A stretch of 27,000 nt of DNA. Origin: a virus. Lineage: Duplodnaviria; Heunggongvirae; Uroviricota; Caudoviricetes. How positions within the stretch are numbered: the stretch's first letter is position 1; every line of letters begins with the position of its first letter. Shown here piece after piece: positions 1-27,000 of this stretch. The translations under genes and the position numbers were made by a program. The notes beneath the pieces are model-generated. The model was not told where the DNA came from and did not search any database. It saw only the letters and a list, made by a program, of their open reading frames with translations. The stretch lies in IMG/VR virus record IMGVR_UViG_640753024_000008. The stretch is one strand, 5' to 3'.

Positions 1-1284
1 TTACAGACTTCTGGAAGGTTGCACAGCTCTTACAACACGCGGTTGATCTTCCGCAGCGTCTTCCAGCGCACTTAAATCACGGTCTTTCACTTCTGGCATT
101 TTCAGCGCAGAGATTAAACCAATCACTGAATATGCCATGATCATAATGGCGATCGGATACCAGGATTCCGTCATGGTGCAGAAAATACCCGCCAGGATAG
201 GACCAAAACCGGAAGCGATAAGACCACCAATTTCTTTAGAAATGGCCATCCGGGTAAAGCGGTTTTTACAGCCGAACATTTCTGCCATGGTAATGTTTTC
301 CAGAGCAAATAATCCCAGCACCGCACAGTTATGAATCACAATCAGTGCAACCATAATGGTGCTCGGGGCATAGCTTTTATCTACAATGATAGAAAGCATT
401 GGCCATGCCAGCACAATCGCGGAGGTATTCATAATAATATACGGGATCCGGCGACCAATTTTATCGGATAACCAACCAAGGAACGGAATGGTCATAAAGC
501 CGAGAATCGAACTAATCATCAATGCATCTGTTGGAATTGCTTTGTTAAACAATAACGTCTGCACTAAATAGCCTGCAAGGAAAGTCTGAATTAACCCGGA
601 GTTACCCGCCTGACCAAAACGCAGCCCTGTTGCCAGCCAGAAGGATTTGCTCTGGAACATGCTACCAGCAGGTGCAGGTTTTGCTGTGGGTTGGTTGCTG
701 TCATTAACCTTCTCAAAGACCGGGCTTTCTTTCAGATTCATACGTAACCAGATAGCAAAGACCATCACGACAACGCTCGCCAGGAACGGTATACGCCATC
801 CCCACGCCAGCAGTTCCTCTTTACTGAGAATGAAGAACATAAAGGCCCAGATTGCCGTTGCGCTCAAGGTTCCGCAGTTAGTTCCCATAGCTACAAATGA
901 GGAGATAATTCCGCGCTTACCTTTTGGTGCATATTCCGCCAGCATCGTACCGGCACCGGAAATTTCCGCACCTGCACCCAACCCCTGAATAATACGCAGC
1001 GTCACCAGCAAGATGGGGGCAAAAACACCAATCTGTGCATAGGTCGGTAACACACCAATTAAGGTGGTACAGATCCCCATCATGGTGATGGTAATAAAGA
1101 GCACTTTTTTACGCCCTATTCTGTCGCCCATTTTGCCGAAAATAAATGCTCCGACAATACGCGCCACATAACCTGCACCGTAGGTTCCCATTGCCAAAAT
1201 TAACGCCATTGCCGTTGATGATTCAGGAAAAAATATTTCATGAAACACTAACGCTGCGCCGAGCGAATATAACTGGAAATCCAT
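1..1284 (-). CDS. ydfJ: MFS (metabolite:H+ symporter type) transporter, apparently 5'-truncated at the prophage junction
   Basis: 427-aa ORF with two MFS signature loops (GDRIGRKK and LSDKIGRR) and many hydrophobic segments. The ORF begins directly at an M-DF-QLY motif that normally lies about 20 residues inside such transporters, and an in-frame stop lies 2 codons upstream. Symbol by synteny with K-12 Qin (recalled). Confidence 0.75.
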   Translation of the reverse strand: MDFQLYSLGAALVFHEIFFPESSTAMALILAMGTYGAGYVARIVGAFIFGKMGDRIGRKKVLFITITMMGICTTLIGVLPTYAQIGVFAPILLVTLRIIQGLGAGAEISGAGTMLAEYAPKGKRGIISSFVAMGTNCGTLSATAIWAFMFFILSKEELLAWGWRIPFLASVVVMVFAIWLRMNLKESPVFEKVNDSNQPTAKPAPAGSMFQSKSFWLATGLRFGQAGNSGLIQTFLAGYLVQTLLFNKAIPTDALMISSILGFMTIPFLGWLSDKIGRRIPYIIMNTSAIVLAWPMLSIIVDKSYAPSTIMVALIVIHNCAVLGLFALENITMAEMFGCKNRFTRMAISKEIGGLIASGFGPILAGIFCTMTESWYPIAIMIMAYSVIGLISALKMPEVKDRDLSALEDAAEDQPRVVRAVQPSRSL

Positions 1285-1888
1285 AATTCACAGGTGTTTT
1301 TTCCCATCCTGTGGTTTCCTTGGCGTTTTCTAGGTTTTTTCAGATAGTTGCATTTTTTAAAAAGCATCCTAAGTTCGATCTCAGTGTCTATCTGGGGCCT
1401 ATTTCTGTCCCATATATGCCCCAAAAAAAACTCCCCAACAGATAAGTAGTTTTTTCATGGATTTATGCGTAAAATCAAGAACGGCTGGAAATCATTCAAT
1501 ACTCACACTATCGAAAAATTTACCAGCCAACCGCAGCACGTTCTTGCATAAGGCGTGTCTGCGGTTTTTCAACTATTCAGATACATCACTCCCATCACAT
1601 TCATTCCTCCGCATCAAAGGCATATAGGCTATATCACCTTGATATTTTTATTTTTCAGATAAAAACTGTTATCTATGTATACTTTTAAACCCAATCCGTG
1701 TAGAGTCTCTGCATAAGATAGTTTGCAGTTGCCGCTTCAGCTTGCGCCATAAACCGCCTGATTTTTGCTGCCACCTGTTAGCATTCCTGTATACCTGAAA
1801 CGACAATGTTTATCTACGAACTTTAAGAACACCCAAGATAAAAATTGTCAACTATATCATATATAACACATTACTAATTCGAGGCCAT

Positions 1889-2002
1889 ATGAACAGCATA
1901 CTGATAATCACATCTCTCCTTATCATATTCAGCATTTTTAGTCATGCCCTAATAAAATTAGGGATTGGCATATCCAATAACCCAGACAAAACCGATGTAT
2001 AA
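1889..2002 (+). CDS. hypothetical small hydrophobic peptide (37 aa)
   Basis: ATG with GAGG about 4 nt upstream; translation [37 protein letters not shown], one predicted membrane helix. Below the ORF-track size cutoff and not verified. Confidence 0.3.
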
Positions 2003-2070
2003 GTCAACATATCCTGAATTAGACATACAATATCGCAATGAAAATCAATAATATTTTAAGGAATATCTTC

Positions 2071-2304
2071 ATGAAATCAAAAGACACCCTAAAGTGGTTC
2101 CCTGCGCAGCTTCCTGAAGTAAGAATTATCCTAGGGGATGCTGTAGTGGAAGTAGCAAAACAGGGAAGACCTATCAATACCAGAACATTGCTTGATTACA
2201 TTGAAGGAAACATAAAGAAAAAATCATGGCTGGATAACAAAGAATTATTACAAACAGCGATATCAGTTCTTAAAGACAACCAAAATTTAAATGGTAAAAT
2301 GTAA
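2071..2304 (+). CDS. ydfK: YdfK/YnaE-family prophage protein (77 aa)
   Basis: ORF track 2038..2304; the internal ATG at 2071 has an AAGGAA ribosome-binding site 8 nt upstream and gives the 77-aa MKSKDTLKWFPAQLPEV... product. Position next to pin matches Qin and Rac. Confidence 0.75.
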   Translation: MKSKDTLKWFPAQLPEVRIILGDAVVEVAKQGRPINTRTLLDYIEGNIKKKSWLDNKELLQTAISVLKDNQNLNGKM

Positions 2305-2620
2305 TATAATAAACTTACTTTTTTATCATTTTTCCACTTTAACAACATTTTGCTCCACTTTTCCACGACCAAACAACTTGAAATCTGGTTAAAATAACAC
2401 GCAACACTATTCTTCTTCCTTGAGTCCGCCCGGAACTCGAAAAACAAACCGAGTTAAAGCCATTTTTCACAAAATCGATTTTGGGTCTCACCAAAATTAC
2501 GGGGTTGCATACGCATTCGTTTATTTTCGAACGTGTACATACAAATATGCACAAAAATAATCAAAATTATTTTCTGAGATGCATTATGATATGAACACCA
2601 ATTTCGTATAGAGTCTCACT

Positions 2621-3211
2621 ATGTCTCGAATTTTTGCTTACTGTCGGATATCAACGCTGGATCAGACCACCGAAAATCAACGCCGGGAAATCGAAAGTGC
2701 AGGTTTTAAAATCAAACCTCAGCAAATAATCGAAGAACACATTAGCGGCTCAGCAGCAACCAGTGAGCGTCCTAGTTTTAACCGGTTGCTTGCTCGCCTG
2801 AAATGTGGTGATCAATTGATTGTGACAAAACTGGATCGCCTTGGTTGTAATGCAATGGATATCAGGAAAACAGTGGAACAACTGACCGAAACAGGTATCA
2901 GAGTGCATTGCTTAGCATTGGGGGGCATTGACCTGACCAGTCCAACAGGAAAAATGATGATGCAAGTAATTTCAGCAGTCGCTGAATTTGAACGAGACCT
3001 TTTACTTGAACGCACTCATTCCGGGATAGTAAGAGCCCGGGGCGCAGGGAAACGTTTTGGTCGACCACCTGTGTTAAATGAAGAACAGAAACAGGTGGTA
3101 TTCGAACGAATTAAGTCAGGTGTAAGTATAAGTGCCATTGCCCGGGAATTCAAAACCTCGCGGCAAACCATTTTAAGAGCCAAAGCAAAACTTCAGACAC
3201 CTGACATATAA
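2621..3211 (+). CDS. pinQ: serine recombinase / DNA invertase (Pin family)
   Basis: 196 aa with an N-terminal resolvase/invertase catalytic region (YCRISTLDQ...) and a C-terminal helix-turn-helix; adjacent to tail-fibre genes as in Gin/Pin/Cin inversion systems. Confidence 0.9.
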
Positions 3212-3308
3212 AAAATAATCTCGGTGTGAGATGCTTTACGTCTTCCAAGCCACCTTCCTTGCCGTAAATGGAAAGATACATCTAATTATAGAATTTATAT
3301 GTTTTACC

Positions 3309-3884
3309 CTACGGCAGTGCTGGCCATTCAATATCCTGTGCAGTTGACGTATCAACACGGTTCAGCAATACCCGATACTTTTTCCATGCTTCCAGCAACG
3401 AGATTTCTTCCTCCGTTGCAATTTCCAGATCTGCAGCATCCTGAAGCGGCGCAATATGCTCACTGGCTACCTGCATCAGGCTGTTTTTTGTTTCTTCCGC
3501 CTCCCGGATCCGGAACAGTTTTTCTGCTTCCGTATCCTTCACCCAGGCTGTGCCGTTCCACTTCTGATATTCCCCTCCCGGCGATAACCAGGTAACATTT
3601 TCCGGTAACGGACCGAGTTCAGAAATAAATAACGCGTCGCCGGAAGCCACGTCATAAACCGTTTTACCCCGATGATCTTCAACGAGATGCCACGATGCCT
3701 CATCACTGTTGAAAACAGCCACGAAGCCTGCCGGAATATCTGGCGGTGCAATATCGATACTGTTTGCTGGCAGACCTGTATGAGGCGGAATATATGCGTC
3801 ACCTTCACCAATAAATTCATTAGTTCCGGCCAGCAGATTATAAATTTTTATGGTCCGTGGTTGTTCACTCATTCTGAATGCCAT
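3309..3884 (-). CDS. tfaQ: tail fibre assembly protein
   Basis: 191-aa ORF immediately downstream of, and translationally coupled (TAATG) to, the side-tail-fibre C-terminal ORF; typical Tfa size and position. Confidence 0.8.
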
Positions 3885-4600
3885 TATGCAAGCCTCACAA
3901 TATAGTTAAATGCGATGTTTTTGACGGTGTTTTCCGCGTTACCAGCAGCGTTAACGGTGATGGTATGTCCATGTGAACCAATCGCAACGGAGTGCGTATG
4001 AGCACCAATACCGACAGTATGTGCGTGTGCACCTGCGCTTGCAGCAGTACCCGATACAGAGTGCGTATGAGCGCCTGCAGAAGAAGTGTTAACACTGTAT
4101 TTAGAATAATCCGACGACGACATAATGTTGACCGAGGGCCAACCAATTTTAAGGAACGAGCCATCCCTGAACGTCTTATCATGGACATTATTGTCGTTAC
4201 GACGTGGACTCATTCTTTTCTTTACCGCCGCACTGCTTCTAAACGTTCTGTCGAGGCGCTTTTTAGAATGCTCGCGGGCCTTATCTTCGGTCATCTGCAC
4301 AACGAGCATGTCCGAAGGATCGCAAACGATGGTATAGACAATCCATCCATCGATCAGACCAATGGTCTTCCCTGTTCGCGCAGGACCAACAAAAATCACC
4401 GCATCGTATTCACGCGATGCCAGGCAGTTCATGGGCTCAATGATGTAGGGTGTCAGTTCAGGATCCCATGGCACCGAGTTACCAGCCCCCTTGGGAACAC
4501 GCATGAATTTTTTAACAGCCTCCGAAATCGGCATGCGACGTGGTGGGGAAAATCCTGCCGATATGTCCCTTCCCAAATTTCGGGCTGATGAAAAACCCAT
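3884..4600 (-). pseudogene. chimeric ORF: terminase large subunit N-terminal fragment fused in frame to a side-tail-fibre C-terminus
   Basis: N-terminal 150 or so residues resemble the GpA-type terminase N-terminus ([15 protein letters not shown]..., P-loop-like GPARTGKT). The C-terminal 70 or so residues are a repetitive Gly/His/Thr-rich tail-fibre tip (SAGAHTHSV...GSHGHTITV). The head and tail genes that should lie between are absent. Confidence 0.6.
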
Positions 4601-4608
4601 TATTCCTC

Positions 4609-4864
4609 CTAGAGACTCTCTCCTTCCTCATCAGGAATTAATTCAGCAGCACAAGCCTCGTAGGATTTTTCCTGAAGAGTGTATCGCAGGTCATCAATTG
4701 CCTGCTGTACAACGCCGACGGCCTGAGGAGTCAGGGCGCAATCGCGTTCAAGAACATCCGGAATTGTCTCCAGAACCTGGACGACAGCCTTTCTCATGGA
4801 CGAATAGACGATGACTACTTCATCAACGGGGATGAGTTTTCGCTGCTCCTTTTCCAGCTTGATC
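4609..4864 (-). pseudogene. terminase small subunit-like remnant, 5' end removed by the IS66 insertion
   Basis: The reading frame of ORF 4609..4797 stays open upstream right up to the IS66 terminal repeat at about 4865. Sits directly upstream of the terminase large-subunit fragment. Family assignment is by position only. Confidence 0.35.
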
Positions 4865-4894
4865 GTAAGCGACTCGTCAGAACCGTATTGATAT

Positions 4895-6466
4895 TTACTG
4901 AGAGCTCAGATCAACTTTCCAGGGCAACAGATCGCGTACCCGGTTTGCCGGCCAGTCCTGGATATGTTCAATGACGTAACGCAGCCACTTTTCTGACTCC
5001 ACATTGTTCAGACGGCATGTGCCGATCAGCGAGTACAACACCGCCGCATGTTCACCACCGCTGTCGGAACCCGCGAACATCCAGTTTTTCCGGCCTACGG
5101 CCACTCCCCGTAAGGCGTTCTCTGCGATGTTGTTGTCGATTTCCACCCAGCCATTACTGCAGTACACGTTCAGTGCATCCCACTGTTTCAGCAGGTATGC
5201 GAACGCTTTTGCCGTATCTGAGTGACGCGACAGTGTTTTCATCTGTTGCTGTATCCAGTCATACAGTGACTGCATCAGTGGCGCGGCTCTGGCTTTTCTT
5301 GCCGCCAGACGCTGTTCTGCTGAACAGCCCCGGACCTCTGCCTCGATGGCATACAGTTCACCGATACGCTGCAGGGCTTCCGTGGTGATGTAGGTGGGCG
5401 CTCTTGCATGCACATCGTGGATTTTTCTCCGGACATGAGCCATACACGCGGCTTCCGTTATTCTGCCGGATTCGTATAACGCCCGGTAACCACCGTAAGC
5501 ATCGGCCTGAAGCACACCGCTGTAACCGGCCAGGTGATTTTGTGGATGGATACCTTTCCGGTCCGGACTGTACGCGAACCAGACCGCCGGGGGCATCTGT
5601 GAACCGGCGTTACGGTCATCACGGACGTAGACCCACAGCCGGGCTGTCCGGGTTTTACCGCTGCCCGGCTCCTGGACCGGGACGGGGATATCATCAGCAT
5701 GGACTTTACCGGGCATCAGCACATACTGGCGCAGGACGTCATACAGCGGCTCCAGCAGTTCAGCAACAGCACCTGTCCAGCGCCCCAGTGTGGCACGGCT
5801 CAGCTCCACTCCCTGACGACGGTATATTTCTGACTGGCGGTATAACGGCAGATGGTCTGCATATTTCCCGGTGACAACATGGGCCAGAAGCCCCGCTCCG
5901 GCATAACTGCGTGCAATGGGTTTTGAAGGTACTGGTGCCTGCACGATATGGTCGCACCGGCAACAGGCCTGTTTCGGACGTTGTGTTTCGATAACCTTAA
6001 AGGCGCTGCTGATAAGCTCCAGTTGCTCTGACACATCACATCCCAGAGAACTGAGTTCACCACCACAGGCAGGACAGCATTCCTCTTCCGGCCGGATAAC
6101 CCGGGTTTCACGGGGAAGTGAGGCCGGTAACGGTTTACGGGCTGAAGACTGGCGCAGGGCGGATGGCAGTACCGGGTCATATTGCTCACCCAGCGTTTCC
6201 GCCATTTCTTCCTGAAGTGCGCTGATTCGCTCCTGTGCTTCCTGTATCTGCCGTTCGGTTTTTGCACGAAGTTTTTCTGAGCTTTTACCGAACTGCATAC
6301 GTTGCAGTTTCGCAACCAGCGCCTTCAGCCGGTTGATTTCGGAAGCATAAGCCGCCACCCGCTGTGAGAGCAGGCGGTTGTATTCAGCCATCTGGCGTAT
6401 GGTGTCCTGTTGCGTCTGCAACAGTGCCCGCAGGCGGGCGTTCTCATGAGCAAGTGAGGTGTCCAT
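4895..6466 (-). CDS. IS66-family transposase TnpC
   Basis: 523 aa with an N-terminal coiled-coil/leucine-zipper region, a Cys-rich zinc-ribbon (CPACG...CRCDH) and the conserved IS66 TnpC core. Confidence 0.9.
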
Positions 6467-6485
6467 ATCCTCACTTTACAACGGG

Positions 6486-6833
6486 TTATATGCGGATTCC
6501 AGCGCGTTCCGTTCGTTTCGGGTGCTTCCAGTTGATACCTTCAAGAAGCATGGATAACTGAGCCGGAGTAAGGTGCACCTTGCCGTCACGGGTGACTGGC
6601 CAGACGAAGCGGCCCCGCTCCAGGCGTTTGGTGAAGAGGCACAGTCCGTCACTGTCAGCCCACAACACTTTTATCTGGTCACCCCGGCGTCCGCGGAAGA
6701 TGAACAGGTGTCCGGAGAACGGGTCATCCTTCAGGACGTTCTGAACTTTTGATGCCAGGCCGTTAAAGCCATTTCGCATATCGGTGATACCTGCAACCAG
6801 CCAGATACGCGAACCTGCAGGGAGAGATATCAT
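6486..6833 (-). CDS. IS66 accessory protein TnpB (orfB)
   Basis: 115 aa, [20 protein letters not shown]... motif typical of IS66 orfB; overlaps orfA by 1 nt. Confidence 0.9.
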   Translation of the reverse strand: MISLPAGSRIWLVAGITDMRNGFNGLASKVQNVLKDDPFSGHLFIFRGRRGDQIKVLWADSDGLCLFTKRLERGRFVWPVTRDGKVHLTPAQLSMLLEGINWKHPKRTERAGIRI

Positions 6834-7297
6834 CAGTGGCTGCTCCCTTTTATTTCGCGGATAAGTGTCTGTAATAACGCCGGCGTCAGTTTACCTTTAA
6901 GCCTGAGAGTTCCGGCCGGCAGAACCAGCTCACAACACAGACTGTCGGACGGTGTATTTATCTGCTCTGGTTCCTGTGCGGGGGCCGGGATTTTATTATC
7001 CGGCTCCGGCGTTAACGTCACGGGAAGCAGTGCCGGCATATTTTTTCCGGAAGGCAGCAGGCCACCTTTCCGGTATTGATGGCGCCAGTTGAAGAGCAGG
7101 TTATCGTTGATTCCGTTTTCCCGGGCGATCTGCGCCACACAGGCTCCGGGCTGCAGTGACTGCTCCACTAAGGCGATTTTAAACTCATAAGGGAAGTTGG
7201 GCCGCCGGGGACGTTTTTTTACCACGGGGGCTTCGGATATAACGGTGCTTTCAGGACGTACGACTGGTATCGTGGAAAATTGGTAAGCGTGCAGCAA
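6833..7297 (-). CDS. IS66 orfA (true start unresolved)
   Basis: Homologous to copy-2 orfA (PEFK...GINDNLLFNWR). The called start is a TTG that lies inside the terminal repeat of the neighbouring element, so the real start is further downstream. Confidence 0.6.
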   Translation of the reverse strand: MLHAYQFSTIPVVRPESTVISEAPVVKKRPRRPNFPYEFKIALVEQSLQPGACVAQIARENGINDNLLFNWRHQYRKGGLLPSGKNMPALLPVTLTPEPDNKIPAPAQEPEQINTPSDSLCCELVLPAGTLRLKGKLTPALLQTLIREIKGSSH

Positions 7298-7319
7298 GAA
7301 CCGTATTGACGGGGATGTG

Positions 7320-8858
7320 TTATTCAGTCGGCAGTGCTACGCGCCAGGGGAGCAGTTCGCCGACCCGGTTTATCGGCCAGTCGGCTATGACGTCAAGGAC
7401 ATAGCGGAGGTAGCTTTCTGGCTCCACTCCGTTCAGTTTGCACGTCCCGATCAGGCTGTACAGCAGCGCTCCCCGCTCTCCTCCATGATCCGAACCGAAG
7501 AACAGGTAGTTTTTGCGGCCCAGACTGACCATCCGCAACGCATTTTCAGCGATGTTATTGTCCGCCTCAGCCCAGCCATCATCTGCATAGTACGTCAGCG
7601 CCGGCCACTGGTTCAGGGCGTATGCGAACGCTTTCGCCAGTTCTGAGTGTCGCGACAGGGTTTTCATCTTTTCACGCAACCAGCTTTCCAGGGATTTCAA
7701 CAGCGGTTTCGTTTTTCGCTGACGTTCAGCAAGCCGCTGCTCTGCCGGCATTCCCCTTATATCCGCCTCTATGGCGTACAACTGACCGATCTGCTCCAGG
7801 GCTTCTTCCGTCAGTGCTGACGGGATGCGGACGTGCACATCGTGGATCTTTCGGCGGGCATGAGCCCAGCAGGCAGCTTCCGTTATCCCACCATTGCGAT
7901 ACAGCTCGTTGAACCCGGCGTACGCATCCGCTTGCAGCACACCGCTGAAGCAGGCAAGATGAGTCTGCGGATGGATGCCTTTTCTGTCCGGGCTGTAAGC
8001 GAACCACACTGCAGGTGCCAACGCTGACCCGGCATTGCGGTCATCACGAACATACGCCCACAACCGCCCGGTCTTCGTCTTCTTATTACCCGGCAGCAGT
8101 ACCTGGACCGGGGTATCATCGGCATGGAGTTTGCCGTCAGTCATGACATAGCCATGAAGCGCCTCTTCCAGCGGAGACAGCAGCCGGCAGCATGCATCCA
8201 CCCAGCCCGACAGCAGTGAACGGCTCAGCTCCACACCTTGCCGGCCGTATATTTCTGACTGGCGATACAGCGGGGTGTGCTCTGCATACTTCGAGGTCAG
8301 CACGCGGGCCAGCAGCCCCGGTCCGGCGATACCCCGCTCGATGGGCCGCGAAGGTGCAGGTGCCTGCACGATGGCATCGCACTGAGTACAGGCATGTTTT
8401 TCCCGTACCGTCCGGATAACCCGGAAGGCACTACGCATCAACTCCAGCTGTTCGGCGGTATCCTCGCCCAGATAGCTCAGTGAACCGCCGCAGTTCGGGC
8501 AGCACGGCGCCGCAGGCAACAGTCGCTTTTCGTCACGGGGTAGTGATTCAGGGAACGGCTTACGGGTGCGGGTCTGACGCAACGGACGCTGTACAGCCGG
8601 GTCATACACCCTACCAGTCAGCGTATCGCTCTCTTTCTGAAGCCGGTTCAGATCGGCTTCCATTTGTGCGATACGGCGGGAGACTTTTTCGGAACGACTG
8701 CCGAAGTTCATCCGGCGGAGTTTATCCAGCTGCGCCTGCAGATGGTCTATTTCGCGCTCCCAGTTGCTCAGCTTTTCCTGCAGGGCGTGGATCAGCGCTT
8801 CCTGTTCGGCCAGGCGCTGTTTCAGCAGGAAGATGTCGTCAGAAGAGATGTCGTTCAT
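7320..8858 (-). CDS. IS66-family transposase TnpC
   Basis: 512 aa, same architecture as copy 1 but clearly divergent in sequence. Confidence 0.9.
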
Positions 8859-8907
8859 AAGCCCGTATTTTACCGGGCTTATTCTGTGACAACCAGGATA
8901 AAGAGAT

Positions 8908-9255
8908 TTACAGCATGGTCAGGGAGGTCAGCAACCGCTTGGGCTGTCGCCAGTCGATACCTTCCAGCAGCATCGCCAGCTGCGCCTGCGTAAGGAACAC
9001 TTTGCCATCACGGGCTGACGGCCAGGCGAAGCGCCCACGCTCCAGCCGTTTGGTCAGGAGGCACAGTCCGTCACCGGTGGACCACAGCAGTTTAACCTGA
9101 CTGCCGCTGCGGCCCCGGAAAATGAAAACATGGCCGGACATGGGATCGTCTTTCAGCGCCGTTTGTACTTTCGCAGCCAGGCCGTTGAAGCCATTTCTCA
9201 TATCGGTGATACCGGCAACCAGCCAAATTTTGGTCCCGGAAGGTAACGGGATCAT
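8908..9255 (-). CDS. IS66 accessory protein TnpB (orfB)
   Basis: 115 aa, [20 protein letters not shown]... Confidence 0.9.
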
Positions 9256-9653
9256 CGCTTCAGTTCCTGTATCAGCAGAGTCAGGAGCTTTTCGCTGACA
9301 TTGCCATTGAAGCGGAGCGTCCCGTGCCGGAACGTTACCTCACAGCTGATACTGAGGGTTTCCGGGTCCTCTGCGAGCGATTCTGGCTGTTCGGCAGCTG
9401 CATCGAGAGTCACAGGAAGTAGCTGGGGGCTCTCTGAAGAAGGTAATAGCAGCTTTCCCTCGCGCCATTGTTGTCGCCATTTGAACAACAGATTGGCGTT
9501 AATGCCATTTTCAAGAGCAAGTTTTGAGATGGATATCCCGGGTTCACAGGAGGCAGCAACGAGCTGCTGTTTAAATTCGGGAGGATAATTAGGGCAGCCT
9601 TTTCGCCTGCCGGGAGTCACATTTTTCTGCATATCTGACACTTTGGTTCCCAC
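9252..9653 (-). CDS. IS66 orfA
   Basis: 133 aa, overlaps orfB by 4 nt; helix-turn-helix-like GINANLLFKWR motif. Confidence 0.8.
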   Translation of the reverse strand: MGTKVSDMQKNVTPGRRKGCPNYPPEFKQQLVAASCEPGISISKLALENGINANLLFKWRQQWREGKLLLPSSESPQLLPVTLDAAAEQPESLAEDPETLSISCEVTFRHGTLRFNGNVSEKLLTLLIQELKR

Positions 9654-9679
9654 TACTTATTTGGTGGACACCACTTTGT

Positions 9680-9922
9680 CTAATTTGTCAGATTCTGACC
9701 AGACGGTTCAGGCTGTACGCTTACCTTACGCCTGTCTTCTTTAATCTTGAAATAAAGATTTGTCAGATACGTCAGCAGGCCAAAAACCAGGCTACCCAGC
9801 ACACCGATTGCAGCCCACTGTGACGGAGTTACTTTATCGAGTAACTGCAATGCCCAGAAACCAGCATTACCCGCCGATGTGCCATAGGCAACACCTGTTG
9901 TTAACTTATCCATTGATTTCAT
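9680..9922 (-). CDS. essQ: phage-21-type class II holin with dual-start motif; native C-terminus replaced by IS66-derived codons
   Basis: [31 protein letters not shown]...[16 protein letters not shown] matches the S21 holin family (recalled). GGTGAGGAT ribosome-binding site before the first Met. The last native codon, Lys, ends exactly at the IS66 copy-2 boundary at 9724/9725. Confidence 0.75.
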
Positions 9923-10141
9923 ATCCTCACCCCGATGTACACGGATGGTGCAATATGTTTGAAAAGATCGGAGTCTACGGGGTAGTTTTGACAGCACACG
10001 TTGTTCTCAACGGCGCTAAAGAAACATACACATTAAAAATGTGAGTAATTATTTTGAAAGAAAGTTATATATAAAATAATAATACGAGAAATGTTTTCAT
10101 ATTTAGTGTACTGTATACGGCCATTTATACAGGAAAAGCCT

Positions 10142-10312
10142 ATGTCAGAACGTAAAGACTCAAAATCACGCCGTAATTATCTCGTTAAATGTTCCTGCCC
10201 AAACTGCACCCAAGAGTCAGAACACAGTTTTTCAAGAGTACAAAAAGGAGCCCTTTTGATCTGCCCTCATTGCAACAAAGTATTCCAGACAAATCTTAAA
10301 GCTGTAGCCTGA
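10142..10312 (+). CDS. small zinc-ribbon protein (56 aa), hypothetical
   Basis: Internal ATG of ORF 10091..10312 preceded by AGGAAAA; CxxC...CxxC motif (CSCPNC...CPHC). Confidence 0.45.
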   Translation: MSERKDSKSRRNYLVKCSCPNCTQESEHSFSRVQKGALLICPHCNKVFQTNLKAVA

Positions 10313-10374
10313 TTGATTTTATTAGTAACAAGTATTTTTTATATTTTAATAATATATTTAAAGCAGATAATAAA

Positions 10375-10394
10375 AAACCCGCCTGAGCGGGTTT
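10375..10394. terminator. GC-rich hairpin (ACCCGC-ctga-GCGGGT) with an A-run on one side and a T-run on the other
   Basis: Hairpin seen in the sequence. The U-tract is better on the minus strand, so this may be a bidirectional terminator between the zinc-ribbon gene and cspB. Confidence 0.45.
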
Positions 10395-10675
10395 GAGATT
10401 GTGGTGCTTTTTGTGGGAGTCATCCACTTACGCACTTTGTTTTGCCATGCCAGCAGTTAGCTTCTGCTGTAAAACTATTCATGCAGCAAACCTGCACTTC
10501 ACCACAATGGTTAGCATACTTTTCCTGATTAAGATTTTGCCAAATATGCTGGCCATTGTTTCATGTATTGGACCTCCTTACTTTTTATTAAAGAGATCCA
10601 ATATTCACTACTCTGTCCGTATCTCTACTCAGGCATCAGCCTTCTTCGTTATCGTATACAGACGAGCGATGAATT

Positions 10676-10891
10676 TTAATCAGTAATGATGACATTTACT
10701 GCTGCAGGACCTTTAGCACCACTCTCTATAGAGAAGGTAACCTTTTGACCTTCAAATAAGGTTCGATAATTATCATTCTGAATCGCAGAAAAATGCACAA
10801 ACACATCTTTACTACCATCAACAGGAGAAATAAAGCCGAAACCTTTATCAGCGTTAAACCATTTTACTAAACCAGTCATTTTATTTGACAT
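10676..10891 (-). CDS. cspB: cold-shock protein (CspA family)
   Basis: 71 aa with [20 protein letters not shown]-1 motif and [11 protein letters not shown]-2 motif; position matches Qin cspB. Confidence 0.9.
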
Positions 10892-11201
10892 TCTACATTC
10901 CTTAACTTGAGCCTTTCGGCATAAATGGTTTGCATAACAGAAACGACTTCGTACTTAATTGGAGAGACTCAAAGAAGGAATAAGTGAATAACACCTGAAA
11001 TGAGAACTGCTTTAGTAAACTACTTCGTATATCGTCTGTTCTTCAAACCGACGCAGTCATTAACTCATAGTTGAACATATGAAGCAATGTTTATTTTAGA
11101 CATCCAGCCACCTTCAACCCTATCAACAAAGTAGTTTTCTCCAGGAACGTGTGTATGGTGCACCAGGTTATCAGTATTAAGGAGTTTTTCTGTCCCCTAA
11201 A

Positions 11202-11392
11202 ATGACAGGACCTGTCAAAAACTTTGACTACAAAAGCAGCAAAGGTCTTATATTCCCATCCGATGGCGTATCGATGCCCAGCTTCACGTTTCAGCTCTCA
11301 ATCTTCGAGATGCAGAAGAAATTACCACAGGATTACGCGTGGAATTTTGCCGGATAAATGGTTCGCGTGGACCTTCAACTGCCAATGTTTAT
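11202..11392 (+). pseudogene. cspF-like cold-shock gene with a 1-nt frameshift and read-through of the expected stop
   Basis: [22 protein letters not shown] in one frame from the ATG at 11202. The homologous continuation ([38 protein letters not shown]) is in a different frame starting around 11265, and no stop follows ANVY. Confidence 0.5.
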
Positions 11393-11435
11393 CCCGGGAT
11401 GAGATTCAATATCTCTATTGCCCCATTTAAAGCAC

Positions 11436-11470
11436 AAAAACCCGCTTATAAGCGGGTTTTCTACTTTTTT
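11436..11470 (+). terminator. rho-independent terminator
   Basis: Palindrome CCCGCTTATAAGCGGG followed by TTTTCTACTTTTTT. Confidence 0.6.
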
Positions 11471-11566
11471 CTAAACGTCGGATACACAAAGCCCATCGTT
11501 GAGAAAATCTTATCCATGTTTTTTGAAAAATGCAAACATCATGTCGCCATCTTCAGCAAAAATCAT

Positions 11567-12319
11567 TTATCTCGTCACCTTCCTCAATTGCGCTTCCGCG
11601 TATGCTTCTTCCTGCCAGCACTTTGTTACCAGTTTATCAATGACGTCCGCATACCCCTTATACCACTGATAATCGGTCAGGTCTGGTACCAGCTTCTGGA
11701 CATGACGTCGTGCCAGCGTGGTCGGTAAACGACTAAATCGGTTTCCATTACAACGCCCACAAATCTTATATACCGGTACGCCATGAAACCGGGTTCTTTT
11801 TTCATCCAGAACAATCCCTTTACCCTTACACCCTCTGCACGCTGTGCTGACTTCGCCCTTACCATGGCAATGCTGACATAGTTCCTTCACCCATTCTTCC
11901 TTGATTACAGATTCCCCGCGTCTGTAGTGTTTCACCACTTCGCGCAATACATTATAAAATCCCGTACCTGAACAATGCTCACAGCGAGCCTTACTTGCCG
12001 CAGACCTGGAGTAATCAGCAAAGGCAAAATTCACGAGGTAAGGAATAATCTGTAACCGGATTTCTTCACTCAATTTGTTCAATGTCGGGTTATCCAGTGC
12101 CATCGCGTAATTTAGCAGGCCTTCAATCGCAAACTGAGGGTCCTGAACACCAACTTTTGCCAGAAATAAGGCCAACCCAAGTGGTGCTTTCGACTGCACC
12201 ATCCCCTGCGCTGCCATTACATCCGTAATTGTTAAACAACCGGTGCCTGTCGCTGGAGCGTCATCGCTCAATTTTGGAGATTTTGGGGAGTAATATTTTG
12301 GTAAGGCTTCAAGGTTCAT
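11567..12319 (-). CDS. quuQ: late-gene antitermination protein Q
   Basis: 250 aa with Cys/His zinc-binding clusters ([30 protein letters not shown]). Lies upstream of the holin and csp genes as expected for Q; GGAG ribosome-binding site. Confidence 0.8.
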
Positions 12320-12332
12320 GCTCGTTCTCCAC

Positions 12333-13382
12333 TTACGCCAGTACGCCAGTTGCCAGCGCGCGATCGATAAAACGAAATATCAGCTCCAGTTGGGAGCCAT
12401 ACTTCTCTTCAAATGCCACTGTATCCGTATGCAGCTCGTTGTGATGCTTTCTGCACAAAGGCAACACAAAGAGATCATGTGCTTTTGTTCCCATTCCGCC
12501 CTGCCCGTGACCAATCAGATGATGCGGATCGTCGGCTGGCATACCGCAGCAAGCACACGGCTGTGTCTTAACCCAACGAGTGTATTTCTCCTTAACCCAG
12601 CGGCGACGTTTAGGCAGCTTCATGAAAGATTCCGGAGACTCTGGATCAACGTTGATGCTTACCACCGTCTTTTCCTGTGGTGGTTTTTGTTGCTGGTGGG
12701 CGTAAGGCAACGGTGCAAGATTTTTTGTGCGTTGTTTCAATATGCTGGTGGCGGTCTGCTCTCCCGGTACGATGTCGCTTTCGCGGTACACCGAGCAGAT
12801 TTTTTCCGCTGGTAATCCCAGCGAACGACGCGATACAGCCTCAGGTAGTGCATCCACCACCTGATTGCAGACCGCCCACCAGGATAATTCAGCCAAAGAT
12901 AATTCCCGCTCCTGCGTACCGCTTATTGCGTGACGGATGACGTCAATCACCCATGCTGTCAGATTTTGTTGAGCAAGCAGCTCCAGTGATTCCGATGTCT
13001 GGTCACGCAGTTGGTTGTCGCAGTGCCAGCACAACACCATTGCGCCGGTACCATAACGGTGAATGACTGTTTCAGTGTGATGGTAATCGCCATTAGGCCA
13101 CTGGCAGGATGTAACATGACGTAATAGCCAGTCAGACAATGCGCCAACGCCGCCAGCAGCACGAATCACCCGTTCGTTACTAAAAAACGGTAGCAATGTT
13201 TTGTCTTCCGCCAGCGGCTGGCGAACGGCAGGAACGACTCCGGATGGCAGATTACGCATGCTTTTTGGTTCCGGTTCCACCAGCACTCGAGGATTATGAA
13301 ATATCTGTATGGATTCACGGCCCGGCTTAAGGACCACCAGCCCAAGCTCAGGCACCAGAACAGGTCTAAGTAATACCCGCAC
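12333..13382 (-). CDS. ydfU: phage protein with C-terminal Cys/His HNH-like motif (YdfU/DUF968 type)
   Basis: ORF track 12333..13421. An internal GTG at 13382 has a GGAGG ribosome-binding site 4 nt upstream and gives 349 aa. C-terminus CACCGMPADDPHHLIGHG...LCRKHHNELH. Confidence 0.75.
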   Translation of the reverse strand: MRVLLRPVLVPELGLVVLKPGRESIQIFHNPRVLVEPEPKSMRNLPSGVVPAVRQPLAEDKTLLPFFSNERVIRAAGGVGALSDWLLRHVTSCQWPNGDYHHTETVIHRYGTGAMVLCWHCDNQLRDQTSESLELLAQQNLTAWVIDVIRHAISGTQERELSLAELSWWAVCNQVVDALPEAVSRRSLGLPAEKICSVYRESDIVPGEQTATSILKQRTKNLAPLPYAHQQQKPPQEKTVVSINVDPESPESFMKLPKRRRWVKEKYTRWVKTQPCACCGMPADDPHHLIGHGQGGMGTKAHDLFVLPLCRKHHNELHTDTVAFEEKYGSQLELIFRFIDRALATGVLA

Positions 13383-13383
13383 G

Positions 13384-13662
13384 TTACCTCCAGATCCGTT
13401 GCTGGAAAGTGCGGGACGCACGTGGTGGGCGTTCGGAATAAGGCAGCCTGACAGAGATTATCCAGTGCCGATAGTCGAGACTGAGAGCTTTCTTAACCTC
13501 GAACCCGCGCCTGCGGTAAGAATGAATCAGCCATTCGGCCTGTTCTGCAGTGCATGGAGGGTGCTGGAACCATTCAGACTTGAATGCGTGAGAATACCGC
13601 CCGTGCGTGCAGGCAAGAACGGGCGAATTATCAGAATTGTAATATTTTACGTTGCGTGCCAT
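13384..13662 (-). CDS. hypothetical phage protein (92 aa)
   Basis: ORF ending immediately upstream of the ydfU ribosome-binding site; no recognisable motif. Confidence 0.45.
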   Translation of the reverse strand: MARNVKYYNSDNSPVLACTHGRYSHAFKSEWFQHPPCTAEQAEWLIHSYRRRGFEVKKALSLDYRHWIISVRLPYSERPPRASRTFQQRIWR

Positions 13663-13728
13663 CGGTTTTCTCCGGTGGCACGGTGTTACTCAGCGGGAGT
13701 TCAGCCCCGCGCAAGATTGTAGATGAGT

Positions 13729-13980
13729 TTATTCTCCTGAAAAAGCAGAAAAGCCAGCTTTTATTCCGATCTCTTTCAATGCCTGTAATGAAGTGACAAA
13801 CTCACCTTCGCGCAAGATAAATCCGTCCGTGACCCGAGCATCCACAAAATTAATTAACGCAGCCCCATTCTTTCGCAAACACATAATGCGGTAATGACTA
13901 ACAAGATTTCCATTTTCAACGCACACAGCATAGAGGCCATCTTCACAAAAAATTTTACGCAGTTCTTCGATGTTCATCAT
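13729..13980 (-). CDS. rem: small phage protein (83 aa), Rem-like by position and size
   Basis: 83-aa ORF between ydfU and hokD, matching the position and length I recall for K-12 rem; the sequence identity was not verified. Confidence 0.45.
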   Translation of the reverse strand: MMNIEELRKIFCEDGLYAVCVENGNLVSHYRIMCLRKNGAALINFVDARVTDGFILREGEFVTSLQALKEIGIKAGFSAFSGE

Positions 13981-14101
13981 CAGAATCCTTCCGGATAATT
14001 AGCTCTCCCCTTTAAGGGACCATCCCTCTTATCCCTGCGCGCTACTTAAGTATTTTTGATTCTATTCCGGCACCGTCCAGAACTTCAAACGCGTTGAAAA
14101 T

Positions 14102-14127
14102 AAAAACAAAAACCCGCCGAAGCGGGT
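14102..14127 (-). terminator. rho-independent terminator downstream of hokD
   Basis: Hairpin ACCCGC-cgaa-GCGGGT followed on the minus strand by TTTTTGTTTTT. Confidence 0.55.
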
Positions 14128-14196
14128 TAAGTGCGGGTGCGTTGAGGATGCCTGCCACATCAGAGGTGGCGAGGGATTTCTCCCTCGCCGGGTCTC

Positions 14197-14352
14197 TTAC
14201 TCCTCAGGTTCGTAAGCTGTGAAGACAGCGACCTCCGTCTGGCCGGTTCGGATTCGTACCTCGCAGAGGTCTTTCCTCGTTACCAGTGCCGTCACTATGA
14301 CGGTTAAACAGATGACGATCAGGGCGATTAACATCGCCTTTTGCTGCTTCAT
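14197..14352 (-). CDS. hokD: Hok-family membrane toxin (51 aa)
   Basis: MKQQKAMLIALIVICLTVIVTALVTRKDLCEVRIRTGQTEVAVFTAYEPEE. The ORF track extends this in frame by 19 codons (14197..14409). A 9-bp perfect hairpin lies in the 3' UTR at about 14168..14189. Confidence 0.85.
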   Translation of the reverse strand: MKQQKAMLIALIVICLTVIVTALVTRKDLCEVRIRTGQTEVAVFTAYEPEE

Positions 14353-15000
14353 AGCCTGCTTCTCCTTGCCTTCCGGCACGTAAGAGGCTAACCTACATGT
14401 GTCTAGCATGAAATTGGCCTCAGATTAATGTTAAGCGTCTTGCAGGACGCGTAATGTTAACTGGGGCTTTTCTCTATCTGCCTTTGGTGTTCATGCCCGA
14501 GGCAGATAGCCTCAAGCACCCGCAGCCATTCTACTTAACTACCTTTACCTCGCCAATATGAAATCAGTCAGAAAGGCGATCCATAAGAACAATAGCAAGA
14601 CAATAAATCGCCATTACAGCCGTAATAGCCAGCGCACATTTGAGAACCAGCACCACAACCTCCTGTATTGGACGTACACCAGTCCTGATAAATATGAGGC
14701 TGTCTCGTCCGTGATTCAATACAACTATTGGGTATGGTTTCTCTGATTTTTCTGTGGAAATGGAGCTCAACCACTAGTCACCACCAGCACTTCTTTTAAT
14801 ACGCAAAGTCCGACGCAAGCCAACAGGTTCAATTTCATATATATGAATTTTAAGCAGTATTCACCTACACGATTATTAGCAGTTTCCTGAATATATGATG
14901 GAGTGTCTTGACGATTTTAGACCAGAAACGCCCTCCACGTATTTCTGAGCGTACGCAACATATGTTATGGCAAATGCGAGCATATGGTAGAGTCAAATAA

Positions 15001-15028
15001 GTAAGAGCCACCCGCAGGTGGCTCTTAC
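15001..15028 (-). terminator. hairpin terminator directly after the 591-aa gene
   Basis: GTAAGAGCCACC-cgca-GGTGGCTCTTAC, a 12-bp stem starting 2 nt after the stop codon, followed on the minus strand by TTATTTGA. Confidence 0.55.
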
Positions 15029-15030
15029 TT

Positions 15031-16806
15031 TTACTCTTGCAATTCGATGATCTGCTCTTTACCTAGTAGATGATTAATAATATTTAATACTTTTTCTCTG
15101 TTCTGGAAGAATCTTGCTATATAACTATTGGGGAAGACTTCCTGTATGTGATTATAAGTATCAGAAGCCAGCTCTATACATTCCTCCAGTGAAACGTTTC
15201 GGCTATAAGAGAAGATGTGATTCTCCACAGAGGAAACTTCTATTTTATTCATGAGTATGGATATTAAAACATAATTTCCATGAATCATTATTTGATGAAT
15301 CTGCTTCTGATTTTCCATATCTACTGATAGTAGTTTAACTATACTTTCTTGCAATATATCATTTGCTAATCTATAAGCATTTACTTTATTTATTATATCC
15401 AAACCGGTAGGACCATTTTCAGCTGGGAATACTTTTTCATAAAGACCTCCCCAGCTTTCAAAAAAACGTCCTCTATTTAGTTTTAAGGAAGATATCAATG
15501 TTTCATCTTTAGAGGCACACACTAATGCGTTTAAAGCATCATCAATATCAATGGTATTACCACCTGTCTGGCTGGAGTCTTCTTGCCTGAGTAGTTTGTA
15601 GCTATATCCGCCAATAAAGTTTATTTCTCTTTGTATTCTTTGTTGCTCGGGCCTCTGTGATGAGAAATCTCTTCCAGTAACCCTGTTTTGTGTATTGTTG
15701 AATTTAGTGACAGAGGTTAAAAAATCTTCTTTTGCTGCACTGATAAATCTAATGCTCACCTTGATTAGATCTTTTTTTTCTTCGGGTAAAGAGTTGAACA
15801 CTTCACCAATAGTGCTTACAGTTTGAGCTCCATTTATTATACTCAGACTTTTAAAACTAAATAGCCCGTACTTCCTGCTTGTACTTAAGTTGATCATGCT
15901 TTCTTCTACATCACTATATACAGCAGTTATCCCATTGTTATAGTACCAAAAATTCTCCGGCTTTTCACTTAATGTTTTCTTTATCCCAGAGTTTATGGAT
16001 GAATTACCGAGGACACTTCTTATATTTTTCTCGAACAGAGAGTACTTGTACTTTTCCCACCAGTCGTATAGGATCCTTGCGGATATTGTTCCGTATATTG
16101 CTTTATAAGGTTCTGCTATCTCTCCATAACTTTCAAGGTGAACATTGCTAACATTTATAGATTTTGATCGATCATTAGAAAGACCATCCATTATCACTTG
16201 TATACCTGCCGGCTCGAATAGCACTGAATACTCATCTCTATTCTCTATATCTTTAAATAATAGAGACCGATTCTGAAGCTTTTCCCAAAACTCTATGTCT
16301 GATTTTACTTCTTCGCTTGGCTCATGAACCCCTGTATATATAAATACACATATACATTTATATGTAAATCCTGAGATTGCTTCAATTATGGAGTCTTTGT
16401 TTCTTAAAAACCTTTCGTTAAATGTTGTAAAGTCGCTGGCTATTACTTTTGCGCATGCGTCTTTGAATCTTCCGAATTCTCTTGTGGTTATAGAACCGTC
16501 GCCATTTTTAATATATTTTGACTGAACTATTACTATCTTTCTCGAATTTTTATTAACATAAACTGCATCTATCCCGCCATCATCTTTTCCATCGCAGACA
16601 GCATTAGCAGCTAACTCAGGGTCTGGTTCATCACCATACAAGCTGATTGCATGCGCAGCTACACAGCGTGTAATTAGAGTTTCTTTCCTATGCTCTCCTA
16701 CGGAATTAATATCTTTCATATCAATAAAAGTTCCGTATATAGACTCTAATTGATTAGTTATGCGTACTAAACCTGCTGTTTGCGTGGCTTTGTCGTACTG
16801 GGACAT
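15031..16806 (-). CDS. AT-rich cargo gene: 591-aa protein with N-terminal PD-(D/E)xK-like (Mrr-type) nuclease motif; candidate anti-phage defence or abortive-infection protein
   Basis: Uninterrupted 1776-nt ORF with AGGAG about 8 nt upstream of the ATG and a TATAAT-like element about 40 nt upstream. Residues D72..D75-D76-G-G-I-D80 and I-V-I-V-Q95-S-K97 fit a restriction-endonuclease-like core. No Walker A and no YxDD motif. G+C is about one third (39 of 120 in the sample I counted), against roughly half in the flanks. Confidence 0.75.
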   Translation of the reverse strand: MSQYDKATQTAGLVRITNQLESIYGTFIDMKDINSVGEHRKETLITRCVAAHAISLYGDEPDPELAANAVCDGKDDGGIDAVYVNKNSRKIVIVQSKYIKNGDGSITTREFGRFKDACAKVIASDFTTFNERFLRNKDSIIEAISGFTYKCICVFIYTGVHEPSEEVKSDIEFWEKLQNRSLLFKDIENRDEYSVLFEPAGIQVIMDGLSNDRSKSINVSNVHLESYGEIAEPYKAIYGTISARILYDWWEKYKYSLFEKNIRSVLGNSSINSGIKKTLSEKPENFWYYNNGITAVYSDVEESMINLSTSRKYGLFSFKSLSIINGAQTVSTIGEVFNSLPEEKKDLIKVSIRFISAAKEDFLTSVTKFNNTQNRVTGRDFSSQRPEQQRIQREINFIGGYSYKLLRQEDSSQTGGNTIDIDDALNALVCASKDETLISSLKLNRGRFFESWGGLYEKVFPAENGPTGLDIINKVNAYRLANDILQESIVKLLSVDMENQKQIHQIMIHGNYVLISILMNKIEVSSVENHIFSYSRNVSLEECIELASDTYNHIQEVFPNSYIARFFQNREKVLNIINHLLGKEQIIELQE

Positions 16807-17432
16807 CCTTTGCGCTCCTGAACATGTAACAAAATATGATTCGCATTATAAGATTTTTTAATGTTTAGCCGAAGAGTTTTTTGCATGAGTTATGACATAA
16901 GTTTAGTTCGTAGTTCTGCGATATAGTTTTCTCCTGAAAACAAAAAACATCTGGGGCATGAGGTGAGCTCCGAAAGTTGGACATCTCAACGATTATGTCA
17001 AGAGCGTCTACTGGGACGTGGTCTGTGTAAACGGTCACTCCTAGTACAAAGCAGACAACAATGCCAGTTTTAATCTAATCCTATACAACAGAAATGTCAT
17101 TTCACATTTGAACTAATGCACTTTAATATCGTTACTTCAAAATGCTGAACATTTCCCTGATAAAACGCCAGTATGCGTTGCATCACTTCGCTCTTCCGGC
17201 ACTCGCGACAGATTATGTTTAGACGACTGTCGTAGCGACGTATTTCTCCGTCAGGTAATGACCAGATAAGGTCCGGATCAACCACAGCAGGTTTCTTCAC
17301 CTTTGCCCTCGAGAGTTTTTTGCGGGCGTTTTGCCAGTCCTTACGCGCCTGTTCAGACGGGAATAACTGATCTTACCCAGCAATAGTGGACACGCGGCTA
17401 AGTGAGTAAACTCTCAGTCAGAGGTGACTCAC

Positions 17433-17732
17433 ATGACAAAAACAGTATCAACCAGTAAAAAACCCCGTAAACAGCATTCGCCTGAATTTCGCAGTGAAGC
17501 CCTGAAGCTTGCTGAACGCATCGGTGTTACTGCCGCAGCCCGTGAACTCAGCCTGTATGAATCACAACTCTACAACTGGCGCAGTAAACAGCAAAATCAG
17601 CAGACGTCTTCTGAACGTGAACTGGAGATGTCTACCGAGATTGCACGTCTCAAACGCCAGCTGGCAGAACGGGATGAAGAGCTGGCTATCCTCCAAAAGG
17701 CCGCGACATACTTCGCGAAGCGCCTGAAATGA
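17433..17732 (+). CDS. insE: IS3 OrfA (helix-turn-helix protein)
   Basis: [32 protein letters not shown]... recalled IS3 InsE sequence; the ORF track begins 3 codons earlier at a GTG. Confidence 0.9.
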
Positions 17733-18505
17733 AGTACGTCTTTATTGAAAAACATCAGGCTGAGTTCAGCATCAAAGCAATGTGCCGCGTGCTCCGGGTG
17801 GCCCGCAGCGGCTGGTATACGTGGTGTCAGCGGCGGACAAGGATAAGCACGCGTCAGCAGTTCCGCCAACACTGCGACAGCGTTGTCCTCGCGGCTTTTA
17901 CCCGGTCAAAACAGCGTTACGGTGCCCCACGCCTGACGGATGAACTGCGTGATCAGGGTTACCCCTTTAACGTAAAAACCGTGGCGGCAAGCCTGCGCCG
18001 TCAGGGACTGAGGGCAAAGGCCTCCCGGAAGTTCAGCCCGGTCAGCTACCGCGCACACGGCCTGCCTGTGTCAGAAAATCTGTTGGAGCAGGATTTTTAC
18101 GCCAGTGGCCCGAACCAGAAGTGGGCAGGAGACATCACGTACTTACGTACAGATGAAGGCTGGCTGTATCTGGCAGTGGTCATTGACCTGTGGTCACGTG
18201 CCGTTATTGGCTGGTCAATGTCGCCACGCATGACGGCGCAACTGGCCTGCGATGCCCTGCAGATGGCGCTGTGGCGGCGTAAGAGGCCCCGGAACGTTAT
18301 CGTTCACACGGACCGTGGAGGCCAGTACTGTTCAGCAGATTATCAGGCGCAACTGAAGCGGCATAATCTGCGTGGAAGTATGAGCGCAAAAGGTTGCTGC
18401 TACGATAATGCCTGCGTGGAAAGCTTCTTTCATTCGCTGAAAGTGGAATGTATCCATGGAGAACACTTTATCAGCCGGGAAATAATGCGGGCAACGGTGT
18501 TTTAA
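17729..18505 (+). CDS. insF: IS3 OrfB (DDE transposase), C-terminally truncated by a frameshift
   Basis: 258 aa ending ...REIMRATVF. The expected last 30 or so residues ([30 protein letters not shown]) are in the +1 frame after a run of four T at about 18500..18503. Confidence 0.85.
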
Positions 18506-18855
18506 TTATATCGAATGTGATTACAATCGGTGGCGGCGGCACAGTTGGTGTGGCGGCCTCAGTCCGGAACAATTTGAAAACCAGAACCTCGCTTAGGCCT
18601 GTGTCCATATTACGTGGGTAGGATCATAACCCGTAACCAGAGCTGTATACATCGCCACTGGCAACCAGCTCTCTGGCCAGAACGCTCATCAGATATCTTG
18701 TTGCCCCAGTTTTAGCTTCCAGTTGTCGTAACGTCTCGCGCCCACTCTGGCGTACGAGTTCCACCACCTGCCCTTTAATTTTTTCCCGCTCTTCTTGTGT
18801 AAAAACTTTTGCCACAAGTCCTCCTGAACATTACTTTATGCCCTAAAATCAACAC

Positions 18856-19821
18856 TTATCCCCTGAAACCAGGCGGAATTTCGGTATCCGGTTCAGAAAT
18901 ATGATTCACACAACGCTTTATTGGCGAACGCCCCAGGCGAATAACCAGCTCATCCCATTTTTCGCGAAGCTTTGACGGACTCATGATGTTTTTGACCCAG
19001 AATGGATCTCGCTGTACCCGACCAAACATTTCGCAAATTTGTCTGTGGCTTCTGCCATCCAGCATCCGCATTGTGCGCACGTCATTGGCCCAGGCAGTCC
19101 AGTTAGGCTCTTTTGGTCGCATGATCTCGCCATCATCACTGGCGGCCTGTTCGTAGAGACCCACGATCCGCCCCCAGATCCACTGCGCACACGCCAAATC
19201 CTCCCTGCTACCCCACTGCCGTTTTTTCGCACTAAACACAACTGCGTCAGGGTGCCGGATTAAAAAATCCTGTTCAGCCGTCTGCTGGTCCGGTTGCAAA
19301 GCTTCCGGACGAAAAGTGTTTTTATTCTCTGTAGTAATCTCTGTTGTATTCTCTGTAGGATCATCGGGCCATTTTGACCCGATGACATTGGGTCGTTTTG
19401 AACCAATGGAGCGTTTCATTTTGACCTCTTCCATCATGTCATTTTGACCTGATGGAGCGACGCATTTTGAACTGATGGATTCGCTCAATTTGCCACCATC
19501 TAAAAGATCGCTCCCGTAGTTGATCGTGTAGAAATTGGTCATGTCGCGCTTTGATTTATTGAGCTTTTCGCAACGCAAAAGCCCCAGCGTTTTCAGACTT
19601 GCAAACGCGCGCTTTAACGTTGACTCTGACCAGAACGGGAACTGCGCCAGCCATTGTTCCGTTGTGTTGTAAATCCAGCGAGCACCATCACATTCCATGC
19701 CGGAATTGGTATCTCTCAACCAGTAATGCAGTTGCTGCAACACAATGGCTTCGTTTAAGCCAATCTTCATCGCAAGCTGTGTGTTTATAACCAGTGGGCG
19801 TTCAGCAAAAAGAAGGCTCAT
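18856..19821 (-). CDS. putative phage replication-initiation / replisome-organiser-like protein
   Basis: ORF track 18856..19875; an internal Met at 19821 reduces the overlap with the upstream gene. N-terminal winged-helix-like region (IVLQQLHYWLR...TLKRAFASLKTLGLL). Sits in the replication-module position downstream of the cro-like dicC. Weak assignment. Confidence 0.4.
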   Translation of the reverse strand: MSLLFAERPLVINTQLAMKIGLNEAIVLQQLHYWLRDTNSGMECDGARWIYNTTEQWLAQFPFWSESTLKRAFASLKTLGLLRCEKLNKSKRDMTNFYTINYGSDLLDGGKLSESISSKCVAPSGQNDMMEEVKMKRSIGSKRPNVIGSKWPDDPTENTTEITTENKNTFRPEALQPDQQTAEQDFLIRHPDAVVFSAKKRQWGSREDLACAQWIWGRIVGLYEQAASDDGEIMRPKEPNWTAWANDVRTMRMLDGRSHRQICEMFGRVQRDPFWVKNIMSPSKLREKWDELVIRLGRSPIKRCVNHISEPDTEIPPGFRG

Positions 19822-20323
19822 AATTCCATCCAGCTTTTTGTTGGTATTGCTGTCGATACGCAAGCTTGAAAGCAATTGCTTTTTCTATAAGTTCGTCAGT
19901 TTCACGATCTACAACGGCAGGATCTGCAAAAAGCAGTCCGGACTCCACCACATCGCCATATTCTTTATTTAACCCAGCGATCATGTACGTAATGCTCTTT
20001 CCGTCACTAATTTCACGATACAACCTGAAATCACTAATCCGGATAGCCTCCATAATTGCAGGCACTAGCGCTGTGAACTTTTCACGCTTATCCCTGGTGT
20101 CGATAGCCTTCCAGCGTTCAAATATCTTCACTCGATTAACGCTAAGCGCTCGCTGATCAACCGCGCCACCTTCATATGTGACACGCTGAACATCGATGTT
20201 CGGGCGCTCTTTCAAAGCCCAGAATGCTTCAGTGATTAATATCGTCGCCTGCTCCTGTGTCATTCCTGGTCGACATATCCAGGCATCCAGAGCCTCACGA
20301 GCCTGTTCAGGAGTGATTTTCAT
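19802..20323 (-). CDS. YdaT-like phage protein (173 aa)
   Basis: Second gene of the leftward early operon after dicC, as ydaT follows ydaS in Rac (recalled); only loose similarity from memory. Confidence 0.4.
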   Translation of the reverse strand: MKITPEQAREALDAWICRPGMTQEQATILITEAFWALKERPNIDVQRVTYEGGAVDQRALSVNRVKIFERWKAIDTRDKREKFTALVPAIMEAIRISDFRLYREISDGKSITYMIAGLNKEYGDVVESGLLFADPAVVDRETDELIEKAIAFKLAYRQQYQQKAGWNYEPSFC

Positions 20324-20537
20324 TGTTCAACCGCCCCGCCCGCTTCGTCTTACGATATTCGTCATAAACTTTGGGATCATACTGAAGCTCCCCGCCAGAT
20401 GCCTCCTGTAGACGCATCGCGCGACCTTCGGGAACTAAATCCCCTTTCCAGCTATAAAGCGAAGCCAAACGAATACCTGCTGCTTGTGCAAGTTTTGTTT
20501 TTGAACCGAAATACAAAAGAGCGTCAGTTTTAAGCAT
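20307..20537 (-). CDS. dicC: Cro-like regulator DicC
   Basis: 76 aa (MLKTDALLYFGSKTKLAQAAGIRLASLYSWKGD...), transcribed divergently from dicA. Confidence 0.85.
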   Translation of the reverse strand: MLKTDALLYFGSKTKLAQAAGIRLASLYSWKGDLVPEGRAMRLQEASGGELQYDPKVYDEYRKTKRAGRLNNENHS

Positions 20538-20552
20538 TTAAAACACCTTAGC

Positions 20553-20570
20553 TGTTAGTCATGGCTAACA
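20553..20570. promoter_or_regulatory. operator-like near-palindrome TGTTAGTCATGGCTAACA in the dicC-dicA intergenic region
   Basis: Seen in the sequence; a second TTAGCATTAGCTAA near-palindrome lies just downstream at about 20596..20612. Confidence 0.5.
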
Positions 20571-20620
20571 AAATAGATGTTAACAAAAACATAGTCAATA
20601 CGATTTAGCATTAGCTAACT

Positions 20621-21028
20621 ATGGATACAAAAAATTTAACCATCGGCGAACGCATTAGGTATCGTCGGAAAAACCTCAAACACACCCAAAGGTCTCTTGC
20701 TAAAGCCCTGAAAATCTCCCATGTGTCTGTATCACAATGGGAACGGGATGATAGTGAACCTACAGGGAAGAACCTTTTTGCCCTCAGCAAAGTATTGCAA
20801 TGCTCACCAACATGGATTCTATTTGGCGATGAAGACAAGCAACCAACACCACCTGTTGAGAAGCCGGTTGCCTTAGCCCCCAAAGAACTAGAGCTCCTTG
20901 AGCTGTTTAATGCACTGCCAGAATCAGAACAGGATACCCAGCTCGCCGAAATGCGAGCTCGAGTAAAAAATTTCAATAAACTCTTTGAAGAATTACTAAA
21001 AGCCCGTCAGCGGACAAATAAAAGATAA
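20621..21028 (+). CDS. dicA: repressor DicA (helix-turn-helix, cI-like)
   Basis: 135 aa, MDTKNLTIGERIRYRRKNLKHTQRSLAKALKISHVSVSQWER... with helix-turn-helix. Confidence 0.9.
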   Translation: MDTKNLTIGERIRYRRKNLKHTQRSLAKALKISHVSVSQWERDDSEPTGKNLFALSKVLQCSPTWILFGDEDKQPTPPVEKPVALAPKELELLELFNALPESEQDTQLAEMRARVKNFNKLFEELLKARQRTNKR

Positions 21029-21098
21029 CATCATCAATGAGTTATCTTTTATTATATCAATTGTGTTAGCCATAACATACAAAATCACTTGACCAATA

Positions 21099-21115
21099 TG
21101 TTAGTCATGGCTAAT
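21099..21115. promoter_or_regulatory. second copy of the operator-like motif (TGTTAGTCATGGCTAAT), upstream of ydfA
   Basis: 16 of 17 nt identical to the site at 20553..20570; a related half-site TGTTAGCCATAACA lies at about 21063..21076. Confidence 0.45.
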
Positions 21116-21194
21116 CTAGTTTACATCAACACACCGCACGGTGTTCTCAGCAAACAGTTCCGCCACCCCGGCGTTAAGGGGAAATGAGGTCAGC

Positions 21195-21350
21195 ATGGAT
21201 ACTATCGATCTTGGCAACAGCGAATCTCTGGTATGTGGCGTGTTCCCCAACCAGGACGGCACGTTCACCGCGATGACGTATACCAAAAGCAAAACGTTTA
21301 AAACCGAAAATGGTGCCCGTCGCTGGCTGGAAAGAAACTCAGGTGAGTGA
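21195..21350 (+). CDS. ydfA: small prophage protein YdfA (51 aa)
   Basis: Internal ATG of ORF 21141..21350 with GAGG ribosome-binding site; MDTIDLGNSESLVCGVFPNQDGTFTAMTYTKSKTFKTENGARRWLERNSGE. Confidence 0.8.
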   Translation: MDTIDLGNSESLVCGVFPNQDGTFTAMTYTKSKTFKTENGARRWLERNSGE

Positions 21351-21351
21351 T

Positions 21352-21927
21352 ATGGATTTCGACACAATCATGGAAAAGGCTTACGAAGAATACTTCGAAG
21401 GCCTTGCCGAAGGCGAAGAAGCTCTCAGCTTCAGTGAGTTTAAACAGGCACTCAGAATAAGAATGTGCTCTCACAATGACGCGGAGCACAAATATGAGAA
21501 GCAAAATCAGACCGCAGAAAATTTTGTTCTGGAACCCGGAGAAACGCTTTTCAAAATTCCCGTTACGTGCCCCATTTGCGGTTTTACATCAGAAGAACTT
21601 GACGACTCCTGTAACAATCAGGAAACAACCAAGTATGTCGAAGATGATACCGAGTGCGCACGAAGAACGATTATATCCACGAGTCCAAACTCCAGGACCA
21701 ATAAATCTCACCTTGAGAGGGTGATTAATCCACTCCCCCAAACCAATAAAAAAGATGCCGGAGGACAAAAAACCCAATGGAACAACGGGATATCTGTCAA
21801 AAAAAGACGTTCCATTAAAGACAAACAACGCAGCGCCAACAACTGTAAGCGCTTTATACCAGTAATCAATTTTCATGTTCTTAAGCGGATTTATTGGTGG
21901 TTGCGACATTGCTTAATGAATCCTTAA
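21352..21927 (+). CDS. continuous ORF across the ydfB/ydfC region (191 aa from MDFDT)
   Basis: Starts 2 nt after the ydfA stop. The N-terminal part is acidic with a CPICG motif; the C-terminal 90 or so residues are low-complexity and overlapped by an antisense membrane-like ORF. The coding extent is uncertain. Confidence 0.45.
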   Translation: MDFDTIMEKAYEEYFEGLAEGEEALSFSEFKQALRIRMCSHNDAEHKYEKQNQTAENFVLEPGETLFKIPVTCPICGFTSEELDDSCNNQETTKYVEDDTECARRTIISTSPNSRTNKSHLERVINPLPQTNKKDAGGQKTQWNNGISVKKRRSIKDKQRSANNCKRFIPVINFHVLKRIYWWLRHCLMNP

Positions 21928-22186
21928 AACTGTGGTGATTTTAAGGATACCACCTCGCCTGACGTGGTTAAAAGCAGGCACACAACACGAAAGCGCACGG
22001 CGAAGTTCGTCTCACTGTACGGTGTCGTTAAATTTAATTCGACCGTGCGCTTCCGGTTGTGGCAACCCGCGAAATGGCGCGGCGGTAAGTATGGCGGGGT
22101 TATTCCTTCCCCGTTGAGGACACCGAGTTGTCAGGTTGACCATACGCTTAAGTGACAACCCCGCTGCAACGCCCTCTGTTATCAAT

Positions 22187-22244
22187 TTTCTGGTGACGTT
22201 TGGCGGTATCAGTTTTACTCCGTGACTGCTCTGCCGCCGTTTTT
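22187..22244 (+). ncRNA. dicF: DicF small regulatory RNA
   Basis: TTTCTGGTGACGTTTGGCGGTATCAGTTTTACTCCGTGACTGCTCTGCCGCC followed by TTTTT, matching the recalled DicF sequence almost exactly, in the expected place just before dicB. Confidence 0.85.
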
Positions 22245-22413
22245 AAAGTGAATTTTGTGATGCGGTGAATGCGGCTAAGCGCACGCGGAACAGTTAAAAC
22301 CAAAAACAGTGTTATGGGTGGATTCTCTGTATCCGGCGTTAATTGTTAACTGGTTAACGTCACCTGGAGGCACCAGGCACTGCATCACAAAATTCATTGT
22401 TGAGGACGCGATA

Positions 22414-22602
22414 ATGAAAACGTTATTACCAAACGTTAATACGTCTGAAGGTTGTTTTGAAATTGGTGTCACTATCAGTAACCCTGTATTTACTGAAGAT
22501 GCCATTAACAAGAGAAAACAAGAACGGGAGCTATTAAATAAAATATGCATTGTTTCAATGCTGGCTCGTTTACGTCTGATGCCAAAAGGATGTGCACAAT
22601 GA
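22414..22602 (+). CDS. dicB: cell-division inhibitor DicB (62 aa)
   Basis: MKTLLPNVNTSEGCFEIGVTISNPVFTEDAINKRKQERELLNKICIVSMLARLRLMPKGCAQ; the ATG is internal to ORF 22309..22602. Confidence 0.9.
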   Translation: MKTLLPNVNTSEGCFEIGVTISNPVFTEDAINKRKQERELLNKICIVSMLARLRLMPKGCAQ

Positions 22603-22790
22603 ATTCAGCATTTGCGCTTGTTCTGACAGTTTTTCTTGTTTCCGGAGAGCCAGTTGATATTGCAGTCAGTGTTCACAGGACAATGCAGGAGTGTATGACT
22701 GCAGCAACCGAACAGAAAATTCCCGGTAACTGTTACCCGGTCGATAAAGTTATTCACCAGGATAATATCGAAATCCCGGCAGGTCTTTAA
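22599..22790 (+). CDS. ydfD: YdfD (63 aa, N-terminal membrane helix)
   Basis: ATGA overlap with the dicB stop; MNSAFALVLTVFLVSGEPV... Confidence 0.85.
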   Translation: MNSAFALVLTVFLVSGEPVDIAVSVHRTMQECMTAATEQKIPGNCYPVDKVIHQDNIEIPAGL

Positions 22791-22883
22791 AACAGTTCCG
22801 TAATAAATATCCGGTTTCATTCTTATATGCCAGCAATGGCAGGGATTTGTTCATCCTTAAATCTGTCATGAGGTTAAAACAAA

Positions 22884-25361
22884 ATGAGTAAAGTCTTTAT
22901 TTGCGCCGCTATTCCTGACGAACTGGCAACAAGGGAAGAAGGCGCTGTGGCTGTGGCTGTAGCCACAGCCATTGAAGCTGGCGACGAACGCCGTGCTCGA
23001 GCAAAATTTCACTGGCAGTTCCTGGAACATTATCCGGCTGCTCAGGACTGCGCTTATAAATTTATTGTCTGCGAGGATAAACCTGGCATACCCCGCCCTG
23101 CCCTCGATTCATGGGATGCTGAATATATGCAGGAAAACCGCTGGGATGAGGAGTCTGCTTCTTTTGTCCCGGTTGAGACTAAATCCGATCCGATGAACGT
23201 CACTTTTGACAAGCTGGCCCCTGAAGTACAGAACGCTGTCATGGTTAAGTTCGACACATGTGAAAACATCACCGTTGATATGGTTATTAGCGCACAGGAA
23301 TTGTTGCAGGAAGACATGGCAACATTCGACGGACATATCGTTGAAGCGTTGATGAAAATGCCAGAAGTTAACGCCATGTATCCGGAGCTTAAGTTGCACG
23401 CCATTGGGTGGGTTAAGCATAAATGTATTCCTGGTGCTAAATGGCCCGAAATTCAGGCAGAGATGCGCATCTGGAAAAAACGTCGCGAAGGTGAACGCAA
23501 GGAAACCGGAAAATACACGTCTGTTGTTGATCTCGCCCGCGCCAAAGCCAATCAACAGTACACTGAAAATTCAACAGGAAAAATCAGCCCGGTCATTGCT
23601 GCCATTCATCGCGAATACAAGCAGACATGGAAAACACTGGATGACGAACTGGCCTACGCTCTCTGGCCTGGTGATGTGGATGCCGGAAACATTGACGGCA
23701 GCATCCGTCGCTGGGCAAAAAAAGAAGTTATCGACAACGACCGCGAAGACTGGAAGCGTATCTCGGCATCAATGCGCAAACAGCCTGATGCCCTTCGCTA
23801 CGACCGCCAAACTATTTTTGGCCTTGTCCGTGAGCGTCCGATCGACATTCACAAAGATCCCGTAGCACTGAACAAATATATCTGCGAATACCTGACGACA
23901 AAGGGCGTGTTTGAGAATGAAGAAACAGACCCGGGCACTGTTGATGTTCTCCAGTCATCAGAAACACAAACTGATGCAGTGGAAACTGAGGTATCTGATA
24001 TCCCAAAAAATGAAACCGCGCCGGAAGCTGAACCATCTGTAGAGCGTGAGGGGCCGTTCTATTTCCTCTTCGCAGATAAGGACGGAGAAAAATACGGTCG
24101 CGCAAACAAACTTTCTGGTCTGGATAAGGCACTGGCTGCTGGCGCCACTGAAATCACAAAAGAAGAATATTTTGCCCGAAAAAATGGCACATACACGGGC
24201 TTACCGCAAAATGTAGATACCGCTGAAGATTCAGAACAACCAGAACCGATAAAAGTTACCGCTGACGAAGTAAACAAAATTATGCAGGCAGCCAATATCA
24301 GCCAGCCTGACGCCGATAAGTTGCTTGCTGCATCACGTGGTGAATTTGTTGAAGGGATTAGCGACCCGAATGATCCGAAATGGGTTAAGGGGATCCAGAC
24401 CCGCGATTCTGTGAACCAGAACCAGCAAGAAACGGAACAGAACGACCAGAAAGCGGAACAAAACAGCCCAAATACGCAACAAAACGAGCCAGAAACGAAA
24501 CAACCTGAACCAGTAGTGCAACAGGAACCGGAAAAGATCTGCACCGCCTGCGGTCATAGCGGTGGCGGCAACTGCCCTGATTGTGGTGCGGTGATGGGTG
24601 ACGCAACATACCAGGAAATATTCGATGGAGAGAATCAGCCTGAAGTTCAGGAAAATGATCCGGAGGAAATGGAAGGCACTGCGCATCAGCACAAGGAGAA
24701 CACTGGCGGCAATCAGCATCACAATAGCGATAATGAAACTGGCGAGACGGCAGATCACTCAATTAAGGTGAACGGTCATCACGAAATCACATCCACCAGC
24801 AGGACGTGTGACCATCTAATGATCGACCTTGAAACCATGGGAAAAAATCCTGATGCCCCGATCATCTCAATAGGTGCAATATTTTTCGATCCGCAAACCG
24901 GAGATATGGGACCGGAATTTAGTAAGACTATCGATCTGGAAACTGCTGGCGGAGTCATTGATCGGGACACCATTAAATGGTGGCTTAAGCAATCACGCGA
25001 AGCGCAATCTGCCATTATGACCGATGAAATCCCGTTAGATGATGCACTGTTACAATTGCGGGAATTTATCGACGAAAACTCCGGTGAATTTTTTGTTCAT
25101 GTCTGGGGAAATGGAGCCAACTTCGACAACACGATTTTGCGCCGTTCATACGAACGGCAGGGAATCCCCTGCCCGTGGCGTTACTACAACGATCGCGATG
25201 TACGCACAATCGTTGAGCTGGGGAAAGCCATAGACTTCGATGCCAGAACGGCTATTCCATTCGAAGGTGAGCGCCATAATGCACTTGATGACGCCCGTTA
25301 CCAGGCAAAATACGTTTCAGCTATCTGGCAAAAACTGATCCCGAGTCAGGCTGATTCTTAA
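22884..25361 (+). CDS. ydfE: YdfE-like 825-aa protein: N-terminal domain, acidic linker with CxxC-x9-CxxC zinc ribbon, C-terminal DEDDh (DnaQ-like) 3'-5' exonuclease
   Basis: C-terminal motifs MIDLETMG (Exo I), HVWGNGANFDNTIL (Exo II) and ERHNALDDARYQAKY (Exo III). Zinc ribbon CTACGHSGGGNCPDCG. Position between ydfD and xis/int matches ydfE. Confidence 0.75.
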   Translation: MSKVFICAAIPDELATREEGAVAVAVATAIEAGDERRARAKFHWQFLEHYPAAQDCAYKFIVCEDKPGIPRPALDSWDAEYMQENRWDEESASFVPVETKSDPMNVTFDKLAPEVQNAVMVKFDTCENITVDMVISAQELLQEDMATFDGHIVEALMKMPEVNAMYPELKLHAIGWVKHKCIPGAKWPEIQAEMRIWKKRREGERKETGKYTSVVDLARAKANQQYTENSTGKISPVIAAIHREYKQTWKTLDDELAYALWPGDVDAGNIDGSIRRWAKKEVIDNDREDWKRISASMRKQPDALRYDRQTIFGLVRERPIDIHKDPVALNKYICEYLTTKGVFENEETDPGTVDVLQSSETQTDAVETEVSDIPKNETAPEAEPSVEREGPFYFLFADKDGEKYGRANKLSGLDKALAAGATEITKEEYFARKNGTYTGLPQNVDTAEDSEQPEPIKVTADEVNKIMQAANISQPDADKLLAASRGEFVEGISDPNDPKWVKGIQTRDSVNQNQQETEQNDQKAEQNSPNTQQNEPETKQPEPVVQQEPEKICTACGHSGGGNCPDCGAVMGDATYQEIFDGENQPEVQENDPEEMEGTAHQHKENTGGNQHHNSDNETGETADHSIKVNGHHEITSTSRTCDHLMIDLETMGKNPDAPIISIGAIFFDPQTGDMGPEFSKTIDLETAGGVIDRDTIKWWLKQSREAQSAIMTDEIPLDDALLQLREFIDENSGEFFVHVWGNGANFDNTILRRSYERQGIPCPWRYYNDRDVRTIVELGKAIDFDARTAIPFEGERHNALDDARYQAKYVSAIWQKLIPSQADS

Positions 25362-25433
25362 TGTTCAACTGTCGCCGGTTGTGACTGGTATTCTGCAACC
25401 GGCGCTCGTCTGATGTAAGAGATAAAGAAATCG

Positions 25434-25685
25434 ATGAGCGAAGTAATCATGATTGTCTCTCCCGGCAAATGGGTATCCGAAGAGCAGTTAATTGCGCTGA
25501 AAGGAATAAAAAAAGGTACGTTAAAAAAGGCCCGGGAAAAATCGTTTATGGAAGGAAGGGAATATAAGCATGTCGCTCATGACGGTATGCCATGGGATAA
25601 CAGTCCATGCTTTTACAACCTGGAAGAAATTGATCGCTGGATTGAGCGCCAGGCATCAGCAAGACCAAGACGTCATCTTACTTGA
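25434..25685 (+). CDS. excisionase-like protein (83 aa)
   Basis: Small basic protein immediately upstream of the integrase; the family is inferred from position and size only. Confidence 0.5.
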   Translation: MSEVIMIVSPGKWVSEEQLIALKGIKKGTLKKAREKSFMEGREYKHVAHDGMPWDNSPCFYNLEEIDRWIERQASARPRRHLT

Positions 25686-25719
25686 CTAAAAGCCACACTA
25701 ACTAATGAGAGAAGTTGAA

Positions 25720-27000
25720 ATGAAATATCCGACAGGCGTGGAAAACCATGGAGGGAAATTACGTATCTGGTTTGTTTATAAAGGCGTAAGAGTCAGGGAA
25801 AACCTGGGGGTTCCTGACACAGCAAAAAACAGGCGCGTTGCAGGTGAGCTACGCGCCTCTGTTTGTTACGCAATAAAAACTGGTGTTTTCGACTATGCAA
25901 AACAGTTTCCCTCCTCACGCAATCTGGAAAAATTTGGTGAGGCCCGACAAGATTTAACCATAAAAGAACTGGCTGAAAAATTTCTGGCACTGAAAGAAAC
26001 TGAAGTCGCAAAAACATCACTCAACACATACCGTGCCGTCATCAAAAATATCCTGAGCATAATCGGTGAAAAAAATCTTGCCTCATCGATTAATAAAGAA
26101 AAATTACTGGAGGTTCGTAAAGAGCTACTGACTGGATACCAGATCCCCAAAAGTAACTATATTGTTACACAACCAGGGAGATCGGCTGTAACTGTAAATA
26201 ATTACATGACAAATCTTAACGCCGTGTTCCAGTTTGGTGTTGATAACGGTTACCTGGCAGATAACCCGTTTAAGGGGATCTCGCCATTAAAGGAATCAAG
26301 AACCATTCCGGATCCTCTTTCGCGGGAGGAATTTATCCGTCTTATCGATGCGTGCAGAAATCAGCAAGCAAAAAATTTATGGTGTGTTTCTGTTTATACT
26401 GGCGTTCGCCCTGGTGAGCTGTGTGCACTTGGATGGGAGGACATAGATCTGAAAAATGGAACAATGATGATCAGGAGAAATTTAGCAAAAGATCGTTTCA
26501 CGGTACCAAAAACACAGGCGGGAACCAATCGGGTCATTCATCTTATTAAGCCAGCAATCGACGCTCTCCGGAGTCAGATGACATTAACGAGACTGAGCAA
26601 AGAGCATATCATTGATGTTCACCTCAGAGAGTATGGCAGAACAGAAAAACAAAAATGCACCTTTGTTTTTCAACCTGAAGTGTCAGCGAGAGTAAAAAAT
26701 TATGGTGACCATTTTACCGTTGACTCAATAAGGCAGATGTGGGACGCAGCGATAAAACGTGCCGGACTCCGCCATCGAAAATCATATCAGTCGAGACATA
26801 CTTATGCCTGCTGGTCGCTGACAGCTGGTGCTAACCCGGCATTTATAGCAAACCAGATGGGCCATGCAGATGCGCAAATGGTATTTAAGGTATACGGAAA
26901 ATGGATGTCTGAAAACAATAATGCACAGGTAGCTTTGTTAAATACACAGTTAAGCGAGTTTGCCCCAACCATGCCCCATAACGAAGCAATGAAAAATTAA
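25720..27000 (+). CDS. intQ: tyrosine integrase (phage integrase family), apparently full length
   Basis: ORF track 25705..27000; the ATG at 25720 has a GAGAAG ribosome-binding site. C-terminal catalytic region with R...HxxR...Y context (RHRKSYQSRHTYACW...HADAQMVFKVY). Stop at 26998..27000. Confidence 0.85.
   Translation: MKYPTGVENHGGKLRIWFVYKGVRVRENLGVPDTAKNRRVAGELRASVCYAIKTGVFDYAKQFPSSRNLEKFGEARQDLTIKELAEKFLALKETEVAKTSLNTYRAVIKNILSIIGEKNLASSINKEKLLEVRKELLTGYQIPKSNYIVTQPGRSAVTVNNYMTNLNAVFQFGVDNGYLADNPFKGISPLKESRTIPDPLSREEFIRLIDACRNQQAKNLWCVSVYTGVRPGELCALGWEDIDLKNGTMMIRRNLAKDRFTVPKTQAGTNRVIHLIKPAIDALRSQMTLTRLSKEHIIDVHLREYGRTEKQKCTFVFQPEVSARVKNYGDHFTVDSIRQMWDAAIKRAGLRHRKSYQSRHTYACWSLTAGANPAFIANQMGHADAQMVFKVYGKWMSENNNAQVALLNTQLSEFAPTMPHNEAMKN

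Follow-up and report, generated by a model that had tools for sequence, protein, structure and literature searches.

An ISCro1 remnant and an ISEc8-type element without target-site duplications replace lysis and packaging DNA in the cryptic Qin-type prophage of Escherichia coli E24377A

ISEc8 belongs to the IS66 family, was first described in E. coli O157:H7 and has a length of 2442 bp; a copy that matches the ISfinder reference of a named insertion sequence (IS) with 95% or more nucleotide identity is regarded as its isoform. To our knowledge, the pathway by which IS66-family elements transpose has not been established. ISCro1 was named from Citrobacter rodentium ICC168, which carries 24 copies (PMC3072379). 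In Agrobacterium, the pAt plasmid underwent a deletion between two directly repeated IS66 copies, which the authors attributed to homologous recombination (PMC6778807).

The window analyzed here, the whole stretch of 27,000 nucleotides, carries a dead, cryptic prophage of the Qin type from the ETEC strain E. coli E24377A (finished chromosome CP000800.1). Like the Qin cryptic prophage of E. coli, it lies at the chromosomal site beside ydfJ, ydfK, pinQ and tfaQ, and it has cspB, ynfU, a Q-type antiterminator, hokD and dicB. The late region of Qin, essD-ydfR-rrrQ-rzpQ-cspI-gnsB, is the same in the IS-free relatives ML775, FT130 and 08-00022, whose Qin-type prophages (loci L005, L020 and L003, respectively) served as references. 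Unlike Qin, the E24377A prophage has a packaging module of the phage cdtI/Tritos type, with a small terminase of the DUF1441 family, and, where its late region would lie between essD and the small-terminase gene, it carries two IS elements. These are an ISCro1 remnant and an ISEc8-type element, arranged head to tail, both on the minus strand, at 4865-9724 (Table 1).

Table 1. Features at and around the IS pair, in window coordinates.
Feature	Position	Strand	Remarks
Small-terminase gene (DUF1441 family), 3' remnant	4609..4864	-	84 codons + stop; cut at codon ~91 by the ISCro1 end
Truncated ISCro1 (copy 1)	4865..7282	-	nt 282-2699 of 2699; right inverted repeat kept; left repeat and 281 bp missing
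ISCro1 right (tnpC-side) terminal inverted repeat	4865..4891	-	GTAAGCGACTCGTCAGAACCGTATTGA
ISCro1 tnpC, intact	4895..6466	-	523-aa DDE transposase; Pfam LZ_Tnp_IS66, zf-IS66, DDE_Tnp_IS66 (E 2e-103), DDE_Tnp_IS66_C
ISCro1 tnpB, intact	6486..6833	-	115 aa; Pfam TnpB_IS66, E 5e-40
ISCro1 tnpA remnant	6833..7282	-	codons 77-225 of 225, no own start codon; Pfam HTH_Tnp_1
Complete ISEc8-type element (copy 2)	7283..9724	-	2442 bp; both inverted repeats; no target-site duplication
ISEc8 right (tnpC-side) inverted repeat	7283..7309	-	GTAAGCGTGCAGCAAGAACCGTATTGA; fused directly to ISCro1 nt 282
ISEc8 tnpC	7320..8858	-	512 aa; Pfam DDE_Tnp_IS66 (E 5e-106) and three accessory IS66 domains
ISEc8 tnpB	8908..9255	-	115 aa; Pfam TnpB_IS66, E 1e-38
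ISEc8 tnpA	9252..9653	-	133 aa from GTG, elsewhere called 126-129 aa; Pfam HTH_Tnp_1
ISEc8 left (tnpA-side) inverted repeat	9698..9724	-	GTAAGCGTACAGCCTGAACCGTCTGGT; fused directly to the holin gene
Holin gene essD (phage-21 S type)	9725..9922	-	codons 1-66 of 71; Pfam Phage_holin_2_1, E 2e-33

Both units show the IS66 layout of tnpA (HTH), tnpB (IS66 Orf2) and tnpC (DDE, zinc-finger and leucine-zipper) in succession, and IS66-family Pfam domains were detected above gathering scores in all six ORFs, the tnpA of copy 1 being 5'-truncated. Terminal repeats of the IS66 type (about 20–30 bp, GTAA(G/C)CG) are present at both ends of copy 2, as an imperfect 23-nt pair (7282-7304 and 9703-9725) that is 87% complementary. 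Copy 1 has only the tnpC-side repeat, and its tnpA-side end adjoins the ISEc8 repeat. The right repeats of the two elements have the terminal GTAAGCG and the block AGAACCGTATTGA in common. Since the TnpC proteins are only 57% identical (TnpB, 70%), the pair is not a duplication. The first-pass annotation of this DNA had described two different IS66 members, the second with both repeats and the first with one; this description was confirmed, together with its coordinates, flanks and ORFs for both units.

Copy 1 matched full-length 2699-bp ISCro1 copies at loci L001-L007 with 99.8% identity over 2418 bp. The transposase of these copies is labelled by PGAP as "IS66-like element ISCro1 family transposase", and the name ISCro1 used here rests on this label as a proxy for the ISfinder reference. 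The absent 281 bp correspond to the tnpA side of the element, namely the left repeat, which starts GTAACCGGCTC / GTAACCGGCTCATTT in the full copies, and the first 76 codons of a tnpA that measures 678 nt in 08-00022, ML775 and 98232 (L007). The break adjoins the first base of the ISEc8 repeat, and the 154-aa ORF listed over the tnpA remnant takes its start, a TTG, from within that repeat. Like ISCro1, the window copy has tnpB, tnpC and the right repeat all intact. Unlike the full element, it is a dead remnant with no definable target duplication; the loss of one end and of 76 N-terminal TnpA residues makes it incapable of autonomous movement. The ISCro1 copies of 08-00022, ML775 and 98232 are identical to one another and differ from the window copy at the same four sites; the window copy is nearer to that of H10407.

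Copy 2 is identical from end to end, over 2442 bp, to copies in other ETEC genomes (loci L010-L019), and 99.96% identical to the copy in ETEC H10407. Its identity to copies that PGAP labels "IS66-like element ISEc8 family" (L004, L005) is 97.3% over all 2442 bp, and this value, again in place of a comparison with the ISfinder reference, is the basis for the name ISEc8. The label ISEc22 was seen on some matches to the repeat region. Like ISEc8, the window element has the same length, the tnpA-tnpB-tnpC layout and repeats of the GTAAGCG type, and its sibling copies make 8-bp duplications. Unlike the EHEC form, it is an ETEC variant diverged by about 2.7%, the transposase of which PGAP names only "IS66 family transposase". 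The exact 512-aa TnpC was found by exact-protein look-up to be multi-copy in other ETEC genomes, all ten matches listed being in genomes other than E24377A. The element is intact and potentially mobile.

Alignment to intact Qin-type prophages, which had been proposed beforehand, allowed the endpoints of the loss to be mapped. The IS pair replaces 4.1–4.7 kb relative to the IS-free prophages, the missing interval being L005 10349-15031 (4683 bp, ML775) or L020 10595-14711 (4117 bp, FT130). As in an IS-mediated deletion, the endpoints fall exactly at IS termini that are intact, and the relatives have the missing DNA as one uninterrupted stretch. Both flanks are collinear with the ML775 and FT130 prophages; an inversion was ruled out by their retention of the reference order and strand. 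On one side, the small-terminase remnant (Pfam DUF1441, profile positions 79-144 of 147) is 100% identical to L005 9905-10348 and L020 9837-10594, and phages cdtI and Tritos have an annotated small terminase to which the full-length protein is 100% identical. On the other side, the essD flank aligns from L005 15032 onward, where essD is annotated at 15015-15230; in the window, the essD frame extends into ISEc8 as far as a stop at 9680, giving an 80-aa fusion.

The lost DNA comprises the 5' half of the small-terminase gene, the presumed cos region, a hypothetical gene, the gnsB-ynfN-ymcF-cspI moron cluster, the spanin gene rzpQ, the endolysin gene rrrQ, ydfR and the last 17 nt of essD; with ML775 as the reference, a DUF1398 gene is additionally included. 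The first-pass annotation had attributed the loss of the lysis and packaging region to IS-mediated adjacent deletions. An IS-associated loss is borne out by the collinear flanks and the endpoints at IS termini, but the small-terminase gene was only half removed and a single deletion suffices; strict intramolecular transposition leaves the same product as recombination between two ISEc8 copies. The C-terminus of the large terminase and all head and tail genes were lost in an older, separate deletion at 4107-4111. This deletion is not bounded by an IS and is partly common to strain FT130.

All three junctions lie exactly at IS termini. They read CCAGCTTGATC/GTAAGCGACTCG on the left (small-terminase gene to ISCro1 end), GTGGAAAATTG/GTAAGCGTGCAGC in the middle (ISCro1 nt 282 to ISEc8 end, where intact ISCro1 continues TCCGTAAAGG) and GTACGCTTAC/CTTACGCCTG on the right (ISEc8 end to essD). 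The outer 8-bp flanks of the pair differ, being GCTTGATC at 4857-4864 and CTTACGCC at 9725-9732, as do those of ISEc8 itself, GAAAATTG at 7275-7282 and again CTTACGCC. Thus, neither element has an 8-bp target-site duplication in the window, as had been noticed earlier: the ISEc8 flanks are unmatched and the GCTTGATC of ISCro1 is without a partner. Sibling full-length copies in other genomes have perfect 8-bp duplications, in 8/8 distinct copies of the ISEc8 type and 6/6 of ISCro1, so their absence here reflects a secondary event or later rearrangement rather than chance; for ISEc8, this would be a later deletion or recombination. The missing duplication does not exclude either element from the IS66 family.

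These data are accommodated by two steps. ISCro1 would have entered the small-terminase gene by simple insertion at 4864/4865, duplicating GCTTGATC. ISEc8 would then have entered the region, and one ISEc8-anchored deletion would have taken the 281-bp left end of ISCro1, the second copy of its duplication and about 4.1–4.7 kb of prophage DNA. That ISEc8 came second is shown by its intact terminus, which abuts internal ISCro1 sequence, and one such deletion or recombination event leaves neither element with a target-site duplication. This structural reconstruction is very probably correct. There are precedents for its parts: in strain 98232 (L007), the same gene carries a simple ISCro1 insertion in the same orientation, 89 bp away, with the duplication CTCCAGAA, and locus L014 has a simple ISEc8 insertion within ISCro1, with the duplication GTTGATCT.

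As the route of the deletion, homologous recombination between two directly oriented ISEc8 copies, located in ISCro1 tnpA and near the 3' end of essD, respectively, is favored. By this route, the single ISEc8 left behind would have its left flank from one parental copy and its right flank from the second. The outcome resembles the Agrobacterium pAt deletion, in which one IS66-family copy remained with flanking duplications that do not match and the intervening DNA was gone (PMC6778807). Nevertheless, that deletion spanned 270 kb, and both parental copies were observed and were shown by genetics to be required (PMC6778807), whereas the E24377A deletion is of about 5 kb and its two-copy parent is only inferred. 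Recombination also needs three insertions and one recombination, against two insertions and one event for intramolecular transposition, and no mosaic indicative of an exchange is seen in the surviving ISEc8, whose identity to other copies is 100%. The odds of recombination over a one-step intramolecular transposition are about even. The full explanation, IS66-driven decay in which ISCro1 insertion was followed by an ISEc8-anchored deletion through two-copy recombination, is given a probability of roughly 0.5.

The one-step alternative is that one end of a single ISEc8, first inserted in either essD or ISCro1 tnpA, attacked a target some 5 kb distant within the same molecule by replicative, Shapiro-type intramolecular transposition, with the interval deleted and the IS kept. 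It is a tentative but serious possibility. ISEc8 has not lost a single base at either terminus, each of which now adjoins new DNA without a duplication, one insertion fewer is needed than for recombination, and the ISEc8 type is clearly active, with many 100% identical ETEC copies that carry fresh duplications. On the other hand, the end product is the same as that of two-copy recombination, so the sequence cannot decide between them, and we know of no established transposition pathway for the IS66 family. A literature search found no report of adjacent deletions by IS66-family elements, and the sole IS66-mediated deletion found to be documented was attributed to homologous recombination (PMC6778807). 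The IS-excision enhancer (IEE) was considered as a possible contributor; IS66 is unmentioned in the review on it. That the ISEc8 junction is the natural footprint of replicative or one-ended intramolecular transposition by an IS66-family transposase is rather doubtful. In a weaker variant of the one-step reading, the 4.86-kb hybrid, whose left end is that of ISEc8 and whose right end is that of ISCro1, may itself be mobilizable.

Descent from a state like that of 08-00022, in which ISCro1 lies 66 bp upstream of the small-terminase gene, is improbable. It would require two separate deletions, one of 338 bp beside the ISCro1 right end and an ISEc8-anchored one on the other side, and hence one event more than an independent insertion. 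The full ISCro1 of 08-00022 does have the same orientation and is only 338 bp from the window junction, and all flanking sequence is 99.8–100% identical. Nevertheless, an independent ISCro1 insertion into the same gene in the same orientation is known from strain 98232, and the four differences from the window copy that 08-00022, ML775 and 98232 share, together with the closeness of the window copy to that of H10407, leave no special kinship with 08-00022.

Intermediates and further examples of the junctions were sought. Neither ISCro1 with GCTTGATC duplications, nor a simple ISEc8 insertion in essD, nor ISEc8 in ISCro1 at this site was found among 5426 complete E. coli genomes, species-representative genomes, metagenomes, viral contigs and an exact-protein index. 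Queries of 300–400 bp across the three junctions gave no contiguous match in the 5426 complete genomes, and the multi-piece matches were different insertions nearby. Exact 25–27-mers of the middle junction were absent from species-representative genomes, metagenome contigs and viral contigs, those of the right junction from species-representative genomes and metagenome contigs, and those of the left junction from viral contigs, the only collection searched in that way. The junction-spanning ORF products (80, 154 and 238 aa) gave only CP000800.1 in the exact-protein look-up. An apparent recurrence of the pair in H10407 and other ETEC (99.9% identity, 84% coverage) was rejected, the match being two pieces joined; in these genomes, ISCro1 and ISEc8 stand in the opposite order or, at the tib locus, ISEc8 has ISCro1 nested within it. 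A copy flanked by GAAAATTG and TCCGTAAAGG, by CTTACGCC, or by GCTTGATC and CTTTCATT would, if found, represent a reciprocal product or the translocated segment.

The confinement of the junctions to one genome in the collections searched would also suit an assembly artefact, in which flanks of different ISEc8 or ISCro1 copies were mis-joined and neither tandem nor deletion is real; both elements are multi-copy repeats, and an intact IS with unmatched flanks is exactly what such a join across a repeat would produce. This is very unlikely. CP000800.1 is a finished chromosome, the outer flanks are neighboring prophage parts in the right order and orientation that lie 4–5 kb apart in relatives, which would be rare by chance, and the ISCro1/ISEc8 junction is at a non-repeated ISCro1 position and so did not arise by collapse of identical repeats. 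Transposition of the 4860-bp pair as a compound unit, through the ISEc8 left and ISCro1 right repeats, is hardly credible: the outer ends make a plausible IS66-type pair (22 nt, 73% complementary) and the motif and block shared by the right repeats would favor it, but no 8-bp duplication surrounds the unit (GCTTGATC versus CTTACGCC), unit insertion would not delete 4–5 kb of target, the internal junction was not found in any collection searched, and the 84%-coverage matches have the elements in opposite order or nested.

The process is ordinary insertion-sequence decay of a prophage and involves no new kind of element; both elements, the process and the genome were already known. As a consequence, the Qin-type prophage of E24377A is able neither to lyse the cell nor to package DNA, and the IS pair explains why. 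Beyond annotation its importance is small: it is one further case of IS-driven prophage domestication, and two IS copies without the usual target duplications now have names and exact boundaries. More widely, the terminus-anchored deletion may bear on the poorly understood transposition pathway of the IS66 family, as may the nesting of ISCro1 with ISEc8, which is frequent in ETEC genomes.

The window matches, at 100% identity, part of the ETEC E24377A chromosome (CP000800.1; record position = 1751715 + window position), from a genome published since 2008. The locus is a Qin-type cryptic prophage adjoining ydfJ. As CP000800.1 is absent from the complete-genome collection searched, the best coverage of 4865-9724 by any one record there was 84%. 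ORFs, Pfam domains, repeats and junctions confirmed the observation, made in the first-pass annotation, of two tandem IS66-family units with unduplicated flanks. The units are only ~70-74% alike in DNA, in blocks, and share 57% (TnpC) and 70% (TnpB) protein identity, which bears out the claim that they are different family members.

Copy 2 aligned end to end with copies from other ETEC genomes (L010-L019; 100%), with ETEC H10407 (99.96%) and with copies whose transposase carries the PGAP label 'IS66-like element ISEc8 family' (97.3%). Copy 1 matched nt 282-2699 of a 2699-bp element at 99.8%, its transposase carrying the PGAP label 'ISCro1 family'; in six genomes, perfect 8-bp duplications mark the ends of full ISCro1. 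The missing 281 bp contain tnpA codons 1-76 of 225 as well as the left repeat (GTAACCGGCTCATTTAAACCGTCTGGTC); tnpB and tnpC are intact.

Features of the prophage in the window (ORF list, sequence, Pfam scan, repeat finder and alignments)
Feature	Position	Strand	Description
Large-terminase/tail-fibre ORF	3884-4600	minus	238 aa; first ~165 large-terminase residues (GpA_ATPase) and tail-fibre C-terminus
Fusion junction	4107-4111		5-bp overlap
Small-terminase remnant	4609-4864		84 C-terminal codons
Left junction	4864/4865		CCAGCTTGATC / GTAAGCGACTCG
Copy 1, truncated ISCro1	4865-7282	minus	tnpA-tnpB-tnpC
Middle junction			GTGGAAAATTG / GTAAGCGTGCAGC; continuation in intact ISCro1, TCCGTAAAGG
Copy 2, ISEc8 type	7283-9724	minus	tnpA-tnpB-tnpC; 2442 bp
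Right junction			GTACGCTTAC / CTTACGCCTG
tnpA, both units			HTH_Tnp_1
tnpB, both units			TnpB_IS66
tnpC, both units			LZ_Tnp_IS66, zf-IS66, DDE_Tnp_IS66 (E 2e-103 and 5e-106), DDE_Tnp_IS66_C
Terminal repeat pair	7282-7304 / 9703-9725		23 nt, 87% complementary
Repeats compared	4865-4891 / 7283-7309		78% identity
Holin remnant	9725-9922		66 of 71 codons; frame continues into ISEc8, product 80 aa
cspF homologue	~11202-11430	plus	appears frameshifted
IS3 copy	17368-18626		1258 bp; between AIPR-family gene and replication genes
Integrase gene site	25971-25978		uninterrupted

All three breaks lie at the final base of an IS terminus. Comparison of the flanks GCTTGATC, GAAAATTG and CTTACGCC revealed no match among them and no duplication. 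This is meaningful because sibling full-length copies in other genomes all carried perfect 8-bp duplications: 8/8 distinct ISEc8-type copies examined (GGCCATTA, GGGCGAAA, AATGGAAA, GTTGATCT, AAATAAAC, GAAACACT, ACGTTACC, GGCCGATT) and 6/6 ISCro1 copies (CGCTTACC, TTAATGCC, AACTGGTC, GGCTGAAA, TTTTATTG, CTCCAGAA).

The missing DNA was defined against the prophages of strains ML775 (O103; L005), FT130 (L020) and 08-00022 (L003). In ML775 the region is IS-free; window 4421-4864 equals L005 9905-10348 (100%) and the window from 9724 on equals L005 from 15032 on, leaving L005 10349-15031 (4683 bp) absent. This interval contains codons 1-91 of the DUF1441 gene, 564 bp of intergenic DNA, one hypothetical and one DUF1398 gene, gnsB, ynfN, ynfR, ymcF, cspI, rzpQ, rrrQ, ydfR and the final 17 nt of essD. 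FT130 also has the degraded left side of the window (99.8-100%), and relative to it 4117 bp are absent, with the same gene set minus DUF1398. At 100% identity, the DUF1441 protein matches the small terminase annotated in phages cdtI and Tritos. We infer that cos lay within the lost interval, since in both phage records the small terminase is the first gene and starts ~200 bp from the left end. Deletion of the lysis and packaging region, as first proposed, is supported with refinements: about half of the small-terminase gene survives, the holin gene is nearly intact, and the moron cluster is gone as well.

Other decay was seen in the prophage. The large-terminase/tail-fibre fusion means that no head or tail genes remain; FT130 has the same remnant with 424 bp more retained (L020 9413-9836). 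Given the overlap at the window junction, the decay appears to have been stepwise and to have involved no IS. The IS3 copy is 99.7% identical to that interrupting the holin gene of FT130. In the cspF homologue, the first ~23 and last ~20 residues resemble CspF but are encoded in different frames.

The order of events is fixed by the middle junction: ISCro1 preceded ISEc8 at the locus, because an intact ISEc8 terminus adjoins internal ISCro1 sequence. The simplest history has two parts. ISCro1 would have inserted into the small-terminase gene, and a single ISEc8-anchored deletion would then have removed the left end of ISCro1, the second copy of its duplication and prophage DNA as far as essD. 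One deletion is enough to account for the arrangement, and the earlier interpretation of IS-mediated loss is supported. As precedents, in strain 98232 (L007) the small-terminase gene is interrupted 89 bp away by a simple ISCro1 insertion of like orientation (duplication CTCCAGAA), and L014 has a simple ISEc8 insertion within ISCro1 (duplication GTTGATCT).

As the deletion route, recombination between two ISEc8 copies in direct orientation is favoured by a small margin (probability about 0.5), because IS66 transposition is not known to be replicative. It is favoured also because the authors of a documented IS66-family deletion attributed it to recombination, the remaining copy being 'with distinct flanking duplications' (PMC6778807); a literature search for IS66-family deletions found no other documented case. 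One-step intramolecular transposition from a single ISEc8 copy would give the same product as recombination between two copies, and is a possible but less probable route. In strain 08-00022 the late region is the same, and a full ISCro1 lies 66 bp upstream of DUF1441. Descent from such an arrangement is improbable: it would require an additional 338-bp deletion, and the ISCro1 copies of 08-00022, ML775 and 98232 are mutually identical and share the same four differences from the window copy, which is closer to the copy of H10407. The three junctions and three junction-spanning ORF products were absent from all other genomes and metagenomes searched, so the junctions lack independent confirmation. 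Nevertheless, an assembly artefact is very hard to credit, as CP000800.1 is a finished chromosome, the outer flanks are adjacent parts of one prophage in correct order and orientation, and the middle junction, placed inside ISCro1 at a unique position, is a join that repeat collapse cannot produce. Inversion was excluded, both flanks retaining reference order and strand, as was transposition of the 4.86-kb pair as a unit: no duplication surrounds the pair, insertion would leave target DNA undeleted, and the internal junction is absent from all other searched sequences.

Three independent ISCro1 insertions (window 4864/4865, L003 7538/7539, L007 4111/4112), all in the same orientation, lie within ~430 bp of the small-terminase gene in Qin-type prophages; the intact cases, in L003 and L007, have duplications AACTGGTC and CTCCAGAA. 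ISCro1 was found near this gene in 2/5426 complete genomes. The region could be a mild ISCro1 hotspot, or this could be chance. ML775 has ISCro1 exactly at the integrase site (8-bp alignment overlap); Qin-type prophages of different strains have thus taken ISCro1 insertions at several sites.

ISCro1 and ISEc8-type elements are repeatedly nested or abutting in ETEC genomes (L001 3001-8150, L002 3001-8150, L006 1733-5999, L012, L014, L017). At the tib locus, H10407 has ISCro1 at the extreme tip of ISEc8 (duplication CGCTTACC) and strain E7476 within ISEc8 tnpA (duplication TTAATGCC), a difference in relative position with equal total length. CP189652.1 (L012, L014, L017) carries three ISCro1 copies, each starting at nt 61 and adjoining the same IS3-family element (flank TTGGGGCGCAGT), which suggests that an IS-interrupted ISCro1 was copied or rearranged to several places.

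With known elements, a known process and a published genome, nothing at 4865-9724 is new in kind: both elements are already known, and this is a textbook case of prophage decay through IS elements.

Follow-up and report, generated by a model that had tools for sequence, protein, structure and literature searches.

A lone AIPR/AbiU-family gene with an Mrr-like nuclease motif in the hokD-DUF977 interval of a Qin-type prophage of Escherichia coli E24377A

Since 2001-2013 the AbiU1/AIPR/COG1479 family has been treated as a fusion of nucleases with a ParB-like domain (PMC3632139), and AIPR proteins have been described with an N-terminal HEPN domain (PMC3506569). According to PMC13064643, which summarises Dai (2001), AbiU1 on its own protects Lactococcus, and phage transcription is delayed. 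The protection amounts to only 10- to 100-fold; three groups of ordinary lactococcal phages are weakly affected, and the accompanying AbiU2 is dispensable for defence (PMC13064643). Modelling gave AbiU a FokI-like structure (PMC13064643), and AbiU-1 was placed within the PD-(D/E)XK superfamily (PMC13099982). A Vibrio AbiU system has been validated and is countered by the phage anti-defence protein Surt (bioRxiv 10.1101/2024.06.14.598830). The E. coli AIPR protein pFR77 (WP_032211572), challenged with eight coliphages, is reported only among the 'additional tested systems' and not among the validated ones (PMC9122126; Rousset et al., 2022). The family is present in every defence catalogue. The phenotypes on record are few, namely weak lactococcal protection with delayed transcription, one validated Vibrio system and one non-validated E. 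coli paralogue, and the mechanism is not among them.

The window analysed here, a stretch of 27,000 nucleotides, corresponds to a Qin-type prophage of E. coli O139:H28 E24377A (NC_009801.1). According to the annotation the prophage is decayed, with IS66 and IS3 insertions throughout. It carries a variable single-gene cassette of about 2.2 kb and low GC content (14825..17037; 35% GC) between a hokD/sok flank and a DUF977 flank. The borders were located by comparison with two Qin-like prophages (L003 and L004): homology stops at 14824 and restarts at 17038/17046, and both prophages hold different single genes between the same flanks. The left flank (14197..14824, minus strand) comprises the annotated hokD (14197-14352), the sok antisense RNA region (14347-14521; Rfam RF01794, 117 bits) and a conserved leader, and is kept in both prophages. 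The right flank (17038..17367, minus strand; annotation and Pfam DUF977) is the 3' portion of a DUF977 gene that is interrupted by an IS3 element (17368-18625), with breaks in homology at 17367 and 18626. The cargo had been delimited at 14410-17100 in the first-pass annotation; this interval does enclose the cassette but is too wide, as 14410-14824 is part of the conserved hokD/sok locus. No direct or inverted terminal repeats were found at the cassette ends (14825 and 17037). Transposition and site-specific insertion are therefore unsupported, and arrival by mosaic recombination is more likely. Two small ORFs without annotation, of 48 aa (14865-15011) and 57 aa (16865-17038), also lie within the cassette.

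The composition of this interval varies between genomes. In the Qin prophage of K-12, hokD is followed by relE-relB-ydfV-flxA, as the first-pass annotation had stated. The AIPR gene is carried by 39 of 5426 genomes; the majority of these E. coli copies have a single AIPR annotation, and several are fragmented or disrupted by an IS. Two further genes occupy the same slot in other E. coli: a DUF7380-DUF4209 gene (WP_000340970.1), the PADLOC candidate PDC-S39, in 153 genomes, and an orphan 195-aa gene (WP_024242771.1) in 38 genomes. Conserved hokD/sok and DUF977 flanks enclosing unrelated alternative cargo across genomes characterize the interval as a moron slot. The reading of the gene as horizontally acquired single-gene cargo in a variable prophage slot is supported.

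The cassette gene is an ORF of 1776 nt on the minus strand (15031..16806; WP_000084873.1) that starts with ATG and encodes 591 aa, as first described; it was identified by ORF calling and by RefSeq, Pfam, PADLOC and PHROG. The count of 39 G+C in the sample 15031-15150 was reproduced exactly. The complete ORF has 35.2% GC and a GC3 of 30.4%, compared with 47-52% GC in neighbouring prophage genes and 46.9% in the window. The expression signals reported earlier were recovered by reading the sequence: a Shine-Dalgarno AGGAG (16815..16819, minus strand) 8 nt before the ATG, and a TATAAT -10-like hexamer (16845..16850, minus strand) 38 nt before it, which is preceded by an A-rich tract. No good -35 hexamer was found upstream of the TATAAT, and for this reason a two-hexamer consensus scan returned no promoter for the gene. 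A hairpin follows the TAA stop directly (14999..15030, minus strand); its perfect stem measures 14 bp, rather than the 12 bp first given, and closes a 4-nt loop (ΔG of -30.3 kcal/mol; z = -6.9 against shuffled sequences). It is possibly a terminator or an mRNA stabilizer, its U-tract on the strand of the gene being poor (AUUUGAC). The ribosome-binding site, -10 box and hairpin were counted in favour of a putatively autonomous gene.

Family membership was assessed by profile searches. RefSeq names the product 'AIPR family protein', and the Pfam search that had been recommended matched AIPR (PF10592) with 115.7 bits against a cut-off of 25 (E = 4.5e-33; aa 258-413, model positions 1-158 of 308), a profile also matched by all 45 aligned homologues. 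PHROG 1841, 'Abi alpha-like abortive infection mechanism', was matched over the full protein length (E = 5e-103). The match to PADLOC AbiU (PDLC02357; E = 5.1e-24), judged by profile score and model span, was partial, spanning model positions 44-366 of 537 (60%), while a genuine lactococcal AbiU matched the model at positions 1-532 (E = 1.2e-177). The architecture is also that of AbiU: at roughly 590 aa, the protein carries DGGxD...QxK near its N-terminus and, further on, the NNG and NGxQT motifs of the AIPR core. An AbiU2 (HEPN) modulator is absent beside the gene, the cassette having no second gene; membership is still compatible with this, because AbiU2 is described as dispensable for defence (PMC13064643). 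Altogether 1136 homologues were retrieved at E <= 1e-5. The protein is thus a member of a catalogued abortive-infection family, and a plausible anti-phage gene. The first-pass annotation had hedged correctly that it might be of the AIPR/Abi type, but its proposal of an undescribed anti-phage defence system does not hold for a protein with this RefSeq name and these three profile matches.

Several other assignments were discarded. A P-loop NTPase and a reverse transcriptase were ruled out by the lack of a Walker A motif and of YxDD in the protein, both of which had been noted before. A HEPN domain was rejected because the candidate string for the Rx4-6H motif, RCVAAH, is not conserved at the histidine and no HEPN protein occurs among the fold matches. 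Pfam matches to EF-hand, Kiwellin and AAA_31 were sub-threshold noise. Neither the protein sequence nor the profile built from 45 sequences retrieved anything from the PDB, even at E <= 10.

The N-terminal region (aa 1-214; 16165..16806, minus strand) consists of a helical lead-in and a PD-(D/E)xK nuclease domain of the Mrr/MspJI/FokI type. In the fold comparison of the predicted structure this domain has a restriction-endonuclease-like fold, and its nearest structural relatives include AspBHI and MspJI, which are modification-dependent. The pTM of the prediction is 0.45, so the arrangement of the domains relative to each other is uncertain. The catalytic-motif segment, D72..D76-G-G-I-D80..V94-Q95-S-K97 (16516..16593, minus strand), was delimited by conservation and by alignment with EcoKMrr. 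The residue numbers given earlier are exact (D72, D75, D76, G77, G78, I79, D80; I91-V-I-V-Q95-S-K97). Residues D72, D76, D80, V94, Q95 and K97 are invariant in 45 of 45 homologues (30-85% identity), which bears out the proposed motif except at D75, where aspartate occurs in only 18 of the 45. Even in members with as little as 18% identity, D76 and D80 do not vary; seven of eight distant members retain QxK, among them lactococcal AbiU, which carries DGGCD...IIQSK. The GDGGID...VQAK of EcoKMrr aligns with the segment, D80, Q95 and K97 corresponding to EcoKMrr D203, Q219 and K221; the motif was the only stretch aligned in hhalign, and the score is weak on its own (E = 0.019, probability 2.4%). 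Pfam Mrr_cat_2 remained below threshold (12.9-14.1 bits against 22), with weak matches in six of the 45 members. An Mrr-type D...QxK signature on a PD-(D/E)xK fold, as originally suggested, is thus upheld; the Mrr-like assignment is a prediction based on fold and motif rather than on profile membership, and the protein may accordingly be expected to be a nuclease.

The AIPR core (aa 215-415; 15562..16164, minus strand) shows fold similarity to ParB/sulfiredoxin domains. Its invariant elements are KNIR263, NNGIT290-294, NGAQT325-329, R353, NNxQN370-374 and RDF379-381. Going by motif comparison, N325-G-A-Q-T329 may be the equivalent of the phosphate-binding GxxR/DGQQR motif of DUF262 (Box II), with a threonine and without the arginine. 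The C-terminal domain (aa 416-591; 15034..15561, minus strand) is α-helical, with no fold assigned, and is invariant at C430, K442, G446, H509, F567 and K572.

The strongest conservation across the family, down to 18% identity, lies in the AIPR core (N261, R263, NNG, NGxQT, N371 and Q373). One might suppose from this that the ParB-like domain is itself the effector, as a nuclease or an NTPase, and that the Mrr-like domain serves mainly in DNA binding or oligomerization. The term 'ParB superfamily nuclease domain' used by Makarova et al. and older 'ParB nuclease' annotations are in line with such an arrangement, as is one distant Klebsiella plasmid protein that has lost the lysine of QxK (QGY). 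We regard it as very improbable: the core motifs are no more strictly conserved than D76 and D80, QxK is otherwise kept among the distant members, the motif matches the Mrr core, and the ParB fold is today mainly associated with NTP-binding switches (PMC12704722).

Our preferred reading, which we hold to be probably correct, is that the ORF is a prophage 'moron' encoding a single-polypeptide AbiU1/AIPR anti-phage protein made up of a nuclease, a ParB-like AIPR domain and a helical C-terminus. The active site of the N-terminal Mrr/MspJI/FokI-type nuclease would be formed by D80...Q95-x-K97, backed by D72 and D76. The lysogen would express the gene from its own promoter and the nuclease would be kept inactive. 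The ParB-like domain, the C-terminal domain or both would sense an infection cue, which could be a protein or a DNA structure of the phage or else a nucleotide state. On this signal the nuclease would be released or dimerized and would cut DNA, so that phage transcription and replication would be blocked, perhaps with the loss of the host cell. Control of the nuclease by the ParB-like domain and a defence phenotype of the 591-aa protein are accordingly proposed here as likely properties, and the outcome may be abortive or non-abortive.

The same domains could also form a type IV enzyme that destroys modified phage DNA directly, without abortive infection; the AIPR domain would then be an NTP-dependent sensor like DUF262 in GmrSD, BrxU and SspE, and the Mrr/MspJI-like domain would cut. 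The modification dependence of AspBHI and MspJI, the alignment of the motif with EcoKMrr and the occurrence of the type IV enzyme BrxU and of phosphorothioate-sensing SspE among the ParB-fold matches all point in this direction. We nevertheless consider it unlikely. The Pfam and fold searches revealed no reader domain for modified bases, SRA-like or otherwise, GmrSD has another domain order and another type of nuclease, and the presumed DGQQR equivalent, judged by motif comparison, reads NGAQT and is missing the arginine. Lactococcal AbiU, moreover, acts weakly on ordinary lactococcal phages and delays transcription (PMC13064643).

The gene may, on the other hand, no longer be or never have been a working defence gene in E24377A, being instead a silent passenger or a selfish stabilizing, toxin-like element that benefits the mobile element rather than providing phage resistance. 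IS66 and IS3 insertions pervade the prophage, the gene is rare among the genomes and broken in some, its promoter has no -35 hexamer, and the P4 AIPR paralogue is without validated protection (PMC9122126). On 5.6-kb mobilizable plasmids, a homologue with 59% identity overlaps the rep gene and adjoins a RelE-type toxin-antitoxin pair. Against this, the ORF is intact, most E. coli copies have a single annotation, and homologues as distant as 30% identity keep all functional motifs unchanged, a sign of purifying selection. Members of the family are also found repeatedly as single genes on prophages, on phages and, as cargo, on the small plasmids just mentioned. Two of them lie at classic moron and exclusion positions: a homologue with 35% identity sits by itself in the corresponding slot of a different lambdoid prophage, and one with 31% identity directly follows the CI-like repressor of phage S1249. 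With AbiU-type systems validated twice (PMC13064643; bioRxiv 10.1101/2024.06.14.598830), a gene of no defensive use appears improbable to us, and the anti-phage moron remains the reading that we favour.

A more far-reaching interpretation is that the AIPR/AbiU proteins, including the clade in the Qin slot, form a distinct mechanistic class of single-chain Mrr-like nucleases with a divergent ParB/Srx-fold switch, and that the hokD-DUF977 junction is in addition an uncatalogued defence hotspot. We put this forward tentatively and as doubtful. In the switch of such a class a threonine would replace the canonical phosphate-binding arginine (NGAQT), and the class would be a counterpart of GmrSD with inverted architecture, its trigger being read by the C-terminal helical domain. 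If the junction is a defence hotspot, PDC-S39 and the orphan 195-aa protein would be new defence genes. No new category is opened by the present locus; its value is incremental, together with the pointer to a small prophage hotspot with two uncharacterized alternative genes. The E24377A copy is nonetheless a convenient model for ParB-like control of a restriction-type nuclease, because it offers a bounded 2.2-kb cassette with its own expression signals, invariant residues and natural 'empty' and 'alternative' alleles of the slot.

Among described systems, Upx, a single-protein PD-(D/E)XK defence nuclease of 1212 aa (PMC13099982), contains two nuclease domains but lacks an AIPR domain, and it resembles the 591-aa protein in the nuclease fold only. 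In Mrr, MspJI, AspBHI and FokI the nuclease is paired with a winged-helix, SRA-like or FokI recognition domain, whereas here its partners are the ParB-like AIPR domain and the helical domain. GmrSD, BrxU and SspE (DUF262-DUF1524) are likewise defence proteins that combine a ParB/Srx-fold domain and a nuclease domain in one polypeptide, but their domain order is reversed and their nuclease is an HNH-like DUF1524 rather than a PD-(D/E)xK domain; no sequence similarity to them was detectable in the PDB sequence searches. MzaE of the MZA system (PADLOC MzaE) has the AIPR core in common (E = 8e-16 and 7e-15 over aa 242-396); membership was rejected at 57.6 bits against an NCBIfam NF041935 cut-off of 1050, the neighbours being hokD and DUF977 and not MzaA-D partners. 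The closest tested E. coli relative is pFR77, also a single-gene cassette in a mobile-element hotspot, which is 35% identical over aa 15-410 and has the same architecture with all motifs conserved; it differs in belonging to another clade and in its location in the P4 psu-int hotspot. Lactococcal AbiU/AbiU1 (AbiUi), the 'AbiU' of PADLOC and DefenseFinder, comes from another host phylum and is borne on a plasmid rather than a lambdoid prophage. Only its AIPR core aligns significantly (36% identity over 106 aa in BLASTP; hhalign columns 266-394), the N-terminal domains being unaligned by profile comparison and their common motif being seen only by sequence reading and multiple alignment. It is nevertheless a single protein of 589 aa, compared with 591 aa here, with the same order of an N-terminal DGGxD...QSK, an AIPR core with NNGIT and NGxQT and a helical C-terminus, and both proteins are FokI-like in structure models and are carried on mobile elements.

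The AIPR ORF is 1776 nt long (window 15031..16806, minus strand) and encodes 591 aa, and the residue numbers quoted for it in the first-pass annotation are all correct. Judged by its sequence, the protein is a new member of a known, mechanistically unsolved family, carried in a small prophage hotspot. The initial description of an undescribed defence system was dropped because the protein already falls into RefSeq, Pfam, PHROG and PADLOC families. The RefSeq entry (WP_000084873.1) is named 'AIPR family protein', the Pfam AIPR profile (PF10592) is passed (115.7 bits; cut-off 25) and PHROG 1841 ('Abi alpha-like abortive infection mechanism', category moron) is matched over the full length (E = 5e-103). 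The PADLOC AbiU match is partial (E = 5e-24) and that to MzaE is weaker. The original AIPR/Abi hint was right. Identity as MzaE was rejected (NCBIfam equivalog 57.6 bits, cut-off 1050; Mza partner genes absent). Homologues number more than 1000 and are mostly of about 590 aa. As first read, neither a Walker A nor a YxDD motif is present in the 591 residues.

The AGGAG and consensus TATAAT elements were located 8 and 38 nt upstream of the ATG, respectively. No convincing −35 element was found beside the TATAAT, which is why a two-hexamer scan missed this promoter. The hairpin directly after the TAA stop (14999-15030; ΔG = −30.3 kcal/mol, z = −6.9 versus shuffles) is present, but its stem is a perfect 14 bp rather than the 12 bp counted earlier; the U-tract on the AIPR ORF strand is weak. 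The first-pass figure of 39 G+C for 15031-15150 is confirmed exactly, and the whole ORF has 35.2% GC and 30.4% GC3 versus 47-52% GC in the adjacent prophage genes.

The interval 14410-17100 is 100% identical to Escherichia coli O139:H28 E24377A (NC_009801.1), in the annotation of which the prophage is a Qin-type cryptic lambdoid element bounded by ydfJ and rspB, heavily damaged by two IS66 copies and one IS3. The tandem IS66-family copies (tnpA/B/C; window 4895-9632) break the terminase-holin region, and the IS3 (17368-18625, 1258 bp, transposase frameshifted) cuts the DUF977 gene that adjoins the AIPR cassette on its upstream side. At the prophage edge ydfJ is truncated, and the element as a whole is clearly defective. 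Patches of 34-38% GC around ynfU/cspB and ynfT/ydfK (10001-11000 and 1501-2500) are likely to be further imported segments. Between rem and hokD, Rfam gave a weak match, below threshold, for the Hfq-binding sRNA isrK (14107-14188, minus strand; 25.7 bits, gathering score 50, E = 0.011).

Homology to K-12 breaks off at 14366, which is 14 nt ahead of the hokD start codon, and restarts at 20044, so the cargo is overestimated by this comparison. Homology to the Qin-like prophages of E. coli R1 and 118UI, whose flanks match more closely, ends at 14824 and restarts at 17038/17046; the cassette is therefore 14825-17037 (about 2.2 kb) and contains the AIPR ORF with its own signals and nothing else. 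The interval 14410-17100 covers it, but its left part (14410-14824) is the conserved hokD/sok locus, with hokD (14197-14352) flanking the cassette and a full-length sok antitoxin RNA at 14347-14521 (minus strand; Rfam RF01794, 117 bits). The right end adjoins the stop codon of the IS3-split DUF977 gene. No terminal repeats were found flanking the cassette, and its origin thus looks like recombinational mosaicism. Control of hokD differs between the E24377A and K-12 versions of Qin, since E24377A keeps full-length sok and the conserved upstream leader, whereas in K-12 relE begins where homology stops.

In K-12 Qin, relE-relB-ydfV-flxA directly follow hokD, as stated in the first-pass annotation. 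Strain R1 and 37 other genomes (38) hold an orphan 195-aa gene in the same slot (WP_024242771.1; L003:2736-3323, NZ_CP031706.1); the protein has no match in Pfam, PADLOC or PHROG and is possibly an uncharacterised defence or moron gene product. Strain 118UI and 152 others (153) carry, on the opposite strand, a 595-aa DUF7380-DUF4209 protein (WP_000340970.1; L004:2828-4615, NZ_CP032515.1) that matches the PADLOC 'phage defence candidate' PDC-S39 (E = 8e-103). Of 5426 complete E. coli genomes, 39 carry the AIPR ORF, in each case as a single copy on the chromosome with at least 99% identity; a few of these copies are split, IS3 breaks one, and another survives as a remnant of 262 bp. An IS3-family transposase is annotated within the ORF in strain SW070912. 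The predicted presence/absence polymorphism among Qin-like prophages was thus borne out, with alternative genes between the same flanks, and in its behaviour the slot resembles a small hotspot for defence cargo.

The proposed nuclease motif was read rightly. In an alignment of 45 homologues (30-85% identity) D72, D76, D80, V94, Q95 and K97 are invariant and D75 is not; down to 18% identity, D76 and D80 remain invariant and QxK is kept in seven of eight proteins. The signature recurs in a genuine lactococcal AbiU (589 aa; 1e-177 against PADLOC AbiU) as DGGCD...IIQSK. A distant variant in which QGY replaces QxK is common on Klebsiella plasmids (e.g. pMB8806_2, L012:2423-4123), where the N-terminal nuclease could be inactive or have been rewired. 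That the effector in the E24377A protein is the ParB-like domain itself is given very little weight. Profile matches taken alone are weak: Mrr_cat_2 reaches 13-14 bits (cut-off 22), and hhalign against EcoKMrr aligned the motif alone (39% identity over 44 columns, E = 0.019, low probability), pairing D76, D80, Q95 and K97 weakly with EcoKMrr D199, D203, Q219 and K221. A type IV modification-dependent restriction enzyme is, on balance, an unlikely reading. The C-terminal helical domain (aa 416-591) was confidently modelled and gave no match; H509, F567 and K572 in it are invariant. A HEPN assignment was rejected: the RCVAAH string is HEPN-like but its histidine is not conserved.

The AIPR protein would probably be produced during lysogeny from its own predicted promoter with its Mrr/FokI-type nuclease kept inactive; an infection cue sensed by the ParB-like switch, the C-terminal domain or both would release or dimerise the nuclease, and DNA cleavage would block phage development. 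This reading is supported by AbiU1, which by itself makes Lactococcus resistant and delays transcription of the phage (PMC13064643), by a validated Vibrio AbiU system that is countered by a phage anti-defence protein (bioRxiv 10.1101/2024.06.14.598830) and by ParB-fold domains acting as NTP switches of varied nucleotide specificity (PMC12704722) and controlling nucleases in GmrSD, BrxU and SspE. Against it weighs pFR77, a P4-hotspot AIPR (35% identical) and the closest E. coli relative to have been challenged, with eight coliphages, which appears only under 'additional tested systems' (PMC9122126). A silent or selfish passenger seems improbable to us.

The AIPR ORF is, as proposed, a stand-alone unit: it is alone in its cassette and its homologues recur as lone genes. 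A 35% homologue lies between replication genes and NinB/RusA/Q in a different lambdoid prophage, and a 59% homologue in Pectobacterium adjoins CcdA/HTH remnants. On 5.6-kb mobilisable Klebsiella and Salmonella plasmids, a 59% homologue is the sole cargo besides a RelE-type TA pair. In the 5627-bp Klebsiella plasmid (NZ_CP138750.1), to which the Salmonella plasmids are near-identical, this homologue (L010 1892-3652) shares 14 nt with the 3' end of the replication-initiator gene, an overlap that points to joint transcription with rep. In the temperate Aggregatibacter phage S1249, a 31% homologue (L014:1796-4177) lies 25 nt downstream of a CI-like repressor gene and is co-oriented with it, a classic site of lysogen-expressed genes; the arrangement is like that of lambda cI-rexAB and points to expression during lysogeny.

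What the first reader, a model, noticed from the sequence alone, without database searches (positions are those of the whole stretch)
17097..18815. IS3 insertion splits a 152-codon phage gene immediately upstream of the candidate defence gene
Seen in sequence: IS3 (17368..18626) is flanked by TAAC on both sides, and removing the element plus one repeat copy restores a continuous frame joining ORF 18624..18815 to ORF 17097..17300. A clean 4-bp target-site duplication means a simple, probably recent transposition. The split gene ends 290 bp upstream of the 591-aa gene on the same strand, so the insertion may have separated it from an operon partner or changed its transcription (inference).
Basis: partly seen in the sequence, partly recalled or inferred. 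Interest (0 to 1): 0.45.

Follow-up and report, generated by a model that had tools for sequence, protein, structure and literature searches.

The report
IS3 insertion in prophage ren-like gene
A common E. coli jumping gene (IS3) has landed in a small Ren-like phage gene of a decayed Qin-type prophage, next to a stand-alone abortive-infection gene; it is a real, strain-specific but ordinary event.

Summary
IS3 lies at 17368..18626, flanked by TAAC on both sides. Removing it plus one TAAC restores a 151-aa gene that matches uninterrupted alleles in 35 complete E. coli genomes; the GE3 allele differs by 1 nt in 456.

The split gene is a DUF977 / "LygF" / Ren-like protein, in the same PHROG as lambda Ren. 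It is the last gene of the replication module of a Qin-type cryptic prophage. The window matches ETEC strain E24377A, the only record found with this insertion.

The IS3 copy carries an extra T that truncates OrfB to 258 aa. This variant is shared with other ETEC strains and plasmids.

The "operon partner" idea is not supported:
- About 4,100 E. coli genomes and several sequenced phages have the DUF977 gene followed by unrelated genes.
- The 591-aa AIPR gene is a low-GC cassette with its own ribosome-binding site and a strong terminator.
- AIPR orthologues in Cronobacter, Pectobacterium and Serratia stand alone, with no DUF977 nearby.

The likely consequences are loss of the Ren-like protein and reduced read-through from the early lytic promoter. 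Both are inferred, not tested. Interest is low.

The parts
17368..18626 (+). IS3 element, 1259 bp, with the transposase genes on the + strand, opposite to the phage early operon
   Evidence: Matches K-12 IS3A over its full length apart from 3 substitutions and 1 inserted T. Ends are TGATC...GATCA, with terminal inverted repeats matching at 28 of 39 positions. Pfam finds HTH_Tnp_1 in orfA and rve in orfB.
17364..17367 (.). Left copy of the target-site duplication, TAAC
   Evidence: The empty site in GE3 has a single TAAC.
18627..18630 (.). Right copy of the target-site duplication, TAAC
   Evidence: New IS3 insertions in the long-term evolution experiment (LTEE) lines gave duplications of 4, 3 and 4 bp (PMC11708052 Table S1).
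17433..17732 (+). IS3 orfA (99 aa)
   Evidence: Pfam HTH_Tnp_1. Same length as K-12 insE1 and as the gene called in E24377A.
17729..18505 (+). IS3 orfB, truncated to 258 aa (K-12 InsF is 288 aa)
   Evidence: ORF list. Pfam rve and rve_2, the latter cut at profile position 28 of 56. Alignment to K-12 IS3A.
18500..18503 (+). TTTT run where canonical IS3 has TTT; this frameshift creates the premature orfB stop
   Evidence: The exact 4-T version is the best match in only 35 of 4,685 IS3-bearing records, many of them O6:H16 strain records. In M9682-C1 the copy is annotated 'frameshifted'. 1259-bp copies occur on plasmids including ETEC 1392/75.
18624..18815 (-). N-terminal fragment of the DUF977 / Ren-like gene (63 codons, a complete winged helix); its stop codon is supplied by the IS3 end
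   Evidence: In an AlphaFold2 model of a 93%-identical homologue, residues 7-63 form the winged helix with pLDDT above 90.
17097..17367 (-). C-terminal fragment of the DUF977 / Ren-like gene (codons 63/64-151 plus stop). It carries the conserved motif shared with lambda Ren.
   Evidence: Reconstruction. Pfam DUF977 at 102.9 bits. PHROG 142 at 8.5e-46. Alignment with lambda Ren.
16807..17096 (-). 290-bp AT-rich spacer. Homology with DUF977 prophages that lack AIPR ends at about 17038. A TATAAT lies at 16850-16845 and an AGGAG ribosome-binding site lies before the AIPR ATG.
   Evidence: Sequence. Break in homology (hits H37-H40). No stable hairpin in the spacer. The promoter is only a consensus match with a weak -35, and the scan did not flag it.
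15031..16806 (-). 591-aa AIPR-family gene (candidate abortive-infection defence), intact
   Evidence: Pfam AIPR at 115.7 bits. PADLOC AbiU at 5e-24. PHROG 1841 at 5e-103. GC 31-39% against roughly 43-60% in the sequence either side.
14999..15030 (-). Hairpin with a 14-bp stem followed by a T-rich tail, immediately after the AIPR stop; a likely intrinsic terminator
   Evidence: Folding energy -30.3 kcal/mol, z = -6.9. The Cronobacter orthologue has a hairpin plus T run at the same place with a different stem sequence.
18856..19821 (-). Replication initiator (O-like) gene directly upstream of the split gene in the same operon
   Evidence: PHROG 391 at 2.7e-90. Annotated as a 321-aa gene in GE3 and E24377A.

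Best explanation
What it is. This is a single, strain-specific transposition of IS3 into codon 63/64 of a 151-aa gene of the DUF977 / 'LygF' / Ren-like family. That gene is the last one of the early-right operon (cro, cII-like YdaT, O-like initiator, Ren-like gene) of a Qin-type cryptic prophage lying between ydfJ and rspB. The window matches ETEC strain E24377A.

Shown:
- The element, its 4-bp TAAC duplication and the restored reading frame.
- The uninterrupted alleles in other strains.
- The family of the split gene.
- The uniqueness of the junction.

Inferred consequences:
1. Only the 63-aa winged-helix N-terminus can still be made. The conserved C-terminal Ren motif is lost, so the gene is knocked out.
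2. IS3 lies antisense to the operon and leaves 1.26 kb of untranslated RNA. Transcription from the early lytic promoter is therefore expected to be cut off by polarity before it reaches the AIPR gene, hokD and the Q antiterminator.
3. The AIPR gene is an independent low-GC cassette with its own ribosome-binding site, a likely promoter and a strong terminator. Its expression in the repressed prophage should not change.

The prophage is already dead for phage production: its morphogenesis genes are deleted, its lysozyme and Rz genes are missing, and two IS66-family elements sit in the late region. The insertion is therefore most likely a neutral step in prophage decay.
For: Element and duplication:
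- IS3 identity and boundaries.
- Frame restored only by removing the IS plus 4 bp.
- Empty site and 1-nt difference from GE3.
- 35 genomes with the uninterrupted gene, all matches stopping at 17367.
- 4-bp duplications are usual for IS3 (4, 3 and 4 bp in LTEE lines).

Uniqueness:
- The 63-aa product is found on one contig only, E24377A CP000800.1.
- Both junction 28-mers occur only in that locus among those fetched.

Family of the split gene:
- Pfam DUF977 at 1.9e-29.
- PHROG 142 'Ren-like exclusion protein' at 8.5e-46. Lambda Ren hits the same PHROG at 1.6e-41.
- Shared C-terminal motif with lambda Ren.
- Same position after the replication genes as lambda ren.
- Winged helix at residues 7-63; also PMC2686095.

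Independence of the AIPR gene:
- Counts of 38 genomes with the cassette against about 4,100 with a DUF977 homologue.
- Different downstream neighbours in phages and prophages.
- Stand-alone orthologues in Cronobacter, Pectobacterium and Serratia.
- Low GC. Terminator hairpin.

Decayed prophage.
Against: - No expression data exist, so polarity and the AIPR gene's own promoter are both inferences.
- The promoter evidence is weak. There is a perfect TATAAT but a poor -35, and the promoter scan found no more sites than in shuffled sequence.
- Significant DNA homology with the Cronobacter orthologue extends only 28 bp upstream of the ATG.
- No terminator separates the split gene from the AIPR gene. 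In intact alleles the two can be co-transcribed during induction, so some effect on AIPR transcription cannot be excluded.
- Several independent IS hits in the same 2.5-kb module in other strains could mean selection rather than neutral decay.
Confidence: 0.85

Rival explanations
1. Functional coupling. The Ren-like DUF977 protein would be a regulator of, or a self-immunity factor for, the adjacent AIPR abortive-infection gene, much as lambda Ren lets lambda escape Rex exclusion. The insertion would then change how the defence behaves.
For: - The two genes lie on the same strand with no terminator between them.
- In E. coli complete genomes the AIPR cassette is found only in this Qin-type prophage, nearly always directly downstream of DUF977.
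- The family includes lambda Ren (PHROG 142).
- Lambda Ren interacted with Rex proteins in a two-hybrid assay (bioRxiv 10.1101/2021.04.19.439022).
- The protein has a DNA-binding winged helix.
Against: - The association is one-way. About 4,100 genomes and 24 sequenced phage records carry DUF977 homologues; the five phage and prophage loci inspected have other downstream genes.
- The E. coli AIPR cassettes are all at least 99% identical, which fits a single acquisition rather than a conserved pairing.
- Orthologues at 85%, 59% and 56% identity in three other genera have no DUF977 neighbour.
- PADLOC has no model that includes DUF977.
Confidence: 0.05
2. Selected insertion. Disruptions by insertion sequences in the DUF977-AIPR module would be favoured because they block lytic read-through from the early promoter into AIPR, hokD and Q, or because they silence a costly abortive-infection gene. 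The event would then be host domestication rather than neutral decay.
For: Among about 39 AIPR-bearing prophages there are at least four independent IS events in this 2.5-kb module:
- IS3 in DUF977 (this window).
- An IS66-family element in DUF977 in AMSCJX03.
- An IS3-family element in the 5' part of AIPR in SW070912.
- IS3 just upstream of AIPR, with a deletion, in C9, where AIPR is also split into two CDSs.

Four further genomes show two annotated features under the AIPR match, which may mean a split gene; I did not inspect them.
Against: - There is no baseline rate of IS insertion for comparable prophage DNA.
- The window's prophage holds two more IS elements elsewhere, so it looks like a general sink for IS elements.
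- The events hit different genes with opposite expected effects.
- Many of the 38 genomes are clonal replicates.
Confidence: 0.1
3. Artefact. The IS3 copy would have been misplaced by assembly of a multi-copy repeat, or the extra T in orfB would be a homopolymer sequencing error.
For: IS3 is multi-copy in E. coli (median 3 places per genome). The frameshift lies in a T run.
Against: - Both junctions are unique sequences with a matching 4-bp duplication, and they fit an empty site exactly.
- The index lists three samples with this contig.
- The same 4-T variant recurs in 35 independent records and on several plasmids.
Confidence: 0.02

Closest known systems
IS3 of E. coli K-12 (IS3 family, IS3 group; insE/insF)
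   Same: The same element. It differs from K-12 IS3A by 3 substitutions and 1 inserted base, and has the same TG...CA inverted-repeat ends and overlapping orfA and orfB. Its 4-bp target duplication falls within the 3-4 bp seen for new IS3 insertions.
   Different: It is 1259 bp rather than 1258 bp. The extra T at 18500-18503 truncates OrfB by 30 residues. This variant was found mainly in other ETEC strains and on plasmids.
Lambda Ren (gene ren, downstream of O and P in the PR operon)
   Same: Both proteins hit PHROG 142 over its whole length. Both are the last gene of the replication module transcribed from the early-right promoter. Both have an N-terminal winged-helix-like region and share the C-terminal motif N..(C/K)ECR.S..M.R.LA.Y.
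   Different: Lambda Ren is 96 aa and lacks the roughly 40-residue middle segment. It does not reach Pfam DUF977. Pairwise similarity is limited to 20 residues. No Rex-related phenotype is known for DUF977 proteins.
DUF977 / 'LygF' genes of Rac- and Qin-type prophages and phages (mEp460, Rac-SA53, Evi, HannyBb, Shigella phage 75/02 Stx)
   Same: 66-97% protein identity, and the same position after the replication genes.
   Different: Those copies are uninterrupted and are followed by other genes: a methyltransferase, a regulator plus an acetyltransferase, rac19/ead, or a RelE/ParE pair. The allele here has its own C-terminal tail, because the recombination break lies in the last codons.
Phage 'morons' and prophage-borne single-gene abortive-infection systems (AIPR / AbiU-like)
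   Same: The 591-aa gene has low GC, a strong terminator and a position between conserved phage modules. It matches Pfam AIPR, PADLOC AbiU and PHROG 1841.
   Different: Its promoter is not demonstrated. The AbiU match covers only profile positions 44-366 of 537. Defence activity is untested.

Membership tests
IS3 (IS3 family, IS3 group) | About 1258 bp with imperfect terminal inverted repeats ending 5'-TG...CA-3' | tested here: met
   1259 bp with TGATC...GATCA ends; 28 of the first 39 terminal bases match. Collinear with K-12 IS3A.
IS3 (IS3 family, IS3 group) | Two overlapping genes: orfA (HTH) and orfB (DDE / rve integrase-like) | tested here: met
   orfA 17433-17732 matches HTH_Tnp_1. orfB 17729-18505 matches HTH_21 and rve.
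IS3 (IS3 family, IS3 group) | Short target-site duplication of 3-4 bp | tested here: met
   TAAC on both sides, with a single TAAC at the empty site. New IS3 insertions in LTEE lines gave 4, 3 and 4 bp.
IS3 (IS3 family, IS3 group) | Full-length transposase reading frame (OrfB of 288 aa), as needed for an autonomous copy | tested here: not met
   The extra T at 18500-18503 gives a stop after 258 aa. This bears on autonomy, not on identity as IS3. The same variant sits at several sites and replicons, so it has moved, possibly with transposase supplied in trans.
Pfam DUF977 (PF06163) | Score above the curated gathering threshold over the whole profile | tested here: met
   102.9 bits against a cut-off of 22.1, covering profile positions 1-134 of 134, for the reconstructed protein.
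Ren-like exclusion protein (PHROG 142; prototype lambda Ren) | Sequence membership in the same family as lambda Ren | tested here: met
   Reconstructed protein 8.5e-46. Lambda Ren 1.6e-41 against the same PHROG. Direct BLASTP aligns only 20 C-terminal residues at 50% identity.
Ren-like exclusion protein (PHROG 142; prototype lambda Ren) | Located directly after the replication genes in the early-right operon | tested here: met
   Order cro, YdaT / cII-like, O-like, DUF977 here and in GE3. Lambda has O, P, ren.
Ren-like exclusion protein (PHROG 142; prototype lambda Ren) | Confers resistance to Rex-mediated exclusion (the phenotype that named ren; from my own knowledge of the lambda literature) | not testable with these tools
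   Needs phage genetics. The one paper I read says only that ren is transcribed from PR and is 'likely involved in DNA replication', and that Ren interacted with Rex proteins in a two-hybrid assay.
AIPR / AbiU-like abortive infection protein (neighbouring gene) | AIPR domain above the Pfam threshold | tested here: met
   115.7 bits against a cut-off of 25. PHROG 1841 at 4.8e-103 over the full length.
AIPR / AbiU-like abortive infection protein (neighbouring gene) | Full-length match to AbiU and a phage-resistance phenotype | tested here: inconclusive
   PADLOC AbiU at 5.1e-24 covers only profile positions 44-366 of 537. The phenotype cannot be tested here.
Moron (autonomous gene cassette in a prophage) | Own promoter and terminator, atypical base composition, and presence or absence between otherwise collinear phages | tested here: inconclusive
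   Terminator: met. Composition: met. Presence or absence polymorphism: met. Promoter: only a TATAAT with a weak -35, not flagged by the scan.

The most novel reading that the evidence does not exclude
The Ren-like DUF977 protein could be an early-expressed factor that modulates or neutralises the adjacent AIPR abortive-infection gene, acting as self-immunity for the phage that carries it. The repeated IS hits in this module across strains would then reflect selection on that interaction. This would give the long-enigmatic Ren family a concrete anti-abortive-infection role that can be tested with a natural knock-out (E24377A) and natural intact alleles (such as GE3).
Probability: 0.04. Interest if true: 0.55.

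Novelty: already known. Interest (0 to 1): 0.1.

Why it matters
It matters little on its own. It is one more IS3 insertion in a decaying cryptic prophage of a published ETEC genome, and it does not point to a new system.

It has some practical value:
- It flags E24377A as a natural knock-out of a Ren-like gene, sitting next to an intact and rare (38 of 5,426 genomes) single-gene AIPR cassette, with near-isogenic intact alleles available in other strains.
- It shows that the region between the Ren-like gene and hokD in Qin- and Rac-type prophages is a variable cargo slot. That is useful when looking for prophage-borne defence genes.

Tried and rejected
1. An outward promoter at an IS3 end that could drive the AIPR gene. 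No promoter-like site lies on the minus strand near the left end, and my reading of both ends found no usable -35/-10 pair. I dropped the idea.
2. A terminator between the split gene and the AIPR gene. None was found: the folds there are weaker than shuffled sequence.
3. The 57-aa ORF 16865..17038 in the spacer. It has no Pfam, PHROG or PADLOC hit and no CDS is annotated in the spacer of the genomes inspected. By my reading its GTG directly abuts the AGGAG. I rejected it as a gene.
4. Conservation of the AIPR promoter region between E. coli and Cronobacter. A MAFFT alignment suggested about 60-68% identity in the proximal 100 bp. Local BLAST supports homology only to 28 bp upstream of the ATG, so I do not use this as promoter evidence.
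5. A scan of representative genomes for AIPR relatives. It returned only eight distant loci at 25-41% identity. I could not screen them for DUF977 because their files never reached the script machine. I used protein homologues and their contigs instead.
6. Solved structures. No sequence hit for DUF977, and Foldseek gave only generic winged-helix matches at E of about 1e-2.
7. Literature. 'DUF977' gave one paper, which calls it a winged helix. The bacterial hits for 'LygF' were two Salmonella genome announcements, which I did not read. I found nothing on this insertion in E24377A.
Full report
**Observation**

The region 17368..18626 is a 1259-bp element with TGATC...GATCA ends and imperfect terminal inverted repeats, matching at 28 of the first 39 bases. 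It aligns end to end with IS3A of E. coli K-12, differing by three substitutions and one inserted T. It encodes orfA (17433-17732, HTH_Tnp_1) and orfB (17729-18505, HTH_21 plus rve) on the + strand.

TAAC flanks it on both sides, at 17364-17367 and 18627-18630. Removing the element plus four bases joins minus-strand ORF 18815..18631 to 17367..17097 in frame, giving 151 codons plus a stop. Removing it plus three bases does not.

The empty site exists in nature. In E. coli GE3 the sequence reads GGGAATAACCCGTAACC with one TAAC, and the reconstructed gene differs from the GE3 gene at 1 of 456 nt (A34T). Thirty-five of 5,426 complete E. coli genomes carry the uninterrupted gene together with the same downstream spacer.

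When I searched with the left junction, every match stopped exactly at 17367, so no genome in that collection has this insertion. The 290-bp distance to the 591-aa gene is correct.

A 4-bp duplication is normal for IS3. Three new IS3 insertions in the long-term evolution experiment (LTEE) lines gave 4, 3 and 4 bp (PMC11708052 Table S1). A 3-bp duplication plus one stray base at an IS end would look the same and cannot be formally excluded.

**Where it is**

The window is a complete Qin-type cryptic prophage running from ydfJ to the integrase next to rspB.
- It is collinear with the GE3 prophage and with many other E. coli Qin loci.
- Rfam finds the expected Qin landmarks: DicF, sok (the hokD locus), a cspA-type leader and IS009.
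- The exact 63-aa truncated product occurs on one contig only in the 153-billion-gene index, E. coli E24377A (ETEC) CP000800.1.
- Both junction 28-mers occur in that locus and in no other locus I fetched.

The insertion therefore appears specific to that strain. Together with the absence of further damage in either gene half, this supports a recent event.

The prophage is already defunct:
- A terminase N-terminus is fused to tail-fibre repeats.
- Two different IS66-family elements sit in tandem at about 4865-9700.
- The lysozyme and Rz genes present in GE3 are missing.

**What was split**

The reconstructed protein is a full-length Pfam DUF977 member (1.9e-29). In sequenced phages its homologues are annotated 'LygF' or 'Ren-like exclusion protein'.

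It matches PHROG 142 ('Ren-like exclusion protein') at 8.5e-46, and lambda Ren matches the same PHROG at 1.6e-41. Direct comparison with lambda Ren shows only a 20-residue C-terminal motif at 50% identity. A multiple alignment shows that Ren lines up with the N-terminal region and with this motif, and lacks about 40 residues in the middle. Lambda Ren itself does not reach any Pfam family.

The gene sits where ren sits in lambda, directly after the replication genes in the early-right operon.

An AlphaFold2 model of a 93%-identical homologue gives a confident winged helix at residues 7-63 plus a helix at 67-85, and a poorly defined C-terminal part. Foldseek finds only generic MarR/GntR-type winged helices, in line with an older profile analysis (PMC2686095).

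IS3 cuts after codon 63, at the end of the wing. A 63-aa winged-helix stub could still be made, but the conserved C-terminal motif is separated from it.

**The IS3 copy**

The extra T at 18500-18503 stops OrfB after 258 residues instead of 288.

It is not obviously a sequencing error:
- The exact variant is the best match in 35 of 4,685 IS3-bearing records, many of them O6:H16 strain records.
- It is annotated as frameshifted in strain M9682-C1.
- 1259-bp copies occur on several plasmids, including that of ETEC 1392/75.

Because the variant sits at several sites and on several replicons, it has moved since the frameshift arose. I cannot tell whether it moved by itself or with help from intact copies.

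**Relation to the 591-aa gene**

This gene is an AIPR-family protein (Pfam 115.7 bits; PADLOC AbiU 5e-24, partial; PHROG 1841 5e-103).

Several results argue against an operon partnership with the split gene.

1. The association is one-way.
   - About 4,100 genomes have a DUF977 homologue, but only 38 have the AIPR cassette.
   - All 38 cassettes are at least 99% identical and lie in this prophage type, which fits a single acquisition.
2. Homology with DUF977 prophages that lack AIPR breaks about 59 bp after the DUF977 stop (H37-H40). The last codons of DUF977 proteins vary between alleles, and some proteins are DUF977-Hok fusions. The stretch between this gene and hokD is therefore a variable slot.
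3. In phages Evi, HannyBb, Rac-SA53 and 75/02 Stx, and in strain 2012EL-2448, the slot holds unrelated genes.
4. AIPR orthologues in Cronobacter (85% identity), Pectobacterium (59%) and Serratia (56%) stand alone in unrelated surroundings, with no DUF977 nearby.
5. The gene is low in GC, 31-39% against roughly 43-60% in the sequence either side.
6. A very stable hairpin with a T-rich tail follows its stop codon directly (-30.3 kcal/mol, z = -6.9). The Cronobacter orthologue has an equivalent hairpin with a different stem sequence.

The evidence for its own promoter is weaker. A perfect TATAAT lies at 16850-16845 and an AGGAG before the ATG. The -35 is poor, the scan did not flag the site, and DNA homology to Cronobacter ends 28 bp upstream of the ATG.

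No terminator lies between the two genes. During induction of an intact prophage, read-through into the AIPR gene is therefore possible.

**Most likely mechanism and effect**

IS3 transposed into the Ren-like gene. Shown: the insertion itself, and the knock-out of the full-length protein.

Inferred:
- IS3 is antisense to the operon and leaves 1.26 kb without translation. Transcription from the early promoter should therefore largely end inside it, by Rho-dependent polarity according to general knowledge.
- That would lower any induced expression of AIPR, hokD, rem, ydfU and Q.
- In the repressed state the early promoter is off. A defence gene has to be expressed from its own signals, so the AIPR gene's normal expression should be unaffected.

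I found no outward promoter at either IS3 end.

**Alternatives**

1. A functional link between the Ren-like protein and the AIPR gene is attractive, because Ren is the classic counter to Rex exclusion. The distribution data above leave it little room (about 5%).
2. Selection for IS disruption of this module is possible. AMSCJX03 has an IS66-family element in the same gene. SW070912 has an IS3-family element in the AIPR gene. C9 has IS3 just upstream of AIPR with a deletion, and its AIPR gene is split. Without a baseline, and given how IS-rich this prophage is, neutral decay is simpler.
3. An assembly artefact is very unlikely.

**Verdict**

The operon-partner idea is not supported, and an effect on transcription remains untested. 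The element, the gene families and the genome are all known. This is an ordinary feature of low interest.

Noticed in passing
window 18500-18503 (inside IS3 orfB): The IS3 copy has TTTT where K-12 IS3 has TTT, which truncates OrfB to 258 aa. The same 1259-bp variant recurs in chromosomes and plasmids of other ETEC strains, so a 'frameshifted' IS3 lineage appears to have kept moving.
   Followed up: partly
L003 5291-8196 (AMSCJX03); L011 1632-4540 (SW070912); L012 3132-6514 (C9): There are independent IS events in the same DUF977-AIPR module in other strains. AMSCJX03 has an IS66-family element in DUF977. SW070912 has an IS3-family element in the 5' part of AIPR. C9 has IS3 upstream of AIPR, with DUF977 through to the exonuclease gene deleted and AIPR split in two.
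   Followed up: partly
window about 4865-9700: Two different IS66-family elements (each with tnpA, tnpB and tnpC; about 71-74% identical to each other over the longer repeat blocks) sit in tandem between a terminase / tail-fibre fusion remnant and the holin gene. The lysozyme and Rz genes present in GE3 are missing here.
   Followed up: partly
window 3884-4600 (- strand): One ORF joins a terminase large-subunit ATPase N-terminus to tail-fibre repeats. This is the scar of a large deletion of the morphogenesis genes, as in K-12 Qin.
   Followed up: no
window 17097-17140 (3' end of the split gene); proteins P0122, P0130, P0141, P0180: The C-terminal tails of DUF977 proteins diverge right after the conserved FYQGN. 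One cluster (P0130) is a DUF977-Hok fusion. This marks a recombination or deletion breakpoint at the edge of a variable cargo slot between the Ren-like gene and hokD.
   Followed up: partly
window 15031-16806; hits: The AIPR cassette is rare (38 of 5,426 complete E. coli genomes, all at least 99% identical). In C9 it is split into two CDSs and in SW070912 it is cut by an IS; four further genomes show two annotated features under the match, which I did not inspect. The nearest orthologue outside E. coli is 85% identical, in Cronobacter dublinensis next to an integrase remnant.
   Followed up: partly
window 3343-3541, 10629-11052, 14347-14521, 22188-22239: Rfam matches above the gathering score: IS009 sRNA, a cspA-type thermoregulator leader, sok antitoxin RNA of the hokD locus, and DicF.
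   Followed up: no
window 20436-21942: The immunity region and the sequence to its right (part of the repressor side, and a 205-aa ORF at 21310-21927 with no Pfam hit) do not align with the otherwise collinear GE3 prophage, apart from a 203-bp block at 21124-21326. This is a mosaic segment.
   Followed up: no
window 16865-17038 (- strand): A 57-aa ORF starts exactly where homology to AIPR-lacking prophages ends. It has no family hit and no annotated CDS in the related genomes inspected, and by my reading no usable ribosome-binding-site spacing. It is probably not a gene.
   Followed up: yes

Follow-up and report, generated by a model that had tools for sequence, protein, structure and literature searches.

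What does a lambdoid prophage do with a large exonuclease gene that stands where a recombination module is expected, yet has no RecT, Redβ or Erf gene beside it? The initial annotation of the 27,000-nucleotide stretch of DNA analyzed here (the window) had reported a full-length YdfE-like protein, and an 825-amino acid (aa) ORF is present exactly as described, with a GAGG about 10 nt before its ATG (Table 1). Its product is matched over the full length by PHROG 2082 ("exonuclease"; 1811 bits), and the phages HannyBb, PhiR42_1 and Tritos carry genes with 97–98% DNA identity to it. In K-12, ydfE is only a fragment, as the initial annotation had stated: located in the Qin prophage and interrupted by IS2 (IS2E), it keeps about the first 256–258 aa, and 254 of 258 residues (98%) are identical to aa 1-258 of the 825-aa protein. 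The ORF is evidently an intact allele of the Qin-prophage ydfE, within a Qin-type lambdoid prophage. The domain names YdfE_N (PF27430) and YdfE_C (PF27432) are assigned through the cluster representative P0001, which is 91% identical to the 825-aa protein and on which both were scored, together with PF16473.

The gene lies in the early-left operon, in the position held by RecE and RecT in Rac, which bears out the earlier remark that the slot beside xis and int usually belongs to a recombination module; the interval of only 72 bp to the excisionase-like gene was likewise read correctly. An integrase lies within the next three ORFs in 25 of 25 long forms of the family, and in relatives of this prophage rspB comes after the integrase. 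DicA is the established repressor of the dicB operon in K-12 Qin. Since the ydfE-type gene is the last in this DicA-repressed operon, behind DicF, dicB and ydfD and just before xis and int, it would presumably be expressed upon prophage induction or during lytic growth. A promoter and terminator scan found fewer promoter-like sites than in shuffled sequences. An internal start at M646, which would produce a stand-alone head, is unconvincing, the sole AGGA lying about 14 nt upstream. The surrounding prophage has decayed: IS elements have inserted into it and structural genes are cut short. It also contains an AIPR abortive-infection gene.

Table 1. Features of the ydfE-type gene, its predicted modules and its neighbors in the 27,000-nt window
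Feature	Position	Strand	Basis and remarks
Early-left operon, upstream part	20621..22790	+	dicA, ydfA, YdfB-like ORF, DicF, dicB, ydfD
dicA	20621-21028	+	Early-left operon stretch
YdfB-like ORF, 205 aa	21310-21927	+	PHROG 35040, no Pfam match
DicF sRNA	22188-22239	+	72.5 bits
dicB	22414-22602	+	Early-left operon
ydfD	22599-22790	+	Early-left operon
Intact ydfE-type gene, 825 aa	22884..25361	+	ORF with ATG start; RecE-family modular protein with DEDDh head
YdfE_N platform, aa 1-220	22884..23543	+	Small alpha/beta domain (aa 1-100) and helical domain (aa 110-205)
Helical domain, aa 221-345	23544..23918	+	Common to RecE (about RecE 226-370); Pfam YdfE_C; BLASTP module map
Variable acidic linker, aa 346-464	23919..24275	+	D+E 0.24; weak or gapped alignment to RecE
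Tether, aa 465-639	24276..24800	+	Acidic, Gln/Asn-rich, predicted disordered; about 80% identical to RecE 451-591
Cys4 knuckle CTACGHSGGGNCPDC	24540..24584	+	Cys 553, 556, 564, 567; putative zinc site
DEDDh (DnaQ-fold) 3′–5′ exonuclease head (predicted), aa 640-825	24801..25361	+	PF16473, catalytic residues, AlphaFold/Foldseek
Excisionase-like gene	25434..25685	+	Pfam DUF1233, putative excisionase, E = 1.6e-31; 72 bp 3′ of ydfE-type gene
Tyrosine integrase	25705..27000	+	Prophage end

Is the gene still functional? At least 80% of it is found in 3,536 of 5,426 complete E. coli genomes (about 65%), and isolated phages carry it as well, annotated as "exonuclease"; in frequency, there is nothing unusual about it. 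Many records mislabel the product "exodeoxyribonuclease VIII", and no functional study of the ydfE-type protein was found in the literature. Over 60 distinct alleles, dN/dS is 0.11–0.39 in every module (0.26 for aa 221-345, 0.39 for aa 346-464 and 0.22 for the head), and the complete YdfE-type genes encode 821–826 aa in 63 of 63 alleles. Because all modules are under purifying selection and no disrupted C-terminal ORF occurred among the sampled loci, the gene is functional.

The three DEDDh motifs that had been noticed near the C-terminus (DLETMG, WGNGANFD and HNALDDARYQAKY) all fall inside a full-length match to PF16473, the Rv2179c-like 3′–5′ exoribonuclease domain (aa 644-815, profile positions 2-177 of 177, E = 4.6e-67), and the head scores 225.6 bits against a curated cut-off of 27. 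Whether these residues align with the catalytic positions of DnaQ-like enzymes had been named as a test of the reading. When T4 DexA and seven members of the family are aligned with the protein, D648, E650, D748, H798 and D803 are invariant and correspond to DexA D7, E9, D119, H186 and D191, placing the D-x-E of Exo I, the D of Exo II and the H-x4-D of Exo III all at catalytic positions (the roles of the DexA residues are from PMC12153337, where the second is printed as E12). The AlphaFold model of the head has a pLDDT of 80–93, and its best Foldseek match is T4 DexA (8kel, E = 7e-10), followed by RNase T; probabilities of 1.00 for DexA, RNase T, a Cas2-DnaQ domain and Orn point to a DnaQ fold. 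Against the PDB, phmmer returned DexA only (E = 6e-6), and Rv2179c was found neither by this search nor among the top 50 Foldseek hits. Alignment and model together confirm the head as a DEDDh (DnaQ-fold) 3′–5′ exonuclease of the PF16473/DexA family, its activity being predicted.

The rest of the protein tells a different part of the story. The contrast that had been drawn with RecE-type modules stands as far as the nuclease class is concerned, but it missed that the protein is itself related to RecE. BLASTP aligns aa 280-627 with RecE 293-591 (E = 2e-58), Cys4 motif included, and the similarity is highest in aa 465-627, which have about 80% identity to RecE 451-591 and the same Cys4 knuckle. 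The RecE model of NCBIfam, PRK09709, scores 277 bits on the 825-aa protein, against an equivalog cut-off of 1269, with its best stretch at aa 455-627. PF06630 (Exonuc_VIII, the RecE N-terminal domain), which is present in sister proteins such as P0123 and P0126, has no match at E ≤ 1 in the 825-aa protein, and RecE 600-866, the PD-(D/E)XK, RecB-type 5′–3′ nuclease, does not align to it. At the DNA level, there is 77% identity to K-12 recE, over gene nt 1431-1873 only.

Natural hybrids exist in both directions. P0123 consists of RecE 1-592 (88% identity) joined to a DEDDh head of the ydfE type; its DNA is made up of recE nt 1-1772 (92%) and ydfE-type nt 1453-2478 (94%), the switch of parent falling inside the tether, and its locus is a Rac-like prophage in which xis-int comes immediately after it and recT is absent. 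P0139, conversely, has YdfE_N with a PD-(D/E)XK head, and a RecT gene comes next. For a third head borne by the same platform, stand-alone homologues exist (41–65% identity, with E between 1e-53 and 1e-93); some of them have a Pfam Rad52_Rad22 match or go by the name Rad52/Rad22 family DNA repair protein. The assignment of this head as Rad52-like is drawn from these annotated homologues and from sub-threshold Pfam matches, and a profile search of the PDB gave no Rad52 structure. Altogether, a platform (YdfE_N or RecE_N) with the common tether occurs with a DEDDh, a RecE PD-(D/E)XK, a Rad52-like or an untyped fourth head. The tether is evidently the homology patch where heads and platforms are exchanged, and the new point that emerges from these alignments is that the protein is a RecE relative built of swappable modules, best read as a RecE with a swapped nuclease head.

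A domain search and structure prediction had been suggested for the N-terminal 340 residues. In the prediction, aa 245-340 are modeled with a pLDDT of about 90 and belong to the helical domain shared with RecE, which is found in nearly all long family members, but the platform has no recognizable fold. Its first 220 aa are without catalytic motifs and are not common to RecE. The linker was rightly described as acidic, the D+E fraction of linker and tether being 0.19–0.24, with a Q+N fraction of 0.20 for aa 465-640; the tether and Cys4 stretch have an AlphaFold pLDDT below 50 (12-sequence alignment). Of the zinc ribbon, the Cys4 motif holds up, its four Cys being retained in 120 of 120 clusters at 90% identity with variable residues between them, but the knuckle is restricted to the E. 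coli lineage, where RecE has it too, rather than being a feature of the whole family, and the Pfam zinc-ribbon match is weak (DZR, E = 0.14).

How does the choice of head relate to the annealase? In RecE-head loci, RecT overlaps by 4 nt in 80 out of 80 cases. In the window, no homologues of RecT, Redβ, Erf, λ Exo or Gam were found (tblastn, E ≤ 1e-3; positive controls were found), in agreement with the lack of an annealase partner noted at the outset. RecT, Redβ and Erf are also absent from 86 close loci (1.0 Mb in all, the complete phage HannyBb among them) and from 24 long forms of other genomes (one per species, mostly Enterobacterales), which together with the window make up about 110 long DEDDh-head genes. 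The annealase searches were seeded with RecT, Redβ and Erf only, and it is among RecT/Redβ/Erf annealases that the annealase gene tracks the head type. The 205-aa YdfB-like ORF was considered as a hidden annealase and rejected: it belongs to PHROG 35040, to which no function is assigned, and has no Pfam match.

What, then, might the protein do? We give about an even chance to the reading that it is a DNA 3′-end-trimming enzyme, made on prophage induction and working without a dedicated annealase. It would have three parts: a non-catalytic platform (aa 1-345, homologous to RecE from about aa 222), a disordered tether of about 300 aa, and the C-terminal DEDDh head, sitting where RecE has its PD-(D/E)XK 5′–3′ nuclease. 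The head would remove nucleotides singly from free 3′-OH ends by two-metal catalysis involving D648, E650, D748 and D803, with H798 as the probable general base, and the platform and tether would deliver it to its site of action. The protein may then be a processing enzyme for DNA ends or 3′ tails among the recombination and replication functions of the phage. A classical single-strand-annealing role does not follow, since a 3′–5′ exonuclease destroys the 3′ tails used by annealases and RecA. Of the three other heads, two belong to DNA recombination, namely the RecE nuclease and the Rad52-like annealase, and this connects the platform with recombination. As an independent line, stand-alone homologues of the head occur in a contiguous erf-ssb-exo string in four loci (a fifth has an extra ORF between ssb and exo), linking the exonuclease family to such modules as well. 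The substrate would most likely be DNA rather than RNA. The role first suggested for the protein was very broad (recombination, anti-restriction or nucleic-acid degradation), and within it the evidence favors recombination or DNA-end processing.

The trimming enzyme could also be one instance of something more general. It is possible, if on the unlikely side, that the RecE/YdfE platform with its acidic tether is a delivery module that docks where host or phage DNA transactions take place and carries interchangeable heads: a 5′–3′ nuclease paired with RecT, a 3′–5′ nuclease by itself, a Rad52-like annealase accompanied by Gp157, or the unassigned head. The DEDDh version would then represent a widespread, annealase-independent end-processing pathway, leaving 5′ overhangs or taking off 3′ tails, and would stand in for Red/RecET in a sizeable fraction of the lambdoid phages of E. 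coli. Because no recognizable fold was found in the platform, its targeting role is conjectural.

Could the gene instead serve the lysogen? A prophage defense nuclease of the HREX/EcD kind, with a head that attacks the DNA of superinfecting phages (hydroxymethylcytosine-modified T-even DNA, for instance), seems improbable. Such a role would fit a gene that is intact and under purifying selection in an otherwise decayed prophage, that is carried by some 65% of E. coli genomes and that shares its prophage with the AIPR gene, and EcD, a stand-alone E. coli DexA homologue, was reported to digest T4 DNA and protect cells (PMC12153337). However, EcD is a different protein: according to its primer sequences it starts with MIDTET and ends with TIPETYD, from which its identity with the ydfE-type protein or its head was rejected, and no MIDTET protein was among the fetched sequences. 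The DexA residues proposed to recognize 5hmC are not kept (W152 is replaced by Y and D169 by A), and D90, a tetramer residue of DexA that is absent in EcD, is retained as D720. The PADLOC match is marginal and partial (E = 0.024), the gene lies in a repressor-controlled lytic operon rather than in a moron position, and the platform is one common to recombination proteins.

A role in nucleotide scavenging or counter-defense during lytic growth, in which a DexA-like activity degrades DNA fragments, oligonucleotides or small defense ssDNA or RNA to mononucleotides and has no part in recombination, is also rather improbable. For DexA, the nearest relative with a solved structure, the scavenging of host DNA is documented (PMC12153337). 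Stand-alone family members often adjoin nucleotide-metabolism genes (dATP/dGTP pyrophosphohydrolase and an HD-domain protein), and the family is widespread in virulent phages, with 1,631 phage records. On the other hand, lambdoid phages are not known to break down the host chromosome. The 640-aa RecE-type platform and tether would also be left unexplained by a simple scavenger, for which the stand-alone 180-aa forms would suffice, and the same platform bears RecE and Rad52-like heads.

DNA and RNA substrates cannot be assigned from sequence for DEDDh enzymes, and the head might be a 3′–5′ exoribonuclease acting on the DicF precursor, on transcripts of its own operon or on host RNAs. We consider this very unlikely. 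The Pfam family was founded on the Mycobacterium tuberculosis exoribonuclease Rv2179c, NCBI calls many homologues "3′–5′ exoribonuclease", RNase T, Orn and REXO2 are structural neighbors in Foldseek, and DicF is encoded in the same operon; yet the nearest solved protein, by sequence as well as by fold, is the DNA exonuclease DexA. Long forms are found also in Rac-like contexts (kilR, ydaE, sieB), where the protein-coding neighbors differ from those of the dicB operon, the gene lists for these contexts covering protein-coding genes only. The exchangeable RecE nuclease and Rad52-like annealase heads and the erf-ssb-exo operons, moreover, are DNA functions. Finally, an artefactual or decaying gene has a negligible probability in spite of the pseudogene in K-12, the degraded prophage and a divergent homologue (P0137) that has lost two catalytic residues, because isolated phages and thousands of independent assemblies show the same architecture, with dN/dS well below 1, uniform length and conserved catalytic residues and cysteines, and the fusion by sequencing or assembly error that had been entertained is excluded by the occurrence of the same ORF in thousands of genomes and by the purifying selection on it.

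Why does this matter? RecE/RecT is a standard recombineering tool, and the majority of E. coli genomes carry, in the slot usually given to Red or RecET, an intact, selected gene for a predicted 3′–5′ exonuclease. The platform and tether persist while the heads change, which makes the role of the platform a testable question; for the approximately 600 residues at the N-terminus of RecE, the one effect on record is a boost to linear-linear recombination (review PMC11611040). Should the protein prove to be a new end-processing route or a defense nuclease, this would be of consequence for the biology of phage recombination and for tools in engineering, while a mere DexA-like scavenger would make the finding an ordinary one.

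Among known systems, RecE (exonuclease VIII of Rac), whose partner is RecT, offers a close parallel. Both genes occupy the same slot, at the end of the early-left operon and adjoining xis-int; the proteins are of similar size (866 and 825 aa), with a homologous helical domain (aa 222-345 in the ydfE type and about 226-370 in RecE), a nearly identical acidic tether with Cys4 knuckle, and natural hybrids between them. They differ in the first 220 aa, which are unrelated (YdfE_N in the ydfE type and Pfam Exonuc_VIII in RecE), in the head (predicted DEDDh 3′–5′ versus PD-(D/E)XK 5′–3′) and in the RecT that follows RecE but not the ydfE-type gene. λ Exo–Redβ and other two-component recombinases share the operon neighborhood in lambdoid phages; however, there is no sequence similarity, and where these systems pair a 5′–3′ exonuclease with an annealase, the ydfE-type head belongs to the opposite polarity class, in a prophage without Redβ, RecT, Erf or Gam. 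For the head, the counterpart is T4 DexA (PDB 8KEL/8KEN), a phage-encoded 3′–5′ DNA exonuclease and the closest solved protein, with all five catalytic residues aligned. DexA has about 25–28% identity to the head, stands alone at 227 aa with extra loops, and belongs to a virulent phage, one by which host DNA is broken down. Rv2179c is a member of the same Pfam family, whose whole profile is matched, but it is a stand-alone bacterial exoribonuclease without phage context, platform or tether. EcD (HREX), similarly, is an E. coli DEDDh exonuclease from the family of DexA, but its kind is one of stand-alone proteins of about 200 aa, compared with the 825 aa of the ydfE type, and it differs in sequence and architecture.

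The 825-aa ORF is present as initially annotated, with a GAGG about 10 nt 5' of its ATG; an additional Ala-Val repeat near the N-terminus gives it two residues more than most alleles have. It ends in the DnaQ-type exonuclease that had been proposed: the last 186 residues match the whole of PF16473 (Rv2179c-like 3'-5' exoribonuclease domain; E 4.6e-67, 225.6 bits against a cut-off of 27). This head (aa 640-825) was modelled as a DnaQ fold at pLDDT 80-93, the alignments behind the structure models being shallow (12-20 sequences). Its best structural match is T4 DexA (8KEL, E 7e-10), also the sole sequence match in the PDB (E 6e-6); RNase T, a Cas2-fused DnaQ domain and oligoribonucleases come next by structure. 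The DEDDh residues fall on the catalytic positions, with D648, E650, D748, H798 and D803 invariant, DexA included (D7, E9, D119, H186 and D191). The head is preceded by an acidic tether predicted to be disordered (aa 346-640), and the expected Cys motif CTACGHSGGGNCPDC (Cys 553, 556, 564 and 567) lies there within a Gln/Asn-rich stretch.

Over 60 distinct alleles, dN/dS was 0.11 for YdfE_N, 0.26 for the shared helical domain, 0.39 for the linker, 0.38 for the tether with its knuckle and 0.22 for the head. No broken C-terminal ORF was seen among the sampled loci, and 120 of 120 clusters conserve the four Cys but not the residues between them; together these rule out a fusion artefact or a pseudogene. 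The identity and architecture of the protein can be stated with high confidence. In one divergent long form (P0137 in the family alignment A2) the catalytic Glu is replaced by Lys (DLKTMG) and the Exo II Asp by Ala (SFAN), and by its residues that head is probably inactivated.

The window is an E. coli lambdoid prophage of Qin type, now decayed, with the gene order dicC, dicA, ydfA, YdfB-like ORF, DicF, dicB, ydfD, 825-aa gene, xis, int. The neighbour 72 bp downstream, taken at first for excisionase-like, is a DUF1233 excisionase; a tyrosine integrase follows and, in close relatives, rspB. K-12 ydfE is indeed a fragment, equivalent to the first 256 residues (98% identity) and interrupted by IS2E. 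Of 5,426 complete E. coli genomes, 3,536 contain at least 80% of the gene, under the annotation 'exonuclease' or '3'-5' exonuclease', and the top 90%-identity protein cluster by itself has 23,183 member sequences. The gene occupies the same position in the phage records Tritos, Evi and HannyBb (a complete genome), all inspected, and is also carried by mEp460 and PhiR42_1; PHROG 2082 matches the protein over its full length. As a member of a catalogued and very common sequence family, the gene is not in itself new; a literature search turned up no paper on its function. Elsewhere in the prophage, the AIPR-family (abortive infection) gene is a defence moron within a low-GC island (~35% GC), between the hok/sok locus and the replication genes, and an AAA ATPase takes its place in some relatives. 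The ~960-bp stretch with the YdfB-extended ORF is left unannotated in RefSeq relatives.

What does the rest of the protein resemble? Residues 280-627 align with K-12 RecE 293-591 (BLASTP, E 2e-58), with ~80% identity from aa 465 onward and the Cys4 knuckle common to both. Neither residues 1-220 nor the head is related to RecE, and with the NCBIfam RecE model the protein reaches 277 bits, from the central region only, where the cut-off is 1269. As regards the catalytic part, the 'exodeoxyribonuclease VIII' label of some phage records is therefore incorrect.

Searching 1.84 billion cluster representatives yielded 11,783 matches, whose domain maps (YdfE_N and YdfE_C taken from precomputed Pfam annotations) hold two alternative N-terminal modules, YdfE_N and the Exonuc_VIII domain of RecE. 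Both run into the common helical domain and tether, and then into one of four heads. The DEDDh head occurs with YdfE_N and with the RecE module (homologues P0123, P0126, P0133, P0138 and others), and the PD-(D/E)XK head occurs with the RecE module, as in RecE itself, and with YdfE_N (P0139). The third head, the C-terminal ~300 aa of P0136, P0151, P0152, P0190 and P0240 on the YdfE_N platform, has Rad52_Rad22 as its top, sub-threshold Pfam match (E 0.002-0.025) and many stand-alone homologues (41-65% identity, E 1e-53 to 1e-93), some carrying PF04098 or named Rad52/Rad22 family DNA repair protein. It is read as a putative Rad52-like annealase, and its gene is overlapped by a following Sipho_Gp157 gene; no earlier description of an annealase joined in this way to a RecE-type platform seems to exist. 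The fourth (P0130, aa 445-702, on YdfE_N) has PHROG 26058 (unknown function) as its sole match, and none in Pfam or the PDB. The P0123 gene consists of recE nt 1-1772 (92% identity) and nt 1453-2478 of the 825-aa gene (94%), and the K-12 recE match of the latter is limited to nt 1431-1873 (77% at the DNA level), which identifies the conserved tether as the crossover patch. Only the E. coli-type tether has the Cys4 knuckle. In other lineages its place is taken, irrespective of head, by a short motif, G-x-G-x-F-S-[IV]-[DE]-x-L-[MV] (P0130, P0133, P0137, P0138, P0152, P0154, P0190 and P0240; A2 columns ~940-960, disordered tether), which looks like a docking motif for a partner.

Recombination partners were sought with K-12 RecT, a second RecT, λ Redβ, P22 Erf, λ Exo, λ Gam and P22 Abc2, the annealase seeds being RecT, Redβ and Erf only. 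The window and 86 close relatives (1.0 Mb, HannyBb included) gave no annealase, λ Exo or Gam match, and all positive controls were recovered. The 80 loci sampled at one genome per species (largely Enterobacterales, plus some Vibrio) include 24 long forms with the DEDDh head, and no RecT, Redβ or Erf lies within 10 kb of any of them, so the lack of an annealase partner claimed for the window holds, for these seeds, as a rule of the DEDDh long forms. At RecE-type heads, on the other hand, RecT overlaps the nuclease gene by 4 nt in 80 of 80 loci, and it is next downstream of P0139; the annealase thus tracks the head and not the platform. No RecT gene lies downstream of the P0130-type head in its three loci. 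In the DEDDh long form, an intact active site under selection is joined to a platform and tether of RecE type; there is no annealase, and the gene invariably closes the early-left operon, with an integrase within the next three ORFs (25/25, window counted). Among the 24 long forms from other species, 13 have a small Rrf2-family ORF (Pfam E 2.7e-15 in the example tabulated) immediately before the exonuclease gene.

The head also stands alone in about 50 loci, as proteins of 180-250 aa beginning with MNHLMIDLETMG, the residues that also start the head of the 825-aa protein. In five of them, as a protein of about 183 aa, it comes after erf and ssb, and by gene order these place a 3'-5' exonuclease within an Erf-type recombination module. 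Others adjoin a dATP/dGTP pyrophosphohydrolase gene or a DUF2303 gene.

Coordinates of features in the window and in loci of homologues (L-numbers)
Feature	Source	Position (strand)	Detail
Pin-type invertase	window	2621-3211	
IS009 RNA match	window	3343-3541	
Decay remnant	window	3884-4600	237 aa; terminase ATPase fragment joined to tail-fibre repeat
Tandem three-ORF sets (decay)	window	4895-7297; 7320-9653	IS66-like by ORF sizes alone
AIPR-family gene	window	15031-16806 (-)	591 aa
IS3-type transposase (decay)	window	17424-18505	rve domain; replication region
YdfB-extended ORF	window	21310-21927 (+)	205 aa; PHROG 35040 (unknown function); where K-12 has ydfB/ydfC
Opposite-strand ORF	window	21589-21909 (-)	106 aa; hydrophobic-looking; no family match
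DicF	window	22188-22239	72.5 bits
825-aa ORF	window	22884-25361 (+)	
C-terminus ...QADS	window	25350-25361	shared with a minority; ...QADF in most alleles
erf-ssb-exo	L137	8877-10549	same strand, contiguous
erf-ssb-exo	L153	8724-10552	same strand, contiguous
erf-ssb-exo	L157	1765-3440	same strand, contiguous
erf-ssb-exo	L159	8754-10549	same strand, contiguous
erf-ssb-exo	L134	1575-3802	same strand, one additional ORF between ssb and exo
YdfE_N plus third head	L176	5001-7226	
YdfE_N plus third head	L177	5001-7361	
YdfE_N plus fourth head	L009-L011	6001-8109	
Rrf2-family ORF	L102	8039-8419	

As for the biological role, we infer that the head would take nucleotides off free 3' ends by two-metal catalysis, and that platform and tether presumably target it. 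DNA would be the likelier substrate, since DexA, the closest characterised relative, is a DNA exonuclease, two of the three other heads on the platform are DNA-recombination modules, and stand-alone heads occur in erf-ssb operons. The dicB operon of K-12 is repressed by DicA, and from its place in this operon the gene would be expressed on induction. Processing of DNA ends is given an even chance. The protein may also be a DexA-like scavenger or counter-defence nuclease, or it may be an exoribonuclease, to which the name of the Pfam family points. A defence nuclease may be considered too, resembling EcD/HREX, a reported defence exonuclease (PMC12153337), but EcD is a different, stand-alone protein lacking a tetramer residue that the 825-aa protein retains, and the residues proposed for 5hmC recognition (PMC12153337) are not conserved here.

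Descriptions were not found of the protein as a RecE relative with a head of opposite polarity, of the exchange among four heads on a common platform, or of how strictly the annealase goes with the type of head. The main value of the protein is that it opens the unexplained N-terminal two-thirds of RecE to experiment.
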